A DNA stretch of 64,000 bases from Gemmatimonadales bacterium (GCA_020633775.1 JACKDA010000003.1:87211-151210); one strand, 5' to 3'. Counted from the stretch's first letter, positions 1 to 64,000 are shown. A program made the numbers and translations. The notes: generated by a model not told the origin, from the letters alone.

Positions 1-398
1 CGGCCGGCGGCGTCCTCGATCGGATGCTCACGCCGTTCCGGTTGGGTGTCGGCGGGCGACTCGGCTCCGGGACGCAGTGGATGAGCTGGGTCGCCATCGA
101 TGACGTCCTCGGCGCGCTGCATCACGCCCTCGTGACCGACGGCATCACGGGGCCGATGAACGTCGTGGCGCCGGATGCGGTCCGGAACACGGAGTTCACC
201 GCCACGCTCGGCGCGGTGCTCTCCCGGCCCACGATCCTGCCGGTGCCCGCCATCGCGCTCCGCGCCGTGTTCGGTGAGATGGCCGACGCGCTGCTGCTCG
301 CGAGCCAGCGTGCCGAGCCTTCCGTCCTGACCGCCACCGGGTACAGCTTCCGGTATCCCGAACTGGACGTGGCCCTGCGACACCTGCTGGGACGCTAG
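1..398 (+). CDS. C-terminal part of an SDR-type epimerase-family protein (YfcH-like, DUF1731-type C-terminus); the 5' end lies outside the window
   Basis: ORF 24..398 stays open in the same frame back to the window edge. The tail (GTQWMSWVAIDDV ... YSFRYPELDVAL) resembles the conserved C-terminus of YfcH-like epimerases. Recognised by eye; no search was run. Confidence 0.55.
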   Translation, partial: AGGVLDRMLTPFRLGVGGRLGSGTQWMSWVAIDDVLGALHHALVTDGITGPMNVVAPDAVRNTEFTATLGAVLSRPTILPVPAIALRAVFGEMADALLLASQRAEPSVLTATGYSFRYPELDVALRHLLGR

Positions 399-407
399 GA
401 GACGGAG

Positions 408-1715
408 ATGGGCGCGGGTACCGCGGGCGAGGACCTCCCGCATGTGGTGATCGTCGGTGGCGGCTTCGGCGGGCTGCAGGTGGCCCGCGACCTCCGCCGT
501 GCCCCGGTGCGGATCACCCTGATCGATCGGCAGAACTTCCACCTCTTCCAACCCCTGCTCTACCAGGTCGCGACCGGCGGGCTCGCCGGTGCGGACATCA
601 CCTCCCCCCTGCGCCGCGCCCTCAAGCGACAGCGGAACACCACCGTCCTCCTCGGGGAGGTGAACGATGTCGATCCCGAGGCCCGCACCATCAGTGTCGA
701 TGGACAGCCGCTGCGATACGACGCGGCGGTCATCGCCACCGGCGTCGTCCCCGACTACTTCGGTCACCCCGAATGGGAATCCCGCGCGCCGGGCCTGAAG
801 GCCCTTGCCGATGCGCACGAGCTCCGGCACCGGGTGCTTGACGCGTTCGAACGTGCGGAGGCGGAGCCGGATCCGGAGGAACGGGCGCGATTGCTCACCT
901 TCGTGGTGATCGGGGGTGGGTCCACCGGGGTCGAACTCGCCGGGGCGATCGGCGAGCTGGCACACCGGACGCTGCCCGGTGAGTTCCGCCGGATCGACCC
1001 GCGCAGCAGTCGGATCGTGCTCGTCGAAGCCGGTCCCGCCGTCCTCCCGGGCTTCTCACCTCCCTCGCGCCGGCGGGCGACGCGAGCCCTCGAACGGCTC
1101 GGTGTCGAGGTGCAGGCCGGGACCCGCGTGGCGGACATCACCGCCCATGGCGTGACGCTCGATCGCGACGGAGCATCGACCCTCCTTCCCACGGCCACCG
1201 TGGCCTGGGCGGCCGGCATCACCGGCTCGGGACTCGGCGCGACGGTCGCGGCGCGGACGAGATGTCAGCGCGACGACCGCGGCCGCCTCAGGGTGGAGCC
1301 GGATCTCAGCGTCGCCGGGTTCACTGACCTGTTCGTCATCGGCGACCTCGCCCACGTCGAGGTCCGCGGCGCGGCGATTCCGTGCGTCGCCCCAGCGGCG
1401 ATCCAGCAGGGGCGCCATGTCGCCCGCATCCTGCGGAACCGTTTCACGGGCATCGCGCGGGGTCACCGCCCGTTTCAGTACCGCGACAAGGGGATGCTGG
1501 CCACGATCGGACGGGCGGCCGCCGTGGCGGAGTACCGTGGGTTCCGGGTGTGGGGCGTCCCGGCGTGGATCGCATGGGTGGTGATCCACCTGATCTACCT
1601 CGTGGAATTCCAGAACCGGATCCTGGTCATGACCCAGTGGGTCAGCCAGTACCTCTTCAGCGGCCGCGGCGCCCGGGTGCTGACGGCGCCGCCGGTTCGC
1701 AATCCGGAGAGGTGA
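408..1715 (+). CDS. ndh: Type II NADH dehydrogenase / FAD-dependent pyridine-nucleotide oxidoreductase
   Basis: 435 aa. Two dinucleotide-binding motifs (VVIVGGGFGGL and VVIGGGSTGVELAG) and a hydrophobic C-terminal tail. GGAGACGGAG lies just upstream of the ATG. Confidence 0.8.
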   Translation: MGAGTAGEDLPHVVIVGGGFGGLQVARDLRRAPVRITLIDRQNFHLFQPLLYQVATGGLAGADITSPLRRALKRQRNTTVLLGEVNDVDPEARTISVDGQPLRYDAAVIATGVVPDYFGHPEWESRAPGLKALADAHELRHRVLDAFERAEAEPDPEERARLLTFVVIGGGSTGVELAGAIGELAHRTLPGEFRRIDPRSSRIVLVEAGPAVLPGFSPPSRRRATRALERLGVEVQAGTRVADITAHGVTLDRDGASTLLPTATVAWAAGITGSGLGATVAARTRCQRDDRGRLRVEPDLSVAGFTDLFVIGDLAHVEVRGAAIPCVAPAAIQQGRHVARILRNRFTGIARGHRPFQYRDKGMLATIGRAAAVAEYRGFRVWGVPAWIAWVVIHLIYLVEFQNRILVMTQWVSQYLFSGRGARVLTAPPVRNPER

Positions 1716-1726
1716 GCGACGCCCGC

Positions 1727-2563
1727 TCACGCCTGGCTGACATGCCCGAACTTGAGGCCGGCGACGAGCACGATCCCGCCGATGGCACTCCCGACGGTGG
1801 CCAGCGCGAGGAAGCGCGCGAAGCTGGCCACCGTGACCTCTCCCGCGACGACGCCCATCAGCACCTCGACGCTCCCCGCGATCGAGTGATGCAGGCCGAG
1901 GAACGCGATCGCCCCGGTCACCAGCAGGATGATCATCACCTGCCCCATCGTGTCGCGCGCGGCGGTGACCAGCCAGGACACCAGCCCCATGAGCCAGCCA
2001 GCCGCGACGGCGCTGCCCAGGATCACCGCCGCCCCGTGATCGGTCAGGTGCGCGGTCATCCGCAGCAGGTCCGCCTCGGCGAAGAGGCCGAGCCCGAGCC
2101 CCATCGGCACCGCGAGCGCGGCGAACGCGACGGCACCGAGGAGGTTGCCGACGTACACCAGGCCCCAGAGCCGGGCGACCCGCCGGATCGTGGTCCGTCC
2201 ATCGAGCAGTGGCAGGACGGCGAGCGTCGTGTGCTCGGTGAAGAGCTCGGAGCGGCCGAGGATCACGATCAGGAAGCCGATCGCGTACACGAGGGCGATG
2301 GTGAGGCGGGTGCCCAGCCCCGCCCCGGGCACCATCGCCATCACCGTCGCCACCATCAGCGGGCCGAAACCGATGTCGAGCCCGGCGCTGACGGCCGACA
2401 GGAAGAGTCCGCGCGCCGGTCGCTCGAGTTGCGCCGAGCCCACCGCGATCTCCTGGTGCAGGATTGTCTCGGCGGGCTTGGTGGCCTCGTCGCTTTCGGC
2501 GGGCGTGGCCGCCTCGTCGCGCTCGGCCGCGGGCGCCTCGTTGGCCGGCGTGGCCTCCGACAT
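1727..2563 (-). CDS. Formate/nitrite transporter (FNT) family channel
   Basis: Polytopic membrane protein containing GRSELFTEHT, typical of FocA/NirC-type channels. Start chosen at MSEATPA (ATG 2563) behind a GGAGG; the track ORF extends to 2629. Confidence 0.75.
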   Translation of the reverse strand: MSEATPANEAPAAERDEAATPAESDEATKPAETILHQEIAVGSAQLERPARGLFLSAVSAGLDIGFGPLMVATVMAMVPGAGLGTRLTIALVYAIGFLIVILGRSELFTEHTTLAVLPLLDGRTTIRRVARLWGLVYVGNLLGAVAFAALAVPMGLGLGLFAEADLLRMTAHLTDHGAAVILGSAVAAGWLMGLVSWLVTAARDTMGQVMIILLVTGAIAFLGLHHSIAGSVEVLMGVVAGEVTVASFARFLALATVGSAIGGIVLVAGLKFGHVSQA

Positions 2564-2630
2564 CGGACCTCCGGTGGCTGGGGGAACCTCGGAGGGTAGC
2601 CGCGGCCGGTGGGGAGGCCAACACCCCACC

Positions 2631-3212
2631 CTACGGAATCGTGATCCCGACCCCGAACTGGAGCACGTTCGGGTTGAGGTCGGTTCCCAGGGAAATGCCG
2701 TTCAGGTCGGCACCGGTACCGGTCGACGCGAAGTAGCTGATGTAGGGCGTCAGCGCCGCCCCGTTGCCGAGCGGGAGGTCGAAGCCCGCCCCACCACCGA
2801 ACATGAGTCCCTCACCAACCAGCGCCGCGACGTCGTTCTCGATCACGGCCCGCACGCCGCCGGCCGTCCCCTTGAGCCAGAAGCCGCCACTCGGCACCGG
2901 GTAGAGGACGAACACGACGCCGGCCGTGGCGATGCGGCGCTCCAGGCCGTCGCTGTTCTTGATCCAGCCGGTCCCTTCGATCCCGACCTGCAGCCCGGGC
3001 GAGACGGTGCCGCCGAGTCGCACGTAGCCCGCGATGCCGGTGAGACGATCGCCCAGGTCGAGGCCATCGCAGTCAGGGCATTCCACCCCCGCGGAGCCCG
3101 ATCCGGCACCGATCGAGAAGAAGAAGCCCTGTCGCGGGCTGGCCTGCTGCGCGGCGAGCGGGACGGCGACCAGCAGGGCCGCGACGAGGAGCGAGCAGTG
3201 GGATGTGCGCAT
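2631..3212 (-). CDS. Small outer-membrane beta-barrel protein
   Basis: Signal peptide MRTSHCSLLVAALLVAVPLAAQQ, alternating Gly/aromatic-rich strands, C-terminal ...LQFGVGITIP. Start moved from 3251 to the ATG at 3212. Confidence 0.5.
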   Translation of the reverse strand: MRTSHCSLLVAALLVAVPLAAQQASPRQGFFFSIGAGSGSAGVECPDCDGLDLGDRLTGIAGYVRLGGTVSPGLQVGIEGTGWIKNSDGLERRIATAGVVFVLYPVPSGGFWLKGTAGGVRAVIENDVAALVGEGLMFGGGAGFDLPLGNGAALTPYISYFASTGTGADLNGISLGTDLNPNVLQFGVGITIP

Positions 3213-3354
3213 CGGAACCTCTCGATCGGGGAGTCGGGGGCATTCACCCACCCAAGCGCCAAATGGGCCCGCCGTCCCTCATCCACTCGATCGGCCGCCC
3301 TTAACACCGGGAGCTGCATGCCGTCTCCCTACCGACCCTCACTGGGAGATCGAC

Positions 3355-4530
3355 ATGCGCCTCACCCCCGGCATCCTCGTCGGCAGCCTGCTCATCGGCT
3401 GTGCTGGCGACGGCACGAGTCCCGTGAGCGCCCCTCCCCCGCCCACCGAGGCGCCGAGCACCTCGGCGCTGGTGCGACTGACGACGATCGACCTGGCCCG
3501 ACTCGACGACTACACCCGGGCGCTGCCGGGGTACTACCTCACGCCGAACGTCACCCGACTCGACAATGCCAGCGGCCGACCGATCACCGACGCCGGTGCC
3601 ACGCTCGGTCGGGTGCTGTTCTTCGACCGCCACCTGAGCATCAACGATCGGATCGCCTGCGCCGACTGCCACGACGCGACCCTCGGCTTCTCGGACACGG
3701 CACGGTTCTCCGTCGGCCACGATGGCGCGTCCCGCACTGCGGCCCACTCGATGCGACTCGGCAACGCCCGGTGGTATGACGGCGCCGGATTCTTCTGGGA
3801 CCGTCGTGCCCCGACGCTCGAGGCCCAGGCCCTCGAGCCGATCCAGCACCCGGTGGAAATGGGGTTCGATGCCGCGCATGGCGGCCTCGGCGCGCTCATC
3901 GCCAAGCTCGACACGCTGCCGTACTATGCCGAGCTGTTCACCTTCGTGTACGGGGACGCCACGATCACCAGCGAGCGGATCGGCGCGGCACTGGCGCAAT
4001 ACGTTCGCAGCATCACCAGCACGGGGTCCCGCTGGGATGCCGGCTACGCGACGACATGGGATGTCGCCCTGCCGGATGCCGGGCTCTCCCGCCCGTTGCC
4101 GACCCTCACCGCCGAGGAGAATCGTGGCTGGCAACTCTTCCTGCTGCCGCCCGGCCAGGGTGGTGCCGGCTGCGCGGGATGCCACGTCCCGCCGACCTTC
4201 TCGCTTGCCGCGAATTCACGAAGCAACGGCCTCGACGCCGGCGAGACCACGATCTTCAAGTCGCCATCGCTGAAGAACGTCGCGGCGGCAGGGGGCTACA
4301 TGCATGACGGCCGCTTCGCGACGCTGGAGCAGGTGGTGGCGTTCTACGACACGGGAATCCAGGCAGGGCCGGCGCTCGACCAGCGACTGCGGCGCCCTGA
4401 TGGCCAGCCGGTCCGGCTCGGCCTGTCGGCCGCCGACCGTGCCGCGCTGGTCGCCTTCCTCGGCACCCTGACGGAATCCGCTCCCTCTGGGGACTCGCGC
4501 TTCACGTCGCCCTTCCGGGAGGACAGCTAG
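3355..4530 (+). CDS. Di-haem cytochrome c peroxidase (CCP/MauG family), lipoprotein
   Basis: Lipobox-like N-terminus MRLTPGILVGSLLIGCAGD. Two haem c motifs (CADCH and CAGCH) plus the MHDGRFATLEQVV segment typical of bacterial CCPs. Internal start chosen in track ORF 3034..4530. Confidence 0.8.
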   Translation: MRLTPGILVGSLLIGCAGDGTSPVSAPPPPTEAPSTSALVRLTTIDLARLDDYTRALPGYYLTPNVTRLDNASGRPITDAGATLGRVLFFDRHLSINDRIACADCHDATLGFSDTARFSVGHDGASRTAAHSMRLGNARWYDGAGFFWDRRAPTLEAQALEPIQHPVEMGFDAAHGGLGALIAKLDTLPYYAELFTFVYGDATITSERIGAALAQYVRSITSTGSRWDAGYATTWDVALPDAGLSRPLPTLTAEENRGWQLFLLPPGQGGAGCAGCHVPPTFSLAANSRSNGLDAGETTIFKSPSLKNVAAAGGYMHDGRFATLEQVVAFYDTGIQAGPALDQRLRRPDGQPVRLGLSAADRAALVAFLGTLTESAPSGDSRFTSPFREDS

Positions 4531-4778
4531 AAGCGCCAGCTGACCGAGCCGTACGTCTGCGTCGAGGCACTGGGCGTGCCCGATTCACGGTAGGTGGAGA
4601 GGAGGACCTGCCACAACCGAGATCGCCACCGCCCGCCCCGAGTACACCGCGCACCAGCAGATGCTCGAACAGTTCCTCGCCACCGTTCCCGTGACGCGCT
4701 GAGCGGCGCGTCCCCGCGCGACGCACGGGGGCGTGGGGTGCCTCGATCGCCGGGTCAGCCGTCGGGGCGGTCCAGCTG

Positions 4779-4801
4779 AAACCCTTGTTCCACAAGGGTT
4801 T
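4779..4801. promoter_or_regulatory. Perfect 10-bp inverted repeat AAACCCTTGT-tcc-ACAAGGGTTT in the 566-bp gap upstream of the hydrogenase operon
   Basis: Read directly from the sequence. It is the lowest-GC spot of the intergenic region and overlaps a possible TTGTTC-17-GATTGT promoter. Its function is unknown. Confidence 0.35.
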
Positions 4802-5095
4802 GCGAGTGATTGTGTCGGCTTTCGTCCCCCTTGCGCGAAGCGTTCCCACGCCACAACGTAGAGGCACGACTCCGGATCGACCGCGCCAGCGACGCGCGTC
4901 CGACGCTGTGGGCACGCGGCGCATCCCCGATCGGATCCCGAGCGCGACGTCACCCGTTGCCTGCACCCGGGACGCGCCCCATGTCGATGCCGACACCAGC
5001 CACCCGCACGCCTCCCCGTCACGGGGCGACGTGCGGGTGTTGCGCGTCCCCTCCACGGTCGGCGGGCCTGGCAGGCCCGCAGGAGGGTTGATTCC

Positions 5096-6259
5096 GTGTT
5101 CTCCTCCCTTGCGCATCCCTGGACCGCCGGCGAGAGCCTCGGCGAGCACCTGGAGCGACGCGGCGTGTCGCGTCGCGACTTCCTCGAGTTCTGCGGCGGG
5201 CTCTGTGCCGTCCTCGGCCTCGGCAAGGCCGCCGGCGTGCGGATGGCGGAGGCGCTGCAGGCGGTCAAGCGCCCGAGCGTGGTGTGGATCCAGCTGCAGG
5301 AGTGCACCGGCTGCGTCGAGAGCGTGATCCGCACCGCCGAACCGACGATCGGCAACCTGGTGCTCGACACGATCTCGCTCGACTTCTCGCACACCCTGAT
5401 GGCTGCCGCGGGTCACCAGGCCGAGGAGGCGCTGCAGACCGCGATGGCGGAGAACATGGGTCAGTACCTGCTGATCGTGACCGGCTCGGTGCCCCTCAAC
5501 GATGGCGGCGTCTACCTCACGATCGCCGGCCGGACCGCCCGCACGATCCTGGAGGAGGCGGCGGCGGGGGCGGCGGCGGTGATCGCCGTCGGCGCCTGCG
5601 CCCACTGGGGGAGCGTGCAGGCCGCGCGCCCGAACCCGACCGGCGCGGTCGGCGTGTCGGACATCATCAAGGACAAGCCGGTGCTGAACATCGCGGGCTG
5701 CCCGCCGATCGGCGACGTCGTGACCGCGACGGTGGCGCACTACCTGATGTTCGGGCGGCTGCCGGCCACCGACGGAGACGGGCGCCCGCTCTTCGCGTAC
5801 GGGGCGCGCATCCACGACCAGTGCCCCCGCCGCGCCAACTTCGATGCGGGCCAGTTCGTGGAACAGTTCGACGACGACAACGCCCGCAAGGCGTGGTGCC
5901 TCTATCACGTCGGCTGCAAGGGCCCGGCGACCTTCTCGCCGTGCCCGATCTTCCAGTGGAACGGCGGCACCGACTGGCCGATCGGCGCGGGGCATCCGTG
6001 CATCGGCTGCACGGAACGGAACTTCTGGGACACGATGTCCCCGTTCTACGATCGGCTCCCCGACGTCGGCGGCTTCGGCATCGAGCAGAACGTCGACCTG
6101 ATCGGCGCGGCGCTGGCCGCCGGCGCCACCGCGGGGGTCGCGACCCACGCGGTGATGACGGCGATGCACCAGCGCAAGCTCCGGCGCGAGCTGCCGGTGA
6201 TGGACGCCCCGGGGGCCGGCAACGTCCCGCCCTCCACCACGCCCAGCGGGAAGGAGTGA
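5096..6259 (+). CDS. hyaA: [NiFe]-hydrogenase small subunit, Tat-exported, with a C-terminal membrane anchor
   Basis: GTG start preceded by AGGAGGG. Twin-arginine signal SRRDFLEF. Fe-S cluster ligand motifs ECTGC, GACAHWG, GCPP, CLYHVGCKGP...SPCP and HPCIGC. Hydrophobic C-terminal helix. Confidence 0.95.
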   Translation: MFSSLAHPWTAGESLGEHLERRGVSRRDFLEFCGGLCAVLGLGKAAGVRMAEALQAVKRPSVVWIQLQECTGCVESVIRTAEPTIGNLVLDTISLDFSHTLMAAAGHQAEEALQTAMAENMGQYLLIVTGSVPLNDGGVYLTIAGRTARTILEEAAAGAAAVIAVGACAHWGSVQAARPNPTGAVGVSDIIKDKPVLNIAGCPPIGDVVTATVAHYLMFGRLPATDGDGRPLFAYGARIHDQCPRRANFDAGQFVEQFDDDNARKAWCLYHVGCKGPATFSPCPIFQWNGGTDWPIGAGHPCIGCTERNFWDTMSPFYDRLPDVGGFGIEQNVDLIGAALAAGATAGVATHAVMTAMHQRKLRRELPVMDAPGAGNVPPSTTPSGKE

Positions 6260-6263
6260 GGTC

Positions 6264-7975
<1,712 letters not shown>

Positions 7976-7979
<4 letters not shown>

Positions 7980-8704
7980 CCACCGCCACCGCCCGCCCCC
8001 GATCGCGGCGCGCCCTGCCGCGCGAGGGGGACTTCCGCTGGGTGCTGCTCTGGGGCGTTCCGCTCCGCGTCATGCACTGGCTCGCCGCCGCGAGCATCGT
8101 CGTGCTCGCCGTGACCGGGCTGTACATCGGCAAGCCGTACTTCATCGCCGGCGGCGACACGGCGGACCACTTCCTGATGGGCCGGGTGCGCTTCGTCCAC
8201 TTCGTGGCCGGCGCGGTCCTGGTGATGACCGGCATCGTCCGGATCTACTGGCTCTTCGCGGGCAACCGGTTCGAGCGGTGGCACGCGCTCTTCCCGGTCA
8301 GCGCCAAGGCGATCCGCCACATGGCCACCCAGGCGTGGACCTACCTGACGGTCACCCCGGAGAAGGCGCCGCGCTACCTCGGCCACAACCCGCTCCAGCA
8401 GATGAGCTACACCTCGCTCTACCTCGTGGCGATCGTCGAGGTGGTCACCGGGTTCGCGCTCTACGGCCAGTCGAACCCGAGCGGGATCTTCTACGAGGCC
8501 TTCAACTGGATCGGCCCGCTGCTCGGCGGGATGCCGAACGTCCGCTTCGTGCACCACACGCTCACGTGGGTGTTCGCGATCTACGTGCCGATCCACATCT
8601 ACCTGGCGATGCGCGCCGACGTGCTCGAGCACGACAGCACGATCTCCTCGATCATCAGTGGCGGGCGGATGGTGCCGCCCGAGGAGCGGTTCGAGGATGA
8701 CTGA
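7976..8704 (+). CDS. hyaC: Ni/Fe-hydrogenase b-type cytochrome subunit
   Basis: The ATG overlaps the hyaB stop (ATGA). It is the in-frame C-terminal part of track ORF 6359..8704. Four predicted TM helices with conserved His (RVMHWL, VRFVHF, FVHHTL). Confidence 0.9.
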
Positions 8705-9209
8705 GCCCGGCCGCCGCATCCTCGTCATCGGCCTCGGCAACCCGCTGATGGCCGATGACGGGGCGGGCCTGGCCGCCCTCGACCTCCTCGCGCGCACGTG
8801 GCAGTTGCCCGACAGCGTCGAACTGCTCGATGGCGGCACCTGGGGCATGAACCTCCTGCCGACGATCGAGGCCGCCGACACGGTGCTCCTCCTCGATGCG
8901 ATCCACACCGGCGGCCCACCCGGCGCCCCCGTCGAACTGGAGGGTCCCGAGATCCCGGCGATCCTGCGCCACAAGCTCTCGCCCCACCAGATCGACCTCG
9001 GCGAGGTGCTCGCCCTCGCCGCCCTGCGCGGCACCCTGCCCGAGCGGTTGGTGGCGATCGGCGTCGAGCCCGCGGAGCTGACGATGCGCACCGCGCTCAG
9101 CGCGCCGGTCGCCGCGGCCCTGCCGGGGATGGTCGCCCGCGCGATCGCGCGCCTGCAGGGCTACGGGGTCCATGCGGTCCCGGCGGAGCCGGCGGCATGC
9201 ACGAGCTGA
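8697..9209 (+). CDS. hyaD: Hydrogenase maturation endopeptidase (HyaD/HoxM family)
   Basis: ILVIGLGNPLMADDGAG motif. The start at ATG 8697 slightly overlaps the end of hyaC. Confidence 0.85.
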   Translation: MTEPGRRILVIGLGNPLMADDGAGLAALDLLARTWQLPDSVELLDGGTWGMNLLPTIEAADTVLLLDAIHTGGPPGAPVELEGPEIPAILRHKLSPHQIDLGEVLALAALRGTLPERLVAIGVEPAELTMRTALSAPVAAALPGMVARAIARLQGYGVHAVPAEPAACTS

Positions 9210-9457
9210 GCCTCGCCCTCGAGGTCTGCCGCCTGGCGGAGGTGCACCTCGCCGAGGCCCCGGCCACCTCGCTGCGGAACGTCGCCGTCGAGGTCGGCGA
9301 CGATGCCAATGTCGAGGTCGAGAACTTCAGGTTCTGTCTCGAGGCCCTCCTGTCGGCCCCGCCGTTCGGGGCGGCCCGACCGACCATCCTGCGCTGCGCC
9401 GGCCCCACCCTGCGCATCGCCTACCTGGAGGTGGACGATGGCCGTCCGGATCATTGA
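9197..9457 (+). CDS. hypA: HypA-like nickel metallochaperone, unusually short (86 aa), with no CxxC...CxxC zinc module
   Basis: Starts MHELSL (the MHE nickel-binding N-terminus) and ends ...LRIAYLEVDD, like the final HypA strand. In frame within track ORF 8798..9457. Overlaps hyaD and hypB. Confidence 0.7.
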   Translation: MHELSLALEVCRLAEVHLAEAPATSLRNVAVEVGDDANVEVENFRFCLEALLSAPPFGAARPTILRCAGPTLRIAYLEVDDGRPDH

Positions 9458-10112
9458 GGTCCGCGAGCGGGTGATGGCGCGCAACGACGAGCTGGCGGCG
9501 GGCGTGCGCGAGCGGCTGCACGGCGCCGGCATCCCCGCGTTCAACCTCGTCTCCTCGCCCGGCGCCGGGAAGACCGCCCTGCTCGAGCGCACCCTCGATG
9601 CGCTCGGCGACGAGCTCGGCATCAGCATCGTGACGGGCGACGTCCAGACCCAGAACGATGCCGACCGCCTGGCCCGGCGCACCGAGCGGCTCGTCCAGGC
9701 CGTGGTCACGGGAGGGGCATGCCACCTCGATGCGCGGCAGGTCGACACCGCACTCGATGCGCTCGACCTCGCCGCGACCGGCCTCCTCTTCATCGAGAAC
9801 GTCGGCAACCTGGTCTGCCCCGCGAGCTGGGACCTCGGCGAGGAGGCGAAGATCGTCCTCTTCTCGGTCACGGAGGGCGAGGACAAGCCGCTCAAGTACC
9901 CGAAGATGTTCCGCGAGGCACGCTACGCCGTCTTCACCAAGATCGACCTCCTGCCCCACGTGCCGTTCGACCTCGAGCGCGGGCGGCGCTGTGCCCTGGA
10001 GGTCAACCCCACCCTCCAGCTGTTCGAGACGTCCGCGCTCACCGGCGAGGGACTCGAGGAGTGGTTCGCCTTCCTGCGCCGCGCGGTGCATCCCGCGCCG
10101 GTGCCCGGATGA
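9438..10112 (+). CDS. hypB: Hydrogenase nickel-incorporation GTPase HypB
   Basis: P-loop SSPGAGKT, the GGACHLDA metal-binding CH motif and ENVGNLVCPA. There is no His-rich N-terminal tract. Confidence 0.9.
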   Translation: MAVRIIEVRERVMARNDELAAGVRERLHGAGIPAFNLVSSPGAGKTALLERTLDALGDELGISIVTGDVQTQNDADRLARRTERLVQAVVTGGACHLDARQVDTALDALDLAATGLLFIENVGNLVCPASWDLGEEAKIVLFSVTEGEDKPLKYPKMFREARYAVFTKIDLLPHVPFDLERGRRCALEVNPTLQLFETSALTGEGLEEWFAFLRRAVHPAPVPG

Positions 10113-12433
10113 GCACCCCCACACGGCAGGTCGTGGCCCAACGGCTCACGGTGACCGGGGTCGTGCAGGGCGTCGGGTTCCGACCGTTCGTCCACCGCTT
10201 GGCGGTGCGCCTCGGCCTGGCCGGTTCGGTGGCCAACGTGGGTGGTGAAGTCGAGATCATGCTCGAGGGGGAGCCGGAGCGTCTCGCCGCCTTCGTCACC
10301 GCCCTGCGCGCCGAGGCACCCGCACTGGCGGTGATCGAGACGGTCTCGGCGACGACCGTGCCCGCCACCGGCCGTGATCGGTTTCGCGTCGCGGCGAGTC
10401 GCGACCCGGTCGGCCGCCGACAGCCGGTCCCGGCCGACGCGGCGATGTGCTCCCGGTGTGAGGCCGAGCTCCTTGACCCGGCCAACCGCCGCGCCGGGTA
10501 CCCGTTCGTGACCTGCACGGACTGCGGCCCGCGCCACACCGTCATCGAGGCGATGCCGTACGACCGCGAGCGGACCAGCATGCGACACTTCCGCATGTGC
10601 GCGCGCTGCCAGGCGGAGTACGACACGCCGGGGGATCGACGCTACCACTCCGAGACCAACAGCTGCCCGGCCTGCGGCCCGACGCTCTGGCTTGAGGGAC
10701 CCGGCGGCACGGAGCACCGCGGCCCGGCCGCCGACATCATCTCGGCGGCCGCGCGCCTCCTCGCCGGCGGTGCGATCGTTGCCGTGCGCGGCTTCGGCGG
10801 ATTCCACCTGGCGGTGGATGCGACCTCGCCGGCGGCGGTCGAACGGCTGCGCGCCCGGAAGCGGCGCGACGCCAAGCCGCTGGCGGTGATGGTGCGCACG
10901 CTGGAGGAGGCGGGCACCCTCGCCCGGATCGGCGCGGTCGAGGCGGCGATGCTGCGCTCGAGCGCCCGACCGATCGTGCTGCTGCCCGCCCGCGCGGACG
11001 GCCCCCTGGCCCCCGGCGTCGCCCCGGGGCTGGACACGATCGGGGTGATGCTCCCGTCCACCCCGCTCCACCACCTGCTGCTGGCCGCGCTCGACGGGCC
11101 GCTCGTGATGACGAGCGGCAACCACAGCGAGGAGCCGATCGCGATCGGCAATGCGGAGGCCCGGACCCGGCTGCGGGAGATCGCGGACGCGTTCCTGCTC
11201 CACGACCGCGAGATCATCACGCGCTACGACGACTCGGTGCTGCGGGTGGTGTCGGGCACGCCGCGGTTCCTGCGCCGGGCTCGCGGCGTCGCGCCACTCC
11301 CGCTCGCGGTGCCGGTCCCGTCGCCGATGCCGGTGCTGGCCGTCGGGGGCGACCTCAAGAACACCTTCACGCTGCTCGACGGCGCCCGCGCCTACGTCTC
11401 GCAGCACCTCGGCGACCTCGCCGACTACGACACGCTGCTGCACTTCGACGAGACCCTCGCGCGCTACCGCGACCTGTTCGGGGTGACCCCCGCCGCGGTG
11501 GTGCGCGACCTCCACCCGGGATACCACTCCAGCCGGATCGCGGAGTTGCACGAGTCGCTCCCCTGCCTCGCGGTGCAACACCATCACGCGCATGTCGCCG
11601 CGGTGCTCGCGGAGCACGGGCACACCGGACCCGCCATCGGCATCGCATTCGATGGCACCGGCTGGGGCGACGACGGGACGGTGTGGGGCGCGGAGATCCT
11701 CCTCGCGGACCTGACCGGCTACCGACGCCTGGCGCACCTGCGCGAGGCGGCCCTGCCCGGCGGCGACCTCGCCGCCCGGACGCCGTGGCGCGCCGCCCTC
11801 GGCTACCTCGCCCTCGACCCGTCGCTCGCCCCGTCGTTCCGGCTCGCGTTCACGGCGGTCGCTCCCGCCGTGCGGGAGGTGGCCGAGCAGCAGGCGCGCC
11901 GCGGGATCAACGCGCCGCGTGCCTCATCGATGGGACGCCTGTTCGACGCCGCGGCGGCGGTCCTCGGCCGACCCGGCGAGATCGCCTTCGAGGGCCAGGC
12001 CGCCATGGAGCTCGAGGCGCTCGCGGGCGACCGTCCCGGCAGGGCCCGACCCTTCCCGGTCCACCCCGACGGCCTCGGCGGCTGGCTCCTGGATCCGCTC
12101 CCCCTCCTCGCGGTGCTCGGGAACGAGCGCCAGCGCGGGGTGGAGATCGCCGATCTGGCGGCCGACTTCCACGACAGCATCGTGCGCGCCACGGCGGAAC
12201 TGATCGAGGCCGCCTGCGACGAGACCGGGATCCGGGTGGTCGCCCTCGGTGGCGGCGTGTTCCAGAACGCCCGCCTGCTCGCCCACCTCCAGGCGGCGCT
12301 GGTCGAGGCCGGCTGCACGGTACTCGTCCCGCGGCGACTCCCGCCGAACGACGGGGCGATCAGCTACGGGCAGGCCGCCATCGCGGCGGCCCGGCTGGCG
12401 GCGGATCACCACCCCACGGCAGGAGGAGCGTGA
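10109..12433 (+). CDS. hypF: Carbamoyltransferase HypF
   Basis: The ATG overlaps the hypB stop. Acylphosphatase-like N-terminus (VQGVGFRPFV), four CxxC zinc-finger motifs, then YrdC-like and Kae1-like regions. 774 aa. Confidence 0.95.
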   Translation: MSTPTRQVVAQRLTVTGVVQGVGFRPFVHRLAVRLGLAGSVANVGGEVEIMLEGEPERLAAFVTALRAEAPALAVIETVSATTVPATGRDRFRVAASRDPVGRRQPVPADAAMCSRCEAELLDPANRRAGYPFVTCTDCGPRHTVIEAMPYDRERTSMRHFRMCARCQAEYDTPGDRRYHSETNSCPACGPTLWLEGPGGTEHRGPAADIISAAARLLAGGAIVAVRGFGGFHLAVDATSPAAVERLRARKRRDAKPLAVMVRTLEEAGTLARIGAVEAAMLRSSARPIVLLPARADGPLAPGVAPGLDTIGVMLPSTPLHHLLLAALDGPLVMTSGNHSEEPIAIGNAEARTRLREIADAFLLHDREIITRYDDSVLRVVSGTPRFLRRARGVAPLPLAVPVPSPMPVLAVGGDLKNTFTLLDGARAYVSQHLGDLADYDTLLHFDETLARYRDLFGVTPAAVVRDLHPGYHSSRIAELHESLPCLAVQHHHAHVAAVLAEHGHTGPAIGIAFDGTGWGDDGTVWGAEILLADLTGYRRLAHLREAALPGGDLAARTPWRAALGYLALDPSLAPSFRLAFTAVAPAVREVAEQQARRGINAPRASSMGRLFDAAAAVLGRPGEIAFEGQAAMELEALAGDRPGRARPFPVHPDGLGGWLLDPLPLLAVLGNERQRGVEIADLAADFHDSIVRATAELIEAACDETGIRVVALGGGVFQNARLLAHLQAALVEAGCTVLVPRRLPPNDGAISYGQAAIAAARLAADHHPTAGGA

Positions 12434-12725
12434 TGTGCCTCGGCATCCCCGGCCGCATCATCGCGGCGCACGATGATCAGGGCCTCCCGATGGGCACCGT
12501 CGATTTCGGCGGCGTGCGGCGCGACGTCTGCCTCGCCTACGTCGCCGGCGAGGTGTCGGTCGGCGACTACGTGATCGTCCACGTCGGCTTCGCGATCTCG
12601 CGCGTCGACGAGGCCGAGGCACGACGCACCTTCGAGGCGCTGCGGGAGATGAGCCAGCTCGATGAGCTGGAGTGGATGCGCGCCACCGCGGATGCCGCCC
12701 TCGACACGCTCGGGGAGGACCCGAC

Positions 12726-12729
<4 letters not shown>
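12433..12729 (+). CDS. hypC: Hydrogenase assembly chaperone HypC
   Basis: Begins MCLGIPG (the essential Cys2). TGATG overlap with the hypF stop. Confidence 0.9.
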
Positions 12730-13834
<1,105 letters not shown>

Positions 13835-13838
<4 letters not shown>

Positions 13839-14899
13839 CCGACGCGAACGGACTGGCCAGCGGGCTGGCCTGTGCCATCCCCCACGCCCCGCACGACAGG
13901 GTCCAGCTCGGTCATGGCTCGGGCGGGAAGTTGAGTGCGGCCCTCGTGCGCGATCACTTCCTCCCGCACTTCGCGAACCCGATCCTCGACCGCCTCGGCG
14001 ACGGCGCGACCCTCGCCCTCGGGACCGGCGACATCGCCCTGTCGACCGACACCTTCGTCGTGCACCCGCTCGAGTTTCCCGGCGGCAACATCGGATCCCT
14101 CGCCGTGCATGGCACCGTCAACGACGTCGCGATGGCGGGCGCCACCCCGCTCCACCTGACCGCCGGATTCGTCCTCGAGGAAGGCCTTCCCTTCGCCCTC
14201 CTCGACCGGGTCGTCGCCGCGATGGGTGCCGCCGCGCGCGCGGCCGGCGTGACCCTCGTGGCCGGCGACACCAAGGTCGTCGAGCGCGGGAAGGCCGACG
14301 GACTGTTCATCAACACGACCGGGATCGGCATCCTCCACCCCGGCTTCCGCCCCGCACCGGACCGCGCGCGCGAGGGCGACGTCGTGCTGGTCAGCGGCCC
14401 CATTGCCCGCCACGGCATGGCGATCATGGCGGTGCGGGAGGGCCTCGCCTTCGAGGCGGACATCACCTCGGATTCGGCGGCACTGCCCCCGCTGGTGGCG
14501 CGCCTCCGCGAGCAGGTCGGCCCGGAGGTCCATGTCCTTCGCGACCCGACCAGGGGTGGCGTCGCGAGTGCGCTCAACGAGATCGCGGCCGCCTCGGCCG
14601 TCGGGATCGAGCTCGCCGAGGATGCGATCCCGATCCCGGGCGCCGTGGCGGCGGCGTGCGAGATGCTCGGCCTCGACCCGCTCTACGTCGCCAACGAGGG
14701 CACCCTGCTGGCCATCGTGCCCGCGTCCCGCGCGGACGACGCCCTCGCCGCCCTGCGCCGGGAACCGATCGGTCGGGACGCCGCGGCGATCGGCCGCGTG
14801 GTGCGCGATCATCCCGGCATGGTGCTGATGCGCACGCGACTCGGGGGGCGGCGGGTGGTGGACCTGCTGCCGGGGGACCAGCTCCCGCGCATCTGCTGA
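13835..14899 (+). CDS. hypE: Hydrogenase maturation protein HypE (carbamoyl dehydratase)
   Basis: The ATG overlaps the hypD stop. PurM-like fold sequence and the C-terminal ...PRIC motif. Confidence 0.95.
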
Positions 14900-14917
14900 G
14901 CCCGGCGGCAGGCCACC

Positions 14918-17467
14918 TCAGCGTCGGGTCGCCTCGAGTCGGTCGGCGATCTGGCGGGTGAACGGGTGGTCGGCACCGACCGCCGACTCCGCGATGCGCA
15001 GCGCCTCCACCAGCAGCGGCCGGGCCCGCGCCGTGTCGCCCGCGCGCAGGAGCGACTTGGCGTGCTCGTGGAGCGCGCGTGCGAGATAGGGGTTGTCGGC
15101 CTCGAGGGTCTCGCGCGCGATCGACACGGCCCGGCGATGCAGCGAGTCGGCCTCGGCGAATCGCCCCCGTGCGGCGATCAGCTCGGCGAGGTCGGATGTC
15201 GTGTATGCCACGTCCGGATGGCGCTCACCCTTCACGGCACTGTAGGCGAGGATCGCCCGCCGCAACTCGCGTTCGGCCGACACCGAATCGCCCTGCGCCA
15301 GTTCCAGCCGGCCCAGCTCCTCCAGCGCCCCGGCCGCCTCGATGGAGTTCGTGCCGTACCGCCGCTCCGCGATGCCCAGCGCTTCGGCGATCACCGCCTC
15401 CGCCTCGTCGAGCCGACCCTCGAGGACGAGGGATTGGCCAAGACTGGTGAGGATGGTCTCCTCGCCCTCGCGGTCCGCCTCGGGCAGCGTGCGATAGATC
15501 GCGACGGCCTCGCGGAGCAGCCTCGTCGCGGCGGAGTCCTCGCTCCGTGTGGTCCGCAGCGCGGCGAGGGTGGACAGGGCGACCGCCTCGGCGCGCGAGT
15601 CGGGCGCCACCTCGTGGAAGACCGCGCGGGCCTCCTCGAGCAACGGCGCCGCCTCATCGAAGCGGCCGGCCTCCTTCAGCGTGACGCCGAGATTGTGCAG
15701 GGCGGTGGCCTCCTGCTCCGACCCCGGCACCGCGGCATGGAGGATCGCCAGCGACTCGCGGTGGGCCGCTTCCGCCTCGTCATACCGGCCGCGCTCCCAC
15801 AGGACGTTGCCCAACGCATCGAGCGCATCGGTGTAGCCGACCTCTCCCGGGACCCAGCCACGCGCCTCGAACCCCACCCGGTGCTGTGCCACCGCCTCGC
15901 GCAGCAACGCCTCCGCGCGCTCGAGATCGCCGACCCCGCGGAAGGCGTTCCCCATCACCAGCAACAGCCCCGCCTTGGTCTCGGGGGCCACCTCGAGTGA
16001 GTCGATCCGCGCGGCACCGCGCTCGAAGAGATCGGCGACCGAGACCTCGCGCCCGAGCACGCGGTCGGGATTCGCCTCGCTGAAGACGTCCTGCAGGAAG
16101 TCCGCGATCGCGTTGGCGCGCGTCGCCTCGGCCCGGGCGAGGTCGCGTTCGTCCGAGAGCCGGCCGGTGTAGAACATCACCGCTGCGGCGAGGCTCGCGA
16201 CGCCGAGGCCGCCGGCGGCGACCGCCGCGCGATGCCGCCGCACGAACTTCCCCGCGCGGTAGCCCCAGGGCGTGCCGCGGGCCAGCACGGGCCGGCCGTC
16301 CAGGTAGCGGCGCAGGTCCTCGGCCATCGCCGCCACGGAGGCGTAGCGGCGATCCGGCTCCTTGCGCAGGGCGGTCAGCACGATGTTGTCGAGGTCGCCC
16401 GCCAGCAGCCGCGCCAGGCGGGCGGCGGTGGTGTCGCGCGCCGCGGCGATCGCGGCGTCCACGCGGGCACTCGGGCGCGAGGGCTCCCGTTGGCAGATCT
16501 CGCGTTCCATCTCGGCGGGCGTCGACCCGGTGACCTGCTGCGCCTGCTGCCCGGCCAGCAGCTCGTAGAGCAGCAGGCCGAGGGCGTAGACGTCGGTGGC
16601 GGTGCTGACGCGCTGCCCGCGGACCTGTTCGGGGCTGGCGTAGGCGGGGGTCATCAAGCGCAGCGGCGCGGTCGTACTCGGTCCCGGCCCGCCGCTGTCG
16701 ACCGCTTCCGGATCAAGGAGCTTGGCGATCCCGAAGTCGAGCAGCTTCGGGACTCCGTCCGCCGTGACCAGGACGTTGCCCGGCTTGAGGTCACGGTGCA
16801 CCACCAGCCGCCGGTGGGCGTACTCGACGGCCTCGGCGACGAGGAGGAACAGCGCGATCCGCTCGCGGACCGACAGCCGTCGCGCATCGCAGAACCGATC
16901 GATCGGCTCGCCCTCGACATACTCCAGGGCCAGCCACGGGAGGCCTGCCGCCGTCGTTCCGCCATCGAGCATCCGCGCCACGTTCGGGTGGTCGAGGCCC
17001 GCGAGGATCTGGCGCTCGACCCGGAACCTCGCCACGGCGAGCCCCCCGATCGGCCCGCCCCGAATCACCTTGATTGCGACCTGGGCATCGTACTCCGCGT
17101 CGTCCCGCGCCGCGAGGTGGACCGATCCCATGCCGCCGCGGCCGATCTCGCGGATCACCCGCCACGGTCCGACCAGGGTTCCCGGCACGAGATCGGGCCT
17201 GGCGTCGAGGAGGTCGCGCGCCGCGTCCCCGACCGCACCGGCCAGCCAATCCCGCGTCGAGGGTGCCGTCCTGGTGTCGCGCCGGCGATCGGCGGCGAGC
17301 AGTGCCATCACCTCGCCGAGAAGGGCGGGCTCGTCCCCGAGCTCGGCCGACAGCGCCTCGAGCTGGGCGTCGAGCGGGAGGTCGGCCACGCGGTGGAACA
17401 CCGCCTGGATCCGGTCCCACGCGGCGGCGTCCGGCTGGGGCGGTGGGGGAGTCGGCGTACCGGTCAT
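14918..17467 (-). CDS. Ser/Thr protein kinase with a TM segment and C-terminal TPR repeats
   Basis: Kinase motifs VAIKV, HRDLKPGNVL, DFGIAK and SPEQ. One TM helix (AAVAAGGLGVASLAAAVMFY) and a long TPR-like region. Start chosen at MTGTP behind AGGAG (track start 17482). Confidence 0.85.
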   Translation of the reverse strand: MTGTPTPPPPQPDAAAWDRIQAVFHRVADLPLDAQLEALSAELGDEPALLGEVMALLAADRRRDTRTAPSTRDWLAGAVGDAARDLLDARPDLVPGTLVGPWRVIREIGRGGMGSVHLAARDDAEYDAQVAIKVIRGGPIGGLAVARFRVERQILAGLDHPNVARMLDGGTTAAGLPWLALEYVEGEPIDRFCDARRLSVRERIALFLLVAEAVEYAHRRLVVHRDLKPGNVLVTADGVPKLLDFGIAKLLDPEAVDSGGPGPSTTAPLRLMTPAYASPEQVRGQRVSTATDVYALGLLLYELLAGQQAQQVTGSTPAEMEREICQREPSRPSARVDAAIAAARDTTAARLARLLAGDLDNIVLTALRKEPDRRYASVAAMAEDLRRYLDGRPVLARGTPWGYRAGKFVRRHRAAVAAGGLGVASLAAAVMFYTGRLSDERDLARAEATRANAIADFLQDVFSEANPDRVLGREVSVADLFERGAARIDSLEVAPETKAGLLLVMGNAFRGVGDLERAEALLREAVAQHRVGFEARGWVPGEVGYTDALDALGNVLWERGRYDEAEAAHRESLAILHAAVPGSEQEATALHNLGVTLKEAGRFDEAAPLLEEARAVFHEVAPDSRAEAVALSTLAALRTTRSEDSAATRLLREAVAIYRTLPEADREGEETILTSLGQSLVLEGRLDEAEAVIAEALGIAERRYGTNSIEAAGALEELGRLELAQGDSVSAERELRRAILAYSAVKGERHPDVAYTTSDLAELIAARGRFAEADSLHRRAVSIARETLEADNPYLARALHEHAKSLLRAGDTARARPLLVEALRIAESAVGADHPFTRQIADRLEATRR

Positions 17468-17566
17468 CTCTCTCCTGGGCATGGCCGTGGCGAGCGGGCG
17501 CGCCCCGCGCGCTGCCGTGGGCGACGAGAGGTCGTCCTCGCAAGCGTCACTCGCGCGGCGATTCCC

Positions 17567-17998
17567 TCAGTCGGCAGCTGGTCGGGCCCGCAGCACGCTG
17601 ACCAGCATCGCGAGACTCAGTCCGACCGGCCCCCCGCTGACGAGCAGCATGACGAACCAGAAGTAGCCGGTGACGGTCGTCAGGGTATCGGTCTGCCCCG
17701 CCATCGTGTACTCCACCGGCTGCGGCGGTGCCGGGAGCGCGATCAGCGCGATCCACCCCGCGAGGAAGACCGCCGGCATCACGGCCCATCGACCCGTCCA
17801 TTTCCGGAGCAGGGCCCACGTCGGGAGGAGGAGCAGGAGGACCACCGGTGCCCCCCAGAGGAGGAGCGCCGGGCCCGGGCCGATCATCAACAACGTGTCG
17901 TAGTCGGACCAGATCCGGATCGCGAACCAGGCCGACCAGCCGACCGCAGCGGCCCAGCCCCAGGGAAGCAGCCGGATCGAACGCGGGGGCGCGGTCAC
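17567..17998 (-). CDS. Small integral membrane protein (hypothetical)
   Basis: Only the C-terminal ~143 codons of track ORF 17567..18580 are hydrophobic and helix-like and do not overlap queC. The GTG start at 17998 is a guess. Confidence 0.35.
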   Translation of the reverse strand: MTAPPRSIRLLPWGWAAAVGWSAWFAIRIWSDYDTLLMIGPGPALLLWGAPVVLLLLLPTWALLRKWTGRWAVMPAVFLAGWIALIALPAPPQPVEYTMAGQTDTLTTVTGYFWFVMLLVSGGPVGLSLAMLVSVLRARPAAD

Positions 17999-18091
17999 GG
18001 GAGCGCCCGTGCGGCGTGGCCTCGAGGCGTTGCACTCATCCTCCCAAGATACTGCGCTGTCCTGCCACGATCGGCGCGATAGATTTCCTCG

Positions 18092-18772
18092 ATGCCTGCC
18101 GACCAGCCGCCGGCCGTCGTCCTCCTCTCGGGCGGGATGGACTCCGCGACGACGCTCGCCATCGCCCGGGAGGCCGGGTTTGCGGCGCACGCGCTGTCCT
18201 TCCGGTACGGCCAGCGCCATGCCGTGGAGCTCGCGGCGGCGCACACCGTGGCGAGCACCCTCGGCGCGGCATCCCATCGCATCGTGACGATCGACCTCGG
18301 GCAGTTCGGCGGGTCCGCCCTGACGGCCGACCTCGCGGTGCCCAAGGATCGCCCACCCGCGGAGCTCGCCGACGGCGTCCCGGTGACCTACGTGCCCGCC
18401 CGCAACACCATCTTCCTCGCCTTCGCCCTCGCCCATGCCGAGGTGCTCGGCGCACGGGACATCTTCATCGGGGTCACCGCGGTGGACTACTCCGGCTACC
18501 CCGATTGCCGGCCGGAGTTCATCCGGGCGTTCGAGACCGCGGGACGGCTGGGGACCCGGCTCGCCGGGCTCACCATCCACGCCCCCCTGATCGACCTCGG
18601 CAAGGACGCCATCATCGCGCGGGGACTCGCATTGGGGGTCGACTACGGCGTGACCCGCAGCTGCTACGACCCCGACGCGGCCGGCGCCGCCTGCGGCCGG
18701 TGCGACGCCTGCCAGCTCCGCCTCGCGGGGTTCCGGCGACTCGGCCTCGAGGATCCCGCGCCGTACGGCTGA
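18092..18772 (+). CDS. queC: 7-cyano-7-deazaguanine synthase
   Basis: PP-loop [10 protein letters not shown] and the C-terminal zinc-Cys cluster (SCY...CGRCDAC). Confidence 0.9.
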
Positions 18773-18786
18773 GCTATCTTTCGGGG

Positions 18787-19425
18787 ATGGCGGCCTACTC
18801 CGTGAAGTCCTGCTTCTTCACCCTGCAGGGGGAGGGACGGCAGGCCGGGCGGGCCGCGGTGTTCCTGCGTTTCGCGGGCTGCAACCTGTGGAGCGGCCGC
18901 GAGGCGGATCGCGCCGCCGCGACCTGCCGATTCTGCGACACCGACTTCGTCGGCACCGACGGCGAGGGCGGGGGCCGCTTCCCGACCGCCACCGAGCTGG
19001 CGCGTCACGTCGCCGAGCGGTGGCCGGCCGGAACGGCGGGGCGACGCTACGTGGTGTGCACCGGCGGCGAGCCGACCCTGCAGCTCGACACCGAGCTGGT
19101 CGATGCGCTGCACGCGGAAGGGTTCGAGGTGGCGATCGAGACCAACGGCACGCGGGCGGTGCCCGCGGGGGTCGACTGGATCTGTGTCTCGCCCAAGGCG
19201 GGCACCGAGCTCGTCCAGCGCGCGGGCGACGAACTCAAGCTGGTGTACCCGCAGCCCGAGGCGCCGCCCGCGGCGTTCGAGGCGCTGCCGTTCGACCACC
19301 TGCTCCTCCAGCCGATGGACGGGCCCGATGCGGCGGCGAATGTCGCCGCGACGGTGGCATACTGCCTCGCCCATCCCCAGTGGGGACTCTCGTTGCAGCT
19401 CCACAAGTCGCTCGGCATACCCTGA
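18787..19425 (+). CDS. queE: 7-carboxy-7-deazaguanine synthase (radical SAM)
   Basis: MAAYSVKSCFFTLQGEG N-terminus. Cluster motif C-x14-C-x2-C (CNLWSGREADRAAATCRFC). In frame within track ORF 17728..19425. Confidence 0.9.
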   Translation: MAAYSVKSCFFTLQGEGRQAGRAAVFLRFAGCNLWSGREADRAAATCRFCDTDFVGTDGEGGGRFPTATELARHVAERWPAGTAGRRYVVCTGGEPTLQLDTELVDALHAEGFEVAIETNGTRAVPAGVDWICVSPKAGTELVQRAGDELKLVYPQPEAPPAAFEALPFDHLLLQPMDGPDAAANVAATVAYCLAHPQWGLSLQLHKSLGIP

Positions 19426-19432
19426 GGCCGCC

Positions 19433-20038
19433 ATGCACGGTTACAGCGACCGGATCCACCACGCCCTCACCTACCTGGCGAAGCACTACCACCCGCGTGC
19501 CCCGACCCAGGCGCCCCTGCCGTTCGTCGCGCACCCCTCGAACGTGGCCCTGATCCTCGCGCGCCACGGCGCCGACGAGACGACGATCGTCGCCTCCATC
19601 CTCCACCACCTGCTCGAGATCGCCCCGGCCACCGAGCGCCCGGGGGTTGAGGCGAAGCTGCGCGACAAGTTCGGCCCGGTGGTCATCGGCGTGGCCTGTG
19701 ATGCGGCCGCGGCCCGGGTCGATCACTTCGGCGAGCCACTCGCCTGGCGGCACCGCAAGCGCGAGGTGCTCCGGCAACTCGCGACCATCGAGCCGCGCGC
19801 GCTCGACATCCGGTGCGCCGACGAGATCCACGAGTGCGGGTCCGCGATCTCGATCGCGGGCCGCCTCGGTGCGGAATACCTCGAGCCCCACGGGCTCGGC
19901 ACCGGTCGTGAGCAGGCGGCGTGGTATGACGACCTGCGGCAGGCGCTCGTGCGTCGGGTCGATTGGCCCTCGCACGGCCTCCTGCGCGAACTCGACGACC
20001 ACGCGCGCGAGTTGTGCCGACTCGCCGACCTGCGCTGA
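19433..20038 (+). CDS. HD-superfamily-like protein (SpoT/RelA hydrolase-domain-like) with HH in place of the HD dyad
   Basis: PFVAHPSNVALILA and ASILHHLLE resemble the HD-domain helices of (p)ppGpp hydrolase-type proteins. It starts 7 nt after queE. Confidence 0.5.
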   Translation: MHGYSDRIHHALTYLAKHYHPRAPTQAPLPFVAHPSNVALILARHGADETTIVASILHHLLEIAPATERPGVEAKLRDKFGPVVIGVACDAAAARVDHFGEPLAWRHRKREVLRQLATIEPRALDIRCADEIHECGSAISIAGRLGAEYLEPHGLGTGREQAAWYDDLRQALVRRVDWPSHGLLRELDDHARELCRLADLR

Positions 20039-20052
20039 CCTATCTTCCCCTG

Positions 20053-21801
20053 ATGACGACCACCCCAGCCGACCCCGAGGTCGTCGCCCGCGTCGAACGC
20101 CTCCTCGGCGGCCGGTTCCGCCTCGACCAGACGGTCGCGGTCTCGCAGGAGCGCATCCTCTTCCAGGCCTGGGACCTCCTGGTGCGCCGGACCGTCTCGC
20201 TCCGGGTGAACACCGGCGACGATCCGGCGCTCCGCCGCTGGTTCCTGAAGGAGTGCGAGGCCCTCGCCCGACTCGACCATCCGGCCATCCGCCACATCTA
20301 CGAGGCCGGGGTCATCGACACCATCGCCTACCGGGTCGGCAACTGGATCCTCGGTGAATCGCTGGAGGAGGCGATCCTCCGCGGCCCGCGGCCCGTCCCG
20401 GCGGTGCACGTCCTCGCCCGCGACCTCCTCACCGCACTGGAGCACGCGCACGCCCACGGCATCGTGGTCCGCCGCATCGTCCCGGCCTCGCTCCTCCTCA
20501 CCTCGACCGGGCGCGGGACCGTGACCGACCTGCGGTTCTGCAACCTCACGCTCCCCGAGATCCCGCCGACCGAGGTCCCCACCGGACTGGAGTACCTCGC
20601 CCCGGAGGTCCGCGAGGGCCAATCGGGCGACCCCGCGAGCGACATCTACACCGCCGCGGCGATCCTCTACTTCGCCGTCACCGCGACGCGCCCGCCGCTG
20701 GACCCGACCGCGCTCGTCCCGCCCACGAAGATCCGTGCGGTGGTCCCCGCCGCGCTCGAGCGGGTGATCCTCCGCGCGATGCTGCCCGCGCCGGAACAGC
20801 GCTACCTCACCGCGGCGGAGATGCTGGAACAGTTCACCAGCGATGCGGGCGAGTTCGAGTCCCCGCAGGTCGGGCTGCCGATGCTGGCGGTGCCGCACGA
20901 CGACGGGCGCCACTGGGAGGCCCGGCTGCGCCGGGCCCTCGGCGATGACTACGAGCTGCTCGACACCCTGGGGGAGGGCGGCTTCGGACGCGTCTACCGG
21001 GTGCGCGACCTCCACCTCGAACGCGAGGTGGCGCTCAAGATCCTCCACCCGCACCTCACCGCCGACGTCACCGTCGTCGAGCGCTTCCGCCGCGAGGCCC
21101 AGCTCGCGGCGCGCCTCAATCACGGCAACATCGTCAACATCTACGACATCTCCGGCCGCTCGGGGCTGCTCTGGTACACGATGGAGATCGTGCACGGGCC
21201 CAACATCGCCCAGCTTGTCGAGCGCGACGGGCCCCTCGCGGTCGACCAGGTCCTCCGGCTGCTGCGCGAGGCGCTCTCGGCCCTCGGGCACGCCCACGCC
21301 CTCGGCCTGGTCCACCGTGACATCAAGCCGGAGAACATGCTCCTCGAGCGCGACGGGTCGCTGCGGATCACCGACTTCGGGCTGGCCCTCGCCCTCCGTG
21401 GCGAGGGGCGCTTCGGCGGCGCGACCTCGCAGAGCGGCACGCCGCAGTTCGCCTCGCCCGAGCAGCTCCTCGGCGAGCAGGTGGACCAGCGCACCGACCT
21501 CTACTCGCTGAGCGCGGTCGCGTGCTACGCCCTGCTGGGGCGGGTCCCCTTCCCCGGCCGCACCCCGGAACAGGTCCTCGCCAAGCAGACGAGCGACATC
21601 GTCCCCGACCTCACCGAGGAACGCCCCGACGTCAGCGAGGCACTCTCGGCCGTGCTGGGACGCGCGCTCCGCAACAACGTCAATGCGCGCTGGGCCTCCG
21701 CGGGGGAGTTCCGCAGTGCCCTCGAGGAGGCGGTCCAGAAGGCGCTCCGCCGCCGCGGGGGCGAGCTGGCGCGCCTCGCGGCGCGGCTCCTCGGGGCCTG
21801 A
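20053..21801 (+). CDS. Tandem degenerate pseudokinase + canonical Ser/Thr kinase, soluble
   Basis: Second half: GEGGFGRVY, VALKIL, HRDIKPENML, DFGLA, SPEQ. First half is kinase-like but reads VSLRV, IVVRRIVPASLL and TDLRF at the catalytic positions. Confidence 0.8.
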   Translation: MTTTPADPEVVARVERLLGGRFRLDQTVAVSQERILFQAWDLLVRRTVSLRVNTGDDPALRRWFLKECEALARLDHPAIRHIYEAGVIDTIAYRVGNWILGESLEEAILRGPRPVPAVHVLARDLLTALEHAHAHGIVVRRIVPASLLLTSTGRGTVTDLRFCNLTLPEIPPTEVPTGLEYLAPEVREGQSGDPASDIYTAAAILYFAVTATRPPLDPTALVPPTKIRAVVPAALERVILRAMLPAPEQRYLTAAEMLEQFTSDAGEFESPQVGLPMLAVPHDDGRHWEARLRRALGDDYELLDTLGEGGFGRVYRVRDLHLEREVALKILHPHLTADVTVVERFRREAQLAARLNHGNIVNIYDISGRSGLLWYTMEIVHGPNIAQLVERDGPLAVDQVLRLLREALSALGHAHALGLVHRDIKPENMLLERDGSLRITDFGLALALRGEGRFGGATSQSGTPQFASPEQLLGEQVDQRTDLYSLSAVACYALLGRVPFPGRTPEQVLAKQTSDIVPDLTEERPDVSEALSAVLGRALRNNVNARWASAGEFRSALEEAVQKALRRRGGELARLAARLLGA

Positions 21802-21819
21802 GCCCCGGGCCAATCCTGC

Positions 21820-21848
21820 TTGACAGCCCCGGTCGCCGCCGCGAAATT
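21820..21848 (+). promoter_or_regulatory. Candidate sigma-70-type promoter of cspA (TTGACA-17 nt-GAAATT), implying a ~150-nt 5' UTR
   Basis: Perfect -35 hexamer and an A2/T6-conforming -10 at 17-nt spacing, read from the sequence. Long csp leaders are well established in other bacteria. Confidence 0.45.
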
Positions 21849-22009
21849 ATCGACGCCGTGGCCCCGCGCGCGGACTTCTCCCTCCACATGGTGATGACCA
21901 CGCACGGGCCGGGGCACCGGGCGCGCCGACGGGACTGGCCCGACGGCCCGCCGCACCCGCACCGCCCTCGGGCGGCGTGGGAGGGCCACACCAATCAGGA
22001 GTCGCAGCA

Positions 22010-22219
22010 ATGGCACGTACCACCGGCACCGTGAAGTGGTTCAACGACGCGAAGGGGTTCGGCTTCATCACCCCCGAGGGCGGCGACAAGGACTGCTTCG
22101 TCCATCACAGCGCGATCACCATGGAGGGGTTCCGTACCCTCGCCGAGGGTGACCGCGTCGAGTTCGACATCGTGCAGGGTGCCAAGGGCCCCGCGGCGGA
22201 GAACGTCACCAAGGCCTGA
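22010..22219 (+). CDS. cspA: Cold-shock protein (CspA family)
   Basis: [20 protein letters not shown] (RNP1) and CFVHHS (RNP2). AGGAG lies 8 nt upstream. 69 aa. Confidence 0.92.
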
Positions 22220-22240
22220 GTCCAGACCGGCAGCACCAGA

Positions 22241-22274
22241 ACGGCCCCCCCGATGCCTGCATCGGGGGGGCCGT
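22241..22274. terminator. Bidirectional intrinsic terminator between cspA and infA
   Basis: 15-bp GC-rich stem ACGGCCCCCCCGATG / CATCGGGGGGGCCGT with loop CCTG, followed by TTTG. Confidence 0.7.
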
Positions 22275-22300
22275 TTGCCGTCCGGACGCCGGGCGGAGCG

Positions 22301-22519
22301 CTACTTGTGGCGGTACACGACCCGGCCGCGGGTCAGGTCGTACGGGGAGAGGACGACGCTGACGCGATCGCCCTCGAGCACGCGGATCTTGAACTTCGAC
22401 ATCTTCCCCGCGGCATACGCCAGGATGGTGTGCCCGTTGTCGAGCAGCACCCGGTAGTTGCGATCCGGGAGCACCTCCTGGACCACTCCCTCCATCTCGA
22501 TCCCGTCTTCCTTCGCCAT
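22301..22519 (-). CDS. infA: Translation initiation factor IF-1
   Basis: 72 aa; the [13 protein letters not shown]...RVVYRHK sequence is unmistakably IF-1. Confidence 0.95.
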
Positions 22520-22545
22520 CCACGCTCCATCGTCAGGTCAGGCCG

Positions 22546-22565
22546 GACGGGCCGGACGGCCCGTC
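22546..22565 (-). terminator. Short hairpin downstream of pepF (GACGGGCC-GGAC-GGCCCGTC)
   Basis: Perfect 8-bp stem read from the sequence. No U-tract follows, so terminator function is uncertain. Confidence 0.3.
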
Positions 22566-22617
22566 GTGACGGCTGGCAATCTGGCCGCCCGGGCCACCCG
22601 GCGCAACACGAGCGCCC

Positions 22618-24333
22618 TCAGCCGACCCCGGCGAGCGAGCCCCGCAGCACCTCCATCTCCTCCTCCACCATCGTCACCAGCTCCCCCAGCAACCCTGCCT
22701 CGAACGAGAGCTCGACCCCCGCCGCCCGGTACAACTCGGGCAGCGGTCTGGTCGCCCCGAGGGCGAGGAACCGACGGTACGCCGCCACCGCCCCCTCGGG
22801 GTCCCGCCGGGCGTTGCGCCACACCTGCAGCGCCCCGATCTGGGCGATGCCGTACTCGATGTAGTAGAACGGATAGAGGAAGATGTGCAGCTGGCGGTAC
22901 CATCGGGCGACCCGCTCCGCCTCGAGGCCGGTCCAGTCCACGCCCCGCTCGAACCGCTCGCGGAACCGGAGCCAGGCGGCGTCGCGCGCGGCGGCATCGC
23001 GACCCGCGGGGTCGGTGTAGATCCATGACTGGAAGGCGTCGACCGAGGCGATGTGCGCGAGGGCGACCAGCAGGTCCTCCAGGTGCTCGAGGCGCGCGGC
23101 GACCGCGTCGGGCGCCTCGTAGTACCCCGTCGGCCGGGCGAGGTGCGGACCGGCCAGCAGCTCCATCGACATCGACGCCAGCTCGGCCGACTCCGCCCCC
23201 GGGTGCCGCTGCCAGATGAGGGGACGCGCGTGCGACGCGAAGGCGTGGAAGCAGTGCCCCGCCTCGTGCAGCAGCGTCATCACGTCCTCGGCCACGCCGG
23301 CGGCGTTCATGAACACGAACGGCCTGCCCCGCGCATGGAGGGTGTCGCAGTATCCCCCGGGCGCCTTGCCGGGACGCGCCTCCAGGTCGAGCAGCCCCTC
23401 GGTCATCATGGTGCGGAACTGGCCGCCGAGGGTCGGGTCGATCCGTTCGAAGATCGCCGCGGCCCGTTCCTCGAGGTCGGCGATGTCGCGGTACGGTGCG
23501 GTCGCCTCGCGCTGCCGCGGGTCCACTGCGGTGTCCCACGGCCGGAGCGCGGCCAGCTCGAGCCGTTCACGGCGATGCGCCATGACCCGCTCCACCGCCG
23601 GCACCACCGTCGCCTCGATCGCGTCGTGCAGCCGCTCGGTGTCGGCCGGGGTGTACTCGAAGCGTCCCTTCGCGACGAAGGTGTAGTCGCGGAAGTCGGC
23701 GAAGCCGGCGTTGCGTGCCATCTCGCCGCGCAGCTCGACCATCCGGTCGAAGAGGCCGGCGAGTTCGTCCCGGGCTTCCACGTAGGGGGCGACCCCCGCC
23801 CGCCACGCCGCCTCGCGCACGCCGCGGTCCGCGACCTTGAGGAACGGGGCGAGCCGCGGCAGCGGCACCCGATCGCCCTGCCACTCGGCCGTCATCCCCC
23901 CGGTCACCTGCTGGTACCGCGCCGCGAGTCCTTCGGCCTCCGCGGTGAGCGGCACGTTCGCCTCGCGGAAGAGCTCGATCGCCGTGCGGAACCGGCGCAG
24001 CGCCGTCTGCAGGTCGTCGCGGTCGGTCCCGATCGCGACGAACCGCTTCGCGAGCGCCACCTCCTTCTCCTCGAGCTGCGGCAGGATCTCGGTGGAGAAG
24101 CGGAGGTGCGCCGCCTCCTTCGCCTTGTCGGTCGTGTCGGAGGTGTAGGCGATCATCGCGAGCGAGGCGGCCTCGGTCACCAGCTCGTCGAGCCGCGACC
24201 AGGCCGCCAGCCAGTCGTCACGGGTGGCGGCGGTGAGCTCGGCGCCCGCGAGGTCATCGTACCAGGCGGCGATCTCTGGCCAGGATGCCTCGGCGAGGCC
24301 AGCGCTTGTCGGGGGCAGGGGGGTCTGGAACAT
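22618..24333 (-). CDS. pepF: M3-family oligoendopeptidase F
   Basis: HEAGHCFH zinc motif and typical PepF length (571 aa). Start at MFQTPLPP inside composite track ORF 22618..25047. Confidence 0.85.
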   Translation of the reverse strand: MFQTPLPPTSAGLAEASWPEIAAWYDDLAGAELTAATRDDWLAAWSRLDELVTEAASLAMIAYTSDTTDKAKEAAHLRFSTEILPQLEEKEVALAKRFVAIGTDRDDLQTALRRFRTAIELFREANVPLTAEAEGLAARYQQVTGGMTAEWQGDRVPLPRLAPFLKVADRGVREAAWRAGVAPYVEARDELAGLFDRMVELRGEMARNAGFADFRDYTFVAKGRFEYTPADTERLHDAIEATVVPAVERVMAHRRERLELAALRPWDTAVDPRQREATAPYRDIADLEERAAAIFERIDPTLGGQFRTMMTEGLLDLEARPGKAPGGYCDTLHARGRPFVFMNAAGVAEDVMTLLHEAGHCFHAFASHARPLIWQRHPGAESAELASMSMELLAGPHLARPTGYYEAPDAVAARLEHLEDLLVALAHIASVDAFQSWIYTDPAGRDAAARDAAWLRFRERFERGVDWTGLEAERVARWYRQLHIFLYPFYYIEYGIAQIGALQVWRNARRDPEGAVAAYRRFLALGATRPLPELYRAAGVELSFEAGLLGELVTMVEEEMEVLRGSLAGVG

Positions 24334-24359
24334 CGCCGGATGATAACGCGGCCGCCGGG

Positions 24360-25571
24360 TCACGGCACCGGGGCCGGTCGCGGCGCCGGCCGGACATGCC
24401 GGAAGGCGACGTATCCGACCCCGGCCACCACGCAGCCACTGAGCAGGAAGGGGGCATCCACCCCCAGCCGCTGGAACGCGATCGTCCCCACGATCGGCGC
24501 CACCACCCGCGACAGCCCGGCGAACGTCTGCGCCACCCCCATGGTGGTGCCGAGCTCGCCCTGGGTCGCCGCCTCCGACAGGAGCGACGTGGTCGCCGGG
24601 AAGAGGAGCGCCGTCCCGATCGGGACCAGCGGGATGATCGCGGCCAGCACCCAGACGGTCGGTGCCGCCGGATAGAGCAGCAGCCCGATGGCAAGCAGGA
24701 CCGTGCCAAGGCGCATCGCCCCCACCTCGCCCAGCCGCTCGATGGCGGGGCCGAGGAGGAGCGAGCGCATCACCAGCGAGAGCAGCCCGGTGTAGACGAA
24801 GAAGTAGCCGATCGTCGCGGCAGTGACCTCGAAGCGGGCCTCGAGCCAGAGCGCGAGGACGCTGGTCAGGAGCGAGAACGCCAGCATCCCGACGCCGTAG
24901 ATCCACGTGAGCCGCGCGGCCGGCGCCGAGGGGTGGCGCACGACCTCCCAGGCCGCGTGCCACACCGGGCGCCGGCGCGGCGGCGTGGCATCGGCACGCC
25001 GCGACTCCGGCAGGAAGCGCCACGCCGCGAGCACGTTCAGCAGGCACAACCCGCTGGCGATCAGCCCGGGTGCCGCGCGGCCGAGGGCCGTCGCGGCGGA
25101 GCCGATGGCGGGCCCCATCATGAACCCGGCCGCCGTGGCTGCGGAGAGCCAGCCCAGCGCGCGCGCCCGGTCGGCGGGCGCCACCGTGTCGCTGACATAG
25201 GCGTGCGCGACCCCGGTCGTCCCGCCCCCGGCCCCCTGCACCACCCGCGACAGGAACAGCAGCCAGAGCGAGTTCGCGAAGCCGAACACCAGGAAGGCCA
25301 CGGAGGAGGCGAAGAGCGAGATCAGCAGCACCGGGCGCCGACCGGTGCGATCGGAGAGCCGTCCCCAGAGCGGCGAGGCGACCAGCTGCGCGATCGAGAA
25401 CGACGCGATCAGCCAGCCGACCATCTCCGGCGTCGCGTCGAGCTCGAGCGCGTAGAACGGCAGGATCGGCAGCACGATCGCGAAGCCGAGCATGTCGATG
25501 AACGACACGGCGATCAGCACGGCAAGCTGCCGGAAGGAGTCCCGGCGGCTGGGAATGGGGGGTGCGGTCAC
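24360..25571 (-). CDS. MFS transporter
   Basis: 12-TM-type sequence with the GRLSDRTGRRPVL loop motif. GTG start overlapping the stop of the upstream PIG-L gene (GTGA). Confidence 0.8.
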   Translation of the reverse strand: MTAPPIPSRRDSFRQLAVLIAVSFIDMLGFAIVLPILPFYALELDATPEMVGWLIASFSIAQLVASPLWGRLSDRTGRRPVLLISLFASSVAFLVFGFANSLWLLFLSRVVQGAGGGTTGVAHAYVSDTVAPADRARALGWLSAATAAGFMMGPAIGSAATALGRAAPGLIASGLCLLNVLAAWRFLPESRRADATPPRRRPVWHAAWEVVRHPSAPAARLTWIYGVGMLAFSLLTSVLALWLEARFEVTAATIGYFFVYTGLLSLVMRSLLLGPAIERLGEVGAMRLGTVLLAIGLLLYPAAPTVWVLAAIIPLVPIGTALLFPATTSLLSEAATQGELGTTMGVAQTFAGLSRVVAPIVGTIAFQRLGVDAPFLLSGCVVAGVGYVAFRHVRPAPRPAPVP

Positions 25572-27994
25572 GGCGCGCCGAGCGCGAGCAGGTTCGCGAA
25601 CAGGCGCCACGCCCCCGGCACCGCGGCGGGGAGCTCGCGGAAGAATGACAGCCCGGTGTAGATCACCCTGCCCTTCCCGTACGGCGCGCTGAGCAGCCCG
25701 CCCCGGGCCGGCGCCTCGTCGGGATCCTGCAGTTCGAGGAGCGGGGTCCAGCGTGCATCCCACGTCCCGGCGAAGTAGAGCCCACGCTCCTGCACCCACC
25801 CGTCCCAGTCGGCCGGGGTGAGTCGATTCGGGCCGACACGCAACGCCTCCGACCCGGGCAGCCAGCGGGCCGGCGATGCCTCGTCGGTCACCCGGTCATG
25901 CGGCCGCGAGATCGTGATCGGGTACGGGGCGAAGCCGCCCTGCACGTACTGATACTGCTGGTACTGCACGATCAGCGTCCCGCCCCGCTCGGCGAACGCG
26001 AGCAGCCGCGGATTCGCCCGGCCGACCGCCGGGTCCAGCTCGTAGGCCCGCGGCCCGATCACCATCACGTCGAGCGAGTCGAGTGTGGGCCCATCGAGCT
26101 CCTCCGGCGTGAGCAGCCGCACCGGCTGCCCCGCCGCCGCGAGCGCCTCGGGGATCTGGTCGGCCGCACCCCGGAGGTAGCCGATCCGCCGCTGCGCGGG
26201 GAACGTGATCGGCGTGACCACGGCGCGCACCTCGGCCGGGTGAAAGAGGATCCGCGGCGTGATGTGCGGATACCGGATCCGCTCGGCGCCAATCCGGAAG
26301 GTGTCGCGGCCGACGACCGCCTCCGCACGAAGCGTCACCTCACCCGGCGCGACATCATCGGGAGGCGTCACGGTGTAGGTCAGCGTGCGCCGCTCGCCCT
26401 CGACGGAGAAGTCCACCTGCTGGGCCGGCCCCACCGACCACCCCGCGGGTGCCAGGACCCGCACGATGGCAGTGCTGGTGTCGCGTGCCGCGTGCTCGAC
26501 CGACACCGTGACCGTGCGCGGACCGGAACCGATCGGCCACAGGATGGTGCCGGGCGACACCGAGAGCATCACCTTCGGCACGACGACCACCGGCGTGCGC
26601 ACCTCGCCGATCGCCTGGTCGACGGAGCGAGCCACGATGGGGCGACGGACCAACGGACCAATCTGCGTGGCACCAAGAGGCGTCACAACGAAGGTCGCGG
26701 CCGCTGGCTGGGCGAACGGGAGGCCGAGGGACTCTGACTGGGGCCATTGATAGAGCGCCCCGTCGAGAGACCGGGCAAGGAAGTACGGCTGGCTCGGTCG
26801 GGCGTCCGGGGCCACGGTGATGGAGACGGCGCAGCGAAACAGTCTTCCGGCACGGAGGAGGACCGCGGTCTGCGGATTGCTGCAGCCCCCGGCTCGCTGG
26901 GCAACGAATCGCTCGCCAAGGTCCGTGTCCGTCGAGACGGACATCTGTCGATTCGAGTCCGCCGCGGGCCCGGGGAACCATCCGACGAGCGTCACGGACA
27001 TCTCCTGCCCCGGCACCACCTCGGCGTCATCGGTGTAGGCGTCGACGATCACCCCGGCCCCGGCGAGTGCCAGTTCCGCGCGGCGCGCGCTGTCACGGCT
27101 CGCCACCGCCGCGACCCCCGCGAAGAGCGCCGTGTCCGCCTGCACATCGAGTCCGGCCGCGACCGCTTCCAATACGATGCGCCGCGTGCTCGGCCCCGGC
27201 TCCTCCAGCCCCCCCTGGTCCTGCGAGCGGTGCTGCGAGCGCGCCGTCGCCGCGATCTGGTGATAGGACTGACCCACCGCCGGATCGAGCAGGCCGCCGT
27301 CGAGTGTCTGCCCCGGCCCCTCGGCGCCACGGTTCCGGTAGAACTTGAGCGGCCGCCAGGGCGCGAGCCCCTCCTCCGTCCACAGCTCACGGAACCGGGT
27401 GCTGTCCTGCGCCGCGTCGAACGCCTCGCGCGCGAGGATCCCCGAGGCCTGGTGATGGCCGTGCCCGTCGCGCGGCGTCCCGGTCCACACCGAGACGATC
27501 ACCTGCGGCTGGAACCGCCGGATGATGCGCACGATGTCCTTGAGCAGCGAGTCGCGCGGCCAGAAGCGGAACGCCTCGGTCGCGGTCTTCGAGAAGCCGA
27601 AGTCGTAGGCCCGGGTGAAGAACTGCGTGGCGCCGTCGATGCGTCGCGACGCGAGCAGTTCCTCGGTGCGCACGAGGCCCAGCGCGGGACCGAGCTCGCT
27701 GCCGATCAGGTTCTGCCCGCCCTCGCCGCGGGTGAGCGAGAGGTACGCCGTCTCGATGCCCATCCCGCGCGAGAGGATCGTGATGAGCTCGGTGTCCTCG
27801 TCGTCCGGGTGGGCGCCGATCATGAGGACCTTGCGCCCGTCGTCCAGGAAGCGCGCCTGCTGGGCGAGGTGGATCGCCCCGCCCGTCCCCGCCCCGACCC
27901 CCTGGCTCGCGAGCGGGACGGTCGAGCCGAGGACAAGCAGCAACGCCGCGACCACGGTTCGTGGTCGCGGGGCACCGGGGTGCGGGTGAATCAT
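25568..27994 (-). CDS. Large secreted PIG-L/LmbE-family deacetylase-domain protein with C-terminal extra domains
   Basis: Signal peptide, then the VLMIGAHPDDEDT and HHQASG motifs of the PIG-L family. 808 aa. Start at MIHPHPG inside track ORF 25568..28441. Confidence 0.7.
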   Translation of the reverse strand: MIHPHPGAPRPRTVVAALLLVLGSTVPLASQGVGAGTGGAIHLAQQARFLDDGRKVLMIGAHPDDEDTELITILSRGMGIETAYLSLTRGEGGQNLIGSELGPALGLVRTEELLASRRIDGATQFFTRAYDFGFSKTATEAFRFWPRDSLLKDIVRIIRRFQPQVIVSVWTGTPRDGHGHHQASGILAREAFDAAQDSTRFRELWTEEGLAPWRPLKFYRNRGAEGPGQTLDGGLLDPAVGQSYHQIAATARSQHRSQDQGGLEEPGPSTRRIVLEAVAAGLDVQADTALFAGVAAVASRDSARRAELALAGAGVIVDAYTDDAEVVPGQEMSVTLVGWFPGPAADSNRQMSVSTDTDLGERFVAQRAGGCSNPQTAVLLRAGRLFRCAVSITVAPDARPSQPYFLARSLDGALYQWPQSESLGLPFAQPAAATFVVTPLGATQIGPLVRRPIVARSVDQAIGEVRTPVVVVPKVMLSVSPGTILWPIGSGPRTVTVSVEHAARDTSTAIVRVLAPAGWSVGPAQQVDFSVEGERRTLTYTVTPPDDVAPGEVTLRAEAVVGRDTFRIGAERIRYPHITPRILFHPAEVRAVVTPITFPAQRRIGYLRGAADQIPEALAAAGQPVRLLTPEELDGPTLDSLDVMVIGPRAYELDPAVGRANPRLLAFAERGGTLIVQYQQYQYVQGGFAPYPITISRPHDRVTDEASPARWLPGSEALRVGPNRLTPADWDGWVQERGLYFAGTWDARWTPLLELQDPDEAPARGGLLSAPYGKGRVIYTGLSFFRELPAAVPGAWRLFANLLALGAP

Positions 27995-28332
27995 GGCGTG
28001 TCCGTGGGTTCGTCGTCCGGAGGGTCGTCGGGGGCTGGCGTCTCGGGGGAACGGATCGGATGCTTCTCCTGTTCCCGGCCGACCACGAAGGCGAGGACGA
28101 ACGCGATGAGGGCGGCGAGGAGGAGGGTCTGCGCCGACCCCCCGCCACGGGTGCCCTTGAGCAGCATCAGGAAGGCGACCGACACCGCGATCGTCCCGAT
28201 GCCGCGGAGGATCTCGTCGGTGTTCCGCCACTTCGTCTGCCGACCCCAGTTGATCGCCGCCAGCAGGCCGGCGACGCCGAGGAGCAGGATGCCGTACCAA
28301 ATGAGGATCCACCAGCGCCTGCCGATGATCAT
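27991..28332 (-). CDS. Small membrane protein (3 TM helices, acidic Pro-rich tail)
   Basis: Hydrophobic helices. Its stop overlaps the start of the PIG-L gene, so the two are translationally coupled. Confidence 0.5.
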   Translation of the reverse strand: MIIGRRWWILIWYGILLLGVAGLLAAINWGRQTKWRNTDEILRGIGTIAVSVAFLMLLKGTRGGGSAQTLLLAALIAFVLAFVVGREQEKHPIRSPETPAPDDPPDDEPTDTP

Positions 28333-28413
28333 CGGGTGCCCGGGGGTTCGAATTGGTCACGCATGAGTGACAGCCGATCAACGGTAGCCCGCGGACCCGC
28401 CCTCGCCAAGGGG

Positions 28414-28737
28414 TCAGCGACCGGGCGGGCACGCACCGCACGGACAGCGGTCCCGCAGGGCGCGATAGGTGTAGATCCCGGTCCCGTGCCCGTCGCTCCA
28501 GCGGATCCGGATCCCGTAGGCACCGACCGGCTGCAGGTCCACGAGCTGCACGTCGTCGGGGACATCGGCCGGATCGAGCAGGGGGCGACCGGTCATCTCA
28601 TCGACGCAGGCGGCGCAGGGACAGGCGAGCCGCAGCGGACGCGCCGCGTAGCGGCCGACATGGCCCGCGCTCCACGTGATCTCGAGATGGTCGGCCACCC
28701 GTCGGACGGTGGCGGGTACCACCGGAGTGTCGGACAC
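28414..28737 (-). CDS. DUF971 (gamma-butyrobetaine hydroxylase N-terminal-like) protein
   Basis: LEITWSAGH...LRLACPCAAC...IRIRWSDGHGTGIYTY pattern. GTG 28737 behind GGGAGGG is preferred; ATG 28785 is the alternative. Confidence 0.6.
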   Translation of the reverse strand: MSDTPVVPATVRRVADHLEITWSAGHVGRYAARPLRLACPCAACVDEMTGRPLLDPADVPDDVQLVDLQPVGAYGIRIRWSDGHGTGIYTYRALRDRCPCGACPPGR

Positions 28738-28809
28738 GACGCCCTCCCGGGCTGTTAGGTTTCGGATCGGTACGCCCACCCTCATTCTACCGAGAAGGAC
28801 GCTGGCACG

Positions 28810-31581
<2,772 letters not shown>

Positions 31582-31587
<6 letters not shown>

Positions 31588-31609
31588 GGCGTGAGTCCTG
31601 AGGCGTGAG
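31582..31609 (+). repeat. Four TGA codons at an exact 7-nt period (gcgTGAg gcgTGAg tccTGAg gcgTGAg), beginning with the acnA stop
   Basis: TGA at 31585, 31592, 31599 and 31606, counted in the sequence. Confidence 0.85.
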
Positions 31610-31631
31610 GGTTGCCTGACCGCGCAGAACG

Positions 31632-31669
31632 GAAGAAGGCCGGCTCCCATCCAGGGGCCGGCCTTCTTC
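31632..31669. terminator. Bidirectional terminator hairpin between acnA and the sigma-factor gene
   Basis: 13-bp stem GAAGAAGGCCGGC / GCCGGCCTTCTTC with a 12-nt loop. Confidence 0.65.
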
Positions 31670-31683
31670 GTGAGTCCTCCCAC

Positions 31684-31703
31684 GACTCACGACTCACGAC
31701 TCA
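31684..31703 (-). repeat. Three TGA codons at a 7-nt period (TGAGTCG x3) on the minus strand, beginning with the sigma-factor stop
   Basis: Forward-strand TCA at 31701, 31694 and 31687. Confidence 0.85.
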
Positions 31704-32600
31704 AGCCACGAGATCCTTCAGCTTCTCGCCCGTCTCGCCCTCGCGGAGCCGGATCAGCGCGCGATCGCGCAGCTGGCGGATCCGCTCGCGGGTGACGCCC
31801 ATCATCCGCCCGATCTCCTCGAGGGTGCGCGGCTGGCCGTCGTCGAGGCCGAAGTAGAGCCGCAGCACCTTGGCGTCGCGCGGCGGCAGGGAATCGAGGG
31901 CGGCCTCGATGTCGGCGCTCTGCGAGTTCGCCATCGTGTTGGCGTCGGTCCCCTCCTGCTCGGCGAGGGCGAAGCGCTCCATCCGCTCGTTGCCGTCGCC
32001 CTCGCGGGTCGGGTGGTCGAGCCGCACCGCCTCGGTGTTGAGCGACGAGAGCGAGCGCACCGCCTCCTCCGTCAGGCCGGTCGCGCGGGCCAGCTCATCG
32101 ACCGTGGGCATCCGCCCGAGCTTTTCCTTCAGGTAGGTCGTCGTCTTGCCGAGGCGCGAGAGGTCGGCCGTGCGGTTGAGCGGCACCCGGACCGGGCGGC
32201 CGTGGCGGGCGATCGCCGCCTGCACCGCCTGCCGGATCCACCACACCGCGTACGAGATGAACTTCACGCCGCGATCCGGGTCGAACTTCCGGGCCGCCGT
32301 CATCAGGCCGAGGTTCCCCTCGCCGATCAGGTCGACGAGCGGCACGCCCCGGTTCTGGAACTTCTTCGCCACCGAGACCACGAACCGGACGTTGTGGCGC
32401 GCGAGCTTCTCCTGGGCGAGCACGTCGCCCTTGAACGCCTTGCGCGCCAGCTCCATCTCCTCGTCGCGGCTCAGCAGCGGGACGCGGGAGATCTCGTCAA
32501 GGTACAGGTCCAGACTCTCGCGACCCTCGTCGACCGCCCGGGCAATCTGGGCCGGTCGCAGCGAGCGCCGCTTCCCGCGGGCACGAATCGTCACATCCAC
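31701..32600 (-). CDS. RNA polymerase sigma-70 family factor (group 1/2-like, RpoD/RpoS-type)
   Basis: Region 2 FISYAVWWIRQAV, then regions 3 and 4 (TLEEIGRMMGVTRERIRQL). 299 aa. Confidence 0.9.
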   Translation of the reverse strand: MDVTIRARGKRRSLRPAQIARAVDEGRESLDLYLDEISRVPLLSRDEEMELARKAFKGDVLAQEKLARHNVRFVVSVAKKFQNRGVPLVDLIGEGNLGLMTAARKFDPDRGVKFISYAVWWIRQAVQAAIARHGRPVRVPLNRTADLSRLGKTTTYLKEKLGRMPTVDELARATGLTEEAVRSLSSLNTEAVRLDHPTREGDGNERMERFALAEQEGTDANTMANSQSADIEAALDSLPPRDAKVLRLYFGLDDGQPRTLEEIGRMMGVTRERIRQLRDRALIRLREGETGEKLKDLVA

Positions 32601-32682
32601 TCCTGTCCATCACTCGCCGGCCCCAGGCGGTGTCCGCTGTCCGGACATGCCCTGCCGACGCCAGATCCAATCAAAGTCGCGA

Positions 32683-32711
32683 AAAATAAGGCCAAGTCCC
32701 GAGACTGGCAA
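32683..32711 (-). promoter_or_regulatory. Candidate promoter of the sigma-factor gene (TTGCCA-17 nt-TATTTT on the minus strand)
   Basis: Read from the reverse complement of the unusually AT-rich patch at 32670..32720. Confidence 0.45.
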
Positions 32712-32872
32712 TTCACCCTGCAACCGCTTGTGAAACATCACCTTGAATACGCGGGACCCCGTGAAACGGTTCCGTCCGGGTCCGGCGCCGGGGGGCCCAA
32801 CGCGAGCGGGCGCCCCCGACACCGCTGGAGACGCCCGCCCCGGCCCGAAGGCTCACACCCCGCCCCCGGGGG

Positions 32873-34273
32873 CTACAGCGCCTTGATCTCGCTGACCAGG
32901 GCGCTCAGCGACCCCTTGGCGTCGCCGAAGAGCATCGCGGTCCGGGGGTGGTAGAAGAGGGCGTTCTCGATCCCGGCGAACCCGGGGTTCATCCCCCGCT
33001 TCATGACGATGATGCTCTTGGCCTTGTCCACGTCCAGGATCGGCATGCCGTAGATCGGGGAGGCGGGGTCGGACCGCGCCGCCGGATTGACCACGTCGTT
33101 CGCCCCGATCACGAGCGCCACGTCCGCCTGCTCGAACTGGTCGTTGATCGCGTCCATGTCGAACAGCTTGTCGTAGGGGACGTTCGCCTCGGCCAGCAGC
33201 ACGTTCATGTGCCCCGGCATCCGTCCCGCGACCGGGTGGATCGCGTAGCGGACAGTGCCGCCGTTCTTCTCGATCAGGTCCGCCAGCTCGCGCACCACGT
33301 GCTGGGCCTGGGCGACCGCGAGCCCGTACCCCGGCACCACGATCACCTGCTGGGCATAGGCGAGCTGCACCGCCGCGTCCTCGGCGCTGACGCTCCGCAC
33401 CGTGAGCCCCTCGGAGGAGGCCCCGATCGCGCCCCCCGTCCCGGCCGTCTGCCCGAACGCCCCGAACAGCACGTTCGCCAGCGACCGGTTCATCGCCTTG
33501 CACATGATCCGGGTCAGGATGATGCCGCTCGAGCCGACCAGCGCGCCGGCGATGATCAGGACGTGGTTGTTGATCACGAACCCGGTCATCGCCGCGGCGA
33601 TCCCCGAGTACGAGTTCAGCAGCGAGATCACGACCGGCATGTCGGCGCCGCCGATCGGGATGACCAGCAGCACGCCCAGCACGACGGCGAGGCCGATCAC
33701 CGTGTAGAACGCCGGCAGCAGCGACGCCGCGTCGGTGAGCTGCCAGCCGGCGAGGCCGACGATGCCGAGCGCGATCAGGCCGGTCATCAGCTTCTGGCCG
33801 GGCCAGGTGATCGGCTTGCCGGTCATCACCTCCTGCAGCTTGGCCCACGCGATGAGCGAACCGCTGAAGGTCACCGCACCGATCAGCAGCGAGAGCTGGA
33901 TGACGACGCCGGTCTCCGGCGGGATCGCCTCGCCGGCGAGCTCGCTGCGGAGGAACTCCGCCCCCGCGACCAGCACCGAGGCCGCCCCGCCGAACCCGTT
34001 GAGCAGCGCGACGAGTTGCGGCATCGAGGTCATCTGGACCGTGCGGGCCATCCAGAGACCGATGCCGCTGCCGAGGACCAGCCCGATGACGATCGCCGTC
34101 CAGCTGACCATCTGCGTGTCGAGGAGCGTCACCACCACGGCGATCAGCATGCCCCAGGCGGAGAGCCGGTTGCCGGCCGGCGCGGTGGCCGGCGACCCGA
34201 GGCGCTTCAGCCCGACGATGAAGCAGGCCGAGGCGAGCAGGTAGCCGAGTTCGGCGAGGACGTGGGGGATCAC
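32873..34273 (-). CDS. pntB: NAD(P) transhydrogenase subunit beta
   Basis: Polytopic N-terminal half plus the C-terminal NADP(H)-binding domain. GTG start overlapping the pntAB stop. Confidence 0.95.
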   Translation of the reverse strand: MIPHVLAELGYLLASACFIVGLKRLGSPATAPAGNRLSAWGMLIAVVVTLLDTQMVSWTAIVIGLVLGSGIGLWMARTVQMTSMPQLVALLNGFGGAASVLVAGAEFLRSELAGEAIPPETGVVIQLSLLIGAVTFSGSLIAWAKLQEVMTGKPITWPGQKLMTGLIALGIVGLAGWQLTDAASLLPAFYTVIGLAVVLGVLLVIPIGGADMPVVISLLNSYSGIAAAMTGFVINNHVLIIAGALVGSSGIILTRIMCKAMNRSLANVLFGAFGQTAGTGGAIGASSEGLTVRSVSAEDAAVQLAYAQQVIVVPGYGLAVAQAQHVVRELADLIEKNGGTVRYAIHPVAGRMPGHMNVLLAEANVPYDKLFDMDAINDQFEQADVALVIGANDVVNPAARSDPASPIYGMPILDVDKAKSIIVMKRGMNPGFAGIENALFYHPRTAMLFGDAKGSLSALVSEIKAL

Positions 34274-34563
34274 TTGCCGCCCCCGTCCTTGGAGAACATC
34301 CGCAGCATCCGGTCGGTCACCGCGTAGCCGCCGACGACGTTCATCATCGCGAAGGCCACCGCGCCGATCCCGAACACGGTGGAGATCCAGCCGAAGCCGC
34401 CGCCGGCCACGACGAGGGCCCCCACGATGGTGATCCCGCTGATCGCGTTCGACCCCGACATCAGCGGGGTGTGCAGCGTGGGCGGCACGCGCTGGATCAG
34501 CTCGAACCCGAGGAACGTCGCCAGCGTGAAGATCACGATCCCGATGATGATGCCTTCGCTCAT
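34270..34563 (-). CDS. pntAB: NAD(P) transhydrogenase subunit alpha, part 2 (membrane)
   Basis: 97 aa with three TM helices. ATGA overlap with the pntAA stop. Confidence 0.9.
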   Translation of the reverse strand: MSEGIIIGIVIFTLATFLGFELIQRVPPTLHTPLMSGSNAISGITIVGALVVAGGGFGWISTVFGIGAVAFAMMNVVGGYAVTDRMLRMFSKDGGGK

Positions 34564-35669
34564 CCGTTCCCCCGGTGGCGCAGGGTGCCCTCGTGCGCGA
34601 GGCACATGGCACCGGTGATCTCGTCGTCCAGGTCGACGGTGAGCGCCCCCTTCGGCGCGAGGTGGTCGAGCAGGGTCTGGACGTTCCGGCCGAACATCTG
34701 CGACGCGTGCTGCGGCATCCCGGCCGGCAGGTCGAGCGGACCGAGGATCGTGACATCGGCGTGATGCACGGTCTCGCCCGGCCGGGTCAACTCGCAGTTG
34801 CCGCCGGTCTCGGCCGAGACGTCGACGATCACCGAACCCGGCTTCATCGACTCGACCATCGCGGTGGTGATGAGCCGCGGCGCCGGGCGGTTGGGGATCG
34901 CCGCGGTCGCGATCACCAGGTCGGCCTGGCCGATCGCCCCCGCCACCGCCTCGAGGACCTTCTGCTGCTGCTCCTCGGCGAGCTCCTTCGCGTAGCCCCC
35001 CTTCGTCTCCGCGTCGCCCGCCACCGCCTCCGGCGCGAGGAAGCGGGCCCCGAGCGACTCGACCTGCTCGGCCGCCGCGGCCCGGACGTCGAAGCCGGTC
35101 ACCATCGCCCCGAGGCGGCGGGCGGTGGCGATCGCCTGCAAGCCGGCCACGCCGGCGCCGAGGACGAGCGCCTTCGCCGGGGTGATCGATCCGGCGGCGG
35201 TGGTGAGCATCGGGAGGAATCGCGGCAACGCCTCGGCGCCGAGGATCACGGCCCGATACCCCGCGACGGTGGCCTGCGAGGAGAGGACGTCCATCGACTG
35301 CGCTCGCGTGATGCGCGGCACCCGCTCGAGCGCCAGCACCGTGACCCGGCGCCCGTTGAGGGCCGCGAGCGCCTCGCCCGGGTCGCCAGCGGAGAGCGCC
35401 ACCAGCACCGCACCCTCCCGCAGGCGGGCCGCCCGCTCGGCGGTGGGTCGCCGGACCGCCACCACCAGGTCAGCCGATTCCGCCTCGGCGGAATCAACCA
35501 GCGTGCACCCCGCCGCCTCGTAGGCGGCGTCGGGGTAGTGGGCGCCGGCACCGGCGCCGCGCTCGACCGCCACGCTCGATCCCTGCTTGATGAGCCGGGC
35601 GGCGGCGTCGGGGGTGAGCGCGACACGCCGCTCCCGGGGCGCGGACTCCTTGAGCACTCCAATGCGCAT
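34560..35669 (-). CDS. pntAA: NAD(P) transhydrogenase subunit alpha, part 1 (AlaDH/PNT fold)
   Basis: MRIGVLKE start. Rossmann motif VLGAGVAGLQAI. C-terminal 369 codons of composite track ORF 34560..38144. Confidence 0.9.
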   Translation of the reverse strand: MRIGVLKESAPRERRVALTPDAAARLIKQGSSVAVERGAGAGAHYPDAAYEAAGCTLVDSAEAESADLVVAVRRPTAERAARLREGAVLVALSAGDPGEALAALNGRRVTVLALERVPRITRAQSMDVLSSQATVAGYRAVILGAEALPRFLPMLTTAAGSITPAKALVLGAGVAGLQAIATARRLGAMVTGFDVRAAAAEQVESLGARFLAPEAVAGDAETKGGYAKELAEEQQQKVLEAVAGAIGQADLVIATAAIPNRPAPRLITTAMVESMKPGSVIVDVSAETGGNCELTRPGETVHHADVTILGPLDLPAGMPQHASQMFGRNVQTLLDHLAPKGALTVDLDDEITGAMCLAHEGTLRHRGNG

Positions 35670-35736
35670 GGGCTCGGGGCTCCTGCTGGCTGTCGATGGG
35701 GGACCCGGCGACCCGGGGGGCCGCCGACGTGTAGCG

Positions 35737-35765
35737 AAGGTACCGGGCCGTGAATGGACTTTCAA
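35737..35765 (-). promoter_or_regulatory. Candidate pntAA promoter (TTGAAA-17 nt-TACCTT on the minus strand)
   Basis: Read from the reverse complement. It overlaps the putative thrA -35 region on the other strand. Confidence 0.45.
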
Positions 35766-35789
35766 CGGAAGGCGTGGTAGCGTAGCCCG

Positions 35790-38297
35790 ATGCCTCCTCG
35801 CGCCCAGCGCCCGTCGGTCCACAAGTTCGGGGGCGCGGCGCTCGCCGATGCCGCCTCGATCCGCGCCGTCACCGAGATCGTCCTCACCCGCCCCGGCCTG
35901 CCGATCGTGGTGGTGTCGGCGCTGCACGGCATCACCGACCTCCTCCTCGACCTGATCGCCACGGCGGAACAGGGCGCCTCCGCCCGCGCGGTGCGCGAGG
36001 CGGCCGCCTTCCGGCTCCGGCACCGCGAGGTCGTCGAGGCGCTGTTCGCCCCCGGCCGGCGCCGCGCCCTCCTCGCGGAGGTGACGGCCGCGAGCGACGA
36101 GCTGGAAGCGCTGGTGGCGGCCCTCGCCGTGCTGCGGGAGGCCTCCCCGCGGATCCGGGATCACGTCGTGGCGCGTGGCGAGCAGCTCAGCGCGCGGATC
36201 GTCGCGGCGGCCCTGACGACCCGACGTCGCCGCAGTGCGCCGGTGGACCCCGGTGAGGTGATCATCACCGATGGCCCCTACGGCGGCGCCTCCCCGGACC
36301 TCCAGGCCACCCGTACCGCGGCCCACGCCACGCTTGACCCGTTGCTCGCGGCGGGCGTGATCCCGGTGATCCCCGGATTCCTCGGTCGCGCCCCCGACGG
36401 CGGCCTCGCGACCCTGGGTCGCGGCGGTTCGGATCTCACGGCGACGACCCTCGGCCGCGCCCTCGGCGTGAGCGAGGTGACCCTCTGGAAGGATGTCCCG
36501 GGGCTCCTCACCGCCGATCCGCGCGTGGTGCCGGACGCCCGGCTCCTTCCGCTGGTCCACCCGAGCGAGGCCGCGGAGCTCGCCTACTACGGTGCCAAGG
36601 TCCTGCATCCCCGGGCGCTGCTGCCGCTCACCGGCAGCCGCACCGCCCTGCGGGTCCGACCGTTCGCGAACCCCGACGCGACCGGCACCGAGATCAGCAC
36701 CCGCCACGAGCCCGGCGCGCCGCCGGTCCGCTCGCTCTCCGCCGTCCGCGGGCAGGCGCTGGTGACGGTCGCCGGTTCCGGCATCCTCGGCGTGCCGGGC
36801 ATGTCCGCGCGAACCTTCGGTGCGCTGCAGACCGCCGGGATCTCGGTGTCGATGATCGCCCAGGCCTCCTCCGAGTACACCATCGACTTCACGGTGCCGG
36901 CCGAGGCCGCGGACCATGCCGTCGACGTGCTGCAGCGTGCCTTCCGCAGCGAGATCGCGCATGGCGAGCTCGAGGCGATCCGTGCCCGGTCCGGGGTGGC
37001 GATCGTCGCGGTGGTCGGGCTGCGCATGGCCGGGCATCCCGGCATCGCGGCCCGCGTCTTCGACGCCCTCGAGGCCGCCGACGTCAATGTCGTGTCGATC
37101 GCCCAGGGCTCGGCCGAGCACAACATCTCCATCGTGGTCGAGGGCGATGATGTGCCCGCCGCCCTGCGACGCATCCATGCCGCGTTCCAGCTCGGCAAGG
37201 AAGGCGGCGGGCGCCCCCGGCGACGGACCGGCAAGGACATCGTGCTCCTCGGGGCGGGCACGATCGGCTGCGCCACGCTCGACCTCCTCGCCGCCACGCC
37301 GCAGCGCTTCGCCTCGCTGCGGATCGTGGCGGTGGTCGACCGCCGCGGCGTGATCCACCGGATGTCGGGCCTCGGCCCCGCCGAGCTGCGCGGCATCGCC
37401 GCGCACAAGCGGGCGGGTGGCTCGCTCGCGGACCTCCCGAACGGCGAGCGATGCACGCCGGCCGAGGCGCTCCGCGCGCTCGCGCAGCGCGCACTGATCC
37501 GACCCGCGGTCGTCGACCTCACCGCCGAGGACACCAGCGAGTTGCTGCGCGAGATGGCGGAGGCGGGATTCGACGTGGTGCTCGCGAACAAGCGCCCGCT
37601 CGCCGCGCCGTTCGCCAGCTACCGCGCCCTCCTCGAGGCCCTCGAAGCGCACGGTGGCCGACTCCGTCACGAGGCCACGGTCGGCGCCGGACTCCCGCTG
37701 ATCCTCGCGGTGCAGCAATTGATCCGCACCGGCGATCGGGTGCGCCGCCTCGAGGGTGCCCTCAGTGGCACCGTCGGCACGGTGCTGAGCGCCCTCGACC
37801 GCGGGGTGCCATTCTCCGCCGCGGTGCGCGAGGCCCGCGAGGCCGGGATGACCGAGCCCGACCCACGCGACGATCTTTCGGGCGTCGATGTCGCACGCAA
37901 GGCGCTCATCCTCGACCGACTGCTTGGCCACCGCAGGAACCTGGAGGACGTGCGCGTCGAGACCCTCGTCCGCGGCGCGGTGCGCGGCGACCCCGCCGAT
38001 TGGCTCAAGGGACTCGACCGGGATGATGCCTGGTGGAGCGCGAAGGCGCAGGAGGCCCACGCGCACGGGCGGGTCCTCCGCTACATCGCCACGATCACCC
38101 GCAGCCGCGTCGAGGTGGGGCTCCGCGCGGTCCCGCGCGACCACCCGATCGGCCAGCTCTCGGGAGCGGCGAATCGTCTCGTCATCACCTCGGGGCGCTA
38201 TGGCAGGTCTCCGCTCGTGATCACCGGACCGGGAGCCGGGCCGGAGGTCACGGCGACGGGCGTGCTCGCCGATCTTCTCGGACTGACGGGGGCGTGA
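35790..38297 (+). CDS. thrA: Bifunctional aspartate kinase / homoserine dehydrogenase
   Basis: VHKFGGAAL kinase N-terminus, ACT region and a C-terminal homoserine dehydrogenase domain. 835 aa. Confidence 0.9.
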   Translation: MPPRAQRPSVHKFGGAALADAASIRAVTEIVLTRPGLPIVVVSALHGITDLLLDLIATAEQGASARAVREAAAFRLRHREVVEALFAPGRRRALLAEVTAASDELEALVAALAVLREASPRIRDHVVARGEQLSARIVAAALTTRRRRSAPVDPGEVIITDGPYGGASPDLQATRTAAHATLDPLLAAGVIPVIPGFLGRAPDGGLATLGRGGSDLTATTLGRALGVSEVTLWKDVPGLLTADPRVVPDARLLPLVHPSEAAELAYYGAKVLHPRALLPLTGSRTALRVRPFANPDATGTEISTRHEPGAPPVRSLSAVRGQALVTVAGSGILGVPGMSARTFGALQTAGISVSMIAQASSEYTIDFTVPAEAADHAVDVLQRAFRSEIAHGELEAIRARSGVAIVAVVGLRMAGHPGIAARVFDALEAADVNVVSIAQGSAEHNISIVVEGDDVPAALRRIHAAFQLGKEGGGRPRRRTGKDIVLLGAGTIGCATLDLLAATPQRFASLRIVAVVDRRGVIHRMSGLGPAELRGIAAHKRAGGSLADLPNGERCTPAEALRALAQRALIRPAVVDLTAEDTSELLREMAEAGFDVVLANKRPLAAPFASYRALLEALEAHGGRLRHEATVGAGLPLILAVQQLIRTGDRVRRLEGALSGTVGTVLSALDRGVPFSAAVREAREAGMTEPDPRDDLSGVDVARKALILDRLLGHRRNLEDVRVETLVRGAVRGDPADWLKGLDRDDAWWSAKAQEAHAHGRVLRYIATITRSRVEVGLRAVPRDHPIGQLSGAANRLVITSGRYGRSPLVITGPGAGPEVTATGVLADLLGLTGA

Positions 38298-39223
38298 TGT
38301 CCAACCGTGACGGCGTGGCCGTCTTCACACCCGGCTCGATCGGCAACGTCGGCCCCGGACTCGATATCCTCGGCCTCGCCGTCGCCGGCGCGGGCGACAC
38401 CGTCCACGCCTCCTGGGGCACCGCCTCCGGGATCACCGTCGTCGACACGGGCCATCCCGACCTCCCCGACGACCCGACCCGGAACACCGCGGCGATCGCC
38501 GCAGCCGCCGTCGCCCGGCACGCCGGGGCCTCACGGGGGATCGCCCTGCGCATCACCAAGGGGCTGCCCCTCTCCGGCGGCCAGGGCGGCAGCGCCGCCT
38601 CGGCGGTCGCGGGCGCGATGGCGGCCAACCTGCTCCTCGAGGCCGACCTCGACACCGCGACGCTCCTCACCTGCGCGCTGGAGGCCGAGGCGACGGTCGC
38701 GGGACGCCACCTCGACAACATCGCGCCGTCACTCCTCGGCGGCCTCGTCCTGATCCGCTCCCTCGAGCCGATCGATGTCGTCCGCCTCCCCGTGCCGCCC
38801 ACCCTCCGGGTCGTCCTCGTGCACCCGGCGATGCAGCTTCGCACGCGCGACGCCCGCGCGGCCCTCCCGACCGAGGTGCCACGCGATGTCGCGCTGCAGC
38901 AGGCCGCAAACGTCGCCGCGATGGTCGCGGGCGCCTGCCTCGCCGACCTCGCGCTCCTCGGGCGCGCCATCGATGATCGCATCGCGGAGCCGGTGCGCGC
39001 CGCGCTCCTCCCGGGCTTCCCCGACGCGCGACGCGCCGCGCTCGACGCGGGCGCCCTCGGCTGCTCGATCAGCGGGGCGGGTCCGACCGCGTTTGCACTC
39101 GCCGACTCCGACGAGGCCGCGACTGCCGTGGCCGCGGCGATGGTCGCGGCATATGCAACGGCCGGTCTCGAGGCACGCCCCGTGGTGACCCGCCCCGACC
39201 TCGAAGGGACCCGCCGCGCATGA
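38297..39223 (+). CDS. thrB: Homoserine kinase
   Basis: GSIGNVGPGLDILG and the GHMP motif PLSGGQGGSAAS. The ATG overlaps the thrA stop. Confidence 0.9.
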   Translation: MSNRDGVAVFTPGSIGNVGPGLDILGLAVAGAGDTVHASWGTASGITVVDTGHPDLPDDPTRNTAAIAAAAVARHAGASRGIALRITKGLPLSGGQGGSAASAVAGAMAANLLLEADLDTATLLTCALEAEATVAGRHLDNIAPSLLGGLVLIRSLEPIDVVRLPVPPTLRVVLVHPAMQLRTRDARAALPTEVPRDVALQQAANVAAMVAGACLADLALLGRAIDDRIAEPVRAALLPGFPDARRAALDAGALGCSISGAGPTAFALADSDEAATAVAAAMVAAYATAGLEARPVVTRPDLEGTRRA

Positions 39224-40494
39224 GCGAGCCGACTGCCATGACCATCGTCTGCGATGACTGCGGCACCACCCAGCCCGAGTTGTCCACGCGCACGCGCTGC
39301 ACCTGCGGCGGTCTCCTGCTCGTGCGCCATGTTCCCACCGTGACCGGCGACGCGCTCCGCCGCCGCTTCGACGACGCGTGCTGCGCGCGCCCATCGCGCA
39401 CCGCGTCCGGCGTCTGGCGCTTCGGGGAGATCGTCCAGCCGCTGGCGATGGCCGATGCGGTCTCGCATCCGGAAGGGAACACGCCGGTGATGCACCGGGC
39501 GGCACTCGCGGCGTGGGCCGGGATCGACGGCCTCGTCGTGAAGCACGAGGGCTACAACCCGACCGGCTCGTTCAAGGATCGCGGCATGACCGTCGCCGTC
39601 ACGCAGGCGCGCCGACTCGGCGCGCGTGCGGTCGCCTGCGCCTCGACCGGCAACACCTCCGCCTCGCTGGCATCGTATGCGGCCCAGGCAGGGATCCCGG
39701 CGCTCGTCTTCGTGCCGGAAGGTCAGGTCGCCATGGGCAAGCTGGCGCAATCGCTCGCGTACGGGGCGCGAACGCTCATGGTCCGCGGCGACTTCGACGA
39801 CTGCCTGCGGTTGGTCCAGGAGGCCGGCGACGCGCTCGGGATCTACCTGGTCAACTCCATCAATCCGTTCCGACTCGAGGGCCAGAAGACGATCGTCCTC
39901 GAGCTGCTGCGCCAGTTCGACTGGGATCCGCCCGACTGGATCTGCCTCCCGGCCGGCAACCTCGGCAACACCGCGGCCTTCGGGAAGGCGCTGGAAGAGG
40001 CGCACGCCTGGGGCCTGATCCCCCGCCTGCCCCGGCTGGCGGCGATCCAGGCGAGCGGCGCGGCGCCGTTCGCCGCGGCCTTCTCGCGGGGCTTTGACAC
40101 CCTCGTCCCCGTGCAGGCCGAGACCCTCGCCACGGCGATCCGCATCGGGGCCCCCGCCTCGTATCGGCGGGCTGTTCGCGCCATCACGGCGACCAATGGC
40201 GTTGTCCTCCACGTCGAGGACCGCGACATCCTCGAGGCGAAGGCGCGGATCGATGCCGCGGGGATCGGCTGCGAACCGGCCAGCGCGGCGGCGGTGGCAG
40301 GGGCCCGCGCCCTGCGGTCCAGCGGGGTCATCCAGCCGACCGACCGGGTCGCCGCGATCCTGACCGGTCACGTCCTCAAGGATCCCGGCATCGTCGAGCG
40401 GATGCACGGCGCAGGCGGACTCATCGAGGCCCCCAACCGGCCGGTGACCATCGATCCCACCCTCGAGGCGATATCGGCCGTCATCGACGGGTAG
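39220..40494 (+). CDS. thrC: Threonine synthase
   Basis: PLP-lysine motif GSFKDRG and an N-terminal Cys-rich zinc-ribbon-like segment. Overlaps the thrB stop. Confidence 0.9.
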   Translation: MSEPTAMTIVCDDCGTTQPELSTRTRCTCGGLLLVRHVPTVTGDALRRRFDDACCARPSRTASGVWRFGEIVQPLAMADAVSHPEGNTPVMHRAALAAWAGIDGLVVKHEGYNPTGSFKDRGMTVAVTQARRLGARAVACASTGNTSASLASYAAQAGIPALVFVPEGQVAMGKLAQSLAYGARTLMVRGDFDDCLRLVQEAGDALGIYLVNSINPFRLEGQKTIVLELLRQFDWDPPDWICLPAGNLGNTAAFGKALEEAHAWGLIPRLPRLAAIQASGAAPFAAAFSRGFDTLVPVQAETLATAIRIGAPASYRRAVRAITATNGVVLHVEDRDILEAKARIDAAGIGCEPASAAAVAGARALRSSGVIQPTDRVAAILTGHVLKDPGIVERMHGAGGLIEAPNRPVTIDPTLEAISAVIDG

Positions 40495-40716
40495 TCCGAC
40501 CCCTGTTGCAGCGGCGCAGCAATTGCTCAGGATAGTGTGGCGTCACTCCGGCACCTGCGGGTCGGCTGGAGCACCCTGTCCCGGGACCATCCGTGCCAAG
40601 TCATTATCAAACAACGCCTTACGGCTTTGCCGCACGATCGGCACCCGGGTTGCACCTCGGGAGGGCAACCGCGTGCCTCCTCCCCCGGGGGGTGCCACAG
40701 AAGGAGCCAGGTTCCG

Positions 40717-41457
40717 ATGATCCGCCAGAGTGCCCTCCTCGCCGCCGCCACCCTCCTGCTCGCCAGCCCGGCTCGGGCCGTCGATCCGGGGAAGGCGTTC
40801 GCGCCGGACTTCGGGACCAGCTCACCGTTCTTCTCGCTCTCCAACACGGTGACGGTGACCTACTACGGCTGGGAGGGAACCACCGTCTTCGGTCACACCC
40901 TCTGGGCCTTCACGGCCTCGCAGTTCGGGAGCAACAGCGCCAACGGCTGCTTCGGCTGGATGCCGGCAGCGACCTGCGCCGCGGTCATGGGCACCACCGT
41001 CGCGGCGAAGCCGTACGGCGCGAGTTCCTCGCCCTACCTCCCGGGGCAGGTGCCCGGGCCCGTCGTCTCCAGCTTCGGCTGGACGCCGGGGACCGAGATC
41101 ATCTTCGCGATCGCCGTCGACCAGGGCGACGGCTTCAACTGGTTCTTCTCGGGCAGCCCGAGCCGCAACAGCGACGGGCTCGCGCATGTGGCCTACTTCG
41201 ACCCGATTCTCTTCCCGCTGGGCGTGCCGGGGAATCAGGGGCAGGGCGTGGTGCCCCAGACCGCCGGCCTCTCGCTCTACGGCTTCGAGGACGTGGCGTA
41301 CCAGTACAGCGACTGGGACTTCGACAACGTGATCTTCGCGATCGACCAGGGGATCACCACCGAGACCGTGCCCGAGCCGGCCACGATGGTGCTCTTCGGC
41401 ACCGGTGCCTCGGCCCTGGCCGCGTTGCGCCGGCGGCGGCGCCCCACGACGACCTGA
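40717..41457 (+). CDS. Secreted PEP-CTERM-anchored protein with a DUF4114-like domain
   Basis: Signal peptide. GFEDVAYQYSDWDFDNVIF (DUF4114-like). C-terminal VPEPATMVLFGTGASALAALRRRRR sorting signal. AAGGAG upstream. Confidence 0.8.
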   Translation: MIRQSALLAAATLLLASPARAVDPGKAFAPDFGTSSPFFSLSNTVTVTYYGWEGTTVFGHTLWAFTASQFGSNSANGCFGWMPAATCAAVMGTTVAAKPYGASSSPYLPGQVPGPVVSSFGWTPGTEIIFAIAVDQGDGFNWFFSGSPSRNSDGLAHVAYFDPILFPLGVPGNQGQGVVPQTAGLSLYGFEDVAYQYSDWDFDNVIFAIDQGITTETVPEPATMVLFGTGASALAALRRRRRPTTT

Positions 41458-41491
41458 GTCTCCTCCTCCGCAGGGCAGGAGATCCACCGCG

Positions 41492-42967
41492 ATGAGGTCG
41501 ACCACTCGGGTCGGCCTCGTCGTGTTGTGCGTCGGGATCGCGGCGCAGGTGGCGGCGCACCTGGGCGACGTCGTGCTCGCCTTCTGGGATGCGCAGGCCC
41601 ATCTGGACATCGCCCGGCGGGTGATCGACTCGACCACTCCTGGTCTCCAGATGCTCGGCACGGTGTGGCTACCGGTGCCGCATCTCCTCTACCTGCCGTT
41701 CACGCAGATCGACCCGCTCTGGTGGAACGGCCTCGCCGGCGGCATCGTCGGCCTGGCGGCGTTCGTGCTCATGGCGGTCAGCGTCCACGACATCGTGCGG
41801 CGGCGGAGCGAGCGCGCGGCGGCGGCATGGATCGCCGTGGCGATCGTGGCGTGCAACCCCACCCTGCTCTACTTGCAGACCACCGCGATGACCGAGCCGC
41901 TGCTGCTCGGCTTCCTTGCGGCCGCCACCGCGCGCCTCGATCGCTGGCGCGAGGGCGGCGAGGATCGCCTCCTCCTCGGTGCCGGGGCCTGGACGGCGCT
42001 GGCGGTCGGCTCCCGCTACGATGGCTGGTTCTTCGCCGCCGTGGCGGCCGTTGCCGTCCTCGCCATCAGTCGACGCCTCGGTCCGGTGCTCCGCTTCGTC
42101 GCACTCCCAGCCGTCGTCGTGGCAGCGTGGCTCGTCTTCAATGCGGTGTACTTCGGCGACCCGCTCGAGTTCCAGCGCGGGATCTGGTCGGCCGCGAGCC
42201 AGCAGGCGACGCTCGCCGGCGAGGGCCTCCTCCCCACCCGCGGCGCGCCGCTGCTCGACCTCGGGTACTACCTCGGCGCGGTGGGCCTCACCTCCGGGTG
42301 GCTGCTGCTCGCGGTCGGCACCCTGGGGAGTCTCCTGGCACTTCGGCACCGGGAGCACCGGGTGGTCCTCCTCCTCCTCTGGTCGGTCCTCCCGTTCAAC
42401 GTGCTCGCCCTGTTCGCCGGCCAGAGTGCCATCGCCCTGCCCTGGACCGACCCGGCCGGGGTCCTCAACCTGCGCTACGGGATCATGCTCCTCCCGGCCC
42501 TGGCGGTGGGCGCGGTCCTCGGCCTGGAGCACCTCGCGACCCGGCGGGGCATGCTCCTCGCTCTTGCGGTGGTCGGGGCGCTGCAGGTCGGCCACTTCGC
42601 GTGGAAATGGCCCGCGGCGGTCGGCGGGCTGCGCGAGGGACTGGCGATCCGCGATGGTGATGCGGCCCAGATGCGGGCCTCCCGCTGGCTGGCGACCCAC
42701 TATGACCGGGGGCGGGTGCTGGTGGCCCCGGCAGTGAACATCTCGCCGCGGACCAGGATCCGGCTCCGCGACCGGGTGTACCCGTGGACCTGGGAACTGG
42801 GGCAGGCGGCGCTCGATGCCCCGGCCGAGGTGGTCGATTGGGTCGTCGTCGATCGCCGGGCCCAGGGCGACCCCGTGACCAAGGCCGTGGCGGCCGACAC
42901 CTCGTTCGCCCGCCGCTTCCAGCTCGCCTTCCGCGAGCGTGAACTCGAGATCTGGCAGCGCCGATGA
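41492..42967 (+). CDS. Polytopic membrane protein, GT-C/PMT-ArnT-like topology (function unassigned)
   Basis: About 11 hydrophobic helices followed by a ~90-aa soluble tail. Resembles the product of 46773..48146 by eye. The family call is tentative. Confidence 0.5.
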   Translation: MRSTTRVGLVVLCVGIAAQVAAHLGDVVLAFWDAQAHLDIARRVIDSTTPGLQMLGTVWLPVPHLLYLPFTQIDPLWWNGLAGGIVGLAAFVLMAVSVHDIVRRRSERAAAAWIAVAIVACNPTLLYLQTTAMTEPLLLGFLAAATARLDRWREGGEDRLLLGAGAWTALAVGSRYDGWFFAAVAAVAVLAISRRLGPVLRFVALPAVVVAAWLVFNAVYFGDPLEFQRGIWSAASQQATLAGEGLLPTRGAPLLDLGYYLGAVGLTSGWLLLAVGTLGSLLALRHREHRVVLLLLWSVLPFNVLALFAGQSAIALPWTDPAGVLNLRYGIMLLPALAVGAVLGLEHLATRRGMLLALAVVGALQVGHFAWKWPAAVGGLREGLAIRDGDAAQMRASRWLATHYDRGRVLVAPAVNISPRTRIRLRDRVYPWTWELGQAALDAPAEVVDWVVVDRRAQGDPVTKAVAADTSFARRFQLAFRERELEIWQRR

Positions 42968-44985
42968 GCTCCACCCCATTCAAGGGTCATCCCATGCCTT
43001 CCCGTGCCCTGCTCCTCCTTGCGGCGCTCCTCGTGGCCGCCTGTGATGCCCCGACTCCGGACGTGCCGGACACCGAGGCGGCCTCGGGCCTCGCCACCAT
43101 GGATTCCCTCGCGAGCGGGGGTGGCGTCGACTCCGCCGCGGCACCGCCGGTCGCGGCCTCGCCCGATTCGGTCGTGGTGGCAACGCCCACCCTCGCCGAG
43201 ATCGGGTATCAGGAGGGGATCACCCTCCTCGGGGCAGCCGACCGCACCACGCTCACGCTGCCGGTGCCCGAGGGCCTTGCCCCCCGGGAACTCCGCCTTC
43301 GGGTGCTCCCCACCCCGCGGATGCCGGACGCGACGGTGATCCTGCAGCAGGGTGCCCGGGTCCTCGCCCAGCGGGCGCTGAGCGACACGGCCACCGAGCT
43401 GGTACTGCCGCTCTCCGAGGTCATCGTGCAGCAGGGTCGCGCGATCGTCGACCTGGCAGTGAACGTCCCCGGGCGCGATGCCTGCGAGGCGCCGCTCTTC
43501 TACCGCACCGTCTTCACCCCGGATGGCGGGCTGACGTACGACGGTGCCCTCGCGCCGGTGCGCTCCGTCAGCGCGTTCTTCGCACCGTGGCTGCGGCGGG
43601 TGACCTTCTATCTCCCCGCCGAACCGTCGCTCGACGCGGCCCAGGCTGCGCTCGATGTCGCCGCGTATGTCGGGCGCCGCTATCGCGGGATGGGGACCCG
43701 GTTCGTGATCGGCGAACTTCCGCCGGATGGCGGGGCGATCCCGGAACCGCAGCTCGACGAGCGGGCCGTGGTGTGGGCCACCGACGGCCCCGCGGGGATC
43801 CTCGGTCCCGAGGGAGGGCGCGGGACGGTGCTCGCGATTGCCTCGCGCGGCGACGCCCGCACCCTGTTCACGCTGCCGCAGGGTCCGGCCCTCGTGCCGA
43901 CGTCCGCGTTCACGACCTCGCTGCTGCGCCTCGACCAGCGCTCGGCCGGCACGGTGAGTCTCGACGCGATGGGCGCCGGGACCCGCACCGTGCAGGGCAA
44001 CGCGATCGCGGCGGCGAACTATCGCTTCTCGCTCGCCGACTTCCGCAGCCAGGCCGGTCCGGTCGCGTTCCGGCTCGTCGCCGAACACGCCTCGCTGCCG
44101 CGCGAGACCACCGGCGAGGCGACCGTCCTGCTCAACGGCGCGGTGATCTGGTCCCGGCCGATCGACGAGGGACGGATCGACGCGACGATGCAGCTGCCGG
44201 CCCGGCTGCTGGCGCGGGACAACGACCTCGAGATCCGCTTCTCGGTCCGCCTCGGCGAGGGGGCCTGCATCCTCGGCGCACCGCTGTTCACGGCGACCGT
44301 GCTGGGCGAGTCGGCCTTCGTCCTCGGCGGCGGCGAGCCCTTCCCGCCGTCGTACGAGCGCTTCCCCGCCGCCCTCGTGCCGGAGTTCTCGGTCCTCCTC
44401 GAACCGCGCGACCGGTTCCGGGTCGAACTCGCCGCGACGATGATCGAGGCGATGCAGCGCACCACCGCCACGCCGATGGCGCCGGTGCTCCTGCGCGACG
44501 CCGCCGAGGCACGCGGCGCCCTGCTCGCGGTGGGAACCGCCTCGCTCGCCGACCGCCTCGGCGCACCGCTCGCGACCGACGGCTTCCGCCTGCGCGACAC
44601 CGATGGTCGGGTCTGGGATGAGTACGTGCCGTCGCAATCGTACGGGGCAATGCAGGCGTTCCAGGCCGACGGGCGCGACGTCCTCCTGCTCCACCACACC
44701 GGCGCCGACGGCGCCCCGCTGGCCGCGCTCGTCCGCGAGACCCTGGCCCCGTACGGCTGGTTCGGCGTCCACGGCGACCTCACCCTGCGCGGTCCGGAGA
44801 GCCCCGCGGCGACGATCACCGCGGCCAACTCCGGCTGGCGGATCGAGCCGATCGACACCCGGCCGGCCTCGTTCTTCGCGCGGTACCGCACCATGATCTT
44901 CGTCGGCATCGGCCTCCTGTTGCTGGCGCTCGTGGTCTGGTTCTACCCGCGCATGGTGCGGCGTGAGCTCGACGCGGCTCGGTGA
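42964..44985 (+). CDS. BcsB-like periplasmic subunit (lipoprotein signal, single C-terminal TM anchor)
   Basis: Lipobox LLVAAC. Two internal repeats of the type '...V.LNG..I......C...' that look like the duplicated BcsB modules. C-terminal helix MIFVGIGLLLLALVVWFY. ATGA overlap with the upstream gene. Not confirmed by search. Confidence 0.5.
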   Translation: MSSTPFKGHPMPSRALLLLAALLVAACDAPTPDVPDTEAASGLATMDSLASGGGVDSAAAPPVAASPDSVVVATPTLAEIGYQEGITLLGAADRTTLTLPVPEGLAPRELRLRVLPTPRMPDATVILQQGARVLAQRALSDTATELVLPLSEVIVQQGRAIVDLAVNVPGRDACEAPLFYRTVFTPDGGLTYDGALAPVRSVSAFFAPWLRRVTFYLPAEPSLDAAQAALDVAAYVGRRYRGMGTRFVIGELPPDGGAIPEPQLDERAVVWATDGPAGILGPEGGRGTVLAIASRGDARTLFTLPQGPALVPTSAFTTSLLRLDQRSAGTVSLDAMGAGTRTVQGNAIAAANYRFSLADFRSQAGPVAFRLVAEHASLPRETTGEATVLLNGAVIWSRPIDEGRIDATMQLPARLLARDNDLEIRFSVRLGEGACILGAPLFTATVLGESAFVLGGGEPFPPSYERFPAALVPEFSVLLEPRDRFRVELAATMIEAMQRTTATPMAPVLLRDAAEARGALLAVGTASLADRLGAPLATDGFRLRDTDGRVWDEYVPSQSYGAMQAFQADGRDVLLLHHTGADGAPLAALVRETLAPYGWFGVHGDLTLRGPESPAATITAANSGWRIEPIDTRPASFFARYRTMIFVGIGLLLLALVVWFYPRMVRRELDAAR

Positions 44986-46804
44986 CCTCCTCGTTGCCCG
45001 GGGCCTCCTCACCCCGGTCCAGCGCGCGGCCGCCCTCGTCCAGCAGCGCCGGACGGGGGAACGGCTCGGTCGCGTGCTGCTCACGATGGGCTTCGTCTCC
45101 CGCGTCGACCTGGCGCGCACCCTGGCGGCGCAGTGGGGACGCGAGTTCGTCCTCGTCGAGCCGACGATGGTGGACCCGGTTGCCGCGCGCCGCTTCCCGC
45201 TCGACGCCACGATGTCCTTCCGCGCCGTGCCGCTCACCGATGACGGCACCACGGTGGTCGTCGCCTCGGCGGAGGAACCGCAGCCGGCCCTGATCGAGAC
45301 GCTGGAGGTGGTCTACCCGGGCCGTGCGCTCGACATCCGGATCACCACCGAGTGGGACATCGACCGCGCGATCAGCGTCACCCACCGCCGCCAGCTCGTC
45401 GACGCCTCGATCTACGGCCTCTACTTCCGCGACCAGGCCGAGAGCGCGTACACGGTCTTCACGCCGGCGCAGTACCTCGGGTTCGTGGTGCTCGCGCTCG
45501 GGATCCTCGCCGGGCTCTGGGCCCAGCCGGTCTTCACGCTGCTGATGCTCAACGTCCCCGTGACCCTGCTCTTCCTCGCCGTGGTCGTGTTCCGCACGAT
45601 CGTCGGGGTGAGCGGCGCGGCGGCGGAGACGCAGATCGTCATCTCGACCGACGACGTCCGGGCGCTCGACGAACGGACCCTGCCGGTGTACACGATCCTC
45701 GTCCCGGTCTTCCGCGAGGCGAACGTCATCGGGAACCTGATCCGGGCGATCGGCGAGCTCGACTACCCGATCGACAAGCTCGACGTGCTCGTCCTCTTCG
45801 AGGAGAACGACCCGGAGACGCTCGCCGCCGCGAAGGCCGCCGCCCCGGGCGCGCACGTGCGGTTCATGGTCGTGCCGGCCGGGGAGCTGCAGACCAAGCC
45901 GAAGGCATGCAACGTCGGGCTGCTCTACGCCCAGGGCGAGCACCTCGTGATCTACGACGCGGAGGACCGCCCCGAGCCCGACCAGCTCAAGAAGGCGGTG
46001 CTCGCCTTCCGTCGCGGGCCGTCGCGGCTCGCGTGCGTCCAGGCCGCCCTCAACTACTACAACTGGAACGAGAACTTCCTCACCCGGATGTTCACGCTGG
46101 AGTACTCGTTCTGGTTCGACTACCTGCTCCCCGGGCTCGACCGGCTCCGGCTCCCGATCCCGCTGGGCGGCACCAGCAACCACTTCCGCACCGCGGTGCT
46201 GCGCGAGCTCGGCGGCTGGGACCCGTTCAACGTCACCGAGGACGCCGACCTCGGCATCCGGGCGGCGATGCACGGCTACCGGGTCGGGATCATCAACTCG
46301 ACGACATACGAGGAGGCGAACAAGCGGCTCGGCAACTGGCTCCGCCAGCGCTCGCGCTGGATCAAGGGCTACATGCAGACCGCGCTGGTCTTCTCGCGCG
46401 ACCCGATCGCCCTGGTGCGGCGCGCCGGGCTCCGCCAGGCGCTCGGCTTCATGCTGCTGATCGCCGGGACGCCGCTGATCTTCCTGCTCCAGCCGATCGC
46501 CATCGGACTCACCATCGGCTGGCTGGTCACCCGGACCCAGGCCCTCGCGCCGATCTTCCCGCCGTGGCTGCTGTACCTGTCGCTGTTCAACCTCCTGCTC
46601 GGCAACGCGCTGGCGATCTACGTGAACATGTTCGCGGTCTTCAAGCGCCGCCTGCACGTCCTCGTGCTGTTCGCCCTGTTCAACCCGTTCTACTGGATCC
46701 TGCACAGCATCGCCGCCGTCAAGGCGCTCGGCCAGCTGTTCACCCGTCCCTACTTCTGGGAGAAGACCGTCCATGGCCTCACCCGACACGGCGCCCCGGG
46801 CTGA
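44963..46804 (+). CDS. Processive family-2 glycosyltransferase (synthase type) with an N-terminal MshEN/T2SSE_N c-di-GMP-binding domain
   Basis: Residues 5-57 carry two copies of the 24-residue MshEN motif. Then 2 TM helices, the GT2 core (YDAEDRP, TEDADLG, QRSRW) and 3-4 C-terminal TM helices. There is no PilZ domain. GTG start. Confidence 0.8.
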   Translation: MSSTRLGDLLVARGLLTPVQRAAALVQQRRTGERLGRVLLTMGFVSRVDLARTLAAQWGREFVLVEPTMVDPVAARRFPLDATMSFRAVPLTDDGTTVVVASAEEPQPALIETLEVVYPGRALDIRITTEWDIDRAISVTHRRQLVDASIYGLYFRDQAESAYTVFTPAQYLGFVVLALGILAGLWAQPVFTLLMLNVPVTLLFLAVVVFRTIVGVSGAAAETQIVISTDDVRALDERTLPVYTILVPVFREANVIGNLIRAIGELDYPIDKLDVLVLFEENDPETLAAAKAAAPGAHVRFMVVPAGELQTKPKACNVGLLYAQGEHLVIYDAEDRPEPDQLKKAVLAFRRGPSRLACVQAALNYYNWNENFLTRMFTLEYSFWFDYLLPGLDRLRLPIPLGGTSNHFRTAVLRELGGWDPFNVTEDADLGIRAAMHGYRVGIINSTTYEEANKRLGNWLRQRSRWIKGYMQTALVFSRDPIALVRRAGLRQALGFMLLIAGTPLIFLLQPIAIGLTIGWLVTRTQALAPIFPPWLLYLSLFNLLLGNALAIYVNMFAVFKRRLHVLVLFALFNPFYWILHSIAAVKALGQLFTRPYFWEKTVHGLTRHGAPG

Positions 46805-48146
46805 GCCCCGGGCCCCGTGGGGGCTCCGGGTCGCGGTCGTGGTGCTGGTGGCACTCCCGCTGGTCCTGGCGGCCGCGGGACTCGCGCAGGATGGCTGGCT
46901 GAGCGACACCCACGGCGCGTTCCTCCACCGGGTCCGCTTCGCCCTCGAGCGCGGCCGCCTGGAGCTGCTCGGCTTCGAGTACCCGCCGCTCCCGTTCCTG
47001 CTGCTCGTGCCGTGGCCCCACGTCGCGATGACGTGGCTGCTCGGGGGCCTCGCGGTGGCCGGGCTCGCCTGGCTGGTGCTCGACGAGTGCACTGACCGCC
47101 GCTCCATGCTGCCGCTGGTCCTCCTCGTCGCGGCACTCTGGACCCCGATCGGCCTCCACCTGGTCAGCGGCGACTTCAACGAGGCCCTCGGCCTCCTCGC
47201 GCTCTTCATCGGCTGGCGCCACTACCGGCGGTGGTGGTCCACCCGCCAGACGATCCACGGCCTCTACGCCGGCCTCTGGCTCGGCTTCGCGTTCTACACC
47301 TCGCCGATCGGCCTCGCGGTGGCATTGATCGCCGGGGCCGTGCTGCCGCTGGTCTTCCCGCGACTGCAGATCCCGCCGTTCGCCTCGCAGCTCTCCCTGC
47401 TGGTCTTCCCCGGTGCCGCGGCCGCCGCGACCTGGGCCTACCTGTCGTGGGTGTTCATCGGGCGCGTGGCGCTGCCCTTCTCGCCGTGGGAACCTGGCTC
47501 GCCCGACCTCTGGACGATCCTCATCTGGACCATCCCGTTCCTCGCCGTGGCGGCGGTGGTCCTGAGTCGACCCCGGGCCACGACGGCGGGCATCCTGCTT
47601 CCGCTGATCCTGCTGGTCGGCGCCGGGCGGATCGGCTGGCACTATTCGCTGGCCTTCGCGGTGCTCATGCTCACGCTGGTCGCGATCGTCGCGCTGCCGC
47701 GCGACCTCGATCGGCTCACGCGTGCCGTCCTCGGCGTCGTGGCCGTCGTGCAGGCGGTCGTCGCCTGGCGGGTGCTCCCGCTGCCCAGGCTCGCGGAGGA
47801 GGACCTCGCGGCCCGTGCCGTCGCCGCGGCGCTCGCGACCGCCCCGCCACGCAGCGTGCTGCTCGATGATCGCTACGCCGAGCGCCTGCTCAAGTGGTCG
47901 CCGTCGCTGGAACCGTACCTGCTCACCCGCGACACCGGATTCGAGCTGGCGGTCGCCCGTCCGGTGAGCGCGGTGCAGTACGTCCTCGCGACGCCGGACG
48001 GCGAGGGACTCACCCTCGATGCCGATGTCCATCCACCCCCGGGATTCATCCGGACCTGGAGCTGGGAGGGGTACACCCTCTGGCGCCGAGCCGACGTGCC
48101 GACCCCCTCCGTCCGGTTCGATGTCCTGGCCGGGAGACTGCCATGA
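46773..48146 (+). CDS. Polytopic membrane protein, apparent paralog of 41492..42967
   Basis: Similar helix pattern and local matches (W.D..H...RV...LG...P.P.LL..P; .E.L.L....RW). Overlaps the synthase gene by 32 nt. Confidence 0.5.
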   Translation: MASPDTAPRAEPRAPWGLRVAVVVLVALPLVLAAAGLAQDGWLSDTHGAFLHRVRFALERGRLELLGFEYPPLPFLLLVPWPHVAMTWLLGGLAVAGLAWLVLDECTDRRSMLPLVLLVAALWTPIGLHLVSGDFNEALGLLALFIGWRHYRRWWSTRQTIHGLYAGLWLGFAFYTSPIGLAVALIAGAVLPLVFPRLQIPPFASQLSLLVFPGAAAAATWAYLSWVFIGRVALPFSPWEPGSPDLWTILIWTIPFLAVAAVVLSRPRATTAGILLPLILLVGAGRIGWHYSLAFAVLMLTLVAIVALPRDLDRLTRAVLGVVAVVQAVVAWRVLPLPRLAEEDLAARAVAAALATAPPRSVLLDDRYAERLLKWSPSLEPYLLTRDTGFELAVARPVSAVQYVLATPDGEGLTLDADVHPPPGFIRTWSWEGYTLWRRADVPTPSVRFDVLAGRLP

Positions 48147-48958
48147 TCCGCCGACTCGCCCGCGTCACGGCCCTCGTGGCCGTCTGTCTCCTCCCCGCCA
48201 CCGCCACCGCCCAGTGGACCGTGAAGCCCGGGGGATGGTTCATGTCGCACGGCTTCAACGTCGGGCGCTTTCCCGATCGCTTCTCCGCGGGGGAGGGGGC
48301 GACCCGGAACGAGCTGCGCAAGGTCGATTGGGGGATGTACTTCATCTACGGGCTGACGGAGGGGTTGAGCGTCGGGCTCGGGCAGGGCTTCGCCCACCTC
48401 GAGCAGCGGCTCACCACCGACACGCTGACCACCACCGGCTTCGGCTCGACCGGCTTCTTCGTCATGAAGCGGATCGCCCAGGGCCGCGGTGGCGTGCTCT
48501 CGATCCAGCCGCGGATCGACCTCCCGCTCCTCTTCGACACCGAGCAGCGCCCCGCCCTCGGCCCGATCGAGGCCGATGCCGAGCTGCGGCTCCTCTACGG
48601 CAACGGCTTCGGGATCGCCGGGACACGCGGCTTCCTCAGCGCGTCGGCCGGCCTGAGCACCATCCGCGCCGGCAACGACGAGATCCGCTACGACCTGACG
48701 GTCGGGGTGAATGCCGGGCGTCGCGTGCTGCTGATGGGTCAGGCGTTCAACGTCGCGGCCCTCGCCGAGGGCGGCGGGATCGCCTACTCCGCCACCAAGC
48801 TCGGCGGCTCGGCGATGCTGCGGCTCAGTCCCGCGGTGGGGGTGCTCGCTGGTTACTACGGCGGCGTGAGCGGCAAGAACACCGCCCGGGAACGCACCTT
48901 CTCGATCGCCATCTGGCTGACCCACGATCCGCAGGAGCCGGTCATCCCGACGCCATGA
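48143..48958 (+). CDS. Outer-membrane beta-barrel protein (candidate export pore)
   Basis: Signal peptide ...ATATAQW and an alternating amphipathic strand pattern. 271 aa. ATGA overlap with the upstream gene. Confidence 0.5.
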   Translation: MIRRLARVTALVAVCLLPATATAQWTVKPGGWFMSHGFNVGRFPDRFSAGEGATRNELRKVDWGMYFIYGLTEGLSVGLGQGFAHLEQRLTTDTLTTTGFGSTGFFVMKRIAQGRGGVLSIQPRIDLPLLFDTEQRPALGPIEADAELRLLYGNGFGIAGTRGFLSASAGLSTIRAGNDEIRYDLTVGVNAGRRVLLMGQAFNVAALAEGGGIAYSATKLGGSAMLRLSPAVGVLAGYYGGVSGKNTARERTFSIAIWLTHDPQEPVIPTP

Positions 48959-51616
48959 TCACGGCAGCCGGAGCGTGTCCCCAACGACGGTGAGGATGGC
49001 GCGACCACGCGCTTCGCGACTCGACGGCCCGACCGTGAGCCGGAACGCACCGGGTTCCACCACGCGCTGCAGGTCGGCATCGAGCAGGGCGAGGTCGTCG
49101 GGACCCAGCATCCAGGTCACCTCGCGCGACTGCCCCGGCGCGAGGGTCACCTTGGCGAAGCGCAGGAGACGCAGCACCGGCTGGGCCACCGACGCCAGCT
49201 CGTCGCGCAGGTAGAGCTGGACCACCTCCGACCCGGTCCGCGCACCGGTGTTGGTGATGGTCACCGCGACGCGCACCGAGTCACCCGGCCCCACGCTGTC
49301 CACCGGGAGCGTCAGCTCGCCGTACTCGAAGCTGGTGTACCCGAGCCCAAACCCGAACGGGAACGCCGGCCGACCGCTCAAGTCGAGATAGTCATCGCCA
49401 CGGCCGGTCGGCTTGTGACCGTAGAAGAGCGGCAACTGCCCCTCGTCGCGCGGGAACGTGATCGGCAACCGACCACTCGGCTCCAGGTCGCCGCGCAGCA
49501 CGTCGGCGAGCGCCGCGCCGCCCTGCTCCCCGGGATACCACGCCATCAGCACCGCGGCGACGTCGTCGCCCCACTCGTCGAGCGTGAACGGCGCCCCGCC
49601 CACCACCACCACGATCACCGGCGTCCCGGTCGCCGCAACCCGGCGAATCAGCTCCGGCTGTCGCCCCGGCAAGGCGAGCGAGGCCCGATCGCGAAACTCG
49701 CCCTCCTCGAGCCCCGCCACCACGATCGCGAGATCACTCCCACGCGCCGCCTCGACCGCCTCGGCGATCGCCCGCTCCTGCGCCGCCGGCTCGTCGCCCT
49801 GCCACGCCAACCGGATGCGCCCGTTGCCGGTGGTCTCGCGGAATTCGAGCCGGACCTTGTGGACGGTTCCTGCCGGAAGGGCTGTCCCGACCGGATGCAA
49901 CCCGTGGGACACCTGCGCCCAGCGGTCGAGCACGAGCACATCGTCGATCCAGAGCCGGAAGCCGTCGTCGCCCTCGACCGCGAGGCGACGGGGCCCGTCC
50001 GCAGGAACCACGACCTCACCGACCCAGCGCACGGCATACCAGTCGATCGGGAGCCCCGGCGCCGGCGGGACGAAGGTCCAGTGGAAGTCGACTTTGGGAT
50101 CGGCACGGGTGGCGGTCGGTTGACCAGAGATCTCAGGCGAAGCGAAGTAGCTGCCACTCAGCCCGGGCACCACACGCCCGTCACGCGTGGTGCGGAGCGC
50201 CGAGGCGGGCACGGTGGGCCACGCTTGATTCTCCCGTCCCGGCCCCTCGGTGAACGTCACCGTTCCGGTCGGCAGGTGCCCGCGCCACGCGTCGAGGAAC
50301 GAGACCGGCGCGACACCCGGCCCGCTGTAGCCGCCGAGTCGCGGTGTCGCGGCGTCGGGTCCGATCACCGCAATCCGCCGTGGTGCCTCGACCAGCGGCA
50401 GGATCCCGCGCGGATTGGTCAGCAGCACCATCCCCGCCGCGGCGGCCTCGCGCGCCAATGCCAGGTGCTCGGCGCGACCGTTCCACGCCGCCGCGCTGTC
50501 GGGATCGGCATACGGCTGCTCGAACAGGCCCAGCCGGAACTTGGTGCGGAGCACCCGCGCCACCGCGCGGTCGATCAGCGCATCGGGCACGCTGCCGTCG
50601 GTGAACGCGCGCAACCACGGCCGATGCTGCTCCCACGAGGATTGGAACACCACGTCGAGACCGGCGGCGAGCGCGCGGCGCGCCGAGGTGGCGACCGACG
50701 CCTCGGTCCGGTGGAGGACCGTGGCGCCGGCGGTGGCGGCCGCGTCGGAGATCACGATCCCGTCGAACCCCCACCGGTCCCGCAGCACCTCGGTGAGCAG
50801 GTAGCCATTCTGCGAGGCCGGCAGGCCGTCGACCGAGTTGTAGGCGCTCATCACCGACCGGGCCCCGCCCCGATGGATCGCGGCCTCGAACGGCGGGAAC
50901 CAGACCTCGCGGAGCTGGCGCTCGCTCGCCTCGATCGGCCACGAGTCGCGCCCCCCGTCGCCGACGTTGGCGACGAAGTGCTTCGGCGTGGTCACCACCC
51001 CCGCGCGCTCGAATGGCGAGACGAACGCCACGCCCAGCGCCGCGGCGAGCACCGGGTCCTCGCCGTAACTCTCCTCGGTGCGACCCCAGCGGGCATCCCG
51101 GCTGAGGTTCACCACCGGCGAGAGCACCTGCCGGATGCCGCGACTCCGCGTCTCCCGGCTTATCGCCCCGGCAACGCGGCCGACCAGCGCGGTGTCCCAC
51201 GTCGCGGCGAGGGCGATCGCCTGCGGGAACGCGGTCGCGCCGGGTCGCATCAGGCCGTGCAGCGCCTCGTCGAACGGCAGGAACGGGATCCCGAGCCGGG
51301 TGCTGTCGACGAAGTAGTGCTGGATCGCGTTGAGCCGGGCCGCGTGGGCGGCCGCGGCGTCGGCGGTCGAGTCCGTCGCGACGACCTGGAGGCCGAAGAC
51401 CCCGGCCCGGTAGTCGTGGGACGGATCATCGCGGTCGCCGGGCAGCATGAACAGCTGCCAGAACTTCTCGGCCGGCGTCATCCGGCCGAGCAGGTCGGCC
51501 ACCCGTGCCTCGACCGGCGCGGCGGCATCGCGATACGGGGCCCCAACGACCTGCGCGCCGCCCACCGCGGGAGCGGCGAGCAGCGCGCAGGCGAGGCCGA
51601 GCGTCCGGCGGGTCAT
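48959..51616 (-). CDS. Secreted GH3 beta-glucosidase-type glycoside hydrolase with an inserted PA14 domain
   Basis: Signal peptide, GH3 N-terminal and C-terminal domain sequence (GIVISDAAA nucleophile region) and a PA14-like segment (YFASPEISGQP...RWVGEVVVP...FRLWIDD). 885 aa. Confidence 0.88.
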   Translation of the reverse strand: MTRRTLGLACALLAAPAVGGAQVVGAPYRDAAAPVEARVADLLGRMTPAEKFWQLFMLPGDRDDPSHDYRAGVFGLQVVATDSTADAAAAHAARLNAIQHYFVDSTRLGIPFLPFDEALHGLMRPGATAFPQAIALAATWDTALVGRVAGAISRETRSRGIRQVLSPVVNLSRDARWGRTEESYGEDPVLAAALGVAFVSPFERAGVVTTPKHFVANVGDGGRDSWPIEASERQLREVWFPPFEAAIHRGGARSVMSAYNSVDGLPASQNGYLLTEVLRDRWGFDGIVISDAAATAGATVLHRTEASVATSARRALAAGLDVVFQSSWEQHRPWLRAFTDGSVPDALIDRAVARVLRTKFRLGLFEQPYADPDSAAAWNGRAEHLALAREAAAAGMVLLTNPRGILPLVEAPRRIAVIGPDAATPRLGGYSGPGVAPVSFLDAWRGHLPTGTVTFTEGPGRENQAWPTVPASALRTTRDGRVVPGLSGSYFASPEISGQPTATRADPKVDFHWTFVPPAPGLPIDWYAVRWVGEVVVPADGPRRLAVEGDDGFRLWIDDVLVLDRWAQVSHGLHPVGTALPAGTVHKVRLEFRETTGNGRIRLAWQGDEPAAQERAIAEAVEAARGSDLAIVVAGLEEGEFRDRASLALPGRQPELIRRVAATGTPVIVVVVGGAPFTLDEWGDDVAAVLMAWYPGEQGGAALADVLRGDLEPSGRLPITFPRDEGQLPLFYGHKPTGRGDDYLDLSGRPAFPFGFGLGYTSFEYGELTLPVDSVGPGDSVRVAVTITNTGARTGSEVVQLYLRDELASVAQPVLRLLRFAKVTLAPGQSREVTWMLGPDDLALLDADLQRVVEPGAFRLTVGPSSREARGRAILTVVGDTLRLP

Positions 51617-51626
51617 CCGACCGGCG

Positions 51627-53726
51627 TCAGCTGGCCATCTTGAGCGGCTGCATCACCAGGTTCTCGATGAAGAACTCCATCATGCGCTGGCCGTTGAGGC
51701 CGGAGTGCCCGGCATCCGGGCCCACCTGCACGTCGAAGCTCTTGCCGGCCTGCTGCAGCGACTTGATGAGCTGCATCATGTTCGACGGGTGCACGTTGTC
51801 ATCGGCCGTGCCGTAGTAGAGCATCAGGCGGCCATCGAGGTCCTTGGCATACTTCATCGCGTCGCCGTGCTCGTAGCCGGCCTTGTTGCCCTGCGGCGTC
51901 CACATGTAGCGCTCGGTGTAGATCGTGTCGTAGTGGTACCACGACGTCACCGGCGACGAGGCCGACGCGGCCGCGAACGCCTCCGGATGCCGGAGCAGCG
52001 CCAGCGCCGAGGCGTAGCCGCCGTACGAGGTCCCGAAGATCCCCACCCGCTCGCCGTCCACGTAGGGACGCTTGGCCAGCGTGAGCGAGGCCGCCGCCAT
52101 GTCATCGATCTCGGGACCACCGAGGTTCTGGTAGATCGCATCGAGGAACCGCTTGCCGCGACCGGCCGCGCTGCGGGTGTCCAGCGTCACGACCAGGAAG
52201 CCGTACTCGGTCATCGGGTTCGGGGTCGTGTACCGCTCGCTCGCCCCGTTGGTCGCCGGGCCACCGTACACCGAGAAGAGCACCGGGTACTTCCGGTTCG
52301 GGTCGAAGTTCGACGGGAAGTGCAGCATCCCGTGGAGTTCGGTCTCGCCGTCGGCCGAGGTGTAGGTGAACAGCTCGACCGGGCGCACCCCGAGCGCCCG
52401 CGCCTCCGAATCGTCACTCTCGGCGAGCGTGGCGAGGACCCGGCCGTTCTGGTCGAGCAGGCGGGTGACCGGCGGCGTGTCGTGGGTCTGGGCGACATCG
52501 ATGATGTGCTTGCCGTCCGGGGCGATCGTGACCGTGTGCAGGAACGCCGGGTCGGTGAGGCGACGATCGTTCTTGCCGTCAAGCCCGACGCGGTGGAGCT
52601 GCAGCTTCATGTAGTTGTCGCCGCTGCGGGCATAGTACCAGAGCTGCTTCGCCTTCTCGTCCACCCGCACGATCCCGGCGACCTCGAACGGATGGTTGGT
52701 GAGCGTCGCCAGCAGCTTGCCGCTGATGTCGTAGAGGTAGTAGTTCTGGAACCCGGTCCGCTCCGACTCCCAGATGAACCGCTTGCCATCCTCCAGCCAC
52801 TGGATCGTGGGCGAGTTGTCGGTCCACGACGCCGGCCACTCCTCCCGCACGATCACGCGGCACGCGCCGGTGCCCGGGGCGCAGGCGGTGAACTCCATGA
52901 TGTTCTGGCGCCGATTGGTCCGGTTGAACAGCAGCTCGGAGCCATCGGGCGACCAGCGCACGTTGTAGACGTAGTACCCGACGACGTCGTCGGCCGACGG
53001 CGTGCCGTCGCGCACGTCGACCTGGGTGGTCTTCCCCGAGGCCACGTCATAGACGAAGAGGTCCACGACCGGGTTGTCCGTCCCGGCCTTCGGGTACGCC
53101 TCGGTCATCACCTCGCCATAGAGCTCGGTCTGGTCCATCTGCAGGAAGTAGTCCTGCACCGGGCCCTCGTCGAAGCGGTAGTAGGCGAGCTTGGTCCCGT
53201 CCGGCGACCACCACATCGCGGTGGTCTGCCGGAGCTCCTCGCCATAGACCCAGCTCGCCGTGCCGTACTTGATCCGCCGCTCGGCGCTGCCGTCGGAGGT
53301 CAGCGGCCGCTCGCCGGTGGAGTCGGCGTTGCTGAGCCAGAGGTTGCGGTCACGGTAGAACGCCCGCAGCGACGAATCGGGCGAGAGCGCCTCGGTCGCC
53401 TGCCGCCCGCGCGCCGGGCCACCCCGCCGCCCGGCGAACCGGTTCGCGGGCCCCTCCTCGCCCTGCACCTCCGTCGCGGTCTTGCGCCCCACATCGTAGC
53501 TGTAGCGCTTGCCGTCCCGGGAGTACGTGAAGCTCTTGCCGTCCTCGGCCCATTCGGCCCGCAGCTCGCCGCGGGTCACCGAGCGGGCGATCTTCGGCGC
53601 CATCTCCGCGTAGCGGGCGTAGCCGGGCATCTGCTTGAGCCGGTCCTGCGCCGGCAGGGTGACGACGAGGCCCCCGAGCACGACCAGGGTGGCGGGAACG
53701 AGCGTACGTGGGATCCGGAGGGACAC
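51627..53726 (-). CDS. Dipeptidyl-peptidase IV (S9B prolyl oligopeptidase family)
   Basis: DPP-IV N-terminal propeller sequence and the catalytic GTSYGGY. Start moved to the GTG at 53726 (GGAG 8 nt upstream; good signal peptide), because a terminator-like hairpin lies within the longer track ORF. Confidence 0.85.
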   Translation of the reverse strand: MSLRIPRTLVPATLVVLGGLVVTLPAQDRLKQMPGYARYAEMAPKIARSVTRGELRAEWAEDGKSFTYSRDGKRYSYDVGRKTATEVQGEEGPANRFAGRRGGPARGRQATEALSPDSSLRAFYRDRNLWLSNADSTGERPLTSDGSAERRIKYGTASWVYGEELRQTTAMWWSPDGTKLAYYRFDEGPVQDYFLQMDQTELYGEVMTEAYPKAGTDNPVVDLFVYDVASGKTTQVDVRDGTPSADDVVGYYVYNVRWSPDGSELLFNRTNRRQNIMEFTACAPGTGACRVIVREEWPASWTDNSPTIQWLEDGKRFIWESERTGFQNYYLYDISGKLLATLTNHPFEVAGIVRVDEKAKQLWYYARSGDNYMKLQLHRVGLDGKNDRRLTDPAFLHTVTIAPDGKHIIDVAQTHDTPPVTRLLDQNGRVLATLAESDDSEARALGVRPVELFTYTSADGETELHGMLHFPSNFDPNRKYPVLFSVYGGPATNGASERYTTPNPMTEYGFLVVTLDTRSAAGRGKRFLDAIYQNLGGPEIDDMAAASLTLAKRPYVDGERVGIFGTSYGGYASALALLRHPEAFAAASASSPVTSWYHYDTIYTERYMWTPQGNKAGYEHGDAMKYAKDLDGRLMLYYGTADDNVHPSNMMQLIKSLQQAGKSFDVQVGPDAGHSGLNGQRMMEFFIENLVMQPLKMAS

Positions 53727-53785
53727 GGGCAAGGCTCCGAGGAGATGGGAACGGACTGGGGATGACTCCCTGATACGCAGGCGGC

Positions 53786-53811
53786 GCCGCCGAGGTTGCA
53801 CCCTCGGCGGC
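53786..53811 (-). terminator. Hairpin downstream of the peroxiredoxin gene (GCCGCCGAGG-ttgcac-CCTCGGCGGC)
   Basis: Perfect 10-bp stem read from the sequence. Confidence 0.45.
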
Positions 53812-53825
53812 CCGCCCGTCGGCGG

Positions 53826-54368
53826 CTATCGCGCGGCGGCCACGGCGGCCTGGAGTTCGTCGTAGGCGGTCGGATCGACCTCGCGGAAGGGCCGCATGAC
53901 GCTCCGCACGGTCCGCGACGGGTCGATCACGAAGAGCACCCGGGATTCCCACTGGCGCCCTTCCGCCAGGGTCCCGAAGGCACGCCCGGCCACCCCCTCG
54001 ACGTCGGAGCCGAACCAGAACGGGAACTGCTCGTCCCTTGCCCAGCTCGCCAGCTCCTCCGGCGTGTCACGCGAGATCGCGATGACCACGACGTCCTTGC
54101 CGTCGCCGAAGAGGCGCTGGTACTGGTCGCGATACGCCTTCATCTGGATGGTGCAGCCGGAGGTGCGCGCCTTGGGGAAGAACGCCAGGACCACCGTCTT
54201 CCCCGCGAGCGAGCGGAGGGAGACCGAATCCTGCACGCCGTCCCGGGTCGCGATCCGGAGCGTGACGTCGGGCGCGGTCTCGCCGACCGCGGGACCCTGG
54301 GCGGCGACCAGCGCCGGCGCACCCGCCAGCGCGAACGCAACGACGGTGCGACGCATCAACGATGACAT
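53826..54368 (-). CDS. Secreted thiol peroxidase / peroxiredoxin (Bcp/AhpC-TSA family)
   Basis: Signal peptide and FFPKARTSGCT active-site motif. AGGAG 8 nt upstream of ATG 54368. Confidence 0.85.
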   Translation of the reverse strand: MSSLMRRTVVAFALAGAPALVAAQGPAVGETAPDVTLRIATRDGVQDSVSLRSLAGKTVVLAFFPKARTSGCTIQMKAYRDQYQRLFGDGKDVVVIAISRDTPEELASWARDEQFPFWFGSDVEGVAGRAFGTLAEGRQWESRVLFVIDPSRTVRSVMRPFREVDPTAYDELQAAVAAAR

Positions 54369-54379
54369 GCGGGGGACTC

Positions 54380-55609
54380 CTACCGGGCTCGGGTGACCCG
54401 CCAGACCTTCCCGGCCTGGTCGGAGGTGATGTACACGGCGCCGTCGGGCGCGACCGCGACGCCGGCCGCCCGCAGCCCCGTCGCCGACTCGGCGTCGATG
54501 GCGAAGGTCGACCACTCGCCGGTCGGCTGGCCGTTGGCGAAGGGGATGAACACGACCCGGAACCCGGCCTGCGGCAGCGGGGCACGGTTCCACGAGCCGT
54601 GGAAGGCGAGGAACGCGCCACCGCGGTACGCCGGTCCGAAGGTGTCGTGCGGATAGAACGCCAGCGCCATCGGCGCCCAGTGCCCGGGGAAGCCGATCGC
54701 CGGCTGGGTCTTGCTGGCGCACTCGTCCTGGCGGACGCCATCGCCGCCGTACTCGGGCGCGAGGACCTTCTTCTTCGCGATCGGATCGTGATAGCAGTAG
54801 GGCCAGCCGTAGTCGGCGCCCTGCGGAATCGGCCCGAACTCCTCGGACGGCTTCTCGGCGCTGTCCTCGTTCGAGAAGCCCCAGAGCGCGGCAAGCTGGT
54901 CGCGGCCGTGCGTCGCGCCCCAGAGCAGGCCGGTCGACGGGTTCACGGCCAGCGCCATCGCATTGCGGAGGCCGGTGGCCCAGCGGGTGCCATCGCTCGG
55001 CGTCTGGCCCGGCTGCATCGCATCGTAGCGCCAGACACCGGCGCGGGTCGGCAGCTCCGGGCACGGCCGCACGCCCGGCGAGCGGGCCGTGCGCGTCTCC
55101 TCCATGCAGGCATTGCTGCGCGAGCCGTGATCGACGTACATCGCACCGCCGGGCCCGAGGGCCAGCGTCGTCGCGCTGTGGCCGCCCGTCGGCAACCCGG
55201 TCACGATCTCGACCCCGTCACCCGACGGCGCGAGCTCACCCGCCCGCCGCGCGTAGCGCACGATCCGATCGTTGAGCCCGAAGTACACGGCGTTGTCCGA
55301 CACCGCGACGCCGGTGCCCGCTCCCGGGCCGAACTGCTCGCGCGCATCGGCGTGGCCGTCGCCGTCGGCGTCGCGCAGGGCCGTCACCCCGCCACCGCTC
55401 CGGCTGCTCGAGGCGACATACACCACGCCATCGGGCGACACCGCCACGTGGCGTGCCCCACCCACCTCGGCGAAGAGCGTGGCACAGAAGCCGTCGGGCA
55501 GCTTGAGGCCGGCATTGTCGGGATCGCAGGCCACCGGGGCCTGGCGGAACCCGAGGAGCCCGAGCAGACCGGCGACGGGCGCGAGGACGAGGAGGCGGGA
55601 GACCTTCAT
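54380..55609 (-). CDS. PQQ-dependent sugar (sorbosone/glucose) dehydrogenase-like beta-propeller protein
   Basis: Signal peptide and propeller repeats with segments typical of the soluble aldose dehydrogenase family (GWPYCY, FHGSWNR). Recognised by eye. Confidence 0.65.
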   Translation of the reverse strand: MKVSRLLVLAPVAGLLGLLGFRQAPVACDPDNAGLKLPDGFCATLFAEVGGARHVAVSPDGVVYVASSSRSGGGVTALRDADGDGHADAREQFGPGAGTGVAVSDNAVYFGLNDRIVRYARRAGELAPSGDGVEIVTGLPTGGHSATTLALGPGGAMYVDHGSRSNACMEETRTARSPGVRPCPELPTRAGVWRYDAMQPGQTPSDGTRWATGLRNAMALAVNPSTGLLWGATHGRDQLAALWGFSNEDSAEKPSEEFGPIPQGADYGWPYCYHDPIAKKKVLAPEYGGDGVRQDECASKTQPAIGFPGHWAPMALAFYPHDTFGPAYRGGAFLAFHGSWNRAPLPQAGFRVVFIPFANGQPTGEWSTFAIDAESATGLRAAGVAVAPDGAVYITSDQAGKVWRVTRAR

Positions 55610-55681
55610 GGACACCTTCCGGGAACACGAGTCGGGGGAGCCCCGCGGCGCGGGGCGGACCCCCGAAGTATAAGAGCGGGG

Positions 55682-56986
55682 TCAGGGGCCGCCGAGGTCG
55701 CCCGGGAGCCGGGGCGACGCGAGGAGCGTGGCGAAGGCGCGCCACCGGGCGTCCGGGTCCTCGCCGCCCTGGCGCTCGACCCAGGCGGCCACCATGTCGC
55801 GCCCGAGGTTGTAGTTGATCACGTAGCTGCGGTACTGCTGGATGAACCGGAGCGTCTTGGCGGCCGCGTCGGGCGCCTGGAGCCAGTAGCGCTCCATCGC
55901 CGCCACCGCCCCCGCGCTGTCGACCACGCCGTCGAGATACCGGCGTGCCACCTCGTTGCGGGCGTAGTTGAGCGCGGTCATCACGTCGCGCACGGCGGCG
56001 TTCTGCTCGGCCAGCGCCGGGTCGAGCCCGGCGAGCGGGAACAGCGAGTCGCGCTCGAACGCGGTGCGCGCCGCGCCGGGGAACGCCATCTCGATGCCGT
56101 AGTTGGCGCTCCCCTCCGCGATCAGCGACTGCGGCGAGAAGAGCGGATAGACGCTCACCTCGACCCACCCCCTCCCCTTCACCAGCGCCTCCTCCAGCGA
56201 GGCGTTGTAGACGTGATGGCCCGGATACCCCTCGTGGCAGGCGAGGTCGATCGCGCGATCGACGGCGATCGGGAAGTCGAGGTTGACCTGGATCAGCGAG
56301 TGGTCGTTGCCCTGGTACCAGTTGTAGGCGTTCCACGAGGTGCCGGTGACGTACTCCAGGTCGAACCGCTCGCTCGCCGGCAGGGCGATGTGCGCGAGGG
56401 TGCGCGCCCGGCAGGCCGCGATCGCCGTCTTGAACACGGTGTCGACCAGCGCGGGCGGGATCTCCACCCTGCCGCGGAACGCCTGATAGCGCGCGGCCAG
56501 CGGCCCGGCGCCCGGGACGAGGGTGTCGAGCACCGCGAGCAGCGAATCGAAGTGGGCGTCCGACAGGTGCGGCGGCTCGGCGTCGTAGAGCGCCTTCGCC
56601 TCCTCGTCAAAGGAGAGCGTCTCGCCCGCGAGCATCCGGGCACGGGCCACCATCGAGCCGAGCTGGGTGCGGAGGTAACGGTGCCGCATCTGCACCAGCG
56701 TGTCGGTGTAGGCGGGGACGGTGTCGCCGAGGATGGCGATCAGCGAATCCGCCGCGGCCCGGATGGCGGCCACGGGGAGCGAATCGGCGTCGGCGACCGC
56801 CTTGAGGCTGTCGGGACCGTAGTAGGCATCGACGTAGGCCGGATCGTGGTGGCCCATCGACAGCGCCAGCACCACGTACTCGCGGGCGATCGGGTCGAGG
56901 GCAGCCGGGTCGGGCGCCTCGGGGGCGCCGGGCGAACAGGCGACGGACAAGGCGGCGAGCGGGATGCAGCGGATCAGGGCGCGCAT
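55682..56986 (-). CDS. DUF885-family lipoprotein
   Basis: Lipobox LSVACS and CHEGYPGHHV, typical of DUF885. Start at MRALIRC (codon 13 of the track ORF). Confidence 0.6.
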   Translation of the reverse strand: MRALIRCIPLAALSVACSPGAPEAPDPAALDPIAREYVVLALSMGHHDPAYVDAYYGPDSLKAVADADSLPVAAIRAAADSLIAILGDTVPAYTDTLVQMRHRYLRTQLGSMVARARMLAGETLSFDEEAKALYDAEPPHLSDAHFDSLLAVLDTLVPGAGPLAARYQAFRGRVEIPPALVDTVFKTAIAACRARTLAHIALPASERFDLEYVTGTSWNAYNWYQGNDHSLIQVNLDFPIAVDRAIDLACHEGYPGHHVYNASLEEALVKGRGWVEVSVYPLFSPQSLIAEGSANYGIEMAFPGAARTAFERDSLFPLAGLDPALAEQNAAVRDVMTALNYARNEVARRYLDGVVDSAGAVAAMERYWLQAPDAAAKTLRFIQQYRSYVINYNLGRDMVAAWVERQGGEDPDARWRAFATLLASPRLPGDLGGP

Positions 56987-57127
56987 GGGGACCTCCGTGG
57001 GGACGGGGGGAATGGTAATCACCGCGCCCCCCGCAGCCGGTGCCCGCCGATCGCAATGGCCGGCATCGCGTGATGCAGGCCCCCCACACCGGCGCCCCCC
57101 GACCGCACGGGCCGGCCACCGAATGAT

Positions 57128-57204
57128 GCCGGCGACCTGACGGTCGCCGGCTAACGTGCGGGACCCCGCCGTTACGCGCGACCGTCAGGTCGCGCGTCCC
57201 GCAC
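57128..57204. repeat. Pair of related 24-nt perfect hairpins in inverted orientation upstream of the RAYT gene
   Basis: H1 at 57128..57151 is GCCGGCGACC-TGAC-GGTCGCCGGC. H2 at 57174..57197 is ACGCGCGACC-GTCA-GGTCGCGCGT, extended by GTGCGGG/CCCGCAC at 57156..57204. They share the core GCGACC-N4-GGTCGC, and the loops are reverse complements of each other. Confidence 0.6.
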
Positions 57205-57322
57205 ACGATGCCGCCCCTCGCACCTGCGCGCACAAACCCGCCCCCGCGCTCCCGCGCATCCGCGCCACGCCATGCAGCGCATGGCCCCGCCTGCGATCCC
57301 GACTCGGCGGCACCATCGGGGC

Positions 57323-57817
57323 ATGGACGCCACCGCCAGGACTCAGCTCTTCGACACGCGACGGCCGTGGTGGCTGATGGTGACGATGAACACCTATCGG
57401 TGGCGCCGGCTCCTCTCGCGGCTGGGGACGACCGACGTGGAACCGCTCCCAGTCGGCATCGCCGTACTCGAGGCGTGGAAACGGATCCCGCAGCATCGAC
57501 CGTGGGTGCAGGCGGGGGAGCATGTGATCATGCCCGACCACTTCCATGGCATCCTGCGTTGCGGCATCGCCCCACGCGGGCGTACCGGATCGATCCGTCA
57601 CATCATCGGCGGCTTCAAGGCGGAGGCCGTGCGGCTCGCCAGGGCGAGCCGTGCGCTTGGGCGCTCCGAGCGGCTCTGGCACCGCAGCTACTACCTCGGC
57701 ATCCTCGACACCCCCGAGGCTGCACAACGGGCGGCACGATACATCCGCAACAACCCGGGCGTCGCGATCCACGCTGCTCGCCCCCACGCTCCACTTCGCC
57801 GCTACGACGCGCGCTGA
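57323..57817 (+). mobile_element. REP-associated tyrosine transposase (RAYT; IS200/Y1 HUH family) gene
   Basis: HUH motif MPDHFHGIL and the catalytic-Tyr region RYIRNNP. ~164 aa; a start at 57272 is also possible. Confidence 0.72.
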
Positions 57818-58974
57818 GCCACCACGCCCCCCGCCCGCCCCAGTCCCGCCTCGAGGTCCGCCACCAGGTCCGCTTCCGCCTCGATCCCCACCGAGAGCCG
57901 GAGCAGCGCATCCGAGATCCCGGCCCGCCGCCGCGCGTCGGCGTCCATCGCAGCGTGCGTCATCGTCGCCGGGTGGGCGACAAGCGACTCCACTCCGCCG
58001 AGCGATTCCGCGAGGGTGAAGTGTGCCAGGCCATCGAGGAATGCCTGGACCGCACGAGCCCCGCCCCGCAGCTCGAACGAGACCATCGCGCCGAACCCGT
58101 CCTGCTGTCGCCGGGCAATCGCGTGGCCCGGATGCTCCCGAAGCCCCGGATACCAGACGCGTCCGACCGCCGGATGCGAGGCCAGCGTCGCGACGACCGC
58201 GGCCGCGTTCTCCTCGTGCATCGCCGTGCGTGCATGCAGCGTCCGCAATCCGCGCAGCGTGAGGTAGCTGTCGAACGGCGCCCCGGTGAGCCCGAGACAG
58301 TTGGCCCACCACGCGAGTTCCTCGCCGAGCCCCGCATCCCGCGTCACGACCGCCCCGCCGACCACGTCGCTGTGGCCGTTGAGGTACTTCGTCGTGGAGT
58401 GCACCACGATATCGGCACCGTGGGCGATCGGCCGCTGCCACGCCGGCGACAGGAAGGTGTTGTCGACGACCACGAGGGCACCGAGGGCGCGCGCGGCGGT
58501 CGCGACCGCGGCGATGTCGGTGATCCGCAGCAGCGGATTCGACGGCGTCTCGATCCAGACGAGCTTGGGCGCGCGGGCCACCGGGGCACCGAGCCAGCGC
58601 GGCAGGTCGACGAACGCGACCTCGAACAGCCCCCGCTTCGCCAGGTGGCTGAGGAGCCGGTGCGTGCCGCCGTAGCAATCGTGCGTCGCGACGACCAGGT
58701 CGCCGGGGCGAAGCAATTGCAGCACCGTCGTGATCGCCGACATGCCCGAGCCGGTGACGATCCCGTGACTGCCGCCCTCCAGCTCGGCGATCGCCGCGCC
58801 GAGGATGTCGCGCGTCGGGTTCCCCGAGCGGGTGTAGTCGTAGCGACCCTTCTGGCCGAAGCCGTCGAACGCGAACGTCGACGACAGGTGCAGCGGCGGC
58901 ACGACGGCCCCGTGCTCGTGCCCGGTCGCGATCCCGGCGCGGACCGCGCGTGTCCGTCCCTGGTCATGCCGCAC
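57802..58974 (-). CDS. PLP-dependent cystathionine gamma-synthase / O-acylhomoserine thiol-lyase family enzyme
   Basis: HSTTKYLNGHSD PLP-lysine motif. 390 aa. GTG start overlapping the metX stop. Confidence 0.85.
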   Translation of the reverse strand: MRHDQGRTRAVRAGIATGHEHGAVVPPLHLSSTFAFDGFGQKGRYDYTRSGNPTRDILGAAIAELEGGSHGIVTGSGMSAITTVLQLLRPGDLVVATHDCYGGTHRLLSHLAKRGLFEVAFVDLPRWLGAPVARAPKLVWIETPSNPLLRITDIAAVATAARALGALVVVDNTFLSPAWQRPIAHGADIVVHSTTKYLNGHSDVVGGAVVTRDAGLGEELAWWANCLGLTGAPFDSYLTLRGLRTLHARTAMHEENAAAVVATLASHPAVGRVWYPGLREHPGHAIARRQQDGFGAMVSFELRGGARAVQAFLDGLAHFTLAESLGGVESLVAHPATMTHAAMDADARRRAGISDALLRLSVGIEAEADLVADLEAGLGRAGGVVAQRAS

Positions 58975-59869
58975 GGCACACCTCCGCGGGCAGCACGCGC
59001 GACAGGAACGCGGCCACCTGCGCCGGTTCGGTGAGGAAGGCGTCGTGCCCCGTCGGCGAGGAGATCTCCTCGAGGGTGCACGGCCCGCGCGTCCGTCGAT
59101 GCAGCGCCTGGAGCTGCCACCGCGGGACCAGTCGATCCTCCGCGACGCCGAGGAGGGCGAGCGGGACGGTGATGTCGGCAGGGTCGACGGCATGGAGGTC
59201 GATCGACTCGGAGAGCGCGAGGTAGCGCTCGGCCGACCACGACGCGGCGAAGCGCTGGCTGCCGTGATCGAGGTAGCGCTCGACCGGGAACTGCTGCCGC
59301 CCGCGATGCGTGGCGGGGGTCACCTCGAATCGAGTGGCGAACTCCTCGGCGGTGCGGTACGTCGTCAGCGCCAGCGCGCGGGCGAGGGCGACCCCGTCCC
59401 GCGGCGTGCCGGCCGCGAGGCCGAGGCGGACGATCCGCCGCTGGATCACGCGGTGGGCGGTCGCCATCGGGTGCGGCTCGTGCGCCGCGGAGATCACGGC
59501 GAGCCGACCGACCCGCTCGGGGTGGCGCGCGGCGAAGGCGAGCGCGACCATCCCGCCGTACGACGCGCCGACCACCGCCTGTACCCGGTCGATCGCCAGC
59601 TGGTCGAGCAGCGCGGCGAGTCGGTCGGCCTGGTCGGCGGTCGTGATCGTCCCGGTCTCGGGGATGGCCCAGTCGATCCCGAGGATCCGACATCGGGTCG
59701 GGTCGAGGACGCATCCCGGGCCGACGAGGTCGGGCCACCAGCCGCGCGGGCCGCCGACGTGGCGGTGGGCGGAGATGCCACCGAGGACGACGGTGATCGG
59801 CGTCCCGGGGGGACCGACGAGTTCGCACCCGGGGGTGCGCGGGGTCAGGTGAACGGTGGCGGTCGTCAT
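58964..59869 (-). CDS. metX: Homoserine O-acetyltransferase-like alpha/beta hydrolase
   Basis: GGISAHRH...GWW...GPG N-terminal pattern and the GASYGG nucleophile elbow. Shorter (~300 aa) than typical MetX. Second ATG preferred (GAGGG 7 nt upstream); the track start is 59875. Confidence 0.65.
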   Translation of the reverse strand: MTTATVHLTPRTPGCELVGPPGTPITVVLGGISAHRHVGGPRGWWPDLVGPGCVLDPTRCRILGIDWAIPETGTITTADQADRLAALLDQLAIDRVQAVVGASYGGMVALAFAARHPERVGRLAVISAAHEPHPMATAHRVIQRRIVRLGLAAGTPRDGVALARALALTTYRTAEEFATRFEVTPATHRGRQQFPVERYLDHGSQRFAASWSAERYLALSESIDLHAVDPADITVPLALLGVAEDRLVPRWQLQALHRRTRGPCTLEEISSPTGHDAFLTEPAQVAAFLSRVLPAEVCRAA

Positions 59870-60025
59870 CAGCATGCCCTCACAGGGGTGATCGGTCTTC
59901 CCCCGGGCATGACAGAAACGCCCGGCGGCACGAATGGCCGCCAGGCGAGGATCGCACTTTTAGCAGTTGTTTAACGTGGCTGCAAGCAGCGGCAAATGAC
60001 CACGGACTCGATCGATTGTGGCCGG

Positions 60026-60054
60026 AGGATACCGGGCCAGGGCGGCAGGGTCAA
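60026..60054 (-). promoter_or_regulatory. Candidate metX promoter (TTGACC-17 nt-TATCCT on the minus strand), giving a ~150-nt leader
   Basis: Read from the reverse complement; the best sigma-70-like match in the window. Confidence 0.5.
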
Positions 60055-60074
60055 GCTGGCACCCCGAGCGCACT

Positions 60075-60144
60075 GTCACCCTGAGCGAAGCGAAGGGGCG
60101 GTACCATGCGCCTGGCTCCGCCCCTTCGCTTCGCTCAGGGTGAC
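60075..60144. repeat. REPIN-like palindromic element, copy 1 (27-nt arms GTCACCCTGAGCGAAGCGAAGGGGCGG, 16-nt loop)
   Basis: Near-perfect inverted arms. Partial extra right arms follow at ~60150..60185. By loop sequence, it is inverted relative to copies 2 and 3. Confidence 0.85.
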
Positions 60145-60213
60145 ACGGCGGCGCTGCGCTCCGGGTGACACGGGTCAGGGTGACAGGGAGCGACCCCGTT
60201 ATCTTCCCGCCCC

Positions 60214-61893
<1,680 letters not shown>

Positions 61894-61899
61894 ATCGAG

Positions 61900-61927
61900 G
61901 CGTGAGTCGTGAGTCCTGAGAAGTGAG
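61900..61927 (+). repeat. Four TGA codons at a 7-nt period (gcgTGAg tcgTGAg tccTGAg aagTGAg), 12 nt after the ettA stop
   Basis: TGA at 61903, 61910, 61917 and 61924, counted in the sequence. Confidence 0.85.
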
Positions 61928-61938
61928 GGGGGAGCGGT

Positions 61939-62008
61939 GTCACCCTGAGCGCAGCGAAGGGGCGGAGCCAGTCGGACGGTTCCGCCCCTTCGCTGCGCTC
62001 AGGGTGAC
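61939..62008. repeat. REPIN-like palindromic element, copy 2
   Basis: GTCACCCTGAGCGCAGCGAAGGGGCGG - agccagtcggacggtt - CCGCCCCTTCGCTGCGCTCAGGGTGAC. Confidence 0.85.
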
Positions 62009-62022
62009 AGTGCGGCGGGAGC

Positions 62023-62244
62023 CTACCCCGCCACCTCGACCACCTTCGCGTAGCTCCGGGAGGTCGGCAGCGGCTCCCCCGCGTCCCTGAGTCCCTCCAT
62101 ATGGAACCGCGCGGCCGACGCCATCTCGGCCTCGGCGTCGTCTCGGGTCCTGCCGGTCGCAACGCACCCCGGCAAGTCGGGCGACCAGGCGGACCAGCCG
62201 GTCGACGTTTCCTCCACGATCATCAACAGCTTCATCGCCGCCAT
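62023..62244 (-). CDS. hicB: HicB-family antitoxin (short form, no obvious DNA-binding domain)
   Basis: WSAWSPDLPGCVATGRTRDDAEAEM...HMEGLRDAGEPLP matches the HicB N-terminal fold. 70-73 aa. Confidence 0.8.
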   Translation of the reverse strand: MAAMKLLMIVEETSTGWSAWSPDLPGCVATGRTRDDAEAEMASAARFHMEGLRDAGEPLPTSRSYAKVVEVAG

Positions 62245-62420
62245 CCTGCCTGCCGGAAGATGCTCTTCAGTGTTCCCGGGGCGAGGTCATCGCCCAGGCG
62301 GCCTGCCACGGTGACCACGCCCGGCTTGCGTGGGTGCCGGAATTGTCGGTGACTCCCCCGGGTCCTTGCAAGGTACCAGCCGTCGGTGCGCAGGAGCTTG
62401 AGGAGAGCCCGAACCGTCAT
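62232..62420 (-). CDS. hicA: HicA mRNA-interferase toxin
   Basis: 62 aa. LLRTDGWYLARTRGSHRQFRHP is typical HicA. Overlaps hicB by 13 nt. Confidence 0.85.
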   Translation of the reverse strand: MTVRALLKLLRTDGWYLARTRGSHRQFRHPRKPGVVTVAGRLGDDLAPGTLKSIFRQAGWRR

Positions 62421-62507
62421 CTCCCCAGCGTGTCAGACCAAGCCCCTTCTCGGAGTCACCGTATGCCGCGTATGGGCGCCAGCTCGCGCGGAAAACCAGA
62501 GAGAGCT

Positions 62508-62581
62508 GTCACCCCGAGCCGCAGGCGAGGGGGCGGAGCCAGTCGGACGGTTCCGCCCCTCCGCCTTCGGCTCAGGGTGGC
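62508..62581. repeat. REPIN-like palindromic element, copy 3 (diverged arms; loop identical to copy 2)
   Basis: GTCACCCCGAGCCGCAGGCGAGGGGGCGG - agccagtcggacggtt - CCGCCCCTCCGCCTTCGGCTCAGGGTGGC. Confidence 0.8.
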
Positions 62582-62597
62582 ACGGCTCGCATCCCGT

Positions 62598-63161
62598 TCA
62601 CCCTACCGGCCAGAGCCAGCCGAACGTCACCGCCGTGATCACGGCGTAGATCACCCCATCGACGCTGTCCTTGAACGCCGAGGACGCCTTGCGCCCGTAC
62701 CAGATCACGGCGGGCCAGGTCGCGAGGCCGTAGATCACGAAGGCGATCGCCGCCGTGAAGTGCCAGACGTAGCGCGTTTCCGCCCCCGGCGGCACCGCCG
62801 CACCGGCGATCCAGCCGACGAAGGTGCTCGCCACGAGGAGGAACGCCATCCAGCTGAGGAACATCGGCCCCATCCGGATCGGCCCGGTGGGGCGCACGGT
62901 CATCAGCAGGACCGGCCCTTCCTCGAGCTTCGCGGCGTACTCGGGCGACTTCATGTCGGCGGAGGTGAGGCAGTGCGGCGCGACGTAGTCGCCGGGCGGG
63001 ATCTGCATCGGCGCCACCGCCCGGCGGAACGCCTCCTCATCGGGGAGCCGGGCGAAGTCGCTCTTGTGCCACGGCATCACCATGTGGATGATCGCGCTGG
63101 CGAAGAAGAGGAAGACGGCGGAGAGGACGATCGGCAACCACAGCGTGGCCAGCGGGGTCAT
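62598..63161 (-). CDS. Membrane protein of unknown function (4 TM helices)
   Basis: Hydrophobic helices. Start at MTPLATLWLPIV with GGAG 7 nt upstream (track start 63197). Confidence 0.5.
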   Translation of the reverse strand: MTPLATLWLPIVLSAVFLFFASAIIHMVMPWHKSDFARLPDEEAFRRAVAPMQIPPGDYVAPHCLTSADMKSPEYAAKLEEGPVLLMTVRPTGPIRMGPMFLSWMAFLLVASTFVGWIAGAAVPPGAETRYVWHFTAAIAFVIYGLATWPAVIWYGRKASSAFKDSVDGVIYAVITAVTFGWLWPVG

Positions 63162-63238
63162 CGGGACGCTCCATGTGGGTGGGAGAAAGCTCGACAACGC
63201 TAAGGCCAGTGCGGGCTCCGGGCCAGCCCGATGGCGCC

Positions 63239-63961
63239 CTATCGGAGTCGGTACCGGGCGACGCTCTCGATGCCGTCCTCATCCCGTGTGGTCGCCCAGA
63301 ACCGGGTGGCGTCCGCGGCCTCGATCGTACTCGATGCCGGAACCGTGACCGTCCCAACGGATCGGCCACGCTGATCGAGAATCAGATAGTCAACGCTGTC
63401 GCGGCCCGGGCCGAGACGGATCCAGGTCCGGTCGTCCTGGCCGATGAAGACGTCCGTGAAGGGCGGGTAGAACGTTCTGAACGTGGCGTCACGCCAGTAC
63501 CGAATCCTGTCGGCCGGCAGCCCCGGTGCCGTGCCGATCGTGCGCATGCTGTCGATCACGCGATCAGGGACCGCAATCGTGGTGTATCGCAGGTGGCTCT
63601 CGAAGCGAAGGCGACCGTCCCGTCCGAAGGCACGCACGGCAAACGTGCCTTGAGCGGATCCGTCAGGCTCCACGCTGACGATCACCAGCAGGCGGCCATC
63701 AGGTCCGGCCGCCACTCTCGGCACAGGACAATTCGTCTGTTGGGCGGGATCGGTCCCGCACGTCTCCGTGGCCGTTGGCCACCCTGCGACCACGGTGCCA
63801 CGACGACCGTCGGTCACCCACACGGATCCCGTCCGGTGCCCCTGCAGGTCCTCCCACCCCCGCAGGGACATCATCGCACGTGGCACGGTGAGCAGGAGGA
63901 GGAGACCACCATCCGGTCCAAGTGCGAGTGGCTGACTCGCAGCTATTCCTGGCTGAGTCAC
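63239..63961 (-). CDS. Hypothetical protein (possibly beta-propeller-like); the N-terminus may lie nearer the window edge
   Basis: 240-aa ORF with non-shadow composition (Asp/Thr/Val-rich, repeated 'DGR..V' strand-like segments). No family recognised. Confidence 0.4.
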   Translation of the reverse strand: MTQPGIAASQPLALGPDGGLLLLLTVPRAMMSLRGWEDLQGHRTGSVWVTDGRRGTVVAGWPTATETCGTDPAQQTNCPVPRVAAGPDGRLLVIVSVEPDGSAQGTFAVRAFGRDGRLRFESHLRYTTIAVPDRVIDSMRTIGTAPGLPADRIRYWRDATFRTFYPPFTDVFIGQDDRTWIRLGPGRDSVDYLILDQRGRSVGTVTVPASSTIEAADATRFWATTRDEDGIESVARYRLR

Positions 63962-64000
63962 ACCATCCGGACTGGAGAGAGCGATGGGGGCCTGGGTTGT

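Follow-up and report, generated by a model that had tools for sequence, protein, structure and literature searches.

Does the membrane glycosyltransferase encoded in this Gemmatimonadales genome begin with a genuine c-di-GMP receptor domain, and could such a domain control polymer synthesis? We addressed this question within the window, that is, the whole 64-kb stretch of DNA (64,000 nucleotides) that was analysed, and the relevant features are collected in Table 1. The open reading frame of 613 aa starts at a GTG codon, the furthest-upstream possible start, and shares the N-terminus MSS(T/I)RLG with its relatives. Translation of 44975-45133 (+) gives RLGDLLVARGLLTPVQRAAALVQQ (residues 5-28), the spacer RRTGE (residues 29-33), and RLGRVLLTMGFVSRVDLARTLAAQ (residues 34-57). 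As the sequence-only reading had claimed, both 24-residue segments fit the MshEN consensus and are set five residues apart, as in MshE. The second copy is intact at all 11 specified positions and the first at 10 of 11, the single mismatch being Arg for Leu at position 17 (R21, codon CGC at 45023-45025). A six-frame regular-expression scan of the whole window returned these two motifs as the sole matches, even with two substitutions permitted. By these sequence comparisons, the segment carries the MshEN motifs defined by Wang et al. (2016), with an exact motif II, one substitution in motif I, and a spacer of five residues.

Table 1. Coordinates of the XagB-type synthase, its parts, and the neighbouring genes
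Feature	Position	Strand	Basis
PEP-CTERM sorting-signal protein, directly upstream of cluster, association uncertain	40537..41457	+	NCBIfam and Pfam PEP-CTERM
Second XagC-like paralogue, 520 aa, weak PMT_2/GT-C signal	41405..42967	+	Homology to XagC-like family
BcsB-like periplasmic partner, C-terminal TM anchor	42964..44985	+	Pfam BcsB, 27 bits; family profile vs BcsB structures
XagB-type synthase, 613 aa: N-terminal MshEN, 2 TM helices, GT2 catalytic domain, 3 TM helices	44963..46804	+	ORF, Pfam, AF2, Foldseek, BLASTP
MshEN motif I, residues 5-28; R21 (position 17) replaces Leu	44975..45046	+	Translation, NF053729, regex, phmmer map
Spacer RRTGE, residues 29-33	45047..45061	+	Translation, alignment of relatives
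MshEN motif II, residues 34-57, exact consensus	45062..45133	+	Translation, regex, phmmer map
MshEN_C (T2SSE_N1) alpha/beta subdomain, residues 58-138	45134..45376	+	Pfam PF05157, AF2 secondary structure
Two N-terminal TM helices (residues 168-220) after linker helix 142-152	45464..45622	+	AF2 helices 168-187, 189-220
GT2 catalytic domain, residues ~229-480	45647..46402	+	Pfam
D332-A-E-D335	45956-45967	+	Catalytic motif
T425-E-D427	46235-46243	+	Catalytic motif
Q462-R-S-R-W466	46346-46360	+	Catalytic motif
Three C-terminal TM helices, residues 490-594, then W599-E-K-T-x-H-G605	46430..46777	+	AF2, conservation
W599-E-K-T-x-H-G605, nearly invariant, candidate gating loop	46757-46777	+	Conservation, analogy
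XagC-like polytopic membrane protein, 457 aa; start overlaps XagB stop	46773..48146	+	Iterated HMM
XagA-like protein, 271 aa, signal peptide	48143..48958	+	Profile, BLASTP
Convergent GH3 beta-glucosidase with PA14 insert	48959..51616	-	Pfam

Profile alignment, suggested with the original claim as a check, bears the assignment out. NCBIfam NF053729 (c-di-GMP_motif), a 53-position model with a cutoff of 38 bits, aligns over its entire length (1-53/53) with residues 5-57 (59.2 bits, E = 2.5e-16), and Pfam PF05157 (MshEN) matches residues 58-138 at 32.3 bits (cutoff 23.1). The motif positions are strongly conserved across 121 relatives; the spacer is five residues long in 120 of them, with conservation of 90% or more at each of R30, T31, G32, and E33. 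The terminal Gln of motif II is a minority state (13/121), and the column of R21 is Leu in 117/121. The description of the tandem as 'textbook' holds for motif II but is slightly generous for motif I, where Arg replaces a guanine-contacting Leu.

Matches of phmmer to the structures of PilF, PilB, and MshE range from E = 9e-23 to 8e-10, and residues 4-105 align without gaps to Vibrio cholerae MshE (5HTL), residue n corresponding to n+4 of MshE. In motif I, R5, L6, G7, G14, R21, L25, and Q28 map onto R9, L10, G11, G18, L25, L29, and Q32; in motif II, R34, L35, G36, G43, L50, L54, and Q57 map onto R38, L39, G40, G47, L54, L58, and Q61. This residue-by-residue map places the motif residues on the MshEN binding helices. 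Five of the six guanine-stacking leucines (L10, L25, L29, L39, L54, and L58 in V. cholerae) are present, and the set is left incomplete by the Arg at the L25 equivalent. The AF2 model of residues 1-150 (pLDDT 92.1) predicts a four-helix bundle (MshEN_N; helices 3-12, 18-31, 35-42, and 47-58), followed by the alpha/beta unit of MshEN_C (residues 72-140). When this segment was searched against the PDB with Foldseek, the top 20 matches were all MshEN/GSPII domains, the best being 5HTL, which is MshE with c-di-GMP (E = 3.9e-9, TM 0.58/0.62). The non-binders GSPII-A, XpsE, and Xanthomonas citri PilB-N rank beside binders in this search. Judged from profiles and alignments, the N-terminus of the XagB-type synthase is a complete, recognised MshEN domain. 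It shares the two motifs, the five-residue spacer, the four-helix bundle, and MshEN_C with V. cholerae MshE and Thermus thermophilus PilF GSPII-B, but it is carried by a glycosyltransferase and not by a secretion ATPase, and it has Arg in place of Leu25 of MshE.

In addition to MshEN, Pfam recognises Glyco_trans_2_3 and Glyco_tranf_2_3 in the ORF. The sequence carries the DxD, TED, and Q(Q/R)xRW signatures expected of processive membrane GT2 enzymes of the BcsA, HAS, PgaC, and NfrB class: all 121 sequences compared have D332, D335, T425-E-D, R463, R465, and W466, and E334, Q462, and S464 are found in 116-117 of them (Q462 in 116 and S464 in 117). The AF2 model of the full protein (pLDDT 88.3, pTM 0.88) has five TM helices and predicts a GT-A domain packed on a TM channel, with a fold like that of solved synthases. 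Foldseek retrieved BcsA and hyaluronan synthases (E = 1e-14 to 1e-11), with E = 1e-14 to 1e-13 for BcsA (9b8v/4p00) and a TM-score of 0.60 for CvHAS. Pfam detects no PilZ domain in the synthase, and the chain ends 19 residues past the last TM helix. These results agree with the earlier description of a membrane glycosyltransferase lacking the C-terminal PilZ of BcsA-type synthases. The enzyme resembles the BcsA-BcsB system in its membrane-integrated processive GT2 fold and in the BcsB homologue encoded immediately upstream, and by analogy c-di-GMP control would be expected as well. It differs from BcsA in the absence of both PilZ and the FxVTxK gating loop, in its HAS-like 2+3 TM topology, and in its C-terminal WEKTxHG, and identity to BcsA is only about 19-20%. 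WEKTxHG is a candidate for the gating-loop role that FxVTxK has in BcsA and WGTSGR in HAS. A BcsA cellulose synthase proper was rejected on the missing PilZ and on the score of TIGR03030 CelA (53.8 bits vs a cutoff of 699); the protein lies far below the cutoffs of the NCBIfam models of both CelA and PgaC.

Among known systems, the xagABCD operon of Xanthomonas supplies a close counterpart, XagB (XCC0678 / XOC_3784). BLASTP against the proteins of two Xanthomonas loci (L058 and L060), whose N-termini are close to the XCC0678 sequence given by Wang et al., aligned residues 6-610 with 44% identity (E = 8e-162). With the same MshEN-GT2 order and homology that includes the MshEN-like N-terminus, the 613-aa protein is, by sequence comparison, a full-length orthologue of XagB, and JGI names close relatives 'glycosyltransferase XagB'. 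Motif II is degenerate in Xanthomonas XagB, whereas the Gemmatimonadales protein has far more intact c-di-GMP motifs. The fusion is not new: the architecture 'MshEN - Glyco_trans_2_3' was tabulated by Wang et al. 2016 (Suppl. Table 4), who placed the MshEN-GT2 proteins Rsph17029_0522 and XCC0678 among likely binders, and Pfam, NCBIfam, and JGI each recognise this architecture. The present protein is an ordinary further member of this known family, in which the response to c-di-GMP is a prediction; we found no measurement of c-di-GMP binding or activity for any N-terminal MshEN-GT2 protein in the searchable literature. Relatives are encoded in at least 599 stretches of species-representative genomes, representing hundreds of bacterial species. 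A survey of neighbours, also proposed in the sequence-only reading, showed that the fusion is common and often lies next to GGDEF genes. Diguanylate-cyclase genes adjoin the cluster in several lineages, and XagB/XagC have GGDEF, REC-GGDEF, or GGDEF-EAL genes as direct neighbours in loci of the Arthrobacter type, in those of Novosphingobium, Dehalococcoidia, Cellulomonas, and Sporomusaceae, and on the metagenome contig L003.

The principle of a GT2 activated via its MshEN domain has already been demonstrated for Escherichia coli NfrB (PMC8669469), which likewise joins a processive GT2 with DxD/TED/QxxRW to an MshEN receptor. In NfrB, however, MshEN is C-terminal after the TM helices, whereas here it is N-terminal and precedes TM1. 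The partners of NfrB are NfrA/YbcH, in contrast to the BcsB-like, XagC, and XagA-like proteins here. The match of the NCBIfam NfrB model NF008411 is confined to the MshEN part (residues 4-113) and reaches 46.3 bits (cutoff 1170), so that no specific relationship links the GT domains. From the reversed domain order, this score, and the different neighbours, identity with NfrB was rejected.

We consider control of polymerisation by c-di-GMP to be the best-supported reading of the XagB-family MshEN-synthase, and a probable one, because of the motif conservation, the GGDEF neighbours, the placement by Wang et al., the NfrB precedent, and Xanthomonas genetics, in which the xag operon drives biofilm formation (PMC3609779). 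In this reading, the inner-membrane processive GT2 would polymerise a sugar nucleotide and thread the chain through its own TM channel, assisted by the BcsB-like partner, the XagC-like membrane proteins, and the XagA-like outer-membrane protein. The cytoplasmic four-helix bundle formed by the two motifs may bind one c-di-GMP, with each guanine held between a motif-initial Arg and a leucine cluster. Binding would reorient the MshEN subdomains, and linker helix 142-152, together with TM1, may relay the change to the catalytic domain or the gating loop. Auto-inhibition would be relieved, and polymer would be made only at high cellular c-di-GMP. MshEN would then take the role played by the C-terminal PilZ in BcsA and by the C-terminal MshEN in E. 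coli NfrB.

It is conceivable, if unlikely, that the domain is a real MshEN with little or no affinity for c-di-GMP in this lineage, owing to the Leu-to-Arg change or to context, and that it serves as a structural, auto-inhibitory, or partner-docking module in a synthase under transcriptional or protein-partner control. R21 lies at a ligand-contacting position: V. cholerae Leu25 is one of three leucines stacking on guanine 1, single Leu-to-Ala changes at other cluster positions of MshE cost >10-fold affinity, and the non-binder XpsE carries L29R among its changes. However, L25A of V. cholerae MshE still gives a c-di-GMP stabilisation of 9 degrees C, compared with 10 for the wild type; since this position tolerates change, R21 alone would not, by analogy, exclude binding. 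Stacking on guanine is common for Arg side chains, R9 and R38 of MshEN being examples, and Leu-to-Arg in this column has at least two independent origins among close Gemmatimonadales relatives with no further motif decay. The other specified positions are intact and the NF053729 score is far over its cutoff. A consensus sequence is nevertheless insufficient for binding, since PilF GSPII-A does not bind even with all motif positions restored to consensus (PMC12002112), and X. citri PilB-N and XpsE share the fold but bind a PilZ protein or nothing (PMC10333796). Because only four residues precede R5, the present protein lacks an extended capping helix such as the one blocking GSPII-A. Many XagB-family members retain the domain with degenerate motifs (Mucilaginibacter, Microbacteriaceae, and motif II of Xanthomonas), and the domain therefore seems to have a nucleotide-independent role as well. 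The 64-kb window contains no GGDEF, EAL, HD-GYP, or PilZ genes, which also speaks for weak or absent binding.

We regard as improbable that R21 and the Gln of motif II, rare in the family, define a variant MshEN mode with an Arg-stacked guanine pocket and changed affinity or dinucleotide preference, or that the N-terminal MshEN regulates XagB-type synthases in a manner unlike PilZ gating, for example via the WEKTxHG loop. Recognition of another cyclic dinucleotide such as 3'3'-cGAMP, or an altered specificity caused by the Arg at motif I position 17, seems highly improbable: V. cholerae MshEN has a weak affinity for cGAMP (PMC5013675, Fig. 1h legend) and R21 alters one guanine pocket only, but G7, D8, G36, and R37, whose backbone amides read guanine O6/N7, are conserved in register, close relatives with Leu in the R21 column are otherwise near-identical, and the 64-kb window contains no cGAS/DncV-like gene. 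An explanation by chance, or by a wrongly chosen frame or start codon, is favoured by nothing but the high G+C content (71.7%), which gives many long spurious ORFs, and it is ruled out by the chance expectation of 1.8e-7 exact consensus matches per window, by GC3 of 0.96 and GC2 of 0.45 in the XagB-type frame, by the NF053729 match, and by >8000 homologues, of which the top 120 extend over the full length, with a precomputed MshEN Pfam match in all but five of these.

The synthase favoured here as c-di-GMP-controlled is embedded in a compact cluster. The stop of the BcsB-like gene overlaps the XagB start by 23 nt, and ATGA overlaps connect the end of the 520-aa XagC-like paralogue with the BcsB-like start and the XagC-like stop with the XagA-like start. 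Since the genes overlap, BcsB-like, XagB, XagC-like, and XagA-like are indicated to be one operon. The BcsB-like family profile matches E. coli BcsB structures (E = 1e-9), and the gene is present in 45 of 84 loci, immediately upstream of XagB in 30. The XagC-like family, collected by iterated HMM search, occurs in 69 of the 84 loci, Xanthomonas included, and immediately downstream in 56; the 46773..48146 product itself has no Pfam match and no PDB relative. The XagA-like protein matches the product of the gene immediately upstream of Xanthomonas XagB (profile E = 1e-86, direct BLASTP E = 4e-5) and is probably an outer-membrane barrel, with only weak porin and MetA-barrel hints. The BcsB-like / MshEN-GT2 / XagC-like trio recurs in Truepera and on contig L003.

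The cluster resembles the Xanthomonas xag cluster in its adjoining XagC-like and XagA-like genes, the former immediately downstream and the latter next, and the Sfz2 stalk clusters of iron-oxidisers (bcsB-like + xagBCD) in its BcsB-like neighbour and XagB-like synthase. It differs from both in phylum, here Gemmatimonadota, and in gene order: BcsB-like lies upstream, XagA-like lies downstream instead of upstream, and XagC-like is duplicated. The Sfz2 paper interpreted the domain as an EpsE-like secretion domain. The polymer is possibly a beta-glucan. The GH3 beta-glucosidase is a possible polymer-trimming enzyme, its association with the cluster being uncertain. At the Truepera locus, a convergent GH5 cellulase occupies the position that GH3 has here.

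The segment at 44975-45133 encodes RLGDLLVARGLLTPVQRAAALVQQ-RRTGE-RLGRVLLTMGFVSRVDLARTLAAQ, residues 5-57 of a 613-residue protein whose GTG start codon is the most upstream one possible and whose first 23 nucleotides are shared with the 3' end of the preceding gene. Translation and a six-frame scan bear out the sequence-only reading of two 24-residue MshEN motifs in tandem, separated by five residues. Motif II (residues 34-57) agrees with the published consensus at all specified positions, and motif I (residues 5-28) has a single mismatch, Arg in place of Leu at position 17, both as that reading had claimed. With up to two substitutions allowed, no further motif match was found in the six frames of the 64-kb window, where 1.8e-7 exact matches are expected by chance. 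GC3 reaches 0.96 in this frame (71.7% G+C for the window), and the codon-position pattern is that of a real gene.

The N-terminus of the window protein is an MshEN domain by all available tests. Alignment to profile HMMs agrees with the motif assignment: the 53-position c-di-GMP motif model NF053729 (NCBIfam) covers residues 5-57 end to end (59.2 bits against a cutoff of 38, E = 2.5e-16), and the Pfam MshEN model PF05157 matches residues 58-138. Since the Pfam model omits the first helices of the bundle (Wang et al., supplement), the latter match represents the MshEN_C subdomain. A phmmer search of PDB sequences retrieved PilF (9e-23), PilB (2e-12) and Vibrio cholerae MshE in complex with c-di-GMP (PDB 5HTL, 8e-10). 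The alignment with 5HTL has no gaps, window residue n corresponding to MshE residue n+4, and it places the motif residues on the MshEN binding helices, as the sequence-only reading implied. In motif I, R5, L6, G7, D8, G14, L25 and Q28 correspond to R9, L10, G11, D12, G18, L29 and Q32; in motif II, R34, L35, G36, G43, L50, L54 and Q57 correspond to R38, L39, G40, G47, L54, L58 and Q61. These MshE counterparts, from R9 through Q61, are ligand-contacting or turn residues. The AlphaFold2 model of residues 1-150 (pLDDT 92.1) comprises helices 3-12, 18-31, 35-42 and 47-58 followed by an alpha/beta unit. When this model is searched against the PDB with Foldseek, the top twenty matches consist entirely of MshEN/GSPII domains, c-di-GMP-bound 5HTL being the best (E = 3.9e-9).

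The C-terminal remainder is a processive synthase. Pfam GT2 families cover residues 243-532, and the catalytic signatures are D332-A-E-D335, T425-E-D427 and Q462-R-S-R-W466. In an alignment of 121 sequences, D332, D335, the TED triad, R463, R465 and W466 are invariant, and 116-117 of the sequences keep Q462 and S464. In Foldseek comparisons the full-length model (pLDDT 88.3, pTM 0.88) resembles BcsA, with E = 1e-14 to 1e-13, and also matches hyaluronan synthases at TM-scores of up to 0.6. Two predicted transmembrane helices (168-220) separate MshEN from the catalytic domain, which is followed by a further three (490-594). The chain terminates 19 residues past the last transmembrane helix, and the nearly invariant WEKTxHG in this stretch suggests a candidate gating loop by analogy with those of BcsA and hyaluronan synthases. 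Pfam detects no PilZ domain in the window protein.

We consider that c-di-GMP probably binds the N-terminal four-helix bundle of this XagB-type synthase and allosterically activates it, which is the best-supported reading. MshEN would then stand in functionally for PilZ, as had been proposed from the sequence. The analyses establish what the domain is, its fold, the catalytic motifs and the operon; c-di-GMP binding, its activating sign, the allosteric route and the polymer made are inferred.

The description of the motif as "textbook" is somewhat overstated. The five-residue spacer recurs in 120 of the 121 close relatives. Arg21 lies at the equivalent of V. cholerae Leu25, a member of the guanine-1-stacking triangle Leu25-Leu29-Leu39. 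The motif positions are strongly conserved among these relatives, 117 of 121 of which carry Leu at residue 21; Arg is confined to the window protein, to P0001, which is 93% identical to it, and to one further relative, P0054. By this distribution the Leu-to-Arg change has at least two separate origins (window protein with P0001, and P0054). The codon differs by one base (CTC to CGC). A compensatory pairing of R21 with Q57 is ruled out, since P0054 combines R21 with L57. The last residue of motif II is Leu in 75, Arg in 26 and Gln in 13 of the 121 sequences, Gln being that of the window protein. Since Leu usually terminates motif II, the "relaxed" regular expression of Wang et al. under-counts the family, and classification by it is descriptive only.

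The Arg21 substitution bears on the main rival explanation, in which the window copy binds c-di-GMP weakly or not at all and the domain serves for docking or as a structural module. Replacing single leucines by Ala elsewhere in the cluster of V. cholerae MshE lowers affinity more than 10-fold; L25A itself retains a ligand stabilisation of 9 °C versus 10 °C for the wild type. The consensus motif is insufficient for binding, since PilF GSPII-A with every motif position returned to consensus is still non-binding (PMC12002112), and non-binders appear alongside binders in the Foldseek ranking. More distant XagB-family members retain the domain, with degenerate motifs in many of them, which points to an additional, nucleotide-independent role of MshEN in the family. 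RLG and other key residues are lost from the otherwise retained domain in homologues from Mucilaginibacter (loci L023-L027, L031, L034, L036, L041, L046 and L053) and Microbacteriaceae (L010, L020, L028 and L044), lineages in which it evidently persists for a purpose other than binding c-di-GMP. We regard weak or absent binding as unlikely for the window protein.

[quoted passage not shown] In Xanthomonas, deletion of the HD-GYP protein RpfG raises xag expression, and xag-dependent biofilm is formed (PMC3609779). The Xanthomonas XagB-locus protein is 44% identical to the window protein over residues 6-610, and its N-terminus closely matches XCC0678 as given by Wang et al. No GGDEF, EAL, HD-GYP or PilZ domain was found among the about 38 window ORFs scanned. 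In several other lineages, GGDEF, REC-GGDEF, GGDEF-EAL or EAL genes lie directly beside XagB/XagC, namely in a metagenome contig (L003), Paenarthrobacter and Arthrobacter (L047, L051), Novosphingobium (L061), another alphaproteobacterium (L066), Dehalococcoidia (L069), Cellulomonas (L018) and Sporomusaceae (L013), an arrangement that resembles the local DgcJ-NfrB pairing of E. coli. By raw count, a GGDEF/EAL-type gene lies within 8 kb at 15 of 84 loci.

The synthase gene is the centre of a run of overlapping genes, listed below with other features of the window.

Coordinates of the polysaccharide cluster and of further features in the window
Feature	Coordinates	Strand	Remark
[NiFe] hydrogenase small and large subunits with HypB-like, HypF and HypD maturation genes	5096-13838		
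Ser/Thr protein kinase	14918-17482	-	
Ser/Thr protein kinase	19963-21801	+	
Threonine operon	35790-40494	+	aspartokinase-homoserine dehydrogenase, GHMP-family kinase, threonine synthase
PEP-CTERM sorting-signal protein	40537-41457	+	exosortase substrate type; directly upstream of cluster
XagC-like paralogue	41405-42967	+	overlapping gene run
BcsB-like protein	42964-44985	+	family profile against E. coli BcsB structures, E = 1e-9
MshEN-GT2 synthase	44963-46804	+	central gene of run
Tandem MshEN motifs	44975-45133	+	residues 5-57
Second XagC-like membrane protein	46773-48146	+	overlapping gene run
XagA-like secreted protein	48143-48958	+	overlapping gene run

As a single sequence, the BcsB-like protein gave only three chance-level matches to PDB sequences (E >= 0.04); the XagC-like protein gave none in either a single-sequence or a profile search, and the XagA-like protein gave only non-significant porin matches in the PDB. 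Neighbours were counted at 84 loci by iterated HMM searches; single-sequence tblastn of the neighbour proteins against 83 related loci was too insensitive (7-14 matches only). A XagC-like neighbour is present at 69 loci (56 directly downstream), a BcsB-like one at 45 (30 directly upstream) and a XagA-like one at 16. The BcsB-like/MshEN-GT2/XagC-like trio also occurs in Truepera radiovictrix and in metagenome contig L003, and corresponds to the bcsB-like plus xagBCD (sfz) clusters of iron oxidisers, for which a role in stalk formation is proposed (PMC8250860).

No neighbour of XagB is more constant than the XagC-like polytopic membrane protein, which is present here in two copies that flank the BcsB-like and synthase genes; its family has no solved relative, and in Pfam 4 of 13 members show just a weak PMT_2 (GT-C-like) signal. 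The position of the PEP-CTERM gene suggests a surface or floc-associated protein co-expressed with the polymer. A convergent GH3/PA14 beta-glucosidase gene adjoins the last cluster gene with zero spacer (48958/48959), and a convergent GH5 cellulase gene occupies the equivalent position at the Truepera locus (L001, 11311-12318, minus strand). The two enzymes may hint at a beta-glucan as the polymer.

Protein searches found at least 8000 homologues. The best 120 of these are full length, and all except five have precomputed matches to the MshEN Pfam model and GT2 families. Among the matches listed, the nearest named homologues are from Gemmatimonadales MAGs, at 72-93% identity, and the next are from Truepera, Thermorudis, Anaerolineae and Oceanithermus; several carry the JGI label "glycosyltransferase XagB". 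The proposed survey of MshEN N-terminal to GT2 gave at least 599 confirmed stretches encoding relatives (pattern scan, one genome per species), with neighbours profiled at the 84 loci. The 80 loci obtained span Chloroflexota, Actinomycetota, Firmicutes, Bacteroidota, Proteobacteria (including Xanthomonas), Cyanobacteria, Aquificota, Acidobacteriota, Nitrospinota and others. The XagB family is very widespread, with matches in more than 10 phyla, among them plant pathogens and stalk-forming iron oxidisers.

Control of the XagB family by c-di-GMP is a prediction dating from 2016. Wang et al. listed the architecture "MshEN - Glyco_trans_2_3" (Suppl. Table 4, example Rhodobacter sphaeroides Rsph17029_0522) and placed Rsph17029_0522 and XCC0678 among the likely c-di-GMP-binding MshEN proteins. 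The parts of the window protein are recognised by Pfam, NCBIfam and JGI, and it is one more member, correctly read, of a known, predicted kind, expected rather than surprising. No experimentally characterised N-terminal MshEN-GT2 protein was found in the searchable literature, a scope that excludes subscription-only papers. Sfz2 of Zetaproteobacteria, a stalk-formation candidate, has a T2SSE_N plus GT2 architecture; its authors interpreted the N-terminal domain as one for secretion, like that of EpsE, sought RxxxR/RxxD motifs and did not recognise it as a c-di-GMP receptor (PMC8250860). An MshEN reading of Sfz2 would supply a concrete receptor for their proposed c-di-GMP link. If confirmed, the window protein would place a direct c-di-GMP receptor on a Gemmatimonadota exopolysaccharide synthase and be a well-preserved addition to the XagB family. 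Since its motifs are near-canonical, its model is of high confidence and its operon is compact, the Gemmatimonadota/Deinococcota/Chloroflexota subfamily is a sensible choice for biochemical and cryo-EM work on an MshEN-gated synthase.

Elsewhere in the window, the threonine operon ends just before the polysaccharide cluster, and one of the two Ser/Thr protein kinases carries a long TPR region.
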